DNA of 64,000 nt from an uncultured Methanosarcinaceae archaeon (GCA_963833425.1 CAWHXP010000009.1:32001-96000), one strand, 5' to 3'; positions 1-64,000 are shown, numbered from the stretch's first letter. Program-made: numbers and translations. Notes: generated by a model from the sequence alone, not told the origin.

Positions 1-134
1 CACGGAGTTTCATAAAAAAAGTCTCAGAAAAAGTTGTGAAAATTAGAAAGGACATCTGCGGAAAGTTAGATACAATAAAATGTTGTGGTCAAAGTTTCCA
101 TTAAAAAGCAATTGAAATTAACCCGCATGATTTA

Positions 135-506
135 ATGGCTTCATTAGCTTTGTACGGTAACGGAAATGCTCTAACTAAATTAGGCAAGTACGACGAAGCA
201 ATCGAAGCCTATGACAACGCAATTGAAGTTAACCCACCAGATTCAGTAGCTTCATTATTTTTGAACTGTAAAGGACTTGCTCTAACTAAAGAGGATTTCG
301 ATAAACCTCTGATTTCAACAAATTGCTTATATACCTTTTATAAACTATCTACCAAAAAGTGGGGTTTATCGAAATCGTCTAAATTAAATAAATCCGATGA
401 AGCACTAAAAGCATATGACAAAGCAAATGAAATTAACCACAGGATTCACTGGCTTTGGCCGCGAAAGGAGCTTTATCTAAATAGATTAAATAAGGCTGAT
501 TTGTAG
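135..506 (+). pseudogene. TPR-repeat protein remnant carrying an in-frame MITE insertion
   Basis: TPR motifs (GNALTKLGKYDEAIEAYDNAIEVNP; LNKSDEALKAYDKA). Removing the 89-bp insert plus one TAAA copy restores a TPR unit. The 5' and 3' ends are degenerate. Confidence 0.75.
291..379. mobile_element. ~89-bp MITE-like element (family A), terminal IR GAGGATTTCGATAAAC
   Basis: Ends gaggatttcgataaac / gtttatcgaaatcgtc, flanked by TAAA on both sides. Related copies near 2791-2876, 7908-7992, 24775-24865, 49934-50021 and 57560-57648. Confidence 0.75.
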
Positions 507-938
507 GTTGAATAGTTATTCAATTGTCATTTATTTTTATACTTCACGAAAATGAATATAGCAACTTCTTGGCCTTTAAAATAAAGTGATTTTAATAAAA
601 AAATGTATTTTTTGCATAAATCAGGTGAAAATGTCCTATAATTTTGGTTGAAAAAGTAGAAAATGCATAGGTTTTAAGCTAAAAATTGCGTATAATTGAG
701 CTTTCCACGTTCAAAGCTTAATCCAGAAGAATGGCAGATTGAATCTAAGGCCCTTCCAGAGAATAAAAAAAGTAATCGATTCCGTTAATTAAAACTTACC
801 TCCATATCCAAATTTGTATCCAGAAAATTTTAAATATTTTTGGAGAATTTAGCGCAATTTATCATTTTTTTCTTACTAATCCGAAGATGTGTGAAGCTTA
901 AGTAAATTTCCATTCGAATTTCTTAGTTTAAAAATTTA

Positions 939-1022
939 CGCCCAAGGCAGGATTTGAACCTGCGCTCTCTCAAAAGAGAAACGGTTTTCGAGACCGCCGC
1001 CTTACCACTAGACTACCTGGGC
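939..1022 (-). tRNA. tRNA-Ser (anticodon CGA)
   Basis: Reverse complement folds as a cloverleaf: acceptor GCCCAGG/CTTGGGC+G73, anticodon arm GCGGT-CTCGAAA-ACCGT, long variable arm TCTCT-TTTG-AGAGA, T-loop GTTCAAATC. Confidence 0.95.
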
Positions 1023-1743
1023 ATTTTATTATATATACGAGAAAATTTCATGGGCATTACCCAAAGATTCCGATATAAAGGTAAATAAATATGCATTCTC
1101 TCTTATATATTTTATTATCAACGCGTTAATTCCGGACCTAATTGGTTTCAAAACAATTTCTACCAATCAGAGGAATGTCATAAAAATCATTCAAGGTAAT
1201 AGAGTAGTAATTATGACAAAGTAAAATTATTCCATTTATGTATAGAATCAGATATTATTGTCTTTACCCTCCAATTCTGTAGTATCTTTGATATAATAAA
1301 TTTACCGATGATACAACCCATATACCAAGAAGTTCTTAAATTGTTTGTTTCATAATGCAAAATCTTCTACAAATTTTCTTGAAGATGAAACCATTATTTT
1401 GAAGTCAAAACTAACAAAAATAAAAATTATTTTAGATTTAGATTAGTTTAATTATATAATTTGTAATTACCACCTAGTTTTAAAATAGAAATTCCTTAAA
1501 TGAGTATAGTTTTTTAGAATGTTTACCAAATAAGCATGAGTTCCAAACCTTATTATATTTATTATTAATATATATTTAACCTAGGTATCTGATCCCAATT
1601 TCTCAGGAAAACGACAGTATGAACAATTATTGGAATATGGAGTATAATATAAGCTGTATATACAGTGTATCGGTATGGATGTATAGAATACACAAAAGTA
1701 GGACTTTATGCTAACTTCAAAGGGTCTGAGTATATTTATATGA

Positions 1744-2520
1744 CTATTTTAACCTATCAAGAGCAAGTTTTGCAGCCTTTTTGCCTGATAGGAGCATACC
1801 TCCGAAGATAGGCCCCATTCTTGGAGCGCGGGTTGCTGCATTTGCAGCCATTCCCGCAACAATCAGACCAGGGTAGATCTCCTGCGTTGCGTCGACGGTA
1901 AGTCGCTCGCCAATTTCTGACCACATAGGTTTTTCCCCAAGTATCCCCAGCTCTCCGATTTTTGCGTTTGGGATTTTCCTAAGAATTGTGTTGCATACAG
2001 CTGCATCGTGCCCTGTTCCGTCTATTACGAGTTTTGTGCGAATCATAAGCGGATCCACATGTAGATTCTGTGATGCGACAGGCCCCCAATTGATCACTAT
2101 GCCAGTAATCCTGTCATTATCTCGGATCATGACGTCTTCAAAATTCACAAGATTAAATACCTCAGCCCCCGCTGAAGTTGCACCTGCAATTAACTTCCCG
2201 ACGGATTCAACTGAATTTGCCACATAATACCCTGACTGATATTCCTTATACCTAATCCCAAAGTCATCCAGAATACTTCGGGCCTCTTCCTGCAAAACTA
2301 TGCGCGGAAACATCATACCACCAGCCCACATACCCCCCCCAAGTGATATCTTCTTTTCATAAATGGCGACTTTTACTCCAGCTTCTGCCAGATACTTTGC
2401 AGCCACCAAGTTTGCTGGTCCTCCGCCAACAAGTGCCACATCGATGTCCGCATATTCAAGGAAGGTTTTAGCGTACTCATCAAAAATTGCCCGTGTGATT
2501 ATAACTTCGTCGAGTTCCAT
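1744..2520 (-). CDS. thi4: Sulfide-dependent ADP-thiazole synthase (Thi4, His-type)
   Basis: GGGPAN dinucleotide-binding motif, LGGGMWAGG, HVDP (His at the position of the suicide Cys), PRMGPIFGGMLLSG. Confidence 0.93.
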   Translation of the reverse strand: MELDEVIITRAIFDEYAKTFLEYADIDVALVGGGPANLVAAKYLAEAGVKVAIYEKKISLGGGMWAGGMMFPRIVLQEEARSILDDFGIRYKEYQSGYYVANSVESVGKLIAGATSAGAEVFNLVNFEDVMIRDNDRITGIVINWGPVASQNLHVDPLMIRTKLVIDGTGHDAAVCNTILRKIPNAKIGELGILGEKPMWSEIGERLTVDATQEIYPGLIVAGMAANAATRAPRMGPIFGGMLLSGKKAAKLALDRLK

Positions 2521-2896
2521 CTTAATCTCTCATAAAGTTTCTAGGTTTTGAAATTTTGGGAAAACAATCTGGTTTTCTTAGAAACAAATCCGGAAATTGT
2601 AAAACTGGACCATAGTAACTGAAATATACATGCAGTTAGATATCTAATGATATTTAGGTTTATATGTAGTCGAACTGGAAATTAATACATATAAAACAAT
2701 TACTTATCTAAAATACGAATTTAATCAAAACTCTATTGCGCTTTATTTTGTATATCAAGCGCATAACTCTTCGAATGTTTAATGATTTTAGGGGATCTCG
2801 ATAAACCTCTGATTTTCCACAAGTACTTTAATCCATTATAAGCATATGATAAAATTTAAAGTTCGTTGAAATCCTCTAGAGTTAGTCATCAACAAT

Positions 2897-3400
2897 TTAA
2901 TTGATCAAGAGAATGGACATAGATTCAGGCTGTTCTTTGATAAGAAACACTATAGGCATCTCAGAGTCTGCAGCAGGATTCATCATATTGATCTCAACTC
3001 CTTGTTCTGGGATTCTTGACATATTCGAGTGGGGAATATTCTTTTTTCAACATTGCATTTTTTTCATAGCGTGCAGACACTGCTCACAAATACGACTGTA
3101 AAAGTGTAACCTTCATTAAAAGCTGTCTTTTCAAGCTCAAGCATTTAGAGAGTTATTTTATCTCTGTGATCATAACAATCTGCCCAGAATTTGCTGTTTT
3201 TTCTCTTGTTTCATCAAGCTTGGAGGATCAGGCCCGGTTCTGTACGGAGTTTTTGCAATCTCTTCATCTGCAATCGCAGTAGATGTGGATTGAACAAGTA
3301 AAGCGTACATGTACTCCTTGAGCATCTCACGAAATTCATCAGCATTAGGGATACTCGGTGGGCAGGTGAGTTTTTTTTCGGTATCCTGTACAGCCTCTGC
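2897..3400 (-). pseudogene. DUF2284-like metal-binding protein remnant, truncated next to an IS
   Basis: Minus-strand fragments KLTCPPSIPNADEFREMLKEYMYALLV and LEKTAFNEGYT with multiple stops and frameshifts. Confidence 0.6.
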
Positions 3401-3421
3401 ATTTTAAATAACTCTTTTTTC

Positions 3422-4214
3422 GGCTTTGTAGAAATGCTCTAAATTGAACTTTTACACTACAGTATTATTAATGTTCCGTCATAATATTCTTCGCATTTTT
3501 TCGCTAATTATGAGTGATATAAAAGAAAACCTCTCTCTTGATAAGATTCCACATTTTACTACCCTCCAAAAATTTGTAATCCGGATTCCCTCCTCTCTGT
3601 GTAACCTTCTTCTGTCAAGGATACTAAAGCTGTTTTACTCATATGGAGAAAATGTCTCTGTTGCAGCGATTGATGCAACAAGATTTACGAGTTCATATGC
3701 AAGTTATTATTATTCCAGAAGAACAGGGAAGCTTCGAAGAAGCCTCCTGAGGACTCCAATATCAGTAGACACCAGTAAAAAGATAATATTGGGATGGAAA
3801 ATTAGTCAAAAACAGACAATGAAATCAAACATGCAAATGCTCTGATAAGAAAATCAAATAAGATTAGAAAGTCTGAGTGTTATGTAATGGATAAACGATA
3901 TGATTCAGAAAAAACACATTATATAATTAGAGAAGAAATCAAAGCAGATTCTATTATACCTGTAAGAGAGAGAAAAAGGAAGAAATAAGAGGAAAATTAG
4001 GAAACAATTGAACATGGTCTTTGACAAAATTAAATATAATCAAAGAAATATTGTGGAGACAATATATTCTGTAGTTACAAGAAAATTAGGAAAACACTAA
4101 GGGCAAAAAAATTCCGTTATCAAGTAAAGGAGATAAAATTAAATTAATAATATACAACATAAACAAAAAAATTATAGAAATAATTTGCATCAAGTTAAAG
4201 ATTCCTGCGGAGCC
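3422..4214 (+). mobile_element. Degenerate IS5-family insertion sequence
   Basis: Transposase fragments IPHFTTLQKF, AAIDAT, ISVDT, then YVMDK and QRNIVETI in shifted frames. Imperfect terminal IRs ggctttgtagaaat / attcctgcggagcc. Confidence 0.8.
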
Positions 4215-4500
4215 ATTTTTGTACTCTTTTAATAGATGCATAAACTCAAAAATATACTCAAAAAATTACACAATAATTTAGTCAAGACGCTGCATAATTT
4301 TTACTTCAGAACGCTATAAAAATGAATTCTTCAGAGGCGACTGCAAAAAATAGAATAGAAATTGTGTGGATAAATTTTTGCAAATTCTGGAGAAAAAAAT
4401 TATAAAAAATAAAGTATTCATTATGAATTACAGCAAAGTGGGACTACTGATCGAGTTTTCTCGGAAATCCTCATGGTAATTTTGGAATTAGAGTTAGGAA

Positions 4501-4794
4501 TCATTTGGATAATTCTTCTTGCACCTCTTTAGCCCCAGCTTCAAGTTCTTTTTTTTGCTGAGTGTCAAATAGGAGTAAAAGTGCCTGAAACTCTCCAACA
4601 TGTGTTTTTTCTTCCTTTGCAACATCCATGAGGATTTTTTTGATGTCCTTTTTTTTAGTCAGACTGGCCATCTGCTCATAAAGGTTTATGGCATCAAGCT
4701 CTGCGATAATAGCTCCTCTTAGGATTTCCTTATCAATATTTTCTTCGGATACGTTCTGAAGGTCTATAGGTATCTTGGATAGCAAGCTATTCAC
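4501..4794 (-). CDS. Small ferritin-like protein (encapsulated-ferritin / rubrerythrin-like)
   Basis: AIIAELDAINLYEQ and AKEEKTHVGEF di-iron ligand motifs in a ~95-aa protein. Confidence 0.8.
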   Translation of the reverse strand: MNSLLSKIPIDLQNVSEENIDKEILRGAIIAELDAINLYEQMASLTKKKDIKKILMDVAKEEKTHVGEFQALLLLFDTQQKKELEAGAKEVQEELSK

Positions 4795-5225
4795 CCGCTC
4801 ATTGTATGAGCAGATATATTAATAAGTATTTGGGAATGCGACAACAAGTATTCTTTCGGCTAAATTATTTTTTAGTAGCTATAACTTCTTCCCAAACTTA
4901 CATAGTAGATTAAGTTTGGAGCTATAAATTCTGCATTAAAAAAATAATCATACATATTTACATATTGTGAACTGCACTCAGCCGAAGAGTAAGTGGCTTT
5001 TAGTTTGTTTAAGTCTAACATATAAATTGATCTCTTAATTTATCATGTTTTGTAATTTTCTGATCAAGCGCCCAATTATAGACAAAAATGCAACTACTAA
5101 TATGTTGATTAAGTTGGTTAAATTAGTCAAATGTTGGATACGGCCCAAAAATGAATGCTTTTATCATACAACATTAATCTATTTTAACAATTAATATACT
5201 GTTTGGTAAATATTGAGCTTGGACA

Positions 5226-5620
5226 CAATATAGATGTGAACACAAGAATCATACAAAATTTTTGCTAATTAATCATATTCGTTTTGTGTGCAAATATCGA
5301 AAGAAGATCCTAGAATTGCTTGATTAAGAACTCAAAAGATAATTCATAACATTGAAAAGTAGACCTTTTTGAAATATTAGAAATTGAGATCGTCAAAGAC
5401 CAAATTCACTTACTCTTAGAGCGGACCAAAAGTCAGCACTCTTGCAATAATTCGAAAAAATAAACAAGAGACTATAATTAGGCTATGGAAAACTCAAAAA
5501 AAATGTTTGAAAAATACTATTGTAAAGAAGATATGTTATTAGAAAGGTGGGTATCTCGCACCTGTTCTCGCCAATGTTAACATAGGAGCAGATGAAAACT
5601 ACATGCGGAAATAGAGTTGA
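5226..5620 (+). pseudogene. tnpA: IS200/IS605-family TnpA remnant
   Basis: Fragments NHTKFLLINHIRFVCKYRKKIL and EIVKDQIHLLLE (degenerate HuH motif) with stops and frameshifts. A possible end-hairpin relic lies near 4965-5000. Confidence 0.7.
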
Positions 5621-6231
5621 AGTTGACGCTTGCATCCGCTAGTTGAAGATCTACCGGATTTAAGCTTTGTGTTATAACATGAGTATCCCAATAAAGCCCA
5701 AAATTAAGAGATTTTATACCCAAAATTTGATCACACTTAACAATTCCTAATGAAAATAATCCTATTTTTAGCTCAAGTTGAATTAAAAAAATTTATGAAT
5801 ATATAATATATTAGTTATATTTTATATGGAATATTCTTCATTTTTGTTACAATTAAGCTATTATTACTTTCAAAATTAACAGAAATATACTTTTTAATCC
5901 CTTTTTAGAAAGTGATGTGAGTATCAAAGTTCATCAAAGTTTAGTCCCACATAGATGATACATTTCATCACTCTTCGTCTTATTTTGTAGGAAAAACCAT
6001 TTCTACAATACTGTTTTCCCTTAATATCCATCAGAATGCTATACCCCCCAATAATCTGGTCTTCTTTATAATTTTCTATTTTATGTGCTTAATTTTTTTG
6101 TTAACTTTTTCTCAAAATAACCCACTCATTTATAAGTTTCATCCTTAACTTTGAATTGACTTAGAATCCTGAATAATTTAATTATTAATCTCATTTCTGA
6201 AACTCATAAAATATTTGCATCTTCTTTAGAT

Positions 6232-6909
6232 TTACTTATTGTTTTCCTTCTCAACAATTTGGGTTTCTGAAATTGAGTTTTTTGTAGCCATTTTTACCAT
6301 ATGAGTTGTCAGGATAAGTTTCTTCAGGGTTTTCCGAAGGCTTTTCATGCCTTCCAAATCTTCGGAAACTCCTTCTACTCCGTTATCCTTTGACCAGAAT
6401 GTTCCTCCCAGATTTGCTCCGAAGGAGCCACCTCCAATAGGTATCATTTCATTGATTACATAAAAGTTCAAAATGGTCTGAATGGCTGGTTCCTGCCCGC
6501 CTATTCGGTCTCCGCCATCTGCGATTCCCATACCGACTTTGTTTAAAAAGATTTTCTGGTCTCTGGCAACAATAGCTCTGCAGCGATCCATTATCGTTTT
6601 TGTCTGGGCACTAACTGTTCCCTGATATACAGGAGTTCCTATAATCCAGGCATCTGCCCAAATCATTTTGTCGTACAGCTCAGCCGAAATATCATCCTTA
6701 TGAACACAGCCCTCTTTTGTCCTTACACAGAAATCGCAATGGATGCAAAAATTTAGCTTTTTTCCTTTGGAGGAAAAGTAATCTGTTTCTGCACCGTATT
6801 TTTGTTTTGTGATCTGCAAAGCTTCCTGAACCAAAAAATCAGTTGCCATATTTCTGGGACTTCCCGATATTCCCAGAATTTTTATTGGTTTGGTTACGAT
6901 TTCTTGCAT
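6232..6909 (-). CDS. Iron-sulfur flavoprotein (Isf-like flavodoxin family)
   Basis: GISGSPR FMN-binding loop, CIHCDFCVRTKEGC (CX2CX2CX6C) cluster motif, GTPVYQG. Confidence 0.88.
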   Translation of the reverse strand: MQEIVTKPIKILGISGSPRNMATDFLVQEALQITKQKYGAETDYFSSKGKKLNFCIHCDFCVRTKEGCVHKDDISAELYDKMIWADAWIIGTPVYQGTVSAQTKTIMDRCRAIVARDQKIFLNKVGMGIADGGDRIGGQEPAIQTILNFYVINEMIPIGGGSFGANLGGTFWSKDNGVEGVSEDLEGMKSLRKTLKKLILTTHMVKMATKNSISETQIVEKENNK

Positions 6910-8257
6910 GTTCCCTCCATAATTACATCTAAATTAATACTTGAATATATATGTATGCTAGTATTTTTTTTAGAGAACATAGCTTTATACCTTAATTAAG
7001 TAGTTTCGAATCTCGTCAATTCTGGAACTATTTTTATGAATTAATCTAAACTCAAAACAGCTATGAAAGACGATGAAGTCGTTGATTATGACTATGAAAA
7101 ATGACTCTCCTCTGCATGGCCACAGTCTGTTTATTATCTGTGTTTCTGAATTATGTTGTATCATTGATATCATAATTTTGTCGTATAGTCACTTTACTGA
7201 ATGGGTCAAATTGTAATTATCAAGAAATTTTTAATGTTTTATTCTGTGCTGTGATATATTCTACAAATTATTTTGAATTTGCAATTAACGATCTAAGGTT
7301 AGTGATCTTAGAGATGATAATTTCCCAAGGGTGTAATAATTTTAATCATCTTTTGATTTTATCACATTTTCTTTCTGCATTTACCAGGAAATATATTTTT
7401 GGAAAGTATATATATCTTAAAGAAGCAAGCGACTGAAATTTTATCAAGTCAAAAAATTTTTTGGTAGGAAATTACATTTCTGAAAATCATTTTGAATCCA
7501 ATTTTTAAATGAGAACTCTTCTGCTTCTTCAGCATTATTGATTACTATATAGCTTGATTCTTCTTTCATAAAGGGATAATATAAAAACAACAATTTATCA
7601 TTTTAAATACTTTGATGGGTTATCATTAAAAAATTATACTCTCCAATTCTTCGTGTTTTCAACGAGATCCTATGATTTATTCGAAGAAGAACTGTTCGAT
7701 ATAAAAAGAAACTGTAATTATATTTAAAATTAGTCCATATGCATTGGATAACAGTTATATAAAATCCGCATTCTTATCAATATAATGGCAAACTGGGGGC
7801 AAAACGAATTGTTAGGTTGAAGTCTCACTCAAGTATATTAAATGTATATTTGTAATCGTTCAGTATTTTCTCAATTTGATCATGCAGAAATCATTCCTAC
7901 AATTTATAGGATTTCAATAAAATCCGATTTTCACGAGCCATCTATATACTATTTATAAGGATTGGATGATATTTAGGGGTTCATGAAATCCTACTTAATT
8001 TATTGGGAAACTTTTCGTATCATTTTTGAATTCATGTCTCATATCAAATAAATTAATTAGCTTTCGATTTTATTCTTGAGAAGAAAAATGAAGAATTTTG
8101 AATAATCGTCCGTAGTATTACACTTTAAGGCATGGAGTAAAAGTGGAAATATGAAAACCACGTTTTCACATGAAAAATACTATGTTGTAGGAAAATATAG
8201 GCTAAGTCCAAATAATATTTTAAAAAAAGCATTTGCTTAGAACTGATATAAATATTC

Positions 8258-8272
8258 TATAGTCCTGAGCGG
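8258..8272. repeat. att site (left junction): duplicate of the tRNA-Gln 3' end
   Basis: Identical to 42169-42183. Imperfect similarity extends leftwards (8231 atttgcttagaact vs 42141 atttacttagaact). Confidence 0.9.
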
Positions 8273-8318
8273 TCTATACATCATAAGTATATAGTCCTAA
8301 ACAATATATTCCATATAC

Positions 8319-9530
8319 ATGACTAAATCAGTCGATGATGTTCATTGTATGGAAACTGGTTATTTAAATGCAAAACAAAGATTGAAAGACGCAGAAATTG
8401 GGGAAGAAAATAAAGCATTGATTGAAAATTTTTCAATTGCCCTTAGAAGAGAAGGGATAGCCAAAGCGACAATCACATGGTATTTAAATTATATAACCAG
8501 AATGGTTCAGCGCCTTCAGGAAATAGGATTCAATGAGAGTTTGGACAAGCTGGATTCCAAGACTTTTGACAGATTTCTTATTTTTCTTGAAGATGATAGG
8601 AAATTATCCGCTGGTACAATAAGAAATTATAAAAAATTGATAAAAAAATTTAATAAATCTGCCACTGATGGTAATCCTCCAAAATGGATCCGGGACCTGA
8701 AACTAAAATCGATTGAAAGTCCCATACAGCCTTCTGACATCCTTACTAAAGATGAGTTTACACATCTTCTTGAAGCCTGTAGACATCCACGGGATAAAGC
8801 CATAATTTCGATCCTTGCGGATGGTGGAATTAGAGTAGGAGCCTTAGAATCCTGTAGGATTAAAAATGTGGAGTTTAATCAATATGGAGCAATGATTTAC
8901 CTTTCAAAAACTGGAGTCAATAAAACCACACAGGCAAAGGGAATACCAATCACTTGGAGTGCGGGATTTTTAAATCAATGGCTTGCGATACATCCTCTCC
9001 ACGATGATATGGAAGCCCCCTTATGGGTTACTCTAGATAAAAATAAAGAAGCTTTGAGTTACAAAACAATACGAAAAATGATAAAGATTACAGCTGAAAA
9101 AGCAAGAATTAAGAAAAATGTATATCCGCATTTGCTACGGCATATGGCTATCACAAACTGGATTTTAGATAGTCTTAACGAGCAGGAAGTTAAGCGCAGA
9201 GCGGGCTGGAGTCGGGGAAGTACCCAAATGTTCAAAATTTATGCAAATTTCACGGATAAGGAAATCAATGACAGCATTTTCGAGAAATATGGACTCAAAA
9301 CAGAAGACAAAAGACATGTTACACTTAAGAAATGTCCACGATGTAATAATGTGCTAAAACCAGACAATAAATTTTGTAGCCAATGTGCACTGGTTCTTGA
9401 TCAAGAAACTGCTTTAAAACTAGAAAAAGACAAAGAAAAACTAGACTTGTCATTCTTAGAAGTTTCTAGTGTTGATCCAAAGGTTTTGGAGAAAATAGCC
9501 ATGGAAGTCAAAAAACTCCTAAATAAGTAA
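8319..9530 (+). CDS. int: Tyrosine recombinase/integrase with C-terminal zinc ribbon
   Basis: Catalytic R (GGIRVG), HxxR (YPHLLRH), W (AGW) and Y (KIYA) all present; CPRC...CSQC ribbon; adjacent to the att repeat. Confidence 0.92.
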   Translation: MTKSVDDVHCMETGYLNAKQRLKDAEIGEENKALIENFSIALRREGIAKATITWYLNYITRMVQRLQEIGFNESLDKLDSKTFDRFLIFLEDDRKLSAGTIRNYKKLIKKFNKSATDGNPPKWIRDLKLKSIESPIQPSDILTKDEFTHLLEACRHPRDKAIISILADGGIRVGALESCRIKNVEFNQYGAMIYLSKTGVNKTTQAKGIPITWSAGFLNQWLAIHPLHDDMEAPLWVTLDKNKEALSYKTIRKMIKITAEKARIKKNVYPHLLRHMAITNWILDSLNEQEVKRRAGWSRGSTQMFKIYANFTDKEINDSIFEKYGLKTEDKRHVTLKKCPRCNNVLKPDNKFCSQCALVLDQETALKLEKDKEKLDLSFLEVSSVDPKVLEKIAMEVKKLLNK

Positions 9531-9850
9531 ACTTAAAATGTAAGCATAATATTTTTCTATTTATTTCTGTTATTAAATATCTTACTTAATATATAAAACA
9601 AAAGTATCTATACAAAATAAAAAGATTGCTTATTCAAAATAAGATTATTTATTTAATCTAACAACTTGGAAATATGTTAAATAAATCCATATACAAATAA
9701 ACGATAGAAAAAAGATAAAGTTGAATATTATGCGAGAGTATCTAGTAAATTCTTCTGTTAGACTTTCTTCAAATTACCAGTGTCTCTCTAAGTTTGTAAT
9801 TTTTTAATGGAAAATTATTTGGTCCCACTTAAATCAAGAATAAATGCTGG

Positions 9851-10901
9851 TCAAATTAAATCCATTTGATACTTTTCGCATTCCTTAATTCCTGCATCTA
9901 ATTGTTTGTCGTTTGTTATTATTAAGTATACCTCCATTGCTTTTCTTAATTCACGAATTTCGAAAATTGATTCTCTGAAATGAAGATTATTTGCATTTGA
10001 TATTTATTTTTGGGTTTTTTTTAAGAGTTCTATTATTTCTCTTTTTGATTGACGAATTTTTTCATCTGATATCATGTCTTTTGTTGCTGTGAGTTTTTCC
10101 CATCCTGGCATATATGCCTTTATTACATGGAGTGAGAATGGGTTTTCTGTACTGAACATTTTTTTAAGTTCATCCATGTTAGCACATTTTTTGAAGGCTC
10201 TATTGATGTAGAAGGTTGGTATATATATTCTCTTCCAGTTATCGGGATCTCGATCATGTTTCTGATCCGTTGTGCAGCTCATGCCCACAAAAAACATAAT
10301 AGGTTTTTTAATATAAACTATTAATTTATTCTTGTCAGAAATCAGAAAAAGTTTGAAAAAATCGGAGGATAACTGTAATTTTTTTTAAATGATTTTTCTC
10401 TTTTTTCAAAAAATATAACTTCGTTATATTTAGCCCTATCATTCTTATTTGGATCAAATATTTTATAGGAGAAGCTTACGGTAGTTTTTGGAGATGTACC
10501 GAACCAATTTTTATTTACATATCCCACAAATCTACGATTCAAAAATTCCAAATTATTTAAACCACAAATTAAATCTAAATTTTCGCGAAATATACATTCA
10601 AGAATCGAATCATTTTTTTGCATTTTGGGTATTAATTTTGGATATTCTTTGCATATGTTACGTATATTCTGAATACTGAAGACGATCGAATATAATGTGG
10701 AATCTTTTCGACCTTTTCCTGATTTTACCTTCTTATTTTCAATAAACCCATTTTTTTGAGTATGCCTAAATCTCTGGAAATAACATTGTAACCTGGCGGC
10801 TCATCTGGCTTAACATAACCTAGTTCACTTATTAATTCTACAGTCGTTTTAGAAAATTCTAATAAACTATCTAAAATTCGTTCCTGGTTTGTTTTTTTCA
10901 T
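9851..10901 (-). pseudogene. Winged-helix transcriptional regulator (~350 codons), broken
   Basis: ATG at 10901 reads MKKTNQERILDSLLEFSKTTVELISELGY...ISRDLGILKK. A frameshift in the T7 run near 10751 joins it to ORF 10342-10623, another near 10345 joins ORF 10004-10297, and the frame stays open past the TAA at 10004 to ~9851. Confidence 0.6.
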
Positions 10902-11207
10902 GTTATGTGGATATTCTAATTTATATTAGAAGCTGTCTGAGAATATAAATTTAAAAGTCGGCGAATTTGGATATTTTGCTGATTTTCGCAATTTATTAAT
11001 TTTTGCCGATAAAAATTGTTTTAAAGTTTAAAGTCTATTAAACTTCTATTAAGATCACAATTAGGGAAAGTCTGCGAATAAGCTAGAAAACCAAAATCAA
11101 ATTTTCGCATACTTTGTGCTATTTGTTTATCTTATGTGAAATTTTTCCCTAACCTTTGGAGATTCGTCTTGACAAAAATAAAAACTTTATTAGATATAGG
11201 TGAAATC

Positions 11208-11387
11208 ATGTTTAAATTCGGGAAAAGAACTGTGATAAAACAGGGAGGAAGCTTTATGATAGCTCTACCGATGATTTGGATGAAATCGTGGGATTCAGAT
11301 GTGAAAAGTGTGATGATAGAGATGGACAGTGAAAATCAACTTAGAATTATAGCAGGTGATACGTGCCATGAAAATATCGTCTATTAA
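11208..11387 (+). CDS. AbrB/MazE/SpoVT-like small DNA-binding protein
   Basis: MFKFGKRTVIKQGGSFMIALPMIW fits the swapped-hairpin motif; RBS-like AGGTGA precedes ATG 11208. Confidence 0.7.
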   Translation: MFKFGKRTVIKQGGSFMIALPMIWMKSWDSDVKSVMIEMDSENQLRIIAGDTCHENIVY

Positions 11388-11413
11388 ACTACACAAGAGA
11401 GTTCGATAGCTGC

Positions 11414-11719
11414 ATGTTCAAAAAATGTAATGCATCTGGGAGAGAGAAGCAAATGAACGATCTAAAACCAGAAACGATAGAAATGTTTAAAAAATTTTAT
11501 ACAGAATTCTCTGACTTAATTGACTATAGAATTAAGTGTGGAAATGTGTATGAACAGGCACAGGCTATATTAATTAAAAGTGTTGCTAAAGGCGTTTCGC
11601 AAATACCGTCGCGGCCAAGCAGTCGGAAAGTTTGCAAAACACCCATACAGACGCCTACTTTCATCGCGAGTGACCCACAAGAACAGAGCGACCCAGAAAT
11701 GAGAAGTTACGCATCATGA
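11414..11719 (+). CDS. Hypothetical protein of the element core
   Basis: 101-aa ORF co-oriented with and directly after the AbrB-like gene; no recognised motif. Confidence 0.5.
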   Translation: MFKKCNASGREKQMNDLKPETIEMFKKFYTEFSDLIDYRIKCGNVYEQAQAILIKSVAKGVSQIPSRPSSRKVCKTPIQTPTFIASDPQEQSDPEMRSYAS

Positions 11720-11836
11720 ATAACATAGTCTACATGCTAAATATAATTTCCTTTTTTAGCTCTGCAACTAACGGTTGCATGTACAGCCTAAGGACATCTA
11801 ATTCAACAAATTCGAAAATATGGATAATTTTGTAAG

Positions 11837-12241
11837 GTGATTACTATGAATTATAAAAAAGATTTAGCTATTCGGTGTAAAGAAAATTTGAATTCGTTAT
11901 CGGACGAATATATGCTTGAAATAACTGATGCCAGTTTTAGGCATATAGATGAAGTACTAATATCATTGTATGAAATATTAGACAATTATTTATCTCAAAT
12001 AAACGTTCTTCGGGAGCCTAAAATGTTTGCAGCACTTAGTTCTAAAACACTAAAAGTGGCTACATTATCAGATTTGGTCACTAAAAGTGCAGAAGAATTT
12101 GAATCCTTAGACATTCTCAAAGTGTTACTCGAGGGTAAGACAGTGCATAATATTTTCCAAGAAGGGGATTCTGTGAAAATCGAGATGCTTGGAGATAATG
12201 CATTGAAGATTTCCGGTGAACGACCTAGAGAAAATGAATAA
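11837..12241 (+). CDS. Hypothetical protein of the element core
   Basis: 134-aa ORF with AAGGTGA RBS before ATG 11846, followed by a hairpin. Confidence 0.55.
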   Translation: MITMNYKKDLAIRCKENLNSLSDEYMLEITDASFRHIDEVLISLYEILDNYLSQINVLREPKMFAALSSKTLKVATLSDLVTKSAEEFESLDILKVLLEGKTVHNIFQEGDSVKIEMLGDNALKISGERPRENE

Positions 12242-12266
12242 AGGTAACAAAAATTGAGAGATTTGA

Positions 12267-12296
12267 GCCCAGGACAGATTGAGCCCTGTCCTAGGC
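12267..12296. terminator. Stem-loop after the 11.2-12.2 kb genes
   Basis: gcccaggacag-attgagcc-ctgtcctaggc, 11-bp stem with one mismatch. Terminator function is inferred from position. Confidence 0.35.
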
Positions 12297-12961
12297 AATT
12301 CAGATCGTCATCTCCAATGACTGAACTATTATTAATTATACTTTCATAGTTAATAATAATATCTTATTCAAATGATGGTTCTGATGCTAAGGGTTCTGTT
12401 GTTCTCTTCGAATTCAAGGGGGAATAAAACCCATGAAATATTCTGCGTATAAACAAAGTGGTATTAGTGTTTTTTATCACAATTTTGATAGTACCAGATT
12501 TCAAATTACTTACAATTCTCTCGTCACATCCGCAGATGGACACAGAGACAAGGTGCTTAGTCAAATTAATAATTTGTTTTATTATTGGCATAGACAGAGT
12601 TGTTCTAGACATACCGATACTTATAACCCGTGGCGTCTTCCAGAAGAACCAGAGAATTGCTCGAGAGCAGATATTACGAGATCTTGTCGCTTGGGAGTGG
12701 GATTTTGATGCCAAGTTTCTCCGATCTGGAATATTTTTTTAGTAGTAGGCAGAGACCTACGACTCATCATCTCTATGAATTCCATATGGAACCTAAGAGA
12801 TGTTGGGAAGAGCAACAGGATAGAGGATGAATGAATTTTGATTCTCTTGATATGGTTTATTCTGAAAGAAGTAGACAAAACATCAGGCATTTCATAAATT
12901 TAAAACGAGCACCTGATCAGTCCTTTTCCAATGTATCGGTTACGGATCTACAGTTTGAAGG

Positions 12962-15210
12962 ATGGCTGAAAAGATGAGTTCTGAACCTACAATGCTTGAA
13001 GCTGCATTAAATTACACAAGGTTAGGAATGATAGTACATCCTTTGATAAATCCCAATGCACCTGAGATAAACCCTAAAACAGGGGGAAAACAGAGCCCAG
13101 GTAAAGGAGTTTTGGTAAATGACTGGCAAAAAAGGGAAAGTGCCTTAACGGAAAGAGAAATAGAAAAATATTGGGGATCTAGTAGGAGTTTTTACTTTGA
13201 GAATGCAAACATTGGCTTGCAATGCGGGAAAAGATCAGGTCTTATTCTAATCGATCTGGACGACTGGAATCCTGCAATATGGAACGAACTCACAGCTGGA
13301 TTAAACACAGATAATTGGTTGATGTCGAAAAGGACAACGAACCGGGGACATATCTTCTTTAAATACACCGAAGCTCTGAAAGCTCAAAAAACATCACGAT
13401 TTAGGCATAGAAATTTTAACAAATGGCAATAATGCAGTCCTACCCCCAAGCAAGCATAAAAACGGGCAGATTTACTCATTTAATAGGGAAATCAGGACAC
13501 TTGAAGATGCCCCAGAAATGCCTGAAAAACTCATAAACAGGCTTATAGCCCTATTTGGAACCAATAATAAGTTAAAAGTGATTTTGCAAAAGTGCAAGCC
13601 CTGTCTACGTGAAAAATTCAAAGCCCATCAAGAAAGTCCGAATATCACAGAATTGCATACCAGCACAGGCAGACAGTTAACTCTGGCACTTATGGCAGAT
13701 ATGAAGGCTAATGGTGCAGACCCTGAAATTTTACACCTTGCCTGTAAATACCTTTTTAGAGATGATTACACACAGTCACAAAGTGATTCTGAACTAGGTG
13801 GAGACGGATGCAAAATAAAAAGCCCTTGGAAATGTGAAACTATCCAGAGAGAGTTAGGAAGCATTACACTTGCTGATGACCTTAACTCAAAATGTGATAA
13901 TTGCACTTTCAGAGGCCAGAATAAACAGATATATAGCCAGAAGAAATCCGAACAAGAAGTTCAAAAAGATAATCCCCTAAACATAGACTATGATGAAATG
14001 GACCTTAGCCCAGAACTTATCCAGCATGCAGATGAAGAATCAGATCGGGTATTGAGAGAAGGCGACCCGATAGACTATATATTGAACACAATCGCAAAAA
14101 AGCATATAGGGGACCGAAGATACACAAGAAGCGATATGTGTCTCAATAGCCTGTCAGTGTTGTCTTAATACTGCAGGCTTGCAAATATCAGTAAATGGAG
14201 CTTCAGGCTCTGGTAAATCACACGGAATAAAAACACATCTACATTTAATTCCCAAAAAATGGAAACGTGTAACCGGATTAAGCGCGAAGGCTGCTTACTA
14301 CATGAATTTAGCTCCAGGTATCATTATTTTTTCGGATGACAAGGATCCTGACCCTGCATTTGAAGAAGTCATAAAACAAGCTACAACAAACTTTCAGGAA
14401 GAAACTTACTACACAACCGTTAAAGATCAAAAACAAATATCTCTGGTAATTCCACCCCGTATAAATTGGTACTTAACGAATGTGGAAAGCTTTGTATCAG
14501 ATCAATTATCAAAGCGTCAACTCACCTTTGATGCAGACAGCAATCCCGAGCAGAAAAAAAGGATATTTGATGCGCAGAAACACGAAGCTGCGAATGGTGG
14601 GAACGGGCAGGAAATAAACACTGAAGTACTTATATGTAGACGAATGTTTGGAAAACTTAAACAGAATTTATTTAATGTTAAAATACCCTTTGTGGATAGG
14701 ATAAATCTACATGATATGAATAATTCACGCATATTTCCAATGTTCCTTGATATGATTCGCGGTTTTGCTGCCTTCAAATGGGAGCAGAGAATCTTTGACG
14801 ACGGTGGATATTTACTAGCTGAGATTGAAGACTTCGAAAGGGCAAAAAGGTTATTTGAAGCTCAAAAAGAGAACACAGTAACAAAAATTAACGAAAATGA
14901 GAGACGGATAATCCAATATATAGCGAGTAAAGGGAAATGCACAATTAATGATATATCGAGTTACACAGGCATTAATTACCAATCCGTTAAACGCGCTCTA
15001 TTTGGAAGAAAAGATAGGGAAGTGGGTGGGCTTCTTGACAAGATCAAAGAGTTAAAAATGGACGAAGAAACTGATATAGACTACAAAAGGGCAGGAGATA
15101 CCTTGATAAGCAGTAGTGGCAGGAAGGCTTTTAAATTCAGTATAGATAACTCAAAGTTCAATTTCTGGTCACTATTTGATAAGGAGTTTATCTTCCTGAA
15201 GGATGCCTGA
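12962..15210 (+). pseudogene. Fused Prim-Pol primase / P-loop helicase replication protein, split by two +1 frameshifts
   Basis: N-terminus ANIGLQCG..LILIDLD..RGHIFF (Prim-Pol). Dropping one A of the A6 run at 13386-13391 continues HHDLGIEIL..NAVLPPSKH into ORF 13518. Dropping one base near 14115 continues EDTQEAICVS..GLQISVNGASGSGKS (Walker A). C-terminal wHTH-like region. Confidence 0.85.
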
Positions 15211-15237
15211 TTAGGGTATGAAGTCAACTGATCCTTT

Positions 15238-15534
15238 TATTCCCCTAAAATTCCCATTTATCCCAAAATATTCCCGTTTTATTCCCATTGAAACGTAATC
15301 AGTTGACATTTTGTTCCCAAAAACCCGAAAATGCAAGAGAGAAATAGAAAATTACACTTTTTGACATTCTAATATTTCGGCTATTACTTTAAAATATCAT
15401 ATATCATTTTTTTATTTTGGGAACATAATTCCCCTTTTTATTATGATTTTAATTCCCCTGTTATTGTTTTTATATTATTTTTAATGGGAATATAATGGAA
15501 AAATAACAGGAATAATTGGGAACTTTGGGGAATA
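15238..15534. other. Putative replication origin: inverted TTCCC/GGGAA iteron arrays
   Basis: Five TCCC units at ~10-11 bp spacing (15240-15286) mirrored by five GGAA units (15486-15532), an inner tgttcccaaaa/ttttgggaaca pair and AT-rich spacers. Lies immediately after the rep gene. Confidence 0.7.
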
Positions 15535-15796
15535 TAATAGTGGAAGACTTGCTTCTAATATGAAATATACATAACGAACAGGGTTAGCCTTAATATCACA
15601 TTTTTGTCTGTTATATTTTTAAAATTTCCCCGTTTAAACTTCTTCCATCAAAATTTTCTACATAACCAGCTATTCAAGCATCAAAATAGTATCAATAACC
15701 ATTGCAATTACTAAGTGATAATAAAGCATAAATACTAATAAATAGTATATAGTAGCGTAGTTTTTTGAAACTTGACTGGCTGGTAGATTGGATAAT

Positions 15797-15945
15797 ATGA
15801 AAGGTGGTAAAACAAGATTCCAACAGAAGTTTACAGAAGATACGTTCCTGAACGCTCTATCAATTGATAGCATAAAGTCTACTGCAACTGTTATTAGGTG
15901 GTAGGATGCAGCAGGTCCACAGCTAAAAACATGCTTTATAAGTGT
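15797..15945 (+). pseudogene. Small HTH-like gene remnant downstream of the putative ori
   Basis: MKGGKTRFQQKFTEDTFLNALS..KSTATVI, then VGCSRSTAKNML in a shifted frame; cut at an IS5-like end (gtgttgtagaaatc). Confidence 0.4.
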
Positions 15946-16417
15946 TGTAGAAATCTATTGCAATGGATAAAACTTTTAGCCAGGTATTTCACCGAGTCAC
16001 TTGTACAGTGGCTGGATTTCCGTTGTCTGTCCATAATTTTCTCTTTATGCAATCCGTTTATCTGATTCAGTCAGTTGAATTTCTCACGATCTGTTTACCA
16101 CACAGTGGGGAAAATGTCTCACGTTTTCTGGGATTTGCCTACCCCCTGATCGGTACAATATCCGAAGTAATTTGATTGATTTAGCGCAGTGCCTTCTGAG
16201 ATAGCTTGATGTCGGCTGTCGATCCAGTTTGTATCAACTGTTACATGGCGTGACCACGATAGAGACATTTACTGCCGGGTTGGCGAGCATCCCGACAGCG
16301 GCTAACTAGCTCCGGAATCACTGTCAATCTACCATATCTGTGAATCTGCAATAAAAACATCGTGTAGAGTTTAGCCATCAAATAGTCGATAAATTGATTC
16401 CTCAACAGGTCATTGGA

Positions 16418-17176
16418 TTAATATTGATCCCTTAGAAATTCGATATCGCTGCGTCGATAGTTTCGTAATAACCAGAGACCATAGATGAAAAGCATCAAAG
16501 AGAACGCAAGCAATGCCAGATCCCAAATGGAATTTGTCAGAAATGACAGGCAATCCCACAACCAATGAATTATGATTACCGGAATAATTGTGTTTAGGCG
16601 AATTCGCAAAGCTGCAGTCCAGATACCAAACGTACATGCAAAAAAAGCCTGAAGGACGCTCGCTCTAAAATCTCCAGTGATTAAGCTATTTAATATATGG
16701 ACTGAACCAAAAATAATCGCTGTGATCCATACTGCACGCCATATCCCAAATGATGAAGAAGCCCCATATAACAATATGCCACGAAACATCAGTTCCTCGT
16801 TGATTCCTACCATCATGGTATTGATGATTACAATCGTAAGAACCCCGAGTGATGGTAGATTGGCATATAAAACAATCAGTAGTATGAATAAAAGCGATAG
16901 AGCTGGGGGCCATAACAAACGTAAATCTCGGAAATTATTTGGGCTTTTCCATCCAACTTGAGGCCACCATCTTAAATAAGTAATAACTCCAGTCAAAAAG
17001 ACAATTTCAACTAGCTCCCCAAACATGATCTGTTTTTCAACTAATCTTTCAAGTTGAATGTGATGCCCCTTAACCTGTAGAAGTCCTCCTACCACTATGA
17101 AACTTAGCCAAACTATAAATATTATCAGTGAAGTAGGCCAAGATTTTCGTGATACATTCATTTTTGTTTTCTCCAA
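16418..17176 (-). CDS. CPBP (CAAX/Abi) family intramembrane metalloprotease
   Basis: Multi-TM protein with EELMFRG, FGSVH and IIHWLWD motifs. Confidence 0.88.
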   Translation of the reverse strand: MEKTKMNVSRKSWPTSLIIFIVWLSFIVVGGLLQVKGHHIQLERLVEKQIMFGELVEIVFLTGVITYLRWWPQVGWKSPNNFRDLRLLWPPALSLLFILLIVLYANLPSLGVLTIVIINTMMVGINEELMFRGILLYGASSSFGIWRAVWITAIIFGSVHILNSLITGDFRASVLQAFFACTFGIWTAALRIRLNTIIPVIIIHWLWDCLSFLTNSIWDLALLAFSLMLFIYGLWLLRNYRRSDIEFLRDQY

Positions 17177-18208
17177 AAGAGACGTAAACCATCATTATCA
17201 TAGATATTTGAGTCATTAGTATCAAATTCAAATCATGAATTGATGTTGTTTTTAGCTTCTTCATTATGTAGTTTGTCTGTCCTGTACAAAAGGTGAAGAA
17301 TATGTTCCATCAACGACATCAAGCCCTAGAACACCTTTGTAGGAGACCATTAGTTTGGTTTATCTATAACATTGTTTAGCCTGAAATGAGTGAAGATCCT
17401 ATGTTGAGTAAAGAGTAGTCAAATGTGATATTCTGCCCTACATCATTTTAAGTTGATGGGAATATTTTTTGACTATTAAACTGCATATTATTCGATTTAA
17501 AGCTTAAAGAGATTCTTTTGATTCTCAAAAACAGTACTCATTTACCTTTTTAGTCAAAATTAATTCTCAAATAAACACTAATTTTAGACATAAATTGACA
17601 AATAAATTCAAAAATAAAAGAAATTAGGGCAGATTTCCAAAAAGGTTATTAGTGGTGTAACTATAAAATAATTTACGATTAAAATGTGGGGTGATGACGG
17701 ACATTGTGTGCGAACCCAAAAAAACTGTCATTACTTGGCCATAGCTCAAGATGCTTTTAGGATCATAACTCAATTTTCTTCTTTTTATTTGCTATCAAGG
17801 TTAATATTTTTCTAGTAGCTAATGAATCGACTTACTCTCAGCTAGTACAGCAAATTTTTTATTCTCTTCTTTTGGATAAACCCTACAATGCTCAATAAAA
17901 TGTCTTAAATTGTTCCACAATCGATCTTCATATATTTTTAATATTCATTTCATTTACAGTGAGTATTGTAATATAGAATCTCAAATTAGCTCTTGAAATC
18001 TCTAATCTAATTTGATGCTCGTTTCTTTTAAATATTCATTGCCTAACGGTAACATAAGTACATATCGACTCGTTCGGCAGCCTATTCGCTCACTTTGTCA
18101 GCGATCCAGGAAACTTCGCGTAGATAAATAACACTGGTTCATTGTTCTGGCCGTTATCTTTTCTCCACTTCTAGCCAAGTTTATACTCCTGCAAAGATAA
18201 ATAAAAAC

Positions 18209-18748
18209 TTATTTTTTCTCGATGATCCCACAGATAACCCGCACGCCACTGTTTCCAGCAGGGTTTGTCATCTCATCATCAGGATCAGCATGGATAACCA
18301 GTGAAGTGCCGTTGGCTGTGAATAGCGTAGTCGGCCCTGATGACAATTTCACAAGGGTGGTGGTGATATTCATATGCCCCATACCATTCTCTCCCACTTC
18401 TAGATTGGGTAAATCACCTGCATGGGGGCCTTTCGGGTTGTTTAGGCCATGTTCTTTGCTCAAAGGATTGTAGTGGTCGCCGGCCGAGATGAACGACGGT
18501 CCAGTGCAATTTCCTTTATTATGGATATGAATGCCATGCAAACCTGGTGTCAGGCCGTTCGCGTTGACGTTGATGTGGACCAGGCCACTAGCATCCTCGG
18601 TAAAGTTAGCCAGCCCCACTGTATCGCCCTTCGCATTTTTCAAGGTAGCTATAGCATCATGTGTGGTACCTTCATAGGCATAGATCGTAGTTGCAGCCAT
18701 CAGCATCGCCGAGGTAATTATTACTAATAACAATCCAGTTTTCATCAA
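18209..18748 (-). CDS. sodC: Cu/Zn superoxide dismutase with signal peptide
   Basis: HGIHIH, GDHYNP, HG..PHAGDL, VIHADPDD and GNSGVRVICG motifs; hydrophobic N-terminus. Confidence 0.93.
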   Translation of the reverse strand: MMKTGLLLVIITSAMLMAATTIYAYEGTTHDAIATLKNAKGDTVGLANFTEDASGLVHINVNANGLTPGLHGIHIHNKGNCTGPSFISAGDHYNPLSKEHGLNNPKGPHAGDLPNLEVGENGMGHMNITTTLVKLSSGPTTLFTANGTSLVIHADPDDEMTNPAGNSGVRVICGIIEKK

Positions 18749-19057
18749 CTATTCCTCTAAAATTTTTCTGCAAATTAGTAATCAGAATTATTTAGTGCAT
18801 CATAATGGACTTCAGACTTCATAGTAGGCAAGAGTCCCAGACACCTAATATAATCAATTACTGGATACATTTTCCCCATCTTGCTAGATCCCTCTGAAAT
18901 AAAATACCTCAAATTCCTGTGCTAATTAGTTATTACAATTTAGGTTTGCGTTGAATTTTGATGCCCACAGTTCCTGTAGCTCCCCTATAGACACTGTAGC
19001 TTCCTTAAAGGCACTGTCACATGCAGTAAGACATACGCGATTGAACTAAGAAATCTA

Positions 19058-19240
19058 TAACTTACGCACTTAAGGATAAAAATCAAGAACAATAGATAGT
19101 TTGGTCAAATTCATTATTCAGACAGTTGAACTGCGTAGATCCTAAAAATCAATAAGCTTTTTAAACCTAAAACTGCCGAAATTATAATATTTTTGGTAGA
19201 TCTATTCACCGTTTATTTTGCTCCTCAAGCACATAAGTCC
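19058..19240. mobile_element. MITE-like element (family B, GGACTTACGCA ends)
   Basis: aacttacgcactt ... aagcacataagtcc; ends match the better-preserved copy at 47552-47665. Confidence 0.5.
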
Positions 19241-19282
19241 TAATGATAAAAGAAATATCTATCATTTTGCAAGATGAAAGAA

Positions 19283-19609
19283 TCAAATTGCTCTACCATT
19301 ATTGCAAAAATACATTATTGTATTTGCATTCTCCAGGCAGTAATCGTCCCAGACAGAGCAGGTTTTACAAATGCAATATCTGTTAGGATCTAAGTCGCTG
19401 CAGGTAGCAGTACCAGATGAACAGTAGACTCCAGGAACCTTGTAAGGCTCTGGAGCTTCATCTTTCCCTAAACTTTTCATTTCATTTTTTAAGTTTCCAA
19501 TTTTATCCAATGTGCACGCACTGTCAACTTGGACAGGACACTGGGGACACATGCATCTTTCGATATTTGTTACAGCATAAGGAACTTTTACTTATCCAGA
19601 TGTACCCAT
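19283..19609 (-). pseudogene. DUF2769-like Cys-rich protein with an early nonsense codon
   Basis: Reads ATG GGT ACA TCT GGA TAA GTA AAA GTT CCT TAT ... TGC ATG TGT, in frame with CPQCPV..YC..C..CICKTC..YFC. Confidence 0.65.
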
Positions 19610-19740
19610 TTCAATCATTTGACTCCCTCTATAAGTTATCTTTATTTAGACTTACTTCACGATAAATATGAAAGTCTTGAAAATCTTTATATGAAACTCT
19701 TCATATGTTCATTTTAAGTTACAGTATACAATTGCCCAGT

Positions 19741-19838
19741 ATTTATTTTAAATTAATTATACAAAAAATAGTTTCTGAATAAAAATTACTTCCCCATAAA
19801 ATGTTTTAAAACCAAAACATAATTTTATATTAATTATG
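19741..19838 (-). promoter_or_regulatory. Conserved ~100-bp promoter module, copy 1
   Basis: Near-identical to 24892-24991 and to the reverse complement of 25233-25329; upstream of the DUF2769-like gene. Confidence 0.65.
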
Positions 19839-20559
19839 TTTTTATTCTACTCGGAGATCCTCGCAAATTTAACATTGAGCTTTTTCCTAGAAAGCATCCA
19901 GAATTCCAGATATAGGAATTTCGAAACAGAATATAGTCAAATTTATTGAAGTTGTGAATATTTCATAAAATCGATACAGAAGGAATTAGCTATACTGTGT
20001 ATGCAGTCCCTACTATATCCTCAAGATTAATACTGCAAAAAAAATTGAAGATAATTTGAAAGACTTTAGGGATTTGCTCTATTTAAGGATGTTAAGCGAA
20101 TAAGTGATGGTGTGGCTTCCAGGCTTCCTTTTGCTCTCAACTATAATATCAGTGTCAATAGCAGACTTTTGCAGGGTTACATAAACACAAAAAAAATGAT
20201 ATTAATTGATTATGTGCAAATTCCAAAATGGGAGTCTTTTATTTAATTAGCTTAGATGGTTTAGTCGATCTTAGATGTAAAAAAAGTTGATCTTTTGAGC
20301 TGCGGGAGAAAAGATGCCTGCAGCCCATAGAAGGATTGGTTGAAGGTAGGGTAGACCTTTGAATTAGAACTAGATTCAATTTATTATATATTTTTTGGAT
20401 ATATTCTAGATAGAATACTCCTTAACTAGTAAGTATTAAACTTTGGACGAAATCTTATTTTAAAATCAAAGTACGCCTATTTAATAATATAATTTATATA
20501 TTTATTAAATAATAAAAGTGTATGAAAAATATCGCGTGTTTACTTACCATGCATCGTAA

Positions 20560-20792
20560 TCTAAATCATGGAAATCAAATTGGTCAAAAACTGACTTAAT
20601 CTGGGGTCACTAGTTAGTATTTTATCGAAAGTAATGAGTGGTAACTATTGCCCTACTTAGAAAACGTCTATAATCGTCTTATAATGGCTCAGATTTGATG
20701 GATATGAATCCCGCTGCAGTGCAGAACGAACGAACTAAATATTAAAATACAAAACAAGCTAATATTATTTGTAAAGAAAAAACGATGAATCT
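20560..20792 (+). repeat. Conserved non-coding block upstream of the terS-like gene, copy 1
   Basis: gacttaa..ctg.g.tcactag and ataatggctca.attt..cccgct..cagaac motifs recur at 31749-31830 (partial) and 41180-41428. Confidence 0.7.
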
Positions 20793-21215
20793 ATGAATCG
20801 CCCATCAAAGCTAACACCTGAAATTCAACAGAGAATCGGTGATAATATTGCACTCGGCTTGACTTATAAGTTGGCTGTCGAATCTGCTTGTGTCACTTAC
20901 AAAACGTTCAATTTTTTGATGACTAAGGGAAAAAATTCAAAATATGGGGAATACATTGAGTTCTATAAATTTATTCAAAAATGCAACGCGGATGCGGCAA
21001 ATAAATGCCTTGAGAAACTAAACGAAGCAGCAAAAGCAGGAAACTGCACGGTGTGTATGTGGATTTTGTCAAGAAGGTTCCATGAAGATTTCGGCAGAAG
21101 ACAATATCGTAAAATGGATGTCGTTTCAGAAAACCTGAATCAGAATGTTAAGATAATTGTCAATGATGCAGATGAAATTAGAGAGATAATTCTAAAAAAG
21201 TTTGCTTTCAATTAA
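20793..21215 (+). CDS. Terminase small subunit-like HTH protein
   Basis: MNRPSKLTPE N-terminus, HTH segment, helical core and WILSRRF.EDFGRR motif resemble phage TerS-like proteins (recognised by eye). Confidence 0.6.
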   Translation: MNRPSKLTPEIQQRIGDNIALGLTYKLAVESACVTYKTFNFLMTKGKNSKYGEYIEFYKFIQKCNADAANKCLEKLNEAAKAGNCTVCMWILSRRFHEDFGRRQYRKMDVVSENLNQNVKIIVNDADEIREIILKKFAFN

Positions 21216-21672
21216 GGAATCAATTTTAGCAAGTTTGTCTCCAACTAACTGAAGACGTTTGTATCCTTCTTTATGAGCAAAAATCAGTAAGAGTTTTTAT
21301 AAATATGAATTGTTATCAAGAGATTTAAACTCTCCAATGCTTAAATGCAGAGGCGTTTATCGAAAATATCTATATTCTTTTCTTCCACACCAAATTCCTC
21401 TTTTCATAAAAGATCCCGTTTCCCTTGTACCATCACTTATAATGAGTCTTTCAATTTTTATAAGTCTCCGTACTAATCGGCTAATCATCATAGCACAAAT
21501 TGGTCCAAGTTTTCGGTGATTGCACTCATGTTGGTCATACTCTTGAATTTGTATTTTCTGTATGCTCTTCAGAAAGACTGTGACTTTTGTGATTTTTCAA
21601 GATGAAAGAGCGGAGCCACCCAAAAAACAGGCGCGTTCAAAATGTTTTCCTCATCCAGGTTAAAAACAAATT

Positions 21673-23073
21673 TTATACTTCTTTATGTGGATATGCCATC
21701 CGATACGGGTCCACGATTCGGTCAAACTCTTCATCCGATATCAGGTTCAAGGCGATATTTGCTTCCTTTAAAGAAGAGTTATGATCATCGGCATAATGGG
21801 CTAGCTGAGATGCTTTGTCATACCCGATTTCTGGGCTCAGTGCAGTTACGAGCATCAGCGATTCCTTTAGGTACTGATCGATCCGCTGTTTGTTTGGTTG
21901 CAGATCCTTAAGCAGATACCGCGTAAAGGTATCGCAGCTATCGGAGATAATTCGAACTGACTGGACGATGTTGAAGATCATCAGCGGCTTGTATACATTC
22001 ATCTCGAGATAACCGCCGGCATTGGCTAAGGAGACAGCATTGTCGTACCCCATTACCTGTACGGCGACCATGGTCATGGCCTCACACTGGGTTGGATTTA
22101 CCTTACCTGGCATAATAGAGGATCCTGGCTCATTGGATGGTATTATCAGTTCGTGTAAGCCGGCCCGGGGTCCGCAGCTCAGGAGCCGAATATCATTAGC
22201 AATTTTATACAACGACGTTGCTAGGACCTTCACTGCCCCACTGGCTGCAGCCAGTGCATCGTGCGATCCCTGCAAAGCAAACTTGTTCGGTGAGGTGATG
22301 AACGGAAACCCTGTAAACTGGCCGATTTTTTTTGCCACCAGAGCATCGAATCCACTGGGGGAATTTAACCCAGTACCGACTGCTGTCCCGCCAAGTGCAA
22401 GTGTATACAAATCATCCCGTGCCCGCCCCAAGCGGCTGATAGCCTCATCTAGCATCGTTACATACCCGGAAAACTCCTGACCCAAAGTGAGGGGAACTGC
22501 ATCCTGCAGATGAGTCCTCCCGATCTTGACTATGGAATCCCAAGCTTCAGCTTTTTGCTTCAGGTCTGTCTGCATGTTTTTCAAGGATGGGATCAGCCGA
22601 TTATTGAAGAGGAAGATGGTGGTGATATGCATCCCTGTCGGGAACGCATCGTTGGAAGACTGCGATTTATTGACGTCGTCGTTCGGATGAATCGGAATTT
22701 TGCTCCCCATCACCCCGCCTGAGAGCTCGATCGCCCGGTTGGAAATGACTTCATTCACGTTCATGTTCGACTGGGTACCACTCCCAGTCATCCAGACGTG
22801 CAGTGGAAAATGGTGGTCCAACTTTCCGCTGATCACCTCATCGGCAACCCGGACGATTAGATCTGCTTTTTCCTTTTCCAGGGTGCCCAGTTCAAAATTA
22901 GTCAGCGCTGCAGCCTTTTTAATAAGGGCGAGTGAATGTATCATCTCGATTGGAATGAGATCATCACCTATTGAAAAATGCATCAACGAGCGTTGTGTCT
23001 GTGCACCCCAGTACCGATCGGCTGGAACCTCGATGCTTCCCATGCTGTCGGTCTCCATCCTCTTATCAGTCAT
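21673..23073 (-). CDS. fumC: Class II fumarate hydratase
   Basis: GSGTQSNMN, KIGRTHLQDA and GSSIMPGKVNP signatures. Confidence 0.95.
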   Translation of the reverse strand: MTDKRMETDSMGSIEVPADRYWGAQTQRSLMHFSIGDDLIPIEMIHSLALIKKAAALTNFELGTLEKEKADLIVRVADEVISGKLDHHFPLHVWMTGSGTQSNMNVNEVISNRAIELSGGVMGSKIPIHPNDDVNKSQSSNDAFPTGMHITTIFLFNNRLIPSLKNMQTDLKQKAEAWDSIVKIGRTHLQDAVPLTLGQEFSGYVTMLDEAISRLGRARDDLYTLALGGTAVGTGLNSPSGFDALVAKKIGQFTGFPFITSPNKFALQGSHDALAAASGAVKVLATSLYKIANDIRLLSCGPRAGLHELIIPSNEPGSSIMPGKVNPTQCEAMTMVAVQVMGYDNAVSLANAGGYLEMNVYKPLMIFNIVQSVRIISDSCDTFTRYLLKDLQPNKQRIDQYLKESLMLVTALSPEIGYDKASQLAHYADDHNSSLKEANIALNLISDEEFDRIVDPYRMAYPHKEV

Positions 23074-23085
23074 CCAAATATCCCC

Positions 23086-24738
23086 TCATACGATATAGCT
23101 CTCATAATATGGATGATACATCTTTGATTCCACCAGTTTGATGATATGGTCGTCATAATTTGGTCTCTCCACCCGTGCAAACCCTCTTTCAAAGATCACC
23201 CTGGCCACGGCTTCCGCCATCGCGGTTGCCACAGTGACGATCTGGGATTCAGGCGGGAAGAGCATCTCCTTATCAATCTGCTCCCTTGTGAGCTGGTTCG
23301 CTAGTGTCTTGGCGGCAACGAGAAACATCTCATCGGTGACCCTTGTTGCTTCCGTTGCGAAGACGGCCATGCCCACTGGGGGGAATATCCATAGGTTATT
23401 GGCTTGTGCGGGCTGGAACTCACGGCCCTGGTAGGCGACCTGAGGGAACAGGACACCGGCTGCAAACAATGCCTTTCCATTGGAATATCTGTAGGCCTCT
23501 TCTGCAGTGCACTCTTCCTGAGTCGTCGGGTTGGAGAGTGGGAAGATTAACGGTCGTTCATTGATCTCGGCCATTGCCTGAATCACTTCTTTGGTGAATA
23601 AGTTCGGTTGGGTCGAAACTCCTACAATTGCCGTGGGCTTTATCGACTGAATAGATTCCACAAAAGACACCAGTGGCGAGTGCTCGTGAGCATACGGTTG
23701 CTTAAAGAACTCCAGACGTTCTCGACCTTTGACCACCAGGCCTTTCGTATCGAACATCCAGCACCGAGTCCGTGCTTGCTCGTCCGTCAGTCCCTCTTGT
23801 TTCATCGCATAGCAGAGCATATCTGCGATTCCCCGTGCTGCAGAGCCGGCACCGAGAAAGAGGATGGTATGCTCGCTGATCTTCTTCCCGGTGTAGCGCT
23901 CTGCCGAATAAAATCCAGCTGCTGTCACTGCACCAGTCCCTTGGATGTCGTCATTGAACATGCACACCTTCTCACGATATCTCTCCAGGAGTGAAACGGC
24001 ATGGTAATTGGCGAAATCTTCAAACTGGATACAACACCGGGGGAATAATTCCTGTACTGCCTGTACAAACTCATCCACTAGCGCGAGATATTCGGAGCCA
24101 TCTGTACGTGGCTGACGCAACCCCATATAGAGTGAGTCATTCAGGAGCTCCGGGGTGTTCGTCCCGACGTCCAGGTGTACCGGCAACTGGTACTGCGGAG
24201 GTACACCTGCGATCGCCGTGTACAGGGCGAGTTTTCCGATTGGTATGCCCATGCCATTTGTTCCTAGATCCCCAAGGCCCAGAATCCTTTCGCCGTCGGT
24301 GATGACGATAAACCGAACATCCTTCTCCGGCCACTGCTGCAATATAGATTTAATCTTTCCTTTATCCGCGAGTGAGAGATAGATTCCTCGTGTTTTCCGG
24401 AAGATATGACCGAACTTGAGACATGCCTCACCTACCGTTGGGTCATAGACAATCGGAAGGAACGTAGCAGGGTCCGAGATCAATAACCGATAATATAGGG
24501 TCTCGTTCCTGTCCTGCAAGTTGGCTAGGTACACAAATTTGTCGATATCTTGTGATAGATGAGATATCTGGCTTAATACACGCTGTACCTGCGTATCCTC
24601 GCTCTCGATAGCAGCAGGAAAGAATCCTTCTAGACCTAGAAGTCTTCGTTCTTCCAGTGAAAAGGCTCCGTCTTTATTATAGCGAGGGTTATTCAATAAC
24701 TCAATGCCTTTCGGGATATTTTTTTTCTCCATATACAA
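23086..24738 (-). CDS. maeA: NAD(P)-dependent malic enzyme (large-subunit type)
   Basis: TDGERILGLGDLG, IQFEDF, FNDDIQGTG, GAGSAA and LSNPT motifs. Confidence 0.92.
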   Translation of the reverse strand: MYMEKKNIPKGIELLNNPRYNKDGAFSLEERRLLGLEGFFPAAIESEDTQVQRVLSQISHLSQDIDKFVYLANLQDRNETLYYRLLISDPATFLPIVYDPTVGEACLKFGHIFRKTRGIYLSLADKGKIKSILQQWPEKDVRFIVITDGERILGLGDLGTNGMGIPIGKLALYTAIAGVPPQYQLPVHLDVGTNTPELLNDSLYMGLRQPRTDGSEYLALVDEFVQAVQELFPRCCIQFEDFANYHAVSLLERYREKVCMFNDDIQGTGAVTAAGFYSAERYTGKKISEHTILFLGAGSAARGIADMLCYAMKQEGLTDEQARTRCWMFDTKGLVVKGRERLEFFKQPYAHEHSPLVSFVESIQSIKPTAIVGVSTQPNLFTKEVIQAMAEINERPLIFPLSNPTTQEECTAEEAYRYSNGKALFAAGVLFPQVAYQGREFQPAQANNLWIFPPVGMAVFATEATRVTDEMFLVAAKTLANQLTREQIDKEMLFPPESQIVTVATAMAEAVARVIFERGFARVERPNYDDHIIKLVESKMYHPYYESYIV

Positions 24739-24891
24739 TCCCCTTTGATAATTTAGGATATTTGATGTTCTTAGATATTTATCGAAAATCCTACTCTAAT
24801 TTTCACGAGTTTTCGATGTAATATGTATAAGATCTGACAAAAATTAGGTGTTTATTGAAATCCTCTTTAGGACGCAATTACAATTATTTTC

Positions 24892-24991
24892 TTAATTATT
24901 TTAAATTGATTCTAAAAAAAATAGTTTCGGAATAAAATTTACTTTCTCATAAAATATTTTAATATCGAGCAATAATTTGAGATTAATTATG
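24892..24991 (-). promoter_or_regulatory. Conserved ~100-bp promoter module, copy 2
   Basis: Matches 19741-19838; upstream of the malic enzyme-fumC operon. Confidence 0.65.
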
Positions 24992-25232
24992 GATAATTTC
25001 GAATTACCTTTAATTTTTTTCTTCGTAAGAATCCTGTTTAAATCTTTCCGTAAATTTCTGTATTTGGTCTAATTTTTTCTTTTCTTGTTAATTATTCTTT
25101 GATTTTAAAGATAGCTTCGCTATCGTTAAAACACTCTTTTTTAATTCAGAGATCGTGATAGAGACAATGATGTAAACAGTGAGAATTTATTTAATGATTT
25201 GTCTGCACCCAGGGTAGCCTATCCCGAATTGT

Positions 25233-25329
25233 CCATAGATTTAAATTATTTTTTAGCTTCAAAACATTACATAATAAAGTAAGTTTTGTTCAGAAACTAT
25301 TTTTTGTGTAATTAATTTAAAATAATTAA
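25233..25329 (+). promoter_or_regulatory. Conserved ~100-bp promoter module, copy 3
   Basis: Reverse complement matches copies 1 and 2; contains TATA-like TTTAAAATA; upstream of ORF 25488. Confidence 0.65.
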
Positions 25330-25487
25330 ATGGATAAAAGCTACCTTGTAGCTTAAAGTGAACAGATAAAGAGTGAAAGAGTGGGGGAGGACCTGTAGGA
25401 AGTAGATAATTTTGATGAGCTTTGAAATTTTTTTACAACTGCTCATTAATGACTTTTGGATAGGCTCTAAGTCTCGAGGAGAACCAT

Positions 25488-26813
25488 ATGGAGCATCAAA
25501 CTCGAATTGTTACAAATGCAGATGAGCTTCAGGATGCAGTAAAGCACGGAGACGAACACATTACTGTCGAGGGCGAGATTCGCGGAATGCCGATGCTTAC
25601 CCTTCAACCGGGACAGACTTTGACTGGTGGAACATTGCATTTCGGTTCGAGTGGTGTGCAGTTGAGCCGCAATAACGCTCTCTCAGACATCACGATCAAT
25701 ACAAGTGAGTTTGAACGTGCAATTTTGAACGACACGGGTGTAATGGATTTAGGCACGCTCATGCTTCACAACGTCCGAACGACCGGGCAAGTAGCATTAT
25801 TAGCCGGCGGTGCAGCACGTGGTGGTCATGTGCACGTCGAGAATCTTCATATTAAATACGCTGATTTGCGCGGGCGTACCAAGCGACCTCATGCATATGG
25901 AGTAGACGTTATGCAGGGCGCGTTCACCTTGTGGAACACGCACACTGACGACGTAACTATCAGTGCTGAACTTCTAAATATTTCTGCAGGTAGTGCCGAA
26001 GCTCCTGTGCGTGGCAGCGGCGTTTTTGTCGGCGGCCAGGGAAAACCGGATGGCACACCAAACGGTGGACGTGTGCATGTGAAGTGCCTCACGACCGGCG
26101 AAATTCACACCGATGGCAACATCTCCGAGAATACTCCTGACCTGATTAGTGGCGGAGTGTTCGTGAGTTATGGTGCATGTGTGGAAAGTGTCGAGAATAT
26201 CGGAGCGGTTACGACTTACGGGCCAAATGATATGGTGCTTGATAACTGGGGCAACGTACGCGAGTGGATTGCACGCGCGCCCATCGTGTCACGAGGAACG
26301 AGTGGCATTGGATTTGTACAGTTTTATGAAATTGGCAGTTTGCATGTCGAAGCACCAATCGAAACCTTTGGCAGAGGAGCGCGTGGTTTTAATTTTTACG
26401 ACGGCACTTTACAAGATGCTTCGTTCCAGAGCATTACTACACACGGCGATGGGGGCGTTGGCATTCAAATCAGCCGCGATTTACTGCATCTGACTATTCA
26501 GGACGACGTTACGACACATGGCGGCGAAGGGGAAAGCCTGGTGAAAGGTAAAGTGCTAAAGCTCAAAGCATACGCTCTGAGTGTACTGAAAAACGGTCAC
26601 ATCGGCGAGTTAAGCGTCGGTGGCGCGCTATGTACCACCGGGCAAGGCGTTGTTACGTTAATTGTACAGGGGAGCATTGACTGTCTCAAAGTGCATAAGG
26701 GCATTCATGCATTCGGTCCGCAATCGGATGCCATTGTGATTGAAGGAGGTAATATCCCGCTCGAAGGTTTAGAGATTACTGCCCATGAAGGCGAAAAAAT
26801 TCGAATACAATAA
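25488..26813 (+). CDS. Hypothetical Gly/Val-rich protein, probable beta-helix fold
   Basis: 441-aa ORF, GC-richer than its flanks, repeated (I/V)xTxG turns, GAGGAG RBS. Confidence 0.7.
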   Translation: MEHQTRIVTNADELQDAVKHGDEHITVEGEIRGMPMLTLQPGQTLTGGTLHFGSSGVQLSRNNALSDITINTSEFERAILNDTGVMDLGTLMLHNVRTTGQVALLAGGAARGGHVHVENLHIKYADLRGRTKRPHAYGVDVMQGAFTLWNTHTDDVTISAELLNISAGSAEAPVRGSGVFVGGQGKPDGTPNGGRVHVKCLTTGEIHTDGNISENTPDLISGGVFVSYGACVESVENIGAVTTYGPNDMVLDNWGNVREWIARAPIVSRGTSGIGFVQFYEIGSLHVEAPIETFGRGARGFNFYDGTLQDASFQSITTHGDGGVGIQISRDLLHLTIQDDVTTHGGEGESLVKGKVLKLKAYALSVLKNGHIGELSVGGALCTTGQGVVTLIVQGSIDCLKVHKGIHAFGPQSDAIVIEGGNIPLEGLEITAHEGEKIRIQ

Positions 26814-26833
26814 CTAGATAGGAAGATACACAA

Positions 26834-27451
26834 ATGACAAGTATACCAATACGTGATCAGATTAATGATCGGCTGCTCACCCCGAAAAATGCAGCGCTTA
26901 TAATAATTGACTACCAGCCGGTTCAGGTGGCCTCTATAGTCTCGATGGATCGTAAGGTTCTGGTTGACAACATTGTGCGCGTTGCGAAGATTGCACGAAC
27001 ATATGAATTACCGGTCGTGCTGTCGACTGTGAACGTGAACAACGGTATCAATAAACCGACAATCCATCAGTTACAAGAAGTGCTGACCGGAATCGAGCCT
27101 CTGGACCGAACGGTGATCAATGCCTGGGAAGACAAAGAATTTGTCCAAGCTGTCAAAGCGACTGGTCGCAAGAAGCTAATCATGACAGCGCTGTGGACAG
27201 AAGCATGCCTCACTTTTCCTTCGCTCGACGCAATATATGGTGGCTATGAAGTCTACACTGTAGTTGATGCGGTTGCCGGAACCTCCGTCGAGGCACACCG
27301 TGCGGGGCTGAAGCGCATAATTCAGGCCGGTGGAAAACCAGTGAGTTGGGTGCAACTCGTATGTGAGCTTCAACGTGATTGGGCCCGCAAGGAAACAGTG
27401 CAGTCGTTCAAGCAGATTCTGTTCGGAACTGTCGAGCCTTGGAATGAGTAG
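26834..27451 (+). CDS. Isochorismatase-family hydrolase (YcaC-like)
   Basis: ALIIIDYQP, RTVINAWED and LWTEAC catalytic motifs. Confidence 0.88.
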   Translation: MTSIPIRDQINDRLLTPKNAALIIIDYQPVQVASIVSMDRKVLVDNIVRVAKIARTYELPVVLSTVNVNNGINKPTIHQLQEVLTGIEPLDRTVINAWEDKEFVQAVKATGRKKLIMTALWTEACLTFPSLDAIYGGYEVYTVVDAVAGTSVEAHRAGLKRIIQAGGKPVSWVQLVCELQRDWARKETVQSFKQILFGTVEPWNE

Positions 27452-27647
27452 AATGCTTATTGATTGATGCATTGGTAAACAGATGGATGTTTAGAACTGG
27501 CGGAGCAGATTCACTGAGGGAATGCTTGCTATATCTAACGCACTTTTGATTACACACTATGATGTTTGAAAAGTTCATCTTCCCAGTATATAAAAAATCA
27601 ATTAAGTAAAATTGCAGTAAAATCATGGAGGCAAACGTTCTACGAAT

Positions 27648-28466
27648 ATGATCACGATCAAAGATGGTACGCAGATTTATTATAAGGATTGGGGTAGCGG
27701 GCAGCCAGTGATTTTCAGCCATGGTTGGCCGCTGAGCGCGGACGCTTTTGAAGATCAGATGTTCTTTTTGGCTTCCCGAGGATATCGATGCATTGCACAT
27801 GACCGCCGTGGCCACGGACGTTCGAGCCAACCGTGGAACAGTAATGATATGGATACGTACGCTGACGATCTCGCGATGCTCATCGAAACACTTGACCTGA
27901 AGGACTCGATCTTTGTTGGCCACTCAACCGGAGGCTGAGAAGTTGCTCGTTATATCAGCCGCCACGGTACGAAACATGTGGCAAAGGTAGTTCTGATCGC
28001 CTCCGTACCGACGCTCATGCTCAAGACGCCCGACAATCCCAGTGGGACGCCGATCGAGGTGTTCGATCAAATGCGCGCCAACGTTGTCGCCGACCGCTCC
28101 CAGTTCTGGAAGGATGTCAGCTTGTCGTTCTACGGCTACAACCGCCCGGGCGCAAAGGTATCGGAAGGAGTGCTCGAGTCATTCTGGCTCCAGGGGATGA
28201 TGGCGGGCTTCCCTGCCGCATATTTTTGCATCAAAGCGTTCTCCGAGACGGATCAAAACGAGGACCTGAAGAAGATCGACGTACCGACGCTCATCATTCA
28301 GGGCGACGAAGACCAGATCGTGCCGTTCGCCGACTCTGGCCTGCTCCAGTCCAAGATCGTCAAAGGCTCGGTCCTGAAGGTCTATAATAAGGGCGCCCCG
28401 CACGGTCTGTGCACCACCCACAAAAACCAGGTAAATGAGGACTTGTTCTCATTTTACAAAGCCTGA
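27648..28466 (+). pseudogene. Non-heme chloroperoxidase-type alpha/beta hydrolase with one internal TGA
   Basis: [25 protein letters not shown] (TGA at 27936-27938, expected GGA), GDEDQIVP and APHG all in one frame. Confidence 0.85.
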
Positions 28467-28771
28467 GCATGAAGGCTTCGCAACGTCTCTAGCAGATAAT
28501 AGCGCTTGGCCATGCGAGCATCCAACGAGACGAGTCAAATCTGGACCAGCCTAGCTTTGCGTACTAAGGAGGTTGCAAATCAGAGATCGGTATCGATGGA
28601 AGTGGGCGCAAAGATAAAGCTAATGGGTAAAGTGACAGAAAGGAAAGAGACTGAGAAGAGGTCCATGGATGCAACTTTATCACATTATTCCGTTAATGTA
28701 ACTACAAATACATATTAAACGAAAAAAGACGTGAAAGCACGCTCTTCGAGTTCAGAATACGAGGTGATCAA

Positions 28772-29674
28772 TTGACAAATTCCAGTTTTGACAACGAAGC
28801 AGCTGTCGGTGTTATCGGCTTAGGGATCATGGGAAGCTCTTTTGTTTTTAATCTCCTGTCAAAAGGCTATAATGTTCACGTCTATAACAGGACTGAGGAA
28901 AAAGCTAAATCGCTCATCAAAAAGGGTGCCATTTTCCATTCTACACCAAGAGAGCTCGCTTTGGTAGCAGACATTATTATGACATCCTTGACTGATCAAA
29001 ATGCCGTTGACACTGTAGCATTTGGAGAAGATGGATTTCTCAATGGAGTGAAGAAAGGTTGTTTGTGGATTGATTTGAGTACAATAGATCCTTTAGCATC
29101 GATCAGACATTCCAAAGCAGCAAAACAGGCAGGCTTAGAAAGACTAGACACTCCTGTGGTGGGAAGTAAGGACCAGGCTTTAAAAGGAAATCTTATCATT
29201 CTGGTTGGAGGAAGCCATGAAGTATTTCAAAAATATGAGGCATTTCTCAAAGACGTTGGCAAGACTGTAATTTACTTAGGAATAGATGGCAACGGTCACA
29301 AAATGAAGCTGGCAATTAACTTGTATCTCGGACTTTTTGCGCAATCATTCTCTGAAGCCCTGGTTTTCTCACAAAAGCTTGGTTTCGACGCCAAAACTTT
29401 CGTTGATACCGTTAACAAGACTCCACACCGTAACTATATTTCCGAAGGCAAGGGACCTAAAATCGTAGAAGGCAATTTCGAACCAGCTTTCTCACTAAAT
29501 AACCTATTCAAAGATTTGAAGCTCATAAACGAACAAATAACTAAAACAGGGACTATATTACCAATGACAATTGTGGCCATCAAGGAATACTCTGAAGCAG
29601 TACAAAATGGTGAAGGGCAGAAAGACTTCAGCGTCATTGCATTGGAAATCCAACGTAAAAATGGATTAGCTTAA
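28772..29674 (+). CDS. NAD(P)-dependent beta-hydroxyacid dehydrogenase (3-HIBADH / 6PGDH-like)
   Basis: VIGLGIMG, YNRT, DTPVVGS and KMKLAIN motifs. Confidence 0.88.
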   Translation: MTNSSFDNEAAVGVIGLGIMGSSFVFNLLSKGYNVHVYNRTEEKAKSLIKKGAIFHSTPRELALVADIIMTSLTDQNAVDTVAFGEDGFLNGVKKGCLWIDLSTIDPLASIRHSKAAKQAGLERLDTPVVGSKDQALKGNLIILVGGSHEVFQKYEAFLKDVGKTVIYLGIDGNGHKMKLAINLYLGLFAQSFSEALVFSQKLGFDAKTFVDTVNKTPHRNYISEGKGPKIVEGNFEPAFSLNNLFKDLKLINEQITKTGTILPMTIVAIKEYSEAVQNGEGQKDFSVIALEIQRKNGLA

Positions 29675-29877
29675 ATCATAAGAATCTGATCAAACTTAGC
29701 CATGAGAATGCAAAAACCAAAGAAAACCGGCATTCTACACCAGAAATTTAGATCATGTCAAAAGTTTAGCTCTATTATAAAAAGCTTAAAAACAAGGAAT
29801 GAATCGTATAAAGCACAAAGATAATAAAAAATGACAATATGACAAATACGAACTAGATACTAATAATATACTAATAT

Positions 29878-29901
29878 AATAATAATAATAATAATAATAA
29901 T
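29878..29901. repeat. (AAT)8 microsatellite
   Basis: Read directly from the sequence. Confidence 0.85.
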
Positions 29902-30204
29902 GCTATCTTCTTCTCTGTCCTTGTCATTTGTGTCGTTGTCTTTTGTTTTGAGGAGATAGTTTTCATGTTTTGTAAAATTAAAAATAGAAAATTACTTTTG
30001 CAGTATACCTAAATTTCTATAAATTCTAAATTAATTATGTATCCCACTTTTACATCGTCACCCCTGTCACCAAAACTATCGTCCAAATGTACAGTCCAAA
30101 ACCCCTTAGCCAACGTAAACACTTTAACGACTCTATGATCGATTTTTTGGTGGTTAGCATCTTTCCAGCCATTGAATAAGAACCTTACTATGAGTCTATG
30201 AATG

Positions 30205-30425
30205 GCCTATCCTGTGGTTGATAATATGTGCGATGGAAACAATAGAAATCCCCTATATCCCTATTCCCGAATCTGTTTCTCCACCAGCGATAAATTATGA
30301 GACCAAAATCCCGGCCATGATCACTAATGTAGGTAAAAGAGTGCTCTCAAAGCTTATGGACAGCTCTGAAATGATATTAGTTACAGCTCCAGTTTCAGAG
30401 AAGGCTGCGATGCTTTCCATATGAT
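30205..30425 (-). pseudogene. Internal fragment of a membrane H+/Na+-translocating pyrophosphatase
   Basis: Minus strand reads SIAAFSETGAVTNIISELSISFESTLLPTLVIMAGILVS*FIAGG..GI*GISI, resembling the HppA S.TG.ATNIISGL..G.ES segment. Confidence 0.55.
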
Positions 30426-30708
30426 GTACTTATAGAAATTCTTCCAATATATATAAATCTATAATAACAGTGTTGAAGAACATAATATGAAACCGTTTCC
30501 ATTATAAATAGGGTGTTTTTAAATTTACTATATATTTTTTTTAATTCTAAACATCCTATAATGATTATGCACATATCTTTATTAACTCAAATATGGAGAA
30601 TAAATAGATTAGGCGATTTATGAGAGGATTTGTTTCCTTATTTAGCTCCCACTACTTTTATTTATTTACATTTTTTTCTCAATAGTTCTCAAAGGGCCTA
30701 TTCCTATC

Positions 30709-31458
30709 AGAGAACACAGTAACAAAAATGAACGAAAATGAGAGGCGGATAATCCAATATATAGAGAGTAAAGGGAAATGCACAATTAATGATATATCAA
30801 GTTATACAGACATTGAATATCAAAGCGTGAATCGAGCCTTAGTTGGTAGGAAAGACAGAGAAGCCGGTGGGCTCCTTGACAAGATTAAGGGATTAAAAAT
30901 GGAAGAAGAACCTGATACAAATTATGTGAGAAATGGAGACACACTAATAAGCAGTAGTGGTAGGAAGGCTTTCAAATTTAGTATAGATAAATCAAAGTTT
31001 AATTTTTGGTCCTTATTTGATAAGGAGTTTATCTTCATGAAGGATGCTTGATCAAGGTACAAAGGCAACTGATTCTGTTATTCCCGAATATTCCCATTCA
31101 TCCCAAAATATTCCCGTTTTATTCCCAGTAAAACGCAGTCAGTTGACATTTTGTTCCCAAAATCCCGAAAATGCAAGAAAGAAAATATATTTTCTATTTT
31201 TTGACATTCTAATATTTCGGATATTATTTTAAAAAATCCTATATCATTTTTTTATTTTGGGAACATAACCCCCCTTATTTTATGATTTTTCAATCCATTG
31301 TTATTGTTTTTATATTATTTTTAATGAGAATATAATGGGAAAATAACGGGAATAATTGGGAACTTTGGGGAATATAAATCACAGAAGACATACTTGCAAT
31401 AAGAAGTATATATGAACTAACAATTGGGGAAGCATTAAATATCACATTTTGCTCTGTT
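30709..31458 (+). repeat. Diverged second copy of the rep 3' end plus iteron origin
   Basis: Aligns by eye with ~14868-15612. ORF 30728-31051 is the paralogous C-terminal 107 aa of Rep; iterons at 31078-31374. Confidence 0.9.
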
Positions 31459-32517
31459 TCTCAACATCTTTCAAAAGAAAAAATGAATGTCTTTAGGTTA
31501 ATAAGCTTTTGAAATAGTGTTTTAGATCATAGCAGAGATGTATGCTGAATTAACAGTAGAGCTGTTTCCTGTTCCCCTGTAAAAAAACGGCATAGATATA
31601 AATGTTTACGAAATTCAGTATATATGGAAATAAGAAAGTATTTACAAGGAAAAAACAGCAAGTTTTAATACTGAATAAACAAGCACTTTGATTAATAATA
31701 TATTAGTTACTTTTTTGGGGTTTGTAAAGTCTAGCTCCCCCCGAAATCCTAGAAAATGCCTCTAACGACCTTATAATGGCTCATATTTAAATTGACGCCT
31801 ATAAACCCCGCTTCTATACAGAATAAATGGAAATAACTATTCAACCCATAAATCAGATTGATTTTAATTGTTCTATCGCATGCTTTTGTTGCTTCATTTG
31901 ACTTACCCAATTGTCTAAAGAAAATCGCTTTATTGTACCAAGCCGTTGAATATTGTGGATTAACTTAAATTCCTAAATTGCTGGTTTTTCACTTTAACGT
32001 TGCACACACATTAATGGAAAGAAGATTCAAAATCTGGTTATTTTCTATAATCACTCTGTTGCTAATTTCCACTTTAAAGGTGTATGTTTTATGATATGAT
32101 GAAGACTTTCACTTAAGGGGAGTTTGACTTTTGTTCATCATCCATATATTTTCATGCTTATTCTGAGATTTTTGCAACGGAATCAGCGCCCACTACAACA
32201 GGCAGCCCTTTAAGGAATCACTTAAATACAAATACTAACCAGTAGATATTTACACAAGATAATGAGAAATACTGAAAATGGATCAATTATTTTATATCAC
32301 GATTGATACATGGAACCTATGATGCAAATTTTGGTATTGTATAGGCTTTAGACAGAGTAATTCGGAATTGCAGCAAAGGGAATTTAATTTTGGAATAATA
32401 GATGACTTATTGACTACTGAAAATTACGTAATTCAGATTTGAAAAAGAGATTTTTTCTTTAAAAATAATAAACCAAAGTGAAATATGATGTCAATTGATT
32501 GATATGTAGGAAGAACA

Positions 32518-33630
32518 ATGACTACTTCTTCTTCTCAAAAATATTTCCACCAAAAAAAAACTCTTATTATCGGCTCAGCTAATTCAACCAGGCTAATTAT
32601 TGAACCTACTAGTGAATATATCCAAGGGAACAAATATATATTACCTAGTAAATGCTTTTTTGAACATGCAGGAGGGGGCGGGATTAATTATGCAGCAAGG
32701 TTACTTTCTTTAGGGATAAACACCATACCAGTTTTATCCATTGCAAACGATATTTATGGTATTGAAATTAAAAAAGCATTGATTCAAGCCTCAAAAAAGG
32801 GACACGTTGATTTTTATCCAGATTTAGTATCATTAATGGATGCAGACGAAAATCGGACCCCAAGTAGTACAATTATTAAAAATGGTATCAACACTAAAAT
32901 ATACATTGAATTATCAAAAAAAATCATCGATAATTTTCCGAATCATTATCATAATGTTATTAAAACAATAGCTCAAGACCTAGATTTTATTTTTATTGGT
33001 CATATACCGTCTGATTTTCAGAATAATGGCTTTTTAACAAAGGAAATTATCAATTCCTTTAATGAAAAACATATTCCAATTTATGCAAACTTTGGATTGT
33101 CTCAAATTATTCAGGGATTTGATGCCTGGAAAGATATTTTATCAAAGATTGACTTTTTGCAATTAAATCTTTTTGAATTTAAAAAATTTTTTTACCACCA
33201 AGAGATTCGACACCTTTCACAAGTATTAGATCAATTAAGAAATTACTGCACAATAATTATTACATGTGGGGGATTAGGTGCTTTAGTCCAAGCTAAAAAA
33301 TCCCAAAAAATAATATACGTTCGGCCTTACGAACTTTCAAAAGATGAAATAATTGGTACTGATGGTGCAGGGGACGCATTTGGTGCAGCTTTATTAAGTT
33401 GTTTAATTCAAAAATATCCCAAAACTGGGGAAATACCAAGAACTGCACTACATATAGCAAATATTTGTGCTGCTCATTCATGTACAATGGATTTTTCCTC
33501 TAATATATTTCCGGATTTGAATGAACTAAATAACTTCTCAAATAATCAAGTTTCTCCTTTAATTGAAAATTTTAACATTAGAGATGGTAATCAAATCTTA
33601 AATATAATTGACAGTGAATTTTTTTCATAA
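32518..33630 (+). CDS. PfkB/ribokinase-family kinase
   Basis: AGGGGINYA N-terminal motif, LQLNLFE, GTDGAGDAFGA signature. Confidence 0.85.
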   Translation: MTTSSSQKYFHQKKTLIIGSANSTRLIIEPTSEYIQGNKYILPSKCFFEHAGGGGINYAARLLSLGINTIPVLSIANDIYGIEIKKALIQASKKGHVDFYPDLVSLMDADENRTPSSTIIKNGINTKIYIELSKKIIDNFPNHYHNVIKTIAQDLDFIFIGHIPSDFQNNGFLTKEIINSFNEKHIPIYANFGLSQIIQGFDAWKDILSKIDFLQLNLFEFKKFFYHQEIRHLSQVLDQLRNYCTIIITCGGLGALVQAKKSQKIIYVRPYELSKDEIIGTDGAGDAFGAALLSCLIQKYPKTGEIPRTALHIANICAAHSCTMDFSSNIFPDLNELNNFSNNQVSPLIENFNIRDGNQILNIIDSEFFS

Positions 33631-34299
33631 AGACCTCGCTGCCGTGAAGTAGAACCCATTCTTTTAGATTTAAATGATCTGTCTGCGAGCGGTTGAAACA
33701 GTTTTCGATCGCAATACCAACTTGATCAATTATTTCATCGAGGATGTACTTCTTACGAAAGTCAAACCCACAGATTTTTTCCTCCTATTTATCGCATTAG
33801 GATATGGACAGAGGATCCATCTCTAAGGTCAATTTCACATCCATGTTCTTCGACGCAGTATGACCTTCAATAGCGACAGCCTAGTTTTAGGAACACGATA
33901 CTGAGCGCAAAAGTTATCCCAGCTCCATTTGTTCATGATCTGGACTCTCAAAAGAATATTTCATATCTGTTGCGCTTGTGGCCTGTGCGGTCTAATAGGA
34001 GTTTTAGGACTAGCTTTACATAAGAAAAGTTGAATAATAAAGCTTATTAATTTGTTAGTATTCACGAATAAACTGGGCAGCGATGAATTTTGGTATTCGT
34101 GCACAGGCATAAGTATATGCCAAGATGGATCCGATATGTGTAAAAAAGCCTCTGACTTATAAAAGATTTATTTAACTTACTGCGTCTAGTCAAAACAGGA
34201 TATTAAGATTGAATAAGCAAAAAATATTTCCATCAACAAATACCGAGCATATAGCAAGTAGTCAATTTATTAGTCACGCAGAAGAAGCCATAAAATATA

Positions 34300-34896
34300 T
34301 TGAGAGGCTGTAAAAAAATGAAAAACCCATGGATTAAAATTAGATCTAATTTAATATTCGAAGATAAGTGGATTAAAGTATATCATGATGATGTGATTGG
34401 TTCTAACAAGAAAAAGGGGAGTTATAGTTATGTAAAAACTAAATGTGGTGTGGGAATAGTTGCCGTCAATAGTAAAGGAGAATTGTGTTTGGTGGGTCAA
34501 TATCGATATGCACCTGATATATATTCTCTAGAGATTCCGAAGGGTGGCTTCCATTCATTTAATTCTGATGAAAGCTCGTTACAAGCCGCTAAACGGGAAT
34601 TAAAAGAGGAAACTGGAATAAGTGCAGGGAACTGGGTTGAGCTGGGGGCAGTTCATACTCTAACTGGACATTCAAATGATATTGTTTACTTATTTCTTGC
34701 CACAGACCTTTCTTTTGGGATAAGCTTTCCTGATGAAAATGAATGTATAAATGTTTTTTACATAAAGTTCGACAAAATTGACACTGTAATAAGGGAGGGA
34801 TTATTTATTGATGGTAAAAAAGAGATGATAACTGATGCTACTAGTATTTCTGCAATTTATTTTGCAAAAGATTTAATTAAAGTTCAGACAATGTAA
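34300..34896 (+). CDS. NUDIX hydrolase (ADP-ribose pyrophosphatase-like); likely start 34318
   Basis: QYRY..LEIPKGG...AAKRELKEETG Nudix box. Confidence 0.88.
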   Translation: MRGCKKMKNPWIKIRSNLIFEDKWIKVYHDDVIGSNKKKGSYSYVKTKCGVGIVAVNSKGELCLVGQYRYAPDIYSLEIPKGGFHSFNSDESSLQAAKRELKEETGISAGNWVELGAVHTLTGHSNDIVYLFLATDLSFGISFPDENECINVFYIKFDKIDTVIREGLFIDGKKEMITDATSISAIYFAKDLIKVQTM

Positions 34897-34966
34897 AATA
34901 AAAAACATCTAAAGATAAATTTAAAAAGTTAAGCATAAGACCCATAATTTTATCCTTGATTTAATT

Positions 34967-36247
34967 TTATCTTGCAACTTGGCTTTGAGATTGTAACAGT
35001 TTATTTTTGGAGATAAATATTTTTTCAACGTAATTATACCATCTTTTGACATCATTTTCTGTAAAATTCTTATGACGCAAAGCAAAACAAGTTGATCTGT
35101 TCTTGCCGATCTGCACATACTTTGTAAAATCAGGCTCAATTATTTGATAGCCGAATTTCTCAGGATATTTTGCAATCTTAGTTCCTGGGTAGGGGATTAA
35201 AGGATATATTGAGAACTCATCAAAGGGCAAGTCACTTGCTTTTTCGAAGTATTCGACAATTGTTTGGTCTGTATCATATGGTAGTCCAACAATAAAAAAT
35301 GCTCTAATAGTTATGTCTTGTTCCTTAGCATTGCGAAGGTTCTTTTCCTCAAAACCATGCTGGGATGTTTTTCCAAGCATTTTGAGATTATCGGGATTTA
35401 AACTTTCTATTCCAACCGAGACATGCCTGCAACCACTTTTTGCAAGCATGTAACAGTTACTCTCACTTAAATCTTCTATTCTCGCAAAAATTCTGTAACT
35501 TATGTTCAGTTTTTTAATTTCTAATAATAATGTGTGAAGTTGAGGATTACCTGTAAAGTTATCATCGTTAAATCGGAATTTTGAAAATCCTCTTGACTTG
35601 AGATACGCGATTTCTTCGATAATTTTTTCAGTACTTCTATATCTTACACCTTTCATCACAATACTGTTACAGTGAGTACAATTGTATCTACAGCCACGAG
35701 AACTTATTACAGAAACAACCCTTTGATTATCAAGTACTCTACTGTAAGCGTTTAGATCAACAAGGTCCCAGGCAGGCATAGGGTAGCTGTCAATATCTGG
35801 CCTACCTTTTCCATTGACAATTTGGGGGAACTCAGAACCCTTTGAATACAAATTGACTACATTCAAGAAAGCATCTTCCCCTTCTCCAATGATTACACAG
35901 TCACAATTGCTATCCTTTAAGGTAAACTCTGGTAATCCAGACGGATTGGGACCTCCAAGAATGACTAAAGGGCTTCTATTATTAACAGACTTTATATGTT
36001 CTATACAACGTTTAACAAATGGGTAGTTTGTGCAATAGACTGTAAATCCATACGCATCGCCAGAAGGAATTGCTTTAATTTTTTCTTTTATCTCATCTTC
36101 TGTTTTGCAACCGGTCATTTCGTAAATCTCAACTTCAAAACCATTAAGTTTCAATACGGATGCAATATAAAGTAAACCTAACTGTGGCTCTAAATGATCG
36201 TCATAAACACAATTAGAAGGAGGATTTATCAAAACAATTTTAATCAT
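34967..36247 (-). CDS. B12-binding domain radical SAM protein
   Basis: N-terminal PQLGLLYIAS..ILGGP..IGEGE cobalamin-binding domain; SRGCRYNCTHC (CX3CX2C); FNDDNF, GIES and PYPGT motifs. Confidence 0.9.
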   Translation of the reverse strand: MIKIVLINPPSNCVYDDHLEPQLGLLYIASVLKLNGFEVEIYEMTGCKTEDEIKEKIKAIPSGDAYGFTVYCTNYPFVKRCIEHIKSVNNRSPLVILGGPNPSGLPEFTLKDSNCDCVIIGEGEDAFLNVVNLYSKGSEFPQIVNGKGRPDIDSYPMPAWDLVDLNAYSRVLDNQRVVSVISSRGCRYNCTHCNSIVMKGVRYRSTEKIIEEIAYLKSRGFSKFRFNDDNFTGNPQLHTLLLEIKKLNISYRIFARIEDLSESNCYMLAKSGCRHVSVGIESLNPDNLKMLGKTSQHGFEEKNLRNAKEQDITIRAFFIVGLPYDTDQTIVEYFEKASDLPFDEFSIYPLIPYPGTKIAKYPEKFGYQIIEPDFTKYVQIGKNRSTCFALRHKNFTENDVKRWYNYVEKIFISKNKLLQSQSQVAR

Positions 36248-36520
36248 TGCCTATCAGTAGGTACTGAGATATAAGTATTTTACTTATCCGTAAAGAGTGA
36301 TATTTTCGCAAATGCTGGGTAGTCATCAAAAAATGATATACTAGAGGGTAATTATTGCGCTCCCTAATCATGGTGTATAAAATTTTTAATAAGAAATAGC
36401 ACACAAATCAAACGAAGACAAATAATTATTCATAAAGTCCTTTAAGTTCCTTCAATTTCTGTTCACATATTTTAATTATACTTGGATCTCCAATTGCCTC
36501 CCCAATAGCCTGTGATTCCT

Positions 36521-39355
36521 TCAGTAACACAAATGCTTTTTTTTCTCACCCAAATCATAGTATATATTCCCCAAATTTCCAAGCCATTTTCCTACTCTGC
36601 ATTTATCACCTATATCTCTTGCAATTTTCAAAGCTAGTTCGTAATACTCAATTGCTTCTTTCGGCTGGCCCAGATCAAGGTATGCGCTTCCCAGATATCC
36701 TTGCCATTTTCCTACTCTGCGTTTATCACCTATATCTCTTGCAATTTCCAAAGCCAGCTCGTAATACTCAATTGCTTCTTTCGGCTGGCCCAGATTAAGG
36801 TATGCATTTCCCAGATATCCTTGCCAAACTCCTACATTGCGAATATCGTCTATTTCTCTTGCAATTTTCAAAGCCTGCTTGTAAAAGCTAAATGCTTCAT
36901 TTAGCTCTCCCAGATCATAGTTTGCTGTTCCCAGATTTCCAAGCCAAATTCCTTCGTAGCGTTTATCACCTATTTCTTCTGCAATTTTCAAAGCCATATC
37001 GAAATAGTTAATTGCTTTATTCAGCTCGTTCAGATCATAGTATGCTATTCCCAGATTTCCAAGCCAAATTCCTTCATAGCGTTTATCACCTATTACTCTT
37101 GCGATTTCCAAGGCCTGCTCGTGAGACTCAATTGCATTTTTGAATTCACCCTGATAACGGTATGCAGTCCCACAATTTCCAATCCAGATTCCTTTGTGGC
37201 GTCTATAACCTTCTTCTTTCGCAATTTCCAAAGCCAGCTTGTAATAGTAAATTGCCTTTTCAAAATTACCCTGATCACGGTATACATTTCCCAGATTTCC
37301 AAGCTGATGTATTTCTCCTTTTCTATCCCCTTTTTCTTTTGAAATCGTCAAGGCCTGCTGCTGAAACTCAATTGCTCTTTTATAATTGCCCAACCCTCTG
37401 CATACTAATCCTAGATTTCCAAGGTCTACACTTTCTCTAGATCTATCAATTTTTCCTTTTGAAATTGTCAAGGCCTGCTTGAAATAATCAATTGCTTCTT
37501 TTGGCTGGCCCAGATCAAGATATGCATTTCCTAGATATCCTAGCCATTTTTCTTCGTTGTGTCTATCATCTATTTTTCTTAAAATCTCCAATGATTGCTC
37601 GTAATATTTAATTGCTTTTTTAGGATTTCCAAACTTTCCGTATACTAATCCCAAACCCCCAAGGCCGTCACTTTCTCCAAGTCTATCCTCATTTTCTTTT
37701 GCAAATTTCGAGACTTTATTGTAATAATAAATTGCTTTTTTGTAATTTCCCATATTACAATTGAGTAATGCGAGTTTGTTTAGGGTTTCTGTAACAGATG
37801 AGTTTTTGGGTCCTAATTTCTCTTTCAGAAGTTGCAGCATTTCCTCGTATAATGGGTAAATTAATTTCCAGAATGCTGCTTCTTCGAACGGATAAGATGC
37901 ACCATTAAACCAATTGAGTAGATCTTCTGCTTCTAGCGATTGTTTTGCGTGATAAAAAGCTTCTGATAGGGCAGTTTCGTGTTCTGGAATGATTAACTTA
38001 ATATCTATATTTTTGAGTTTATTTCTATAATATTTACATATAGCTTTGTGTATTCTTTTTACTGAATCTGGATCTTCTTTTTCCTGAGTTTTTTGAAGAG
38101 CTTTTTGCATCAACTGGTGCATTTGCCTTTTTTCATCCCCAGCTTTGCTAATAAAAGATAAATTGCACAATTTTTTGTAATTATTTGTGGAATATCCTGT
38201 GTTGCATTTTTTGACCAGATATTCAAAAAGGTCATAGTCCCAGAAACGTGGGATAGAAAGGGCATTTAATGTATCTCTTTCTTGAGAACTTAAAAATCTG
38301 AAGAATCTATCTGTTATTTCTTGAGGAGTACCACCAAAGTCTTCTGGAATTGGCTGTCTTTTTTTGTAGATTTTTATTTTTTCATAAGTTTTAACAGATA
38401 ATTCTAGATAGTAAGGAACGCCTATACTCCCTTTAACTATAGCTTCCTGTATTTTTCTATCTTTGATTCCTTGAGTTTCAAGATATTCGATATGGTATTT
38501 TGGGGGTAGTTTTCTTACCTCATACTGTGTCAGATATTCACTCCACTCTACCCACTCGTTTTTTGTTTCTTCCCAGCAAAGAGCTTCTCTGCCGCAGATA
38601 ACCCACAGTACTCTTTGGGGTAAACTATGAAGAATTAGCTCATTTATTATCCAGTTATCTAGAGAATAGCCATCGCTTCTATAGTTTTCCCGCAGACCTT
38701 CATAAGTATCTATAAATAAAACTGCAGACTTTGAATTACCTTCTAAATAATTGTTAAGATCATATGCCCAAAAGTAGGGAAGCATTTCCTTGATTTCCCA
38801 AGGCTCTTTCTTTGGAAGTTGTTTGAGTTTTTCTTCTACTATCTCTACCCACCTTTTTTTAAGGTAGTCTGGAAAACCTTTCAGTAATCTTGCAACCTTA
38901 GGTATTAGATTAAAGTAGGGTATTTGATTAACAATTTCTAAAAAGCCGTCGAAGACTTCTTCACCTTCAAAAAGTAGATAATTCTCTTTTCTTAGGGGAA
39001 TTTCTGGATTTGCCTTTTTCCAGTAAATGGCATGTGCGATTTCAAAGGCGGGAAAACTTATTTTTGATTTTTTTTGTAACTCATTTTTAAGAGCTACTAA
39101 CATAGCAGTTTTTTCTCTGTAAGTAGGCAGTTGCAGATCAATTGAAGCCCATATCACTTTCTGGCATTGAGATTTGTGATTATATTTTTCTAAGCACTTT
39201 GGAAATTCGTGCCTTAAACTTGTCTTGCCAATACCAGCAATTCCATGATAAACCAAGACATTAAATTCTTTTTGTCCAATGTTATTTACAGCTTTATTGA
39301 AGGTATTAATATAACCTTTTCTATCAACAAATTGATTTTCTTCGGTGTTTGTCAT
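36521..39355 (-). CDS. P-loop NTPase (STAND-like) fused to a C-terminal 40-aa TPR array; tail probably frameshifted
   Basis: FVDR..HGIAGIGKT Walker A, LFIDTYE Walker B and ~10 TPR units. After the A-run near 36540 another frame reads LLKESQAIG..GDPSII..EQKLKELKGLYE to ~36425. Confidence 0.85.
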   Translation of the reverse strand: MTNTEENQFVDRKGYINTFNKAVNNIGQKEFNVLVYHGIAGIGKTSLRHEFPKCLEKYNHKSQCQKVIWASIDLQLPTYREKTAMLVALKNELQKKSKISFPAFEIAHAIYWKKANPEIPLRKENYLLFEGEEVFDGFLEIVNQIPYFNLIPKVARLLKGFPDYLKKRWVEIVEEKLKQLPKKEPWEIKEMLPYFWAYDLNNYLEGNSKSAVLFIDTYEGLRENYRSDGYSLDNWIINELILHSLPQRVLWVICGREALCWEETKNEWVEWSEYLTQYEVRKLPPKYHIEYLETQGIKDRKIQEAIVKGSIGVPYYLELSVKTYEKIKIYKKRQPIPEDFGGTPQEITDRFFRFLSSQERDTLNALSIPRFWDYDLFEYLVKKCNTGYSTNNYKKLCNLSFISKAGDEKRQMHQLMQKALQKTQEKEDPDSVKRIHKAICKYYRNKLKNIDIKLIIPEHETALSEAFYHAKQSLEAEDLLNWFNGASYPFEEAAFWKLIYPLYEEMLQLLKEKLGPKNSSVTETLNKLALLNCNMGNYKKAIYYYNKVSKFAKENEDRLGESDGLGGLGLVYGKFGNPKKAIKYYEQSLEILRKIDDRHNEEKWLGYLGNAYLDLGQPKEAIDYFKQALTISKGKIDRSRESVDLGNLGLVCRGLGNYKRAIEFQQQALTISKEKGDRKGEIHQLGNLGNVYRDQGNFEKAIYYYKLALEIAKEEGYRRHKGIWIGNCGTAYRYQGEFKNAIESHEQALEIARVIGDKRYEGIWLGNLGIAYYDLNELNKAINYFDMALKIAEEIGDKRYEGIWLGNLGTANYDLGELNEAFSFYKQALKIAREIDDIRNVGVWQGYLGNAYLNLGQPKEAIEYYELALEIARDIGDKRRVGKWQGYLGSAYLDLGQPKEAIEYYELALKIARDIGDKCRVGKWLGNLGNIYYDLGEKKKHLCY

Positions 39356-40169
39356 ATAATCACTCTGGAATCCAGTTTATTTACTTAATAGTTGAGCATA
39401 ATCCCATAAAACAAATGATTAAGAAGCAAAACTTATTTTCATTAATTTTTTGTGATCCACTTAATGTCTCCAAGTATTTTTATGCTTGATATAAAAAATT
39501 TTAGCCTTTATATAAATTGGTACTGTTTTATTTTACTTGTTGCAAAGTTAGCACTCGATTTATTCTCTTTTGCTTACATATCCCCGGATCTTATTCACAA
39601 ATGATACGTAGGATATAATAAGAAAATAAACGAATTTGAGAACTCAAAAGTTCTGTGAAGACTCAAAAAAGGAGCATGGCAACATAAATTCTTTTAAAGA
39701 ATATCGTTATTGCCCTGGAATTTAAGTAACTAACCCATTTAAATTTTGCATGGAGAGTCCAATTATCTACATGAAGTTGATAACAATAAAATATTATTTA
39801 TACAGTTTGTGAGATAATCAACCAGATATTTAAAGCTGATTTTTTCAGAACGGTCGTCTCCTTTTCACGGCTATGGTGTCGGATGCCAGCTGCGTTAGAT
39901 GTTTTCTCTCCCCTGTCTTTGTAAATATAGCCCCAGTATCAGCCACTAAGAGGCTCAAGATGAGGTTTTAATTTGAAAGTAATGGTTTTTATGCCACACT
40001 ATTAAATAAATTACAGAATCTTAAATAAATTACAGAACCGTGAAATCAATTAGTAATTCGATATTTATTAAAATATTATTATAATTTATATATTAACTAA
40101 AAAATATTATGTATATTGAAACACTTGAATTATCATTAGCTATTTGAAATATGAGTGTGAGGAAATACA

Positions 40170-41057
40170 GTGGATAGCAAACCTTCAAACAAGGATGACG
40201 TTAGAGAAAAAGAGACATATAAAAAAATTTACACCCCATGGGATTTTTATATTTTATTTGGGATAGCAGGAGTAATACTTTTTGTGATAGGAGCTTTTCG
40301 TTTCTCCACTTCGAATGATAATGCTTATTTCATTTATATTTGCTTAATCTCATTTGCAATTGTTGCCTTTCCGTGGGTTAGCTCGATTCAATTGACCGGT
40401 ATTTTCAAGATAGATAATGCAATAAACAAAGTGAGAAAAGAAACCCATGATCAAGTTGATCAAGCAAGCAAATTATTTGATAACAAATTATTATCACTCA
40501 GAACAGAGTTAGTATCTCAACTTACCAACATCCAATATCAAGCTCTTCAGCAAAAGACTGAACAAGTAGTACATGTTGATCTTGGTGCTTCTGCTCTTGC
40601 GGCCGTTAAAAGTACTGAGGATATGAAGTTAGAGTCCAATGAGGGTAAATCGCAATTGAGCATCCCACCTCCCAATGAGCTCCCAAAGAAATATTCTGAA
40701 TTAAGAATTGGATTTGCTAAAGCGACTTCTGTCGCATTGAATGATCCATATGGATATAGATGTGGATCACTTATTCGCCAGATTCCGGATAATGGGCAAT
40801 TGGCTAAGGAGTTCGAAGCGGCAAAAGCTGAGAAGAATGTCACAGATGAACAGGTTTTATCAATGAAAACCTTGGGTCTTGTAACCGATAAAGGGAGCAA
40901 TTCTACAAAGCCTAACGAAAATAAAATATACGCATCTGAATTGGGGAGAATATACGTGGACTATTGGAAGGGGTTTGCTAAAAATATCGATTGGGCTAAG
41001 CTTGGAGTTGACCTTCTCAGCAATATATCAAATTTATTTTTATATAGGAGTCATTAA
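40170..41057 (+). CDS. Hypothetical membrane protein (2 N-terminal TM helices, coiled coil, soluble C-domain)
   Basis: Hydrophobic segments FYILFGIAGVILFVIGAF and YFIYICLISFAIVAFPWV; 295-aa open frame. Confidence 0.7.
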   Translation: MDSKPSNKDDVREKETYKKIYTPWDFYILFGIAGVILFVIGAFRFSTSNDNAYFIYICLISFAIVAFPWVSSIQLTGIFKIDNAINKVRKETHDQVDQASKLFDNKLLSLRTELVSQLTNIQYQALQQKTEQVVHVDLGASALAAVKSTEDMKLESNEGKSQLSIPPPNELPKKYSELRIGFAKATSVALNDPYGYRCGSLIRQIPDNGQLAKEFEAAKAEKNVTDEQVLSMKTLGLVTDKGSNSTKPNENKIYASELGRIYVDYWKGFAKNIDWAKLGVDLLSNISNLFLYRSH

Positions 41058-41468
41058 TCTAATAGCAACATTTAATCTTTTCATTATTCATTTATTTTAG
41101 TAAAACCTGTGTATAATATCCCAAATTTAGATGAAAATGCCCTTATAAATCTCGAAGACACTTATCGTGTTATACAATCAAAATCATGGGGAATTGAATT
41201 GGTTAAAAAAATGACTTAACCTGAGCTCACTAGGAAGACTTTTATCAAGAGTCCCTGAGGAATATGATTATCTTTGTGAAAAAAAATGGCTCACAGCGCC
41301 TGTGAATGGCTCATATTTGATTTGATTTGACGCATATACATCCCGCTTGCATACAGAACAAAAATAACTTAATATTAAATACAAGCTTAGCTAATATTAA
41401 TCATAAAAAATAAAAAACTGTGTTCACAATGGCACGTCCATCATTATATTATAAGGGGTGATTTTAAT

Positions 41469-41615
41469 ATGGCAGAGGAAAACGATCAAAGTGAACAGGA
41501 AGAACTTAATAAGGATTCTCTGGAATCATTGCTTAAAGAAAAGCAAAGAAAACAGGTTCGTTCAGATTATCGGCGTAGTCTGGGCAGCGAAGCTGGTAGA
41601 AGATATAACGAATAA
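41469..41615 (+). CDS. Small acidic/basic hypothetical protein (48 aa)
   Basis: MAEENDQSEQEELNKDSLESLLKEKQRKQ... preceded by AGGGGTGA RBS. Confidence 0.4.
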   Translation: MAEENDQSEQEELNKDSLESLLKEKQRKQVRSDYRRSLGSEAGRRYNE

Positions 41616-42170
41616 GTTAATAAAAAAACATTAAAGTATAAGATTTAATACATTATGCAGAACAGATCGATAAGCTTTCAAAAATAAGTTAGATACCGTT
41701 GGTGTGTTCAACATCAACAGTACTCCTCTACCCAATTCATGATGAACTTTGATTTCCATAATAGTCAATTTTCACAACACTCATACCCATGTACCAAGTT
41801 CTATCATATTGCAATTGAGCATTCTTTGGATGTGCGTTTAATAGATTTACTATTTTTTTGTCTCAATGTCCCTACCTTTTACAATTTCTATATCCTGATA
41901 GACCAACGAATTATTAAATATCGTTGAACTATACTCATACTTAAGCCGATTAGAAATCAAATTCTAATCACTTGGATTTGTAGTTATCTTTTGATCATCT
42001 ATTAAATATATATCGGACTGCAACTAAATATTCATAACTCACTGGAGCTACTTTTGGCAATTAATTGTTACTCGTTCATCAACTCCTACACCCGCTCCAA
42101 TGTCAAAGCAAAAAAGATCCAAACAACGTTAAGAAATAGTATTTACTTAGAACTATCAACAATATTTTTA

Positions 42171-42243
42171 TAGTCCTGAGCGGATTCGAACCGCTGTCCC
42201 GGGCTCCAAAGGCCCGAAGGATTGACCACTACCCTACAGGACT
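42171..42243 (-). tRNA. tRNA-Gln (anticodon TTG), integration target
   Basis: AGTCCTG/CAGGACT+A acceptor with the archaeal A1-U72 pair; anticodon arm CGGGC-CTTTGGA-GCCCG; T-loop GTTCGAATC. Confidence 0.96.
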
Positions 42244-43097
42244 GCATATTAAAGCTTTTACATATAAGATTAATCCTTGTACTTAATTTTTGTGCCATAT
42301 GGAATCTTTAAGACATTATGGCTAATGGTAAATCTCATCTATAGACTATTCCATCTTCGAACCTTTTACTGTGAAAATATATTTTGATGTAAAACTAATT
42401 TTTGTATAATTAATTTAACGTAATTTCGTGACCATTAAATAGCTTATAAGTGACTATAAAATTTCCCCCGGAATGAGAAATCACACACTTCAGCAAATAG
42501 ATAGAAGCTTCCCTATATGATAGTAGCTGAGGCATTTACAATTATTTATGATATCGAACTTGGTAAGCTCTATATGTCTCGTTTTAATCAAAAAAGGGGA
42601 AACCCTTGAAGGAAATAGTTGGTACAAAGTATATCGGAAATTAGGCAAAAGTCAGATGACAATCTACAATGGCTTGAATAGGAAGTTCTTACTACTTATA
42701 TAACTACTTTGTGGGTGACTACATAATTTTTTTCTCGGAACGTTGATTATCTAGATAAAGTGTTGAATCTTGAGCTTTTTTAATATTTTCTGGGATTGTT
42801 AAAATTTACCCCTTACCAAACTCTCAATTAGCTTAAATAAATAAAAAATGTAGAAAAAAAATCAAAATCTTTAAATCTAAATACAGAAATGAAAATAGGT
42901 AAAATTCGCTATAATTTAGATAAAAAATTTTATTCTCTGAATCAAAGTAAAAAACCGAAAAATTTTATATTTATCTCCATAAGAAAAAAGGGTTTAAATT
43001 AAATTACCAATATTTTTGGAATTCGGATTCATGATTTTTTAGATGAACATATCTCAAGATGGGGATTATTTAATGATTATTTAGATCAAAGGTTCTC

Positions 43098-43117
43098 TCC
43101 AATGGAAACAGACGGGT
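43098..43117 (+). promoter_or_regulatory. Candidate origin recognition box (ORB)
   Basis: TCCAATGGAAACAGACGGGT resembles the archaeal ORB consensus TCCAGTGGAAAC..GGGG; ~1 kb upstream of cdc6. Confidence 0.5.
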
Positions 43118-44177
43118 CATTACCATAACTATTAATACGGTGTACTTCCATTGGATCTACTGCAATTACAGATTAAAATTGTTAGCTGATATATAAGTTT
43201 CATCTAAAAATTTGATAAAAGAAATCTGCAATATAGGTTTTATCAAGACTTGGTAGCACTTTAAGTGTGTGACTTGTGAGTCATTTTATCAGCGGTTTAA
43301 TGGAGACAAGAACTTAAAATATTAATTTAAAACAATAAATACAATTTATCTTAGCTATCACAATTATGTCAACCATATATATTCTTATCTTATAATATAA
43401 GAACCTTGAGTAATCACCTGTAGCAAATTAACATTTGAAAGTCGTGCAGAAAACACTATTGTATTAATCTGGTAGGATTTTCAGTAAACCCTAAATTTTG
43501 TCATATGTTTATGAATGATAAATACTTGAGATTGTCAAAGGATTTGACTTTCATTGTATAAAAATATTTGAGCTAAAAGCTATGTAAAGAAATACATTCA
43601 ATAGCTCTGAATTCGATGCAGCCTGAAGGAATTTTTACCCGGCTTTAGAGAACAAGTAAAGTTTAAAGATATTTATTTAAAGATTATTTTGTAAGAAATT
43701 TAATTTTCAAAAATTCAGTAAATTTGAAATTAAAATTTGTAGGTTTATCCTGCAGCTACGAGTCTGGAAAATATGATCGGTACCTTTCAAAATAAAGAAT
43801 ATATTAATTTAATATATTCATAGTAGTTGTATCTCGACCTAAACATATGAAGATTACATCTCTCCCATAAACAAGGAGTTTTAAACAAGAATTTCAACTA
43901 TTAAAACTTATGATGGCAATTATTTATTTAAAGTTCAATATAATATAATTTACATCAAACATTCTGCAGATACGCACATATGTATAAATTTGTTTGTATA
44001 TCCATATTATTATTCATTGAAAATTAGATTAATTTTTAAGATACTGTCATATTGAAAAAATGAATGGCATTCTTATGTACATCTGCAGAAAATGGATTCA
44101 TTATGAATATTAAATTTAAATCGACTGTCTTAATTCATTAGGTCACTTATTTCATCAACATTTATAGAGGGTCGTTC

Positions 44178-45422
44178 ATGATAAAAACTCAATCTTTAGA
44201 TGGCTTATTCGAAAAATTACTTGATGGGAAATCAATTTTCAAAAACAAAGAAGTTCTCCGGCCTTCTTACACGCCAGACCTTTTATTACACCGAAATGAA
44301 CAGATTAATAGCCTCGCAACAATATTGGTTTCTGCACTAAGGGGCGAAACACCTTCTAATGTACTGATCTATGGAAAAACAGGTACAGGGAAGACAGCTG
44401 TGACTCGCTATGTGGGAAAGGAGCTGGAGAGGGTAAGTGAAGATAAGTCACTTTTTTGCTCTGTAGTGTATATCAATTGCGAAGTTATTGATACACAGTA
44501 TCGACTTCTTGCAAATCTTGCTAGACAGTTCGAAGAAGAAGTTCCTATGACTGGATGGCCGACTGATCAGGTCTTCACGAAGTTTAAGGAAGCAATTGAT
44601 TCCAGAGAGCAGGTCGTTATCATAATTTTGGATGAAATCGATAAGTTGATCAAAAAAGGCGATGATGTCCTCTATAACCTTTCCAGAATTAATACAGATT
44701 TGCAGAAAGCCAAGGTGAGTATGATTGGGGTTTCAAACGATCTAAAGTTCACTGAGTTTCTGGATCCAAGGGTCAAAAGTTCCCTCGGTGAGGAGGAATT
44801 AATTTTTCCTCCTTATGATGCTGAACAGATTAGTGACATCTTGAAGCAAAGAGCAAAAATGGCTTACAATGATGGAGTACTGGGTGAAATGGTAATTCCA
44901 CTATGTGCTGCTTTTGCAGCCCAGGAGCACGGTGATGCTCGTCGTGCACTTGACCTCCTACGTGTGTCAGGGGAAATTGCAGAAAGAGAAGATCAGCCTA
45001 AGGTTCTTGAAGAGCATGTCAGACGTGCTCAGGAAAAGATTGAAATCGATCGTGTAGTTGAAGTCGTAAGGACTCTTCCCACGCAGTCTAAACTCGTGCT
45101 ATATAGTATTATCTTGCTACGGAATCGAGGCAGAGAAGGTAAAAATATTACAACAGGAGAAATGTATAATGTCTACCGCCAGCTCTGTCATCACATTGAC
45201 GTAGATATCCTTACACAACGCAGAGTTACTGACCTGATGTCTGAACTTGACATGCTGGGAATTGTCAACGCAGTGGTCGTAAGCAAAGGTCGTTACGGTC
45301 GGACAAAAGAGATTTCTCTCAGCGTTCCCATAGAAAACACCCGCAAAGTGCTTCTTGAGGATTACAGGCTCAAGCTCCTGGTAGATTTTAAGGCATCAAT
45401 TTTTAACAAAATGTTTTCTTGA
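44178..45422 (+). CDS. cdc6: Orc1/Cdc6 replication initiator
   Basis: YGKTGTGKT, ILDEID, LDPRVKSSL, HGDARRALDLLR and C-terminal wHTH with SKGRYGRT. Confidence 0.96.
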   Translation: MIKTQSLDGLFEKLLDGKSIFKNKEVLRPSYTPDLLLHRNEQINSLATILVSALRGETPSNVLIYGKTGTGKTAVTRYVGKELERVSEDKSLFCSVVYINCEVIDTQYRLLANLARQFEEEVPMTGWPTDQVFTKFKEAIDSREQVVIIILDEIDKLIKKGDDVLYNLSRINTDLQKAKVSMIGVSNDLKFTEFLDPRVKSSLGEEELIFPPYDAEQISDILKQRAKMAYNDGVLGEMVIPLCAAFAAQEHGDARRALDLLRVSGEIAEREDQPKVLEEHVRRAQEKIEIDRVVEVVRTLPTQSKLVLYSIILLRNRGREGKNITTGEMYNVYRQLCHHIDVDILTQRRVTDLMSELDMLGIVNAVVVSKGRYGRTKEISLSVPIENTRKVLLEDYRLKLLVDFKASIFNKMFS

Positions 45423-47044
45423 GGATTGGAATCTTCAATTATATCGGCTCTGTTGTTTTTTGTCGTTTCCTGTTATTTCATTTATTGTCTTACTTTTCAT
45501 TACCCTATGTGTCCAATTTTGGGTAAGCCCTATTTTTTTAACTCCTGATGGCTCCTGATTTATTAGGTTTTTCCCCAATAGTCTACGAAAAAACTTTGCC
45601 TACATCTCTCAATTTTATTTTTTATAAATTTCTCTAGAAAATTCAAGGTTGTCTAGTTATGAAGAGAACTTGTGCATAGTCGCCACTAAACTAAGTTGTG
45701 GTTTTTTTATTGTATTTTGGAATTTATGCGTCTATTAAGAGACTAGAAAAGCTAAATTACCTCCAACATTAAATTTTATGAATAGCCTAGGAATGCTTTT
45801 ACTGAAAACTGGCATTTTAAAGTTATATCCTTGACTTATTATTCTGTGTCATAATCCATCTTCACTAAATGCATACTATTTTGATAATTTTATTATCCTT
45901 TTTGATTCCAGTTGATGGCCAGAAGCTTGACGGGATGAAAACTTTCTATATAACCTTTATTAAATGACTAATTTCTATTTTAAGTCCTTTCTGTGCTTAA
46001 AAGTAGAATGAATAATGCAAATCATTGTGTCTATGAAATAAGATATCAAATGGTTCTTGATATTTTGTATCATAAAAAATTTCTTCTAAAATAATTACAT
46101 AATCAACTATTTGAAATTTATATGCTTTGAAATTGACAATATATATTGTTTTGAGTCGAATTAAATTTCTACTGATGTTGATCATCCAAGTCTTTTCTTT
46201 TACGCTGAACTAAAATATTCTCTTCCAAGAGTATGCAGATCATGAAAGGTAGCATAGTATAAAAAATATTTAAATAGCGCTCTAGATTAAAAAAATCATG
46301 GAATGGTGAACTGGGTATGATAGATGTTGCATTGAACTACTGATGATAGTACAACTCCCGATGTATTAAAAACGATGTTGAAAATCAGGGAAATCAGGAA
46401 GAAAATGAAGCATATGAGAAATGAAAACATTTTATTTTGATTCTTTCTTTTATATACAGAGCTGTGGCACGAAAATACTCATTTGCTTGCGACGGGGTGA
46501 TACACCAAAACTTTGATTTAGGTGTAAAGATTTGCTCTCGAAACTACTATCTCCATGGGATTAATGGTAAATTTCGGCGATCCAAGAAGATATTAAAAAG
46601 TTTCACAATTTGAATTGCGTGTGTGGCTATTCTTAAGAAATCCAGTACTAATAGAACCTCAAAAAAGAGCTTAAGGTTCATCTTTAATCGAATAAAAATT
46701 GAATATTTTTTATAAGAGCTGTAATAACGATAATTATATATTTTATCCATTAAAAGTACATATGTAAATATTTTGTGATATGCGGTTAATTTTCAGCGTA
46801 AATATCAAATAAATTTGTCTAGACATCTCTTTTGGTTGTGTAGAAATTTGTTTATTTATGAATGCAAATAATTTTTAATTAAGCTTGTAGCCTCGAGTTT
46901 TTAGATTTGAATTTAACCTTATAAAATCAACTTAGAAGAGATATCGTAAATTAAAATTTAAAGTTGCTACCCGCAGGCAACTGCATAAGTTCGATCTACT
47001 TTTATATATATTTTTAATCGATTTCTTCAATGTTAATTTTAGGA

Positions 47045-48467
47045 GATTGTTGAATGACTTTGAATTTTATCATATCAAGATAACTCTTAGTTCAAAAAAT
47101 CAAGAGATAGAAGGTCTATCTAAATTTTCTCTTCTATTAGTTTATCGCTTTTTATCTTTTCTTTATTCTATGCAGTCTACAATCAGGGTTACATTTTAAA
47201 TTTATGTTCCTATAAAACTTACGCAGTTAAACGTGGAAATCAATAGAATAAACCACTAACAGTCTAACATAAATTTCAAATAGATATGTATAATGTGCCA
47301 TAGTTCGATGCTTCTAGTGGTAAATAATATTTCTGACAAATCTATTACACTGAATTCTCTCAAGTTTTCTTGTGGCTTTAGTAACCCCAATGGCTGACAA
47401 AGACTTTGTTTAGATCATTAATATTTTTAAAGTTCCAAGAATCAATCCTATCCATTTAAATTCCCTCTTTTTTAATGCATCTATTTCTATCTTTTTTTTT
47501 ATACTTCAGCCGTCTACAATCAGGATTACTTTCTGAATTTATGTTTCTGTAGGACTTACGCAGTTAAACTTGTGAATCGATAGCATTAAACTTTCAATAA
47601 TCTAAAATATAATTCAAATTACAATGTATATTTGTACTTCAATTTATACTTTAGTGCATAAGTCCTATTTCTGGTAAATCCCCTAAATAGATTTCTCTCA
47701 ATGGCTTTTGTGGGTTTAGCAGCACGTGCTCTGAATGACTCTGGCTCTTGTCATATCAAGCTTCGTTTTAAGGCTCTGAAAATTAAAACCTAAATAAGTC
47801 ATTTAAATTTCCCCCTTCTTGTATTTCCGTTCCTCTGTTCCTTATGTTTCAGAAGTCTACAATCTGTGTTAAGCTTTGAATTTGTTTTTCTTGCACATCT
47901 TTGACGCCGACTTCTCTAGTTGCTTTTGTGTCTCTAACAGCACGTACTCTGAATGACTCTGGCTCTTGTCATATCAAGCTTCGTTTTAAGGCTCTGAAAA
48001 TTAAAACCTAAATAAGTCATTTAAATTTCCCCCTTCTTATATTTCCGTTCCTCTTTTCCTTATGTTTCAGAAGTCTACAATCAGTGTTAAGCCTTGAACT
48101 TATGTTTCTGGTAAATTTTGACAACGACTTCTCTAGTTGCTTTTGTGTCTCTAACAGCACGTACTCTGAATGACTCTGGCTCTTGTCATATCAAGCTTTG
48201 TTTTAAGGCTCTGAAAATTAAAACCTAAATAAGTCATTTATGTCCCCCTTCTTGTATTTCTGTTCCTCTTTTCCTTATGTTTCAGAAGTCTACAATCAGT
48301 GTTAAGCCTTGAACTTATGTTTCGGGTAAATCTTTGACATCGACTTCTCTAGTTGCTTTTGTGTCTCTAACAGCACGTACTCTGAATGACTCTGGCTCTT
48401 GTCATATCAAGCTTTGTTTTAAGGCTCTGAAAATTAAAACCTAAATAAGTCATTTATTTCCCCCCTT
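47045..48467. repeat. Non-coding tandem array: ~3.5 near-identical ~217-bp units plus two older units with a MITE insert
   Basis: agcacgt(g/a)ctctgaatgactctgg recurs at 47721, 47939, 48156 and 48372. gtctacaatcag recurs in degenerate units at ~47176 and ~47512. Confidence 0.9.
47552..47665. mobile_element. MITE-like element (family B)
   Basis: ggacttacgca ... tgcataagtcc inverted ends, flanked by TA on both sides. Confidence 0.7.
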
Positions 48468-50553
48468 TTTAGGTTGTAGCTTATGTAAATTTTAGATTCT
48501 AATTGCTCAACTGAATTTTGACTATTAGTAATGAGATTAAAACTTGAATCTAAATGCTAGATTGTTTGCTAAACTATTGATTCATGTTTATTGTGAAGGT
48601 AAATCTCCTCCGCACAACATGTTTTTTTGTGCTTATTTATGTTCCTTCCTTATTTATGCCCCTTAAATACTCTTTTTTGTGTACCTTCTGTTGAAATGCA
48701 CTCCTAAAGTCTTCAAGAAATGTTTGCAAATAATGCTTCTTGTAATACCCCCATTGAGTTATATCACTCAGGCATTTTTTTTCTAAAATATTTGGCATTC
48801 TTTCTTTATTTTAACCCATAAAAGTCTAATTTTTGCTTGCCAGTGAGTATATCTAACTATATATATTAAATTATATAAAGTCTATAGAATTAGTTTTTCT
48901 TACAAATAGTAGTTTTTGAGAATTTTATAGAAACTCTTACAATCTAGAATATCTATTTCTGAAGTGTTTCTTTTTTAGTTCCTTAATCAATATTATAATT
49001 CCTATTTATATAATGTTAAAGAATAATGGTTTATTTAGATTGAATATCGGATGATATTACATACTAGCTTTATTTATTATTATCATTTTTGACTAATTTA
49101 AGTGTAGACTTATTAACTGTTTAATAAGTTCAATTTCCTTTTTTTTCTGAGATGATTTTAATTATATTTAACAAAATTTTATAAGTTTTTTTAGTTTATT
49201 TCTTTTTTTGGATTAAATATTTCCCGAAGATTGTTTAATATATCGAAGTGAATATCAGCCGTAGTTATAATATCATAAAAATCTCCTGGATTATTTAGAT
49301 TTTTAAATGACCAATTAAATTAAGGAAGAATTTTGACGCATACTAAGAAAAGTATCGCAGCAAGATAAATGTTTAAAGAATGTCCTGAAGTCAAAAAAGC
49401 TTCGGTGTGGTGAACTTTGGGGTGATGAAGCTATGTTAAAATATCTGTGATCGTGCAACCTTCGATGCCATTAAAATTATTTTGAGAATCAGGTAGGAAA
49501 AGGATCATAGAGATAAATTAAAAATTTAATTGTCAATAAATTACTAATATCCAGTTCAGCAGTGTAAACATGGCCAGTTGCTTGCAGTTGGGGTATGCCA
49601 CTTAAATTTTGATTTTTACCCTACCTTCCTTTGAGTCTCTTTTCGCGATGCATACAAGGATGCCGTCGATTTTCTCAATATAACCGCAGATTAAAAATCA
49701 ATCTAATTCCATGGATAATAGTGGGCAGATAGGCAAACAAACTTGAACTTATTTTTAGATGGTCTTCTAATTTTCAGAACACGTTTCAGAACCGACAAAA
49801 TTTCAAATTACTTAAACCAAAGAAAGTTTTAAATATATCTAAGAGAAATTCTCAATCTGATATCATTATCAAATTCTTGGTAGTCCAAACTAAGAAGTAT
49901 GACAAGATAACGCAAGTATGCTACATTGTATGAGAGGATTTCGATAAATCTCTGATTTTCACGAGTTATTTATATATGATTTTATTCCCATAACGACGTT
50001 TAGGAACTTATCGAAATCTTCTATAATTTCGTTCTTAATTCAAAACTGATGGATCACATAGTAATAAAATTCATTCAGGAAGAACCATCCGATCCCAAAA
50101 ACAATTGACTCGGATATATTTCGCTTTTATAAATAAAAAAACATTTCATGGAACTACTCATAAATGAGCTTCAAATCTCAAATAAAATGACTAATATAAG
50201 CAATATTAAGTAACGCTGAATCAAAAAATATTAGAGCAATTAAGCTCGATAGATTTAATCCAATAGATAAAACTTTGTGATTATTCTATCCTCATTAAAA
50301 CCAAAAACAAGCTAATAAGATGTTTTTCAGGGTAATTTCAGCTGGAGATTTTCATTATTTCTCTATCAATTCGAACTTGGATAAATAATATAAAAAATAA
50401 TATTTAATACTACTTTTCTAAAAACTCGTAAACAATGGAAAGACACCACAAATTATCTAAGTCAGCTGATGAAATACTAAAATCAATATTTTAATCAAAA
50501 ATGAAAAATTGCATGATATTTTGGACAGTATCATTATATATAGTTAGTAATAG

Positions 50554-51654
50554 TTGCAAGATATTTTAGCTCAATTTGTGTCATGGAGCTCTGGAAGGAT
50601 TTTAAATATGTTTACTTCAAAGAGAACGAAAACTAATCTCAGACCTTTATTGCGGAAGATAATTCACAAAAAGCATAAGGTAGCATACAAAATTGCAGCT
50701 GTGCTCTTGTTTATCTTATATATCTTGACCTTTGAGTATCTCATGCTTCTTGAGAACCATCCTGAAAATGCAAACATTATCACTGCTATCTATTGGGCTA
50801 CAACTACTATTACAACTGTAGGATATGGCGATGTGGTCTTCACTTCCCAGGGAGGAAGACTTTTTTCCACAATTATGCAGATTGTTGGGGTCATTTTAAT
50901 TTCGAGTTTTCTTATTACTTATGTAATAACTCCTTGGATGGACAATACTGTCAAATTTAGGCTGCCAAGAAAAGTCTCTTCCGAAATGAAAGATCATATA
51001 ATTATCTGCGGATATAATCAGATGGTTGAGACTTTGATCGATGAATTAGCTGAGCAGAACTTACTGTTTGTAATAGTTGATGACGAAGAAGAATTAATAA
51101 GGGAACTTTATTATAAGAGTATTCCCTGCATTTTTGGAGTCCTGAGCGATAAGCAGACACTTATAAATGCTAGTATCGAGAAAGCTGTAATTCTTATTGC
51201 AAACAAGTCTGACGAAAAAAATGCAAATATCGTCCTAACTGCCCGAGAATTTGAGAATCTTTACATCATTGCTATTGTTGAAGATATTTCAAACTCAAAA
51301 TACCTTAAGTATGCAGGCGCAGATACGGTTGTATCTCCCAAATCAATGTTCGGTCAATTTATCGGGAAAAAGGCGATGGACAGACTCGTAAATCGAGTTA
51401 CAGGAGCAACTGAAATTTTTGAAGGAGTACATATAGTTGAGTTCCCTATCTATCTGAAAAGCCCTCTTATAGGCAAGAGAATTAAGGAAGTTTCCAACCA
51501 ACAGCATTTGGCAGGTGCCAAAATTGTGGGAATATGGAAAAGTGGTACTCTTTCATTTGAGCCGGAAGCTGAAGATTTAATCCGAGAAAACTCAGTTTTA
51601 TTGGCTGTAGGAACTCCTGAGGGGCTTTCAAAACTGAAGAAATTGACACATTGA
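50554..51654 (+). CDS. Potassium channel with RCK (TrkA-N/C) domains, MthK-like
   Basis: TTITTVGYGD selectivity filter, HIIICGY Rossmann motif, TrkA-C tail. Confidence 0.92.
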   Translation: MQDILAQFVSWSSGRILNMFTSKRTKTNLRPLLRKIIHKKHKVAYKIAAVLLFILYILTFEYLMLLENHPENANIITAIYWATTTITTVGYGDVVFTSQGGRLFSTIMQIVGVILISSFLITYVITPWMDNTVKFRLPRKVSSEMKDHIIICGYNQMVETLIDELAEQNLLFVIVDDEEELIRELYYKSIPCIFGVLSDKQTLINASIEKAVILIANKSDEKNANIVLTAREFENLYIIAIVEDISNSKYLKYAGADTVVSPKSMFGQFIGKKAMDRLVNRVTGATEIFEGVHIVEFPIYLKSPLIGKRIKEVSNQQHLAGAKIVGIWKSGTLSFEPEAEDLIRENSVLLAVGTPEGLSKLKKLTH

Positions 51655-52990
51655 TCCGACAGCATGATTCCACATATGACTTTTGCGCTCGAATGGATGC
51701 ACCAGAACATGAAGCCTCCTATTTTCTCAAGCTCTATACCTTTCGCTTTTCAAGGATCTGAGTAGATAAAGTAACTTCCGAATCATTTCATTTTTTTTAA
51801 TTTTCAAACAAAGGTAACAATTTGGTTTTGCAACTGTCCCTTGTCTCTTCTTCTTTGCAGTTATTAACAATCTTTTCTTTGAGTACCAAACTTTGGTAAT
51901 TCTGGTATATACATAGGAAAACCAAAAAATTTTCTGAAATAAATTCGATAAATACATTGTTTCACAATTTCAAAATCAAAAAGACCGTACCAGCTGTAAA
52001 ACAAGCATTTTAAACAATAATAATTAAATTAGCTTAGATCTGGCTCAGAAAACGATTTTGTTAAAAGTTTCAATAATGAAGATATCATCACCATCAAAAT
52101 TTACTGGGTATGGGTAAATCAAAGAAAAATGGTGTGGCTTAAAAGTCCTAGAAAATTAAGCGATATAATAGAAAATAATAAAATTATTTGGTGTTGGAAA
52201 GTATAAGGCAAGAAAAAAAAAGCATAATGTTGGCGAAACTATTTGTATCAACATACTAATACATGAATTTGGTTCATAATAATATTCAGATTTTTTAAGA
52301 GAAACGATATGTTGGACCTACTCTACGTAAGTTTTATGTTGTAGATCGGAAAATGCGGATGGATTTCAAAATACATAAAGATTGATATCCAATGCTAACA
52401 CCTTTTATGAATCGAGTGGTAAAAAGTTACCGATTTTGAGGAACGTTCTAAGGCAAAAGACGCATTTGAATTTTTTGAACTAATATCAACAAAAGATAAT
52501 TAGGATATCATGGAGATTTGATAGCTCAAAAAAATATTTGGACATTTCAGTCAAAAAGACATAAGAATTGGATATGATATTGCTATTCTTGTTACTTTAT
52601 TCCCTGATCAAAATCAACTTTAATTTTTCTGTAAATATATACAAAATTTGAAATAATTCATTGGATTAATTATGAGATTCAGAGAGTTTTTCGATTTTGT
52701 TTTTTCATCAAGTTTGAGGGTATACTTGTATAATAAAAAATATTTATGAATACGCACCAGAATACATTTATCTGATCAAAGTTACATAGATATCCTAAAA
52801 AGTGTCTTGAAGAAAATGAATGCTAATCCACAAAGCTGATTTGCCTCAAGAAAATATTATGTCTAATATTATGTCTAAATCTGTATGAGAATGTTGGTTT
52901 GAAAAAGTCACCTCTATATGGCTGTTTTAAAAAAGAGAAAATAGATGAGTGCTGATATAACTCACTTAAAAATAGCACTTAGAATAACAC

Positions 52991-53179
52991 TTAATATCTG
53001 CGATTTTCTCTGGGTGTCCTGTGGTTAGGAAGACAATCCCTACAGTAAACCGGTCTTTCGGGGTCAGGTTTAAAAGGCACCTCTGTTTCAGCTTTGCAGT
53101 CCGAACAAGTTGTTTTGTGCATTTCTCTGGGAGCTCCGAAATTATTTCCTCTGAAGTTATTTCTGTCATTAAAAGCCAT
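52991..53179 (-). CDS. Small CxxC-x17-CxxC zinc-binding protein
   Basis: REMHKTTCSDC..VPFKP..RPVYCRDC motif; AGGTGA RBS. Confidence 0.88.
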   Translation of the reverse strand: MAFNDRNNFRGNNFGAPREMHKTTCSDCKAETEVPFKPDPERPVYCRDCLPNHRTPRENRRY

Positions 53180-53354
53180 CTTTGTTTCACCTTTGGTTTA
53201 TTTTTTGTTACTAGTTTAAAAATAAGATTGTATAGAACTCTTTGTTTAAAAACAAAAATTGGTTTTTTAACAACAGATGATTATACGTCTCTTTATTTTT
53301 AATGAACTTACATAGCAGCTATTGTATATAAATATATCTGTATTCGTATCTGAC

Positions 53355-53960
53355 ATGTCGATACAAAAATATAACTACGAATGAACATTTTCTTGGAATA
53401 TTTGATAGGCCAAAGAACGCGGATTCAAACCTAAATTAGTTATCTTTGATACGTCGTATGCAAGAGTAAAAAATCACAACGTCAGTAGGGAAAAACAATG
53501 GTATTTTTTAACATTATTGAAATCAAATTTTTTGGTAAATTTTGATAATATGAATAATATGCTGCTTGAAAAAGTTTGGCTTGAAATAGTTGAATCCCTA
53601 ATGAAGGAATTATGGTTTGCCTGAAAGCTTATAGATTTTGTGAGAGTAATTTGGATAGTTTCAAAAAAACAAATAAATGAAAATATGTCGTAAAATGTAT
53701 TATATATGGATGAATCCAATAGAACAGATTTGGCTAATAAGTCCTGGAAAATTAAAGAGTATCATAGAGAAATAAAATATTATGCCGTGTGGAAAAGGTT
53801 CAAACAAGAAAAATAAATCAATCGAACACATATGATGTTCTCATTGAAAGCTCTTCTAAGTCTGATGTTACAAAAGAATCTGGAACAAAATTTTTTTGGC
53901 TGAAGGTAAAAAAAACTTCAGAGAATGGCAGGAATTGAGATATATAAATCAACAAATATA
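53355..53960 (+). pseudogene. IS701-family transposase remnant
   Basis: Fragments KERGFKPKLVIFDTSY, WYFLTLLKSN and WKIKEYHREIK in broken frames. Confidence 0.7.
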
Positions 53961-55295
53961 CAGTTTAAATATATGATAAATTTTAAGAAATTCGGGGAAA
54001 AACGGTCCACAGACTCGATACTGACAAATCTTAAAATGGAGTGAAATATGATATAATTCTACTGACTTTATCATCCCAAAATAGAAAATCATTTTGGATT
54101 TGAGATAACTGCCTGTTAAACAGCAATTGAAGCTTTGATACTTCTATCCAACAAATGATGAACCGATTTCCAGAAGGAAATATTTAAAAGCTGGGATTTT
54201 TCGATACCTTCTACGATCGCAAAAATTTTCATTAATTTTCCTGACAATTGACTGTAATAAATTAGAAACTCAGAAAATAAATAAAAAGTCTACTAATGAC
54301 AAATTTTTGAATCCTAAAAGGCATTAAAGGGCCCCTTTAATTTATATTCATTTCCACTACGAGGTTTAATATTATAAAGGCTAAAGGAAAAGAATAAGCA
54401 ATTTATTGTCTGAAAATTGATCCAAGTTTTGTTAACAGAGCGAAGAAACTAATTTCCATAACCAATGAACTTTTGAAGTGACTGATTTTACTCAATATAT
54501 TGGAAAAATTCTCAAAGACTGTGATAATTTTCTGGACTTCATAGATTATGTTGAGATCCATCTACTTGAAACACAAACTAAACAGAGAGCAAGTTACAAA
54601 GAAACCAGCCAGCTTGACTTCAAAAATATCATATCATTTTGCAAAACTCTGCACCATATCAATAGTTTTCAGGGTGAATGCGCAAATTTTGCTGAGCTTT
54701 TGAGGGTCACAAAGATACAGAAAATAACAGGATGTTACGAAATTTAGGACCAGTTAGAACAAATCAGAAACTGTACTGAGATATTTAGCCTCCCATCAAA
54801 GTGTTCACTTTAGTACTAACAACACCCACTAACTCAAGCATTCTATATTTTAGGCTCAAGTGTCATGCTGGATAATTGTAAATTTCGTCTCAAAGTTATC
54901 ATTAGGTCGCAGCAAAGAGTTATATACTTGAAATGGAGTTAGAGGATAACTATCCAAGTAAAAAGTTATTCAACGTAATCACTTAGTTTGCCTGCACCAT
55001 AAGGGACGAATTCAAAAAACATATGGAACTTATCCAAGAAAATCTTATTTTTGCTGTATAAGTTTTATGTATTCCGGTTCTGAATTTACCTGGTCCTCAG
55101 GCACATTCTAGCATTCCCGGGGATATTAACCATTTATACGGCGTGTTTACTTATTTTTAGCTGGTCTACTGTACCGTTTTAATAAGTGACCTTTTTCTAT
55201 AAATGAAGTCTGGGTATGCAGTAGAGAGTATAAATAGTAGCAATTCTACAATCTGCAGGATCTGTAGAAAGAAATTGTCATAATAGAGTGAGTAT

Positions 55296-56966
55296 ATGGA
55301 AAAATTGGCGAAATTTAAGGCATTGGGGCTTTCAGACAGCACATTGAAAGCTCTCAAAAAGAAAGGGTTTGAAGAACCAACTCCAATTCAGGAAAAGGTT
55401 ATCCCGCTTTTTTTGAAAGGAAATTGCGATATTATAGGGCAGGCACAGACAGGAACAGGGAAAACAACTGCTTTTGGAGCCCCCATTATCGAAAAAATCC
55501 CTGAAAAATCAGGGAAAATACAGGCTATAATCCTGACGCCAACCCGAGAATTGGCAATTCAAGTTTCAGAGGAACTAAACTCCCTCAAAGGAGATAAAAA
55601 ACTGCATATCATCCCTATATATGGTGGACAATCCATGACCCAACAACTTCGCGCATTGAAAAGTGGAGTGGACATTGTTGTCGGAACACCTGGAAGAGTC
55701 ATTGATCATCTTGAACGAAAGAGCTTAAACCTCAAAGATATTGCATATTTCGTACTGGATGAAGCCGATGAAATGCTAAACATGGGCTTTATTGATGCTA
55801 TAAAGGATATTTTGAATTCGACTGGTCCTGAAAAAAGAATGCTTTTCTTTTCAGCTACAATGCCAAAAGCAATTCTTGGGATCGTCAAAAAATACATGCA
55901 AAACTATGAGCACGTTGCCATTGAGGAGGAACTTGTCACTGACCTGACCGAACAGATCTACTTCGAAGTTCAGGAAAACGATAAACTTGAGGCACTCTGC
56001 AGGATTATTGACATTGAAGATGAATTTTACGGCCTTATATTTTGCAGGACAAAAATTGATACAGGTCAGCTTGCTCAAAATTTAGGAGACAGGGGTTATT
56101 TAGTCGATGCCCTACATGGTGATCTATCACAACAGGAGCGGGAGAAAATCCTGAACAAATTTAGGAAACAGAAGATAAATATCTTGGTCGCAACTGATGT
56201 TGCAGCGAGAGGCATCGATATCATAGAGCTAACCCATGTTATCAACTATTCTTTGCCCCAAGATCCTGATTCCTACGTGCACAGGATAGGAAGGACAGGA
56301 AGGGCAGGTAAGCAGGGAACTGCTATTACATTTGTTACATCCACGGAATACAGGCGGCTAACCTACATTAAAAAGACCTCAAAGTCCGATATGAAGAAAG
56401 GGAGATTGCCTGAAATAAGAGATGTTATTAAAGCTAAACGGGCAAGAGTGAAGGCTGAACTTGAATCTACCATAAAAGCAGAAGAATACATTGATTGCCT
56501 TGAAATGAGTGAAAAACTCCTCGATGAATATCCGGCAGAGAAAATCCTGGCCGCAGTCCTTAAGTACGCTTTCAAGGAAAAGTTCGATGAAAGCATGTAT
56601 GCAGAGATCTCCGGCAGTTCATATGTCGATAGAAAGGGTAAAACCAGGCTATTTATTGCTATGGGGAAAGTCGACGGCATGAATCCGGATAAGTTAAGAG
56701 AGTTCATACAGGAAGAGACAGGAGATAACGAACTGAAAATAAAGGATGCAGAGATTTTTCCAAATTTTTCTTTTGTAACAGTACCTTTTGCTCAGGCTGA
56801 AACGTTACTTGAAATATTCAAAAACAAAAAGAGAGGAAGGAAACCCTTTGTGGAACTTGCCCAGAAATCAAAGGGAAAAGGCTCAAAGAATATGAATAAT
56901 TCTGGCAGCGTGAATAATTCGAATGACACAAGACACACGAAAAATACGAAAAAAAAGGTTTATTAG
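55296..56966 (+). CDS. DEAD-box RNA helicase (DeaD/CsdA-like, DbpA-type C-domain)
   Basis: AQTGTGKT, PTRELA, DEAD, SAT, ARGID and HRIGRTGR motifs. Confidence 0.95.
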   Translation: MEKLAKFKALGLSDSTLKALKKKGFEEPTPIQEKVIPLFLKGNCDIIGQAQTGTGKTTAFGAPIIEKIPEKSGKIQAIILTPTRELAIQVSEELNSLKGDKKLHIIPIYGGQSMTQQLRALKSGVDIVVGTPGRVIDHLERKSLNLKDIAYFVLDEADEMLNMGFIDAIKDILNSTGPEKRMLFFSATMPKAILGIVKKYMQNYEHVAIEEELVTDLTEQIYFEVQENDKLEALCRIIDIEDEFYGLIFCRTKIDTGQLAQNLGDRGYLVDALHGDLSQQEREKILNKFRKQKINILVATDVAARGIDIIELTHVINYSLPQDPDSYVHRIGRTGRAGKQGTAITFVTSTEYRRLTYIKKTSKSDMKKGRLPEIRDVIKAKRARVKAELESTIKAEEYIDCLEMSEKLLDEYPAEKILAAVLKYAFKEKFDESMYAEISGSSYVDRKGKTRLFIAMGKVDGMNPDKLREFIQEETGDNELKIKDAEIFPNFSFVTVPFAQAETLLEIFKNKKRGRKPFVELAQKSKGKGSKNMNNSGSVNNSNDTRHTKNTKKKVY

Positions 56967-58298
56967 TATTAATTCAATTTATTTGTTCGTTACTAATGAG
57001 GCTGCAAATCCTCATGAACTCAGACAAACTCCGGGAACTTAATTTATCCGGAAATTATTTTTAACCATATTTTCCTAGCTACATTCATCTATTATAAGTA
57101 AGAGGAACCTGTATTTTACAGAAACAGTAGTTCCAAATTTCTTTAATTACTAAATATATTTTTTCAGATCAAGGTGTTATTGAGAAATTTCAGACTATCC
57201 AATAGATTCTTTTCAAAAACTCAGTTAAAATATATCCAATATTATAAATCTTTTTTCAAGGAGTAGGCCCTAAAAATCATTATATTCTGAGACCTAGAGA
57301 TTGAAAAAAGGAAATCATACACTGAGTTCTATGAAATCGTGTTATCCAATTTTTCATCCCACTTCCCCAGTAAAATATAATAAATTCACAATTTTTTTTT
57401 ACTATCAATTTTCTGTCGCATACATAATTTTGTGAAAATGATGGGCAGGAGATTTCCTCGGTATTTACCCAAAAATGGTGGTTATACTCTTTGTTTAGAT
57501 TTGATACATTACTCAAGGATAAGTTCGATTTTAGATATTTTTCCTTAGCAATTAACTTTTGAGCCTTCGAAAATCCCGATTTTTGGCTGGTTGTTTAGAA
57601 TGTATATGTAATCAAATTGTCGAAATCGGAGATTTATCAAAATTCTCTTCAGATTACTAACTGATGGATTAAAAATAGATACTACCAATAGCCTACAGTT
57701 TAATCAGATCCTAGACTAAATTTTCTCATTGAGTCTTTGTAAAGATGGCTAATGATATTTTTTTTCCTCAGGCGGAATAGTTATGCTGATTCTATCGTTA
57801 TTTGTGGGATTGAAATTCTTTCTGATATAGATTTCTAATAGTTTTGTTGCCGGAATAAAGTTTCTCCGAATTATGGAACGAATAATCAGGGAAATATGGT
57901 CCTTAAACATACGGTCCATATCTGTATAGACTTTTAATTTATCTACTTATTTGTTAACTATTATTCATTGGATGTTAGTCGAATTTTTAATCCACTGCCA
58001 TGTTGAGGAATTAGATGGTATTCTTGTATGTATCTTTGAAAAGTTGTGATAAATGATTGAGTAATGTATGCAAGAATTATGGTAATCGAATACGTACAAG
58101 CATTAATCTAGACAAATCTGGAAGAAACAAAATAAATAGTAAAAATTGTCAAGATTATTCGAATTTGAGTGAAACTGAGTTTTATATCTACAAAAATGAA
58201 TTTAATTTGAAATTCTAATTTAAGGAAACTCCTTAAATTGATTCTTTACTTCGCTGAAAAAGTCAAATATTAACTTCATTTCCTAGTGATTTTCAATT

Positions 58299-58610
58299 TC
58301 AAGTTAGAGTAGAGTCCTTCTGGCCTCGCATCTTTTTTATGGCTAAAGCTATATTTTTTGTGATAATTGACTTAGGACCTTTGTTGTCTACAAGAACCCT
58401 CCCGCTCACTTCCCACCAGGACTTTGGATACGCTTTTTCGGGCTCTATTTCAGGATTTAGGCCAAGTTGCCTAGCTGCTTCTTTTATCTCATTGAGCTGT
58501 GGCTCCTTTATCGAATTTTTCCGAGCAATTATTCTTCCCTTGCTCCTCGACTTCATCTGGTCAATGTATATCGGCCAGATTACAATTTTTCCCTTATCTC
58601 GCATCATCAT
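58299..58610 (-). CDS. srp19: Signal recognition particle protein SRP19
   Basis: IWPIYID..SRSKGR and KAYPKSWWEVSGRV motifs. Confidence 0.93.
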   Translation of the reverse strand: MMMRDKGKIVIWPIYIDQMKSRSKGRIIARKNSIKEPQLNEIKEAARQLGLNPEIEPEKAYPKSWWEVSGRVLVDNKGPKSIITKNIALAIKKMRGQKDSTLT

Positions 58611-58943
58611 GATATCTTTGTTCTAAAGTGCTTTCATCTAATTTAAAACTGCCCTGGAGATTCCTAAGGGTCAGAACGTCATCTTTATCGTAGACTTTTT
58701 GTATCATTTCCCAATTTGTATACACACCTATTATTTGGCTGATCTTCATTTTAAAACTTGCTTCTCACCATATTTGGGTCTGTTTGTTCTACGCCTTAAT
58801 GAGATTAGTTAGAACGTAGTACTTCTGAGCAGGACAAAGTAAATTTAGTCACAATGGAAACTTGACTATGAAAATATCAATCACTTAATGACTGATGACC
58901 CAAGTTTCAAAACCTGTAATTATTTATCTTCCCAGGACAAATT

Positions 58944-59216
58944 TTGTATGGTGCTAATATGATTCCATCTTTTGCAATAGATGAGAAGGTAAGAGCTTAT
59001 ATAAGAAAAAGCGGACAGGATTTCCGGCTTTCCACATCTACCGAGGGCCCGGTACTTCTTACGCTTGATTATGTTTCACCTAAACCTTCAGACCTCAAGA
59101 TATTAATTGGTAATAATGTTCTTTATATTTCAAAAATTCAGGCAAAGTATATAAAGAAAATTGACTGGCCTATGATGGAAAGATTTCTGAATTTTTCCGG
59201 AAATCTCAGCACCTGA
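58944..59216 (+). CDS. Small hypothetical protein
   Basis: Clean ~85-90 aa ORF followed by a T-rich tract. Confidence 0.6.
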   Translation: MYGANMIPSFAIDEKVRAYIRKSGQDFRLSTSTEGPVLLTLDYVSPKPSDLKILIGNNVLYISKIQAKYIKKIDWPMMERFLNFSGNLST

Positions 59217-60181
59217 ATTTTGAGTTTATCTGCCAGTTTCTATTTTTTTCTTTAGTAAATGAGTTTTTTATCTCCCTCTTCCATCATGATTACATTAGTT
59301 CAGATTTGGTGCAGTTTCGAATTTTGTATTGAAAAAATAGAGTCTTTGAAGTGGATGATTTTGGACATTTTAGTATTTTAAACTCATTGTTTACTTTATA
59401 TCCAGCTTCTACACCTCATCTTTTCTGCCTTCATAAGATATTTTTTTCTTGGAAAATTTGTCTATAAAATTAATTTTTTTATTTGTTGCAGATCAGATGC
59501 ATTCTTTTTTGATCCAACATTGACGCAATATAAAAGTTGATCCTCAGCCCCTAAATTTATATTCTAGAGGGGTTAGATTTATCTCTAATTTTCCCTTCTA
59601 GAAAAATTTTAAAGGATTCTCTCGGAGGAAAAAAAATCAAAGGCAAATCTAAACCATGTAAGTTTCATATAATTAAAAATATGTCATCTGAAGGAATTCT
59701 TATTTTTGTTATCCGTCCTTGACTCGTTGGTTGTAGATTTGAGAGAATCGGTTAAAGATGTAGCAGCACGAAATGAAACATCAAAAACTTCTTGGCAGCT
59801 ATAGAGAGTTTTGAAAACCCCTCGGTTTCGCTATATGATCAGAAATGACTTTTTATTTCTTCAGGTAAAGTTATTATATCAACGATGATACATAATTCAG
59901 AAGATATAGACAGTAAACTAGCTGTATAATATCTCAAGATTGGATTGTTTTTCAGTATCGAATCGATTGCTTCACGAACTTAAATATTTTTTGTATACAT
60001 TAAATTGTAGAAATGATTTCGGAACTTCAGATCCGAAAAACTGGATTATCCGCTTTATTTATTAAGAAGAGATGGCATAGGATAAAGACCCATATGTTCC
60101 AGATCCTAAAAAGGCTTCGCCTTGTGGAGAAAGAAATTGCCGAAGGCTGAAAAGATCGCTTAAGCTAAAAGGAGAATTTTT

Positions 60182-61045
60182 GTGGAAATAAAAACTAAAC
60201 TATTTTTTATATTCCTTGCTCTGATGGTGGTCTTGGTATCAGGTTGTATCGAAGAAAAAAAGAAGATTACCCTTGATCAACCCGGCAATATCTCTAGCTA
60301 TGAATTTGAGGTTTTTCAGGATTCTTGGATCAATAAAACACCTGTAAATACCAGCACATACTATATCCTAGAAGATCATAGAAAAGTACAGGTCGTAAAT
60401 ATTGTAATAAATTGTAGTAAATTTGATATTTATCCGCCAGATACCCTAGGTGGCAATTCAGAGGAAAAACCAATTGAAAATTTTGTATTGCTCGTGGATC
60501 CTTCAAAAAAGACCATATTAAATACCGGTACTTTACGAGAAATTTCACACAAAATTGAGAATTCATCTGTCAATTACACTCTGACTCAAGAAATTGGCCA
60601 AAACCTGAAAGTAATACACCTGGAATTCGAAGAACCTTTCACAGGTTTTATTGGTTATACTCATGAGATTCCAGGAACCCAAAGCTTTGGATTCATGAAA
60701 CCTGATTCCGAGTTTATTCGTGTGGTTCTTCCAGCAGGGTATGTTACTGGCAACAGGGTATTCGGGATAGCACTACCGACACCTTACAACGTAACTTTTG
60801 ATGAAAAATCAAGGCAAAATCTCCTTTGGAATTCTTCGAAAATGGGAAAAAAGGAAGTTGCTATTCAGGTAAAATATTATACTAAATCTGCACCTGTATT
60901 TTTCTTAGCCACAATTGTGGTACTATTCATTGGTGTTGGTCTCGTGCTTTCGCATTATTTCAGGATTGAGAAAGAATTTGAGGCTGCTAGAGGGATTTTT
61001 GAACTCGAAAAAGAGTGCGAGGAGAAGCAGCAAAGAAAGAAATGA
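60182..61045 (+). CDS. Predicted lipoprotein with C-terminal TM helix (DUF5803-like)
   Basis: LVSGC lipobox, VVLPAGYVTGNRVFG motif, C-terminal hydrophobic helix and basic tail. Confidence 0.7.
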   Translation: MEIKTKLFFIFLALMVVLVSGCIEEKKKITLDQPGNISSYEFEVFQDSWINKTPVNTSTYYILEDHRKVQVVNIVINCSKFDIYPPDTLGGNSEEKPIENFVLLVDPSKKTILNTGTLREISHKIENSSVNYTLTQEIGQNLKVIHLEFEEPFTGFIGYTHEIPGTQSFGFMKPDSEFIRVVLPAGYVTGNRVFGIALPTPYNVTFDEKSRQNLLWNSSKMGKKEVAIQVKYYTKSAPVFFLATIVVLFIGVGLVLSHYFRIEKEFEAARGIFELEKECEEKQQRKK

Positions 61046-61719
61046 GCCTTAGAGGGATATTTCCTTTGGATTATACTTTTTCATACTTATTTGTGTTTAG
61101 GAAAAAATCAACTATTTTTCTAAAGTACCTAGAGTATATATCTAAATTGTAGTATATATATATAAAAATATTTATAAGTAATTCATGATCATCATAAGTT
61201 TATCGAAATGCCCATATTTATTTTTCCTTTAATGGAGATAGAGATTTAATCCGGTGCGGACTTTTTTGTTAAAGTCATAATCAACAGCTCGTAGTCCGGT
61301 ATAGGTTTTCTGTATACTCTATTACAGTCACCTCTTGTTTAATGCAAAATTATTGAAATCAAAGACGAAAATGTTCTTGGTGAAAGAATAGATACAATGA
61401 AGCTAGTAGATGGATGAAATGAAAAAAGAAAAGTTCATTTGTATTTTCGATTGAATTTACCTTGAAAGCCATTTAGCTTCTAATGGTTAAGAGTTTTTCA
61501 GAATCTCTTTCATGGTCATAAAATTGGATTGTTCACTCAAAATACGAAATTCGAGTAAACAATTTTGAGTTTTGGATTTGCTTATAATTTATAAATTGGC
61601 ACTCTTTGGGCATTTCATTAGCATAAATGAAAAATTTGCAGATCATGTGGATGTGGGTATAGATGAAAATTTGCAATACTTTCAAGAGGAGCTTTTTCTT
61701 AGTTTTCTTTAATGCAGAT

Positions 61720-62691
61720 TTAAGCTGCTCTAACACCTTTAAGGATTGTAGACATTGAATGCAGCATGATGCCTGTTAGGGCCATAAAACTCCCTGCAGC
61801 AATCAGTAAGATCATGATCATTGCAAGCCAGAAACTGAGACCTCCTCCCATAGAAAAAGTTTGTAGGAAGTGAGCAACCATATAGAGGCCTCCCGCTCCG
61901 AGAGATATACCGGGGATTGTAAAATAGAACAAGGGATTATCGAATTTTATGTCCTTTAAGATCATGAGGAGAACTTCGAGGCCATGATGAATCGGATTTT
62001 TGGTAGAACAGTCAACATCATAAAGGACGTCGATTTCGACTTCTTTTATGCGGAGGCCGGCCTTCCCAGCATCTGCAAGCATTTAGCTTTCTATAGCCAT
62101 GCCCTGCGCGTTGAAGCGAAAAATATCTATCGTAGAGGCCGCAAAGGCACGAAAACCGATTTGAGAATCGGTAATATTGACGCCCGAGCTGATGTTAGTG
62201 AACCTATCAAAAATGGTCTGGCCGACGCGGCGGTAAAAAGGAGTTTTTTTGTCAAGGCCGTTTAAGTAGCGGCTACCATTCACAATGTCAGCATTTCCTT
62301 CAATAATTGGAGCTATTAACTTTGGAATGTCAGCAGGGTTGTGCTGTCCGTCTGAATCCATCGTTACAATTACATCGACACCAAAATTAACTGCGACTGT
62401 AAAACCGGTCTTGAGAGCACCCCCTTTTCCCATGTTAATTTCATGTACGATCACTTCGGCTCCAGCTTCTCTGGCAATGTCAGCTGTACGGTCTGAACTA
62501 CCGTCGTCAACAACGATTACGTTTTCTGCATAGATTCTGGTAAGGAGAACTATGCTTCCGATGGAGACTTCTTCATTATAAGCGGGAAGAACTACTATGA
62601 TATTCTGGGGAGTTATCCCTCGCTCAGGTCGATGTTTTTCTTCTTTACTTATACACCGAATTTTTTTGCCTATCGATAGTTCATTATTCAC
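61720..62691 (-). pseudogene. GT2 glycosyltransferase (Dol-P-sugar synthase-like) split by one in-frame TAA
   Basis: PAYNEE, VDDGSSD, DSDGQH, DSQIGFRA motifs; GMAIES*MLADAG with TAA at 62083-62085 (expected GAA); two C-terminal TM helices. Confidence 0.85.
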
Positions 62692-64000
62692 TTTGAATAA
62701 CCCCCAAGATATATACTAAAATTATTGACGGAAACTGTGAATTCAAGCATTCGTGTAATCAAAATCATAGAATTGATTTGCACGATTTTCTCGGCATAGG
62801 CAATTGCCTCGTCCACCACCTACAAGGTTTACCTACAAGATTGGTGTTTTAAAATCCTCAAATTTGAGTATGTGCAATACCCATAGCAATCAATTATTAC
62901 AAATTATTTGATTTATGCCCTGTTATTATTAAAGAAACCTATTTAAATTTTATTCCTTTATGATTTTATATATGAATATCTAGAAACTAAATAAACATGC
63001 TAGAATATCTTTTCCTTAAGAAAGATAGTTACAGCTAAATAATGGATTAAAAATACATTGCCATTTACTCTCGAGATCAATTAGATAAACTTCTGATTTT
63101 AACAAATTTAATACTTCACTACCTGGCTCAGATACTTATATAATCCTACCCATTTTCTCGAATTTCTTTAGATTATTGTTTAACTAAATTCCACAAAGTA
63201 TTTTGAACCTGTACTTTGAATTAATGTGTGAACAACATCTGTAAATAATTGATGCTAGAACCTTGAAACATAGCGTAGATGTCACTTTATTGAATCAAAA
63301 TTGAATTATTTTTGATAATAGCAGTAGCAAAAGGGTTTATACATTTAGCTCCACTAAAGGAAATTATGCCAAAATTTTGTGATTTGTGGTCAATTCCAGA
63401 TATAAATGCCGAATAAAATTGTTCAGATATAGTGTATTAGTATGGTTACTGAAAAAAATACATCTATTTGTGAGAATCTCAAATTAGCTATTGAATTCTT
63501 GATCCAATTTAACTATTTTTTTAAAGTATTCTCCAAATGAAATTTTGTTCTGAACCTTGATTTACAATTCCGTCAGAAGTACTATTCTATATGCGATCAA
63601 GTTCAGGAATGAGTGAACTTTACTACTTTTTTACTATTCTGACTTAAAATTTTATTATAACCTTTATGAGACCCCGTATCTTATAGCATTTAGCTCTTTT
63701 TATATAATTATTTGAATGAATTGCCTTTAATATTTTGGTTTCTTCGATACATTCCAACCTGAACCATTCTTTCATTATAGCACGCGAGATTGATTTTTTT
63801 CTTCCATTTTTGCATTGATACCTCTTCCTTTTTTTCATATTTTATTGGAAAGTGATTTATTATCTCATTACCACCGTCCTTATTGATTACGGCATTTGAT
63901 GCAAAATGATGACCGATTTTGCTTTAAGATGAAACCATATAATACATTTTGGAAACGAATCATAAACTAGTTGGAAGAGTTCGATTATATCTCAGTATTT

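Follow-up and report, generated by a model that had tools for sequence, protein, structure and literature searches.

The window analysed here, a 64,000-nucleotide stretch of DNA from an uncultured Methanosarcinaceae archaeon, holds at 8271-21215 a decayed member of a family of small integrative elements found in Methanosarcina and Methanosarcinaceae. This family is marked by an architecture conserved across genomes, by a homologue of the small terminase subunit (TerS), the DNA-recognising part of a viral packaging motor, that is under purifying selection, and by the absence of structural genes. The orphan TerS suggests, without proving, spread inside helper-virus capsids. Our best reading of the family, tentative as it is, is that of helper-dependent, PICI-like satellites, and we give it nearly even weight. 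Somewhat more tentatively, we propose that Methanosarcina and its peat relatives harbour diverse, multi-copy PICI-like satellites of archaeal tailed viruses, in which replication modules are swappable and TerS is the only virion-related gene kept, for redirecting the helper's packaging motor.

Architecture and decay of the window copy

The genes follow the order given in the earlier note, namely integrase, leftward regulator, rightward AbrB-like gene, PrimPol-helicase, inverted iterons, cargo and terS:

8271..8318, plus strand: left border, where homology among four family-A copies starts (GGTCTATA...), ~50 nt upstream of the integrase start codon
8319..9530, plus strand: intact tyrosine integrase, 403 aa, with a C-terminal zinc-ribbon extension (Pfam, PHROG)
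10004..10901, minus strand: leftward regulator, broken into three ORFs of 97, 93 and 58 aa (sister copies; weak HTH_5)
11136..11387, plus strand: AbrB/SpoVT-like small protein (pairwise match to a family-B protein)
11414..12241, plus strand: two small ORFs, 101 and 134 aa, conserved in sister copies
12962..15210, plus strand: PrimPol-helicase-wHTH replication gene (Rep), a pseudogene in three frames (12962-13432, 13518-14168, 14179-15210)
15235..15537, no strand: iteron-like origin, inverted TTCCC/GGGAA repeat sets around an AT-rich spacer (motif count, sister conservation)
15797..15904, plus strand: truncated start (35 codons) of a wHTH gene, the 77-aa gene that precedes TerS in intact copies
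15948..19673, minus strand: cargo patchwork (Pfam; DNA comparison with other chromosomal sites)
16418..17176: CPBP/Rce1-like protease (Pfam)
18209..18748: Cu/Zn superoxide dismutase (Pfam)
19283..19552: Cys-rich 89-aa ORF
20453..20792, plus strand: leader of the TerS module, non-coding and conserved in blocks; a TATA-like box lies near -300
20793..21215, plus strand: intact orphan TerS homologue, 140 aa (PHROG 4102)
21196..21374, no strand: dispersed repeat of ~170 nt, abutting the TerS stop and outside the element, with 129 matches in the genome

The integrase matches Pfam Phage_integrase (PF00589, E=4.1e-16) and the PHROG integrase profile (1e-27). It combines an N-terminal SAM-like domain (PF13495, 1.2e-8) with the features of a tyrosine recombinase domain, and its zinc-ribbon matches in Pfam are weak. 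Copies on contigs C5, C10 and C20 are 81-82% identical to it. The att site claimed earlier for this end was not borne out, as neither an att site nor a tRNA target was found. No tRNA adjoins the element (the nearest in the window lie at 938-1023 and 42171-42243), and no direct repeats of at least 12 nt bracket the window copy or three sister copies.

Both the leftward regulator and the primase-helicase of the earlier note are present, but neither gene is intact. The regulator, 263-339 aa when whole in sister copies, is a pseudogene in three fragments, and its 58-aa ORF gives only a weak ArsR-HTH (HTH_5) match in Pfam (E=0.034). Rep is split over three reading frames, the first of which (12962-13432) encodes a Prim-Pol domain (Pfam, 6.1e-9; PHROG DNA primase, 9.2e-11); a broken copy on C20 is 100% identical. 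Between the two, the AbrB-like ORF has no Pfam match of its own and is linked by a pairwise E=1e-6 to a sister-family (family-B) protein that itself matches PF04014 MazE/AbrB at 2.3e-6. Its true start is likely the ATG at 11208. The 101-aa and 134-aa ORFs match no family in Pfam or PHROG.

The inverted iterons lie directly 3′ of Rep and are conserved in three sister copies. Eleven TTCCC/GGGAA motifs fall within 316 nt, where the mean for the window is 0.76; none of 1274 sliding windows reaches 11. The two 59-nt arms (15235-15293 and 15479-15537) are 71% complementary and lie 185 nt apart. Beyond the origin, the small wHTH gene is broken off, homology to sister copies stops at 15942, and the two genes found downstream of it in intact copies are missing. 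The cargo reported between origin and terS was confirmed by Pfam for the CPBP protease and the superoxide dismutase, and each cargo gene shares 77-88% DNA identity with a gene located at a different site in the chromosome.

Pfam and PHROG scans of 16 ORFs support the earlier statement that the element has no capsid, portal, large terminase subunit (TerL) or tail genes. The TerS-like ORF is the sole virion or packaging match among them, barring one sub-threshold Pfam match (Phage_tube_C on the superoxide dismutase, E=0.02; its 15.7 bits fall short of the cut-off, 24.1). Since regulator and Rep are pseudogenes, part of the packaging-proximal module is lost to cargo and only the integrase and TerS genes are open, the window copy is no longer functional and cannot spread in the way proposed below for whole elements.

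The two ends of the window copy also differ in ancestry. The left half shares 88-100% protein identity with the sister copies (Rep likewise), whereas TerS reaches only 53-63%. Because the TerS module thus belongs to another lineage than the left half, the 12.9-kb copy is probably composite. It could plausibly, if somewhat short of an even chance, be a truncated integrase-to-origin remnant (8271-15942) followed by chromosomal or patchwork DNA (15943 to ~20240) and an unrelated solo TerS module from another element (~20241-21215). Sister homology ends abruptly at 15942, inside the wHTH gene, the nearest TerS relatives are 77-80% identical proteins in other assemblies, and the cargo genes are paralogous to genes at three other loci and interspersed with dispersed repeats; moreover, TerS modules often occur solo or in arrays. 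Yet order and orientation are exactly those of whole elements, and module shuffling, pre-TerS genes included, is the rule in the family, so that a recombinant single element is equally possible. The question concerns the window copy only; a composite copy is compatible with the family being satellites, provirus relics or plasmid-like elements with an exapted TerS.

The orphan TerS and its relatives

The 140-aa protein is, from its sequence, a small terminase subunit homologue of the Sf6-gp1/PHROG-4102 kind. Residues 1-119 match PHROG 4102 ('terminase small subunit') at E=1.7e-15, and two paralogues do so at 1.6e-23 and 4.9e-25. Among 55 diverse homologues, all match phrog_4102, 41 match phrog_1482 and 33 match phrog_309, each of these profiles being named TerS. 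The best solved match of the TerS profile is phage Sf6 gp1 (E ~0.01, residues 2-113 against 7-123). The AF2 model is all-helical (pLDDT 87.9), and its five best Foldseek matches in the PDB are Sf6 TerS chains, albeit weak ones (E 0.46-1.1, TM 0.32-0.38), with no PDB match at E<=0.001. In BFVD, seven fold matches reach E<=1e-3, and 12 of the best 50 bear the name TerS. The earlier note had made its interpretation depend on the structure of this protein, which proves TerS-like by sequence profile and weakly so by fold. Its N-terminal HTH has weaker matches to the HTH domains of Hin/DNA invertases and of response regulators.

Codon comparison indicates that TerS is under purifying selection, since the median dN/dS is 0.175 (21 pairs). 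The conserved leader of ~330 nt has no Rfam match and no consensus RNA structure; it may be a promoter or a pac region.

Close TerS homologues were found only in Methanosarcina, in Methanosarcinaceae genomes and in peat metagenomes. One source labels some of the database copies 'transposase' or 'abortive infection protein'. The source genome has 32 TerS-like loci, of which 7 are open and full length and 25 are broken. More distant homologues keep viral company: TerL is the next large ORF downstream in 22 of 34 cases from viral contigs, and in tailed proviruses from other genera of Methanosarcinaceae it directly follows a phrog_4102 TerS (~1e-28) at three of five loci inspected. The nearest viral-contig TerS shares 41% identity across 68 aa, and ~33% across longer stretches.

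No TerL adjoins the window TerS gene, and context maps of related loci contain no structural genes. The earlier note had counted capsid or TerL genes in relatives as evidence against it; among 155 loci that contain a close TerS homologue (1.82 Mb), none has a TerL, portal, MuF or capsid homologue when searched with 17 TerL and 7 portal/MuF/capsid/neighbour queries. Likewise, the TerL, portal and HK97-fold capsid of a Caudoviricetes provirus, or remnants of them, are absent from the window element and from these loci. At one chromosomal site, three congeneric genomes carry two TerS-only elements and one related TerL-bearing element (integrase, regulators, DUF927 Rep, a 171-aa ORF and TerL), which also lacks capsid genes.

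The best-preserved TerS loci are elements of 6-10 kb, in which an integrase is followed by a wHTH regulator read leftward and, opposite it, an AbrB-like gene read rightward. Next come a variable replication module and a small wHTH gene, and the leader of ~330 nt with TerS closes the element. The replication module is a PrimPol-helicase with iteron origin, a family-A DNA polymerase, a DUF927 helicase or a UvrD-like helicase. This layout recurs with different replication modules in the element's own genome, in five MAG species and in three complete congeneric genomes. The earlier note had proposed a search for integrase, Prim-Pol helicase and TerS together at tRNAs. No tRNA target was found, and the co-occurrence is partial: at 58 TerS loci that have 9 kb or more of upstream DNA, our queries recognised an integrase at 16, a replication gene at 25 and both at 13.

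Satellite, relic or exapted protein

A satellite life cycle would begin when a tailed virus infects or is induced and the element excises. The excised element would replicate from its own origin, and its TerS would bind a pac site within the element, for which the conserved leader and the terS region are candidates, and recruit helper TerL and procapsids through a presumed TerS-TerL contact. Element DNA would then be packaged in place of viral DNA, by analogy with TerS-encoding SaPIs/PICIs. The order of regulators, pri-rep, origin and terS speaks for this cycle, as it is that of the PICI layout (regulators, pri-rep, an origin of two iteron sets, terS) in the portion of the published account used here (PMC6092414). 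Against it stand the missing helper, att site and circular contig, replication proteins without relatives in the viral collection searched, the unusual copy number in the source genome, the few loci with both integrase and replication gene, the weak PDB matches and the TerL-bearing relative. Our searches found no evidence of a helper virus, an excised element or packaging: there were no circular contigs among 80 metagenome loci, and the source genome (80% complete) has no match to Terminase_6N, TerL_ATPase or Phage_capsid. Its sole TerL trace is a C-terminal remnant away from the element (contig C2:103811-104417).

That remnant could also mark the elements as relics of tailed proviruses that lost everything downstream of TerS, with TerS now functionless for the element and the copies decaying debris. 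The many broken TerS loci and the decay of the window copy itself fit this origin, as do the integrase, regulator and AbrB modules shared with the TerL-retaining element at the same chromosomal site. The terminase-only element NitKor-E1 of Thaumarchaeota was, moreover, judged a likely relic by its authors in the accessible part of their report (PMC6563490). Although we take this rival seriously, we consider it unlikely. In several genomes, and with at least four replication modules and two integrase types, the elements end at the same point immediately behind TerS; TerS is under purifying selection and has its own conserved leader; and random decay does not predict 155 loci without even a fragment of TerL, portal or capsid beside TerS.

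Alternatively, these may be integrative, plasmid-like elements that are not themselves packaged and have exapted a TerS-derived DNA-binding protein as an excision directionality factor, regulator, partition protein or, in defence, an anti-viral packaging decoy. The N-terminal HTH with its invertase and response-regulator matches, the 'transposase' and 'abortive infection protein' labels, the high copy number per genome and the lack of a helper all suit such a role, and Pfam/PHROG scans recognised no excisionase elsewhere in the elements. On the other hand, the TerS-family match extends beyond the HTH to nearly the full length (1-119 of 140; 2-113 against Sf6 gp1), TerS lies distally, behind the replication module, as terS does in PICIs (PMC6092414, same portion), and the same family includes true TerS beside TerL in proviruses of the host family. 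Exaptation, the other serious rival, appears unlikely to us.

We therefore retain the PICI-like satellite as the preferred reading. The earlier note had described a (decayed) satellite of a head-tail virus; architecture, decay and TerS identity held up, and satellite status we continue to infer. In the literature searched, piracy of tailed-virus packaging motors by satellites is known only from bacteria, and archaeal satellites depend on spindle-shaped viruses or are represented by one putative small episome, as far as the accessible parts of those reports go. If correct, the reading would give Archaea their first terminase-piracy system, one with an origin independent of bacterial PICIs. It would likewise imply undiscovered helper viruses of peat Methanosarcina and an added route of gene transfer, here with oxidative-stress and membrane-protease cargo, in drivers of wetland methane emission. 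It is directly testable, since complete genomes from this genus contain single whole copies. Should it fail, a selected orphan TerS at the end of dozens of elements calls for explanation.

Comparison with known systems

Other archaeal satellites offer a partial parallel. In the accessible portions of two preprints, pSSVx of fuselloviruses and the plasmid-derived SRCEs depend on spindle-shaped viruses, haloarchaeal ones for SRCEs (bioRxiv 10.1101/2025.02.15.638363), and NMV2S, a putative Asgard satellite, is a small circular episome that depends on a siphovirus (bioRxiv 10.64898/2026.08.12.739948). Like these, the elements of the window family are small and archaeal, combine a plasmid-like replication gene with an incomplete morphogenesis module, and are proposed to use helper virions. 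Unlike them, they are integrated and retain a tailed-virus TerS; those portions mention no terminase subunit. NitKor-E1 of Ca. Nitrosopumilus koreensis is an integrated element with TerS, TerL and integrase and no other tailed-virus gene in the part of its description used (PMC6563490). It likewise keeps terminase genes without capsid or tail genes, and the TerL-bearing congeneric element looks like this type. NitKor-E1 is a single case, however, whereas the window family has TerS only, many copies and genomes, and its own replication module.

Similar in length (140 aa) to Sf6 gp1 (PDB 3HEF, 4DYC), the window TerS shares its N-terminal HTH followed by a long helical core. Sequence identity is 15-18% and the fold match is weak, as given above; ring assembly is putative.

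The Methanosarcina elements differ in several respects from SaPIs and PICIs, again as described in the portion of PMC6092414 used. Their host is archaeal, and the integrase is co-directional with the replication genes rather than with the repressor. The regulators are of archaeal wHTH and AbrB types, and the replication module is exchangeable (PrimPol, PolA, DUF927, UvrD). The Methanosarcina elements reach 32 TerS loci per genome, with no capsid-size or interference genes recognised and no unique att site defined. Shared with TerS-encoding SaPIs/PICIs (PMC6092414) are the form of a small integrative island with an integrase at one end, divergent regulators, a primase-helicase gene and immediately behind it an origin whose two iteron sets flank an AT-rich spacer, a terS homologue near the distal end, accessory genes, and the lack of structural or lysis genes.

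Gene content and state of the window copy

ORF calling and family scans (Pfam, PHROG) bear out the gene order that the earlier note had proposed for a phage-satellite-like element at window 8319–21215, from an integrase through regulators, replication genes and cargo to a terminase small subunit (TerS). The features are:

8319–9530: tyrosine integrase, 403 aa (Pfam Phage_integrase, E=4.1e-16; PHROG integrase, 1e-27)
10004–10901, leftward: three ORFs
11136–11387, rightward: AbrB-like ORF, 83 aa (pairwise E=1e-6 to a sister-family protein)
Between that ORF and the replication gene: two small ORFs, function unassigned
15235–15293 and 15479–15537: arms of an iteron-like region, directly 3′ of the replication gene stop
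After the iteron-like region: cargo, namely a CPBP/Rce1-like protease, a Cu/Zn superoxide dismutase and a Cys-rich ORF
20793–21215: TerS-like ORF, 140 aa, the last gene (PHROG 4102 'terminase small subunit', E=1.7e-15, residues 1–119)

The 83-aa ORF has no Pfam match of its own; the sister-family protein with which it aligns matches the AbrB/MazE family at 2.3e-6. The iteron-like arms are 59 nt each, 71% complementary and separated by 185 nt. TTCCC/GGGAA motifs number 11 per 316 nt in this region against a window-wide mean of 0.76, a count reached in 0 of 1274 sliding windows, and the region is kept in three sister copies. The claim that capsid, portal, large terminase subunit (TerL) and tail genes are missing holds for the 16 ORFs scanned, among which the TerS-like ORF is the sole clear virion or packaging match; the superoxide dismutase gives a weak, sub-threshold Pfam match to Phage_tube_C (E=0.02).

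The genome that carries the window (4.07 Mb, 21 contigs, 80% complete) holds the three sister copies, found on C10, C5 and C20. At the DNA level, all four copies are homologous from window 8271, ∼50 nt before the integrase start, to 15942. The leftward regulator, 263–339 aa long in the sister copies, is in three fragments in the window, the replication gene lies in three separate frames, and only the first 35 codons remain of the 77-aa winged helix-turn-helix (wHTH) gene 3′ of the origin. Also missing are the 132-aa and 62-aa genes found before TerS in whole copies; their place is filled by 15948–19673, a patchwork intermixed with dispersed repeats, whose pieces have 77–88% DNA identity to genes from three different sites elsewhere in the chromosome. 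The window TerS is only 53–63% identical to that of the sister copies. The window copy is therefore defective. The C20 copy has the same broken replication gene and 98% DNA identity to the window over 10982–15942. The window copy is either a recombinant or two remnants side by side; that its 12.9 kb are two remnants and not one unit is quite possible, if short of an even chance. Sequencing runs covered at most a fraction of 0.11 of the stretch, with no RNA run among those listed. Four contig-only runs gave fragments and no trustworthy joint; an apparent '15823 to 20820' joint was rejected, as its sides are only 27 nt long with 90% likeness.

The att site of the earlier note was not confirmed by repeat, junction and tRNA searches, none of which gave a convincing candidate. 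No tRNA adjoins the element (the nearest in the window scan are at 938–1023 and 42171–42243), and no direct repeats of at least 12 nt bracket it. Comparison of left with right flanks for exact repeats of at least 11–12 nt, in the four copies and two elements from congeneric genomes, gave nothing convincing, nor did junction alignments and tRNA scans. A ∼170-nt repeat at the TerS stop was dropped as a target site because the window is the only place where it comes after TerS. This repeat (21196–21374) is dispersed, with 129 blastn matches in the genome. Other dispersed repeats lie at 19740–19846, 7908–7992 and 17462–17618, with a ∼100-nt unit giving 140 blastn matches; these short repeats resemble MITE-like or intergenic families and have no link to the element.

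Two neighboring stretches are recorded here. At 30709–31458, 9.5 kb downstream of the element, lies a second remnant of the helicase C-terminus and iteron origin, 84% identical to 14868–15612; its ORF at 30728–31051 has no Pfam match. A ∼50% G+C block at 21673–29000, in a ∼36% G+C genome, encodes a class II fumarase, a malic enzyme and other enzymes and is probably foreign DNA adjoining the element.

Identity and distribution of the TerS protein

Sequence profiles place the 140-aa protein among terminase small subunits. Its paralogues match PHROG 4102 better than it does itself (1.6e-23 and 4.9e-25) and have matches in two more TerS families as well. Searching 1.84 billion cluster representatives with a profile yielded 7572 relatives at E<=1e-3, and 55 diverse full-length relatives matched phrog_4102 (55/55), phrog_1482 (41/55) and phrog_309 (33/55). 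The best solved protein for a profile of these 55 is phage Sf6 gp1 TerS (E ∼0.01, residues 2–113). The five best PDB fold matches of an AF2 model (pLDDT 87.9) are likewise Sf6 TerS chains, at E 0.46–1.1 and TM 0.32–0.38, with none at E<=0.001; a library restricted to viral protein structures gave seven matches at E<=1e-3, and 12 of its top 50 are named TerS. A single TerS protein found no relative in the viral contig collection, and an alignment of close relatives found distant homologues only, on 38 contigs (25–41% identity). TerL is the first large ORF downstream of the homologue in 22 of the 34 contigs tested. Profile membership thus upholds the TerS-like assignment of the earlier note, with predicted-fold evidence that is consistent but weak, and we consider the protein, as judged from its sequence, to belong genuinely to the Sf6-gp1-like TerS superfamily.

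Close relatives (66–80% identity) form 502 clusters, and no Pfam domain is found among the 120 of these that were listed. A species-level genome collection holds 75 TerS loci, many in each of five assemblies (Methanosarcina sp. or uncultured Methanosarcinaceae) and one in an Alphaproteobacteria-titled record that duplicates a Methanosarcinaceae locus; JGI metagenomes add 425 matching stretches. The window's own genome has 43 matches that merge into 32 loci; nine are full-length, two of them with stop codons, leaving 7/32 open. TerS matches occur in 15 of 121 sampled Methanosarcinaceae genomes, including this one. Six of 19 same-genus genomes carry one copy each, and these six have no Terminase_6N match. 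Lone elements running from integrase to TerS are present in the complete congeneric genomes G116, G104 and G112. Most matches in three other genera lie directly beside TerL (e.g. in genomes G019, G056, G077, G091, G106 and G119). Five such TerL-linked loci scanned against PHROG are real tailed proviruses, among which MuF-like head, portal, capsid and tail genes are present, and in three of the five a phrog_4102 TerS (∼1e-28) precedes TerL. The tailed viruses of the host family therefore use PHROG 4102-type TerS themselves.

A modular family of elements

We clustered the ORFs around TerS in this genome and in 75 loci of relatives and scanned the clusters against protein families. The resulting layout is modular: an integrase (two types), a leftward regulator (two types), an AbrB-like gene, a replication module, a small wHTH gene with or without the 132-aa protein, and TerS. 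The 132-aa protein has no assigned function and no usable match in the ESM Atlas. Replication modules comprise a PrimPol/D5-type helicase, a helicase-wHTH, a family-A DNA polymerase (PF00476, 8e-28), a DUF927 helicase and a UvrD-like helicase. Among 88 mapped loci, an integrase lies upstream on the same strand in 19, mostly 6–10 kb from TerS by map reading, and 18 of the 81 whose TerS ORF was clustered have a leftward coiled-coil protein after TerS. Where the upstream DNA spans 9 kb or more (58 loci), queries drawn from the module types already seen found an integrase in only 16, a replication gene in 25 and both in 13, which counts against the satellite reading.

Further elements extend this picture. 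A second family in the same genome (L019, C18:897–7605, and L020 on C21) has a 584-aa family-A DNA polymerase between the AbrB-like gene and TerS, an unusual choice of replication gene in an integrative element of archaea. Related elements occupy one common chromosomal site in three congeneric genomes that are complete or nearly so. Two of these (∼12.3 kb) consist of integrase, regulator, AbrB, DUF927 replication gene and TerS and end at a DUF6908 gene; in the third, a 171-aa ORF and a 452-aa TerL stand in place of TerS, with no capsid genes. The 171-aa ORF has no similarity to the window TerS. This TerL-bearing element, locus L164 (genome G007, contig C15, ∼27456–37574), is ∼10 kb long and has integrase, regulator, AbrB, DUF927 helicase, 171-aa ORF and complete TerL and no capsid gene; its SNF2/PLD and DUF1156 methylase flanks look like a defence island.

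On C10 (94075–94950, L017) and C5 (160200–161065, L018), the 0.9 kb after TerS was rejected as part of the element. It is an IS6-family insertion at the same place in both, bounded by terminal inverted repeats GGTTCCGTTGCAAAAA and encoding a 234-aa transposase (DDE_Tnp_IS240, E=6.4e-48); the two copies are homologous as far as its outer repeat and no further.

The TerS module itself is conserved as a unit with sharp limits, at about −350 and shortly after the stop codon. Its non-coding leader (20453–20792, ∼330 nt) is conserved in the window and 58 related loci. It contains several blocks that barely vary and a TATA-like box, and its last bases immediately ahead of the start codon are AAAAACGGTG. 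Having neither an Rfam match nor a predicted consensus structure, it was rejected as a structured RNA; its sequence could hold a candidate promoter or pac site. Median dN/dS among TerS paralogues is 0.175 over 21 pairs, with synonymous sites mostly saturated and one near-identical pair at 1.39.

Possible roles of TerS and comparison with known satellites

A common end point shared by several replication modules, the complete lack of neighboring structural-gene fragments and the selection on TerS favor the view that TerS is a functional component of these elements and not debris. The same observations speak against the reading of TerS as a provirus relic without present function, with which the decay of the window copy would accord; we consider a relic improbable. 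One TerL C-terminal remnant, a nuclease domain fragment, lies elsewhere in the genome (C2:103811–104417; L165 11811–12417); it shares 37–45% identity with the TerL of Methanosarcinaceae proviruses and is the trace of a past tailed provirus.

To our knowledge, the only job of the TerS family is to mark DNA for the TerL motor, which is missing from the elements themselves: among 155 TerS loci (1.82 Mb), not one has a match at E<=1e-4 to TerL (17 queries) or to portal, MuF, capsid or neighbor proteins (7 queries). Helper-dependent packaging, as in TerS-encoding SaPIs and PICIs, is therefore the most economical mechanism, a reading to which we give nearly even odds; the element TerS would mark DNA for the TerL motor of a helper. 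Several results count against it: no Terminase_6N, TerL_ATPase or Phage_capsid match occurs in the window's own genome (80% complete), which has only the TerL remnant on C2; the viral contig collection has no close TerS and no match for the PolA or helicase proteins; and no terminal overlap indicates circular forms in 80 metagenome loci. A crude scan found no CRISPR array in this genome. An exapted DNA-binding or anti-viral role we regard as rather unlikely.

Archaeal satellites of spindle-shaped viruses are known (bioRxiv 10.1101/2025.02.15.638363), a small episomal element is a putative satellite of an Asgard siphovirus (bioRxiv 10.64898/2026.08.12.739948), and one terminase-only element from Thaumarchaeota was taken by its authors as a relic (PMC6563490). 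The full-text literature searched, outside which much subscription literature lies, describes no archaeal integrase-replication-TerS family, which does not prove absence. Among known systems the nearest are the TerS-encoding SaPIs and PICIs, whose layout is given in PMC6092414 and which rely on helper-dependent packaging.
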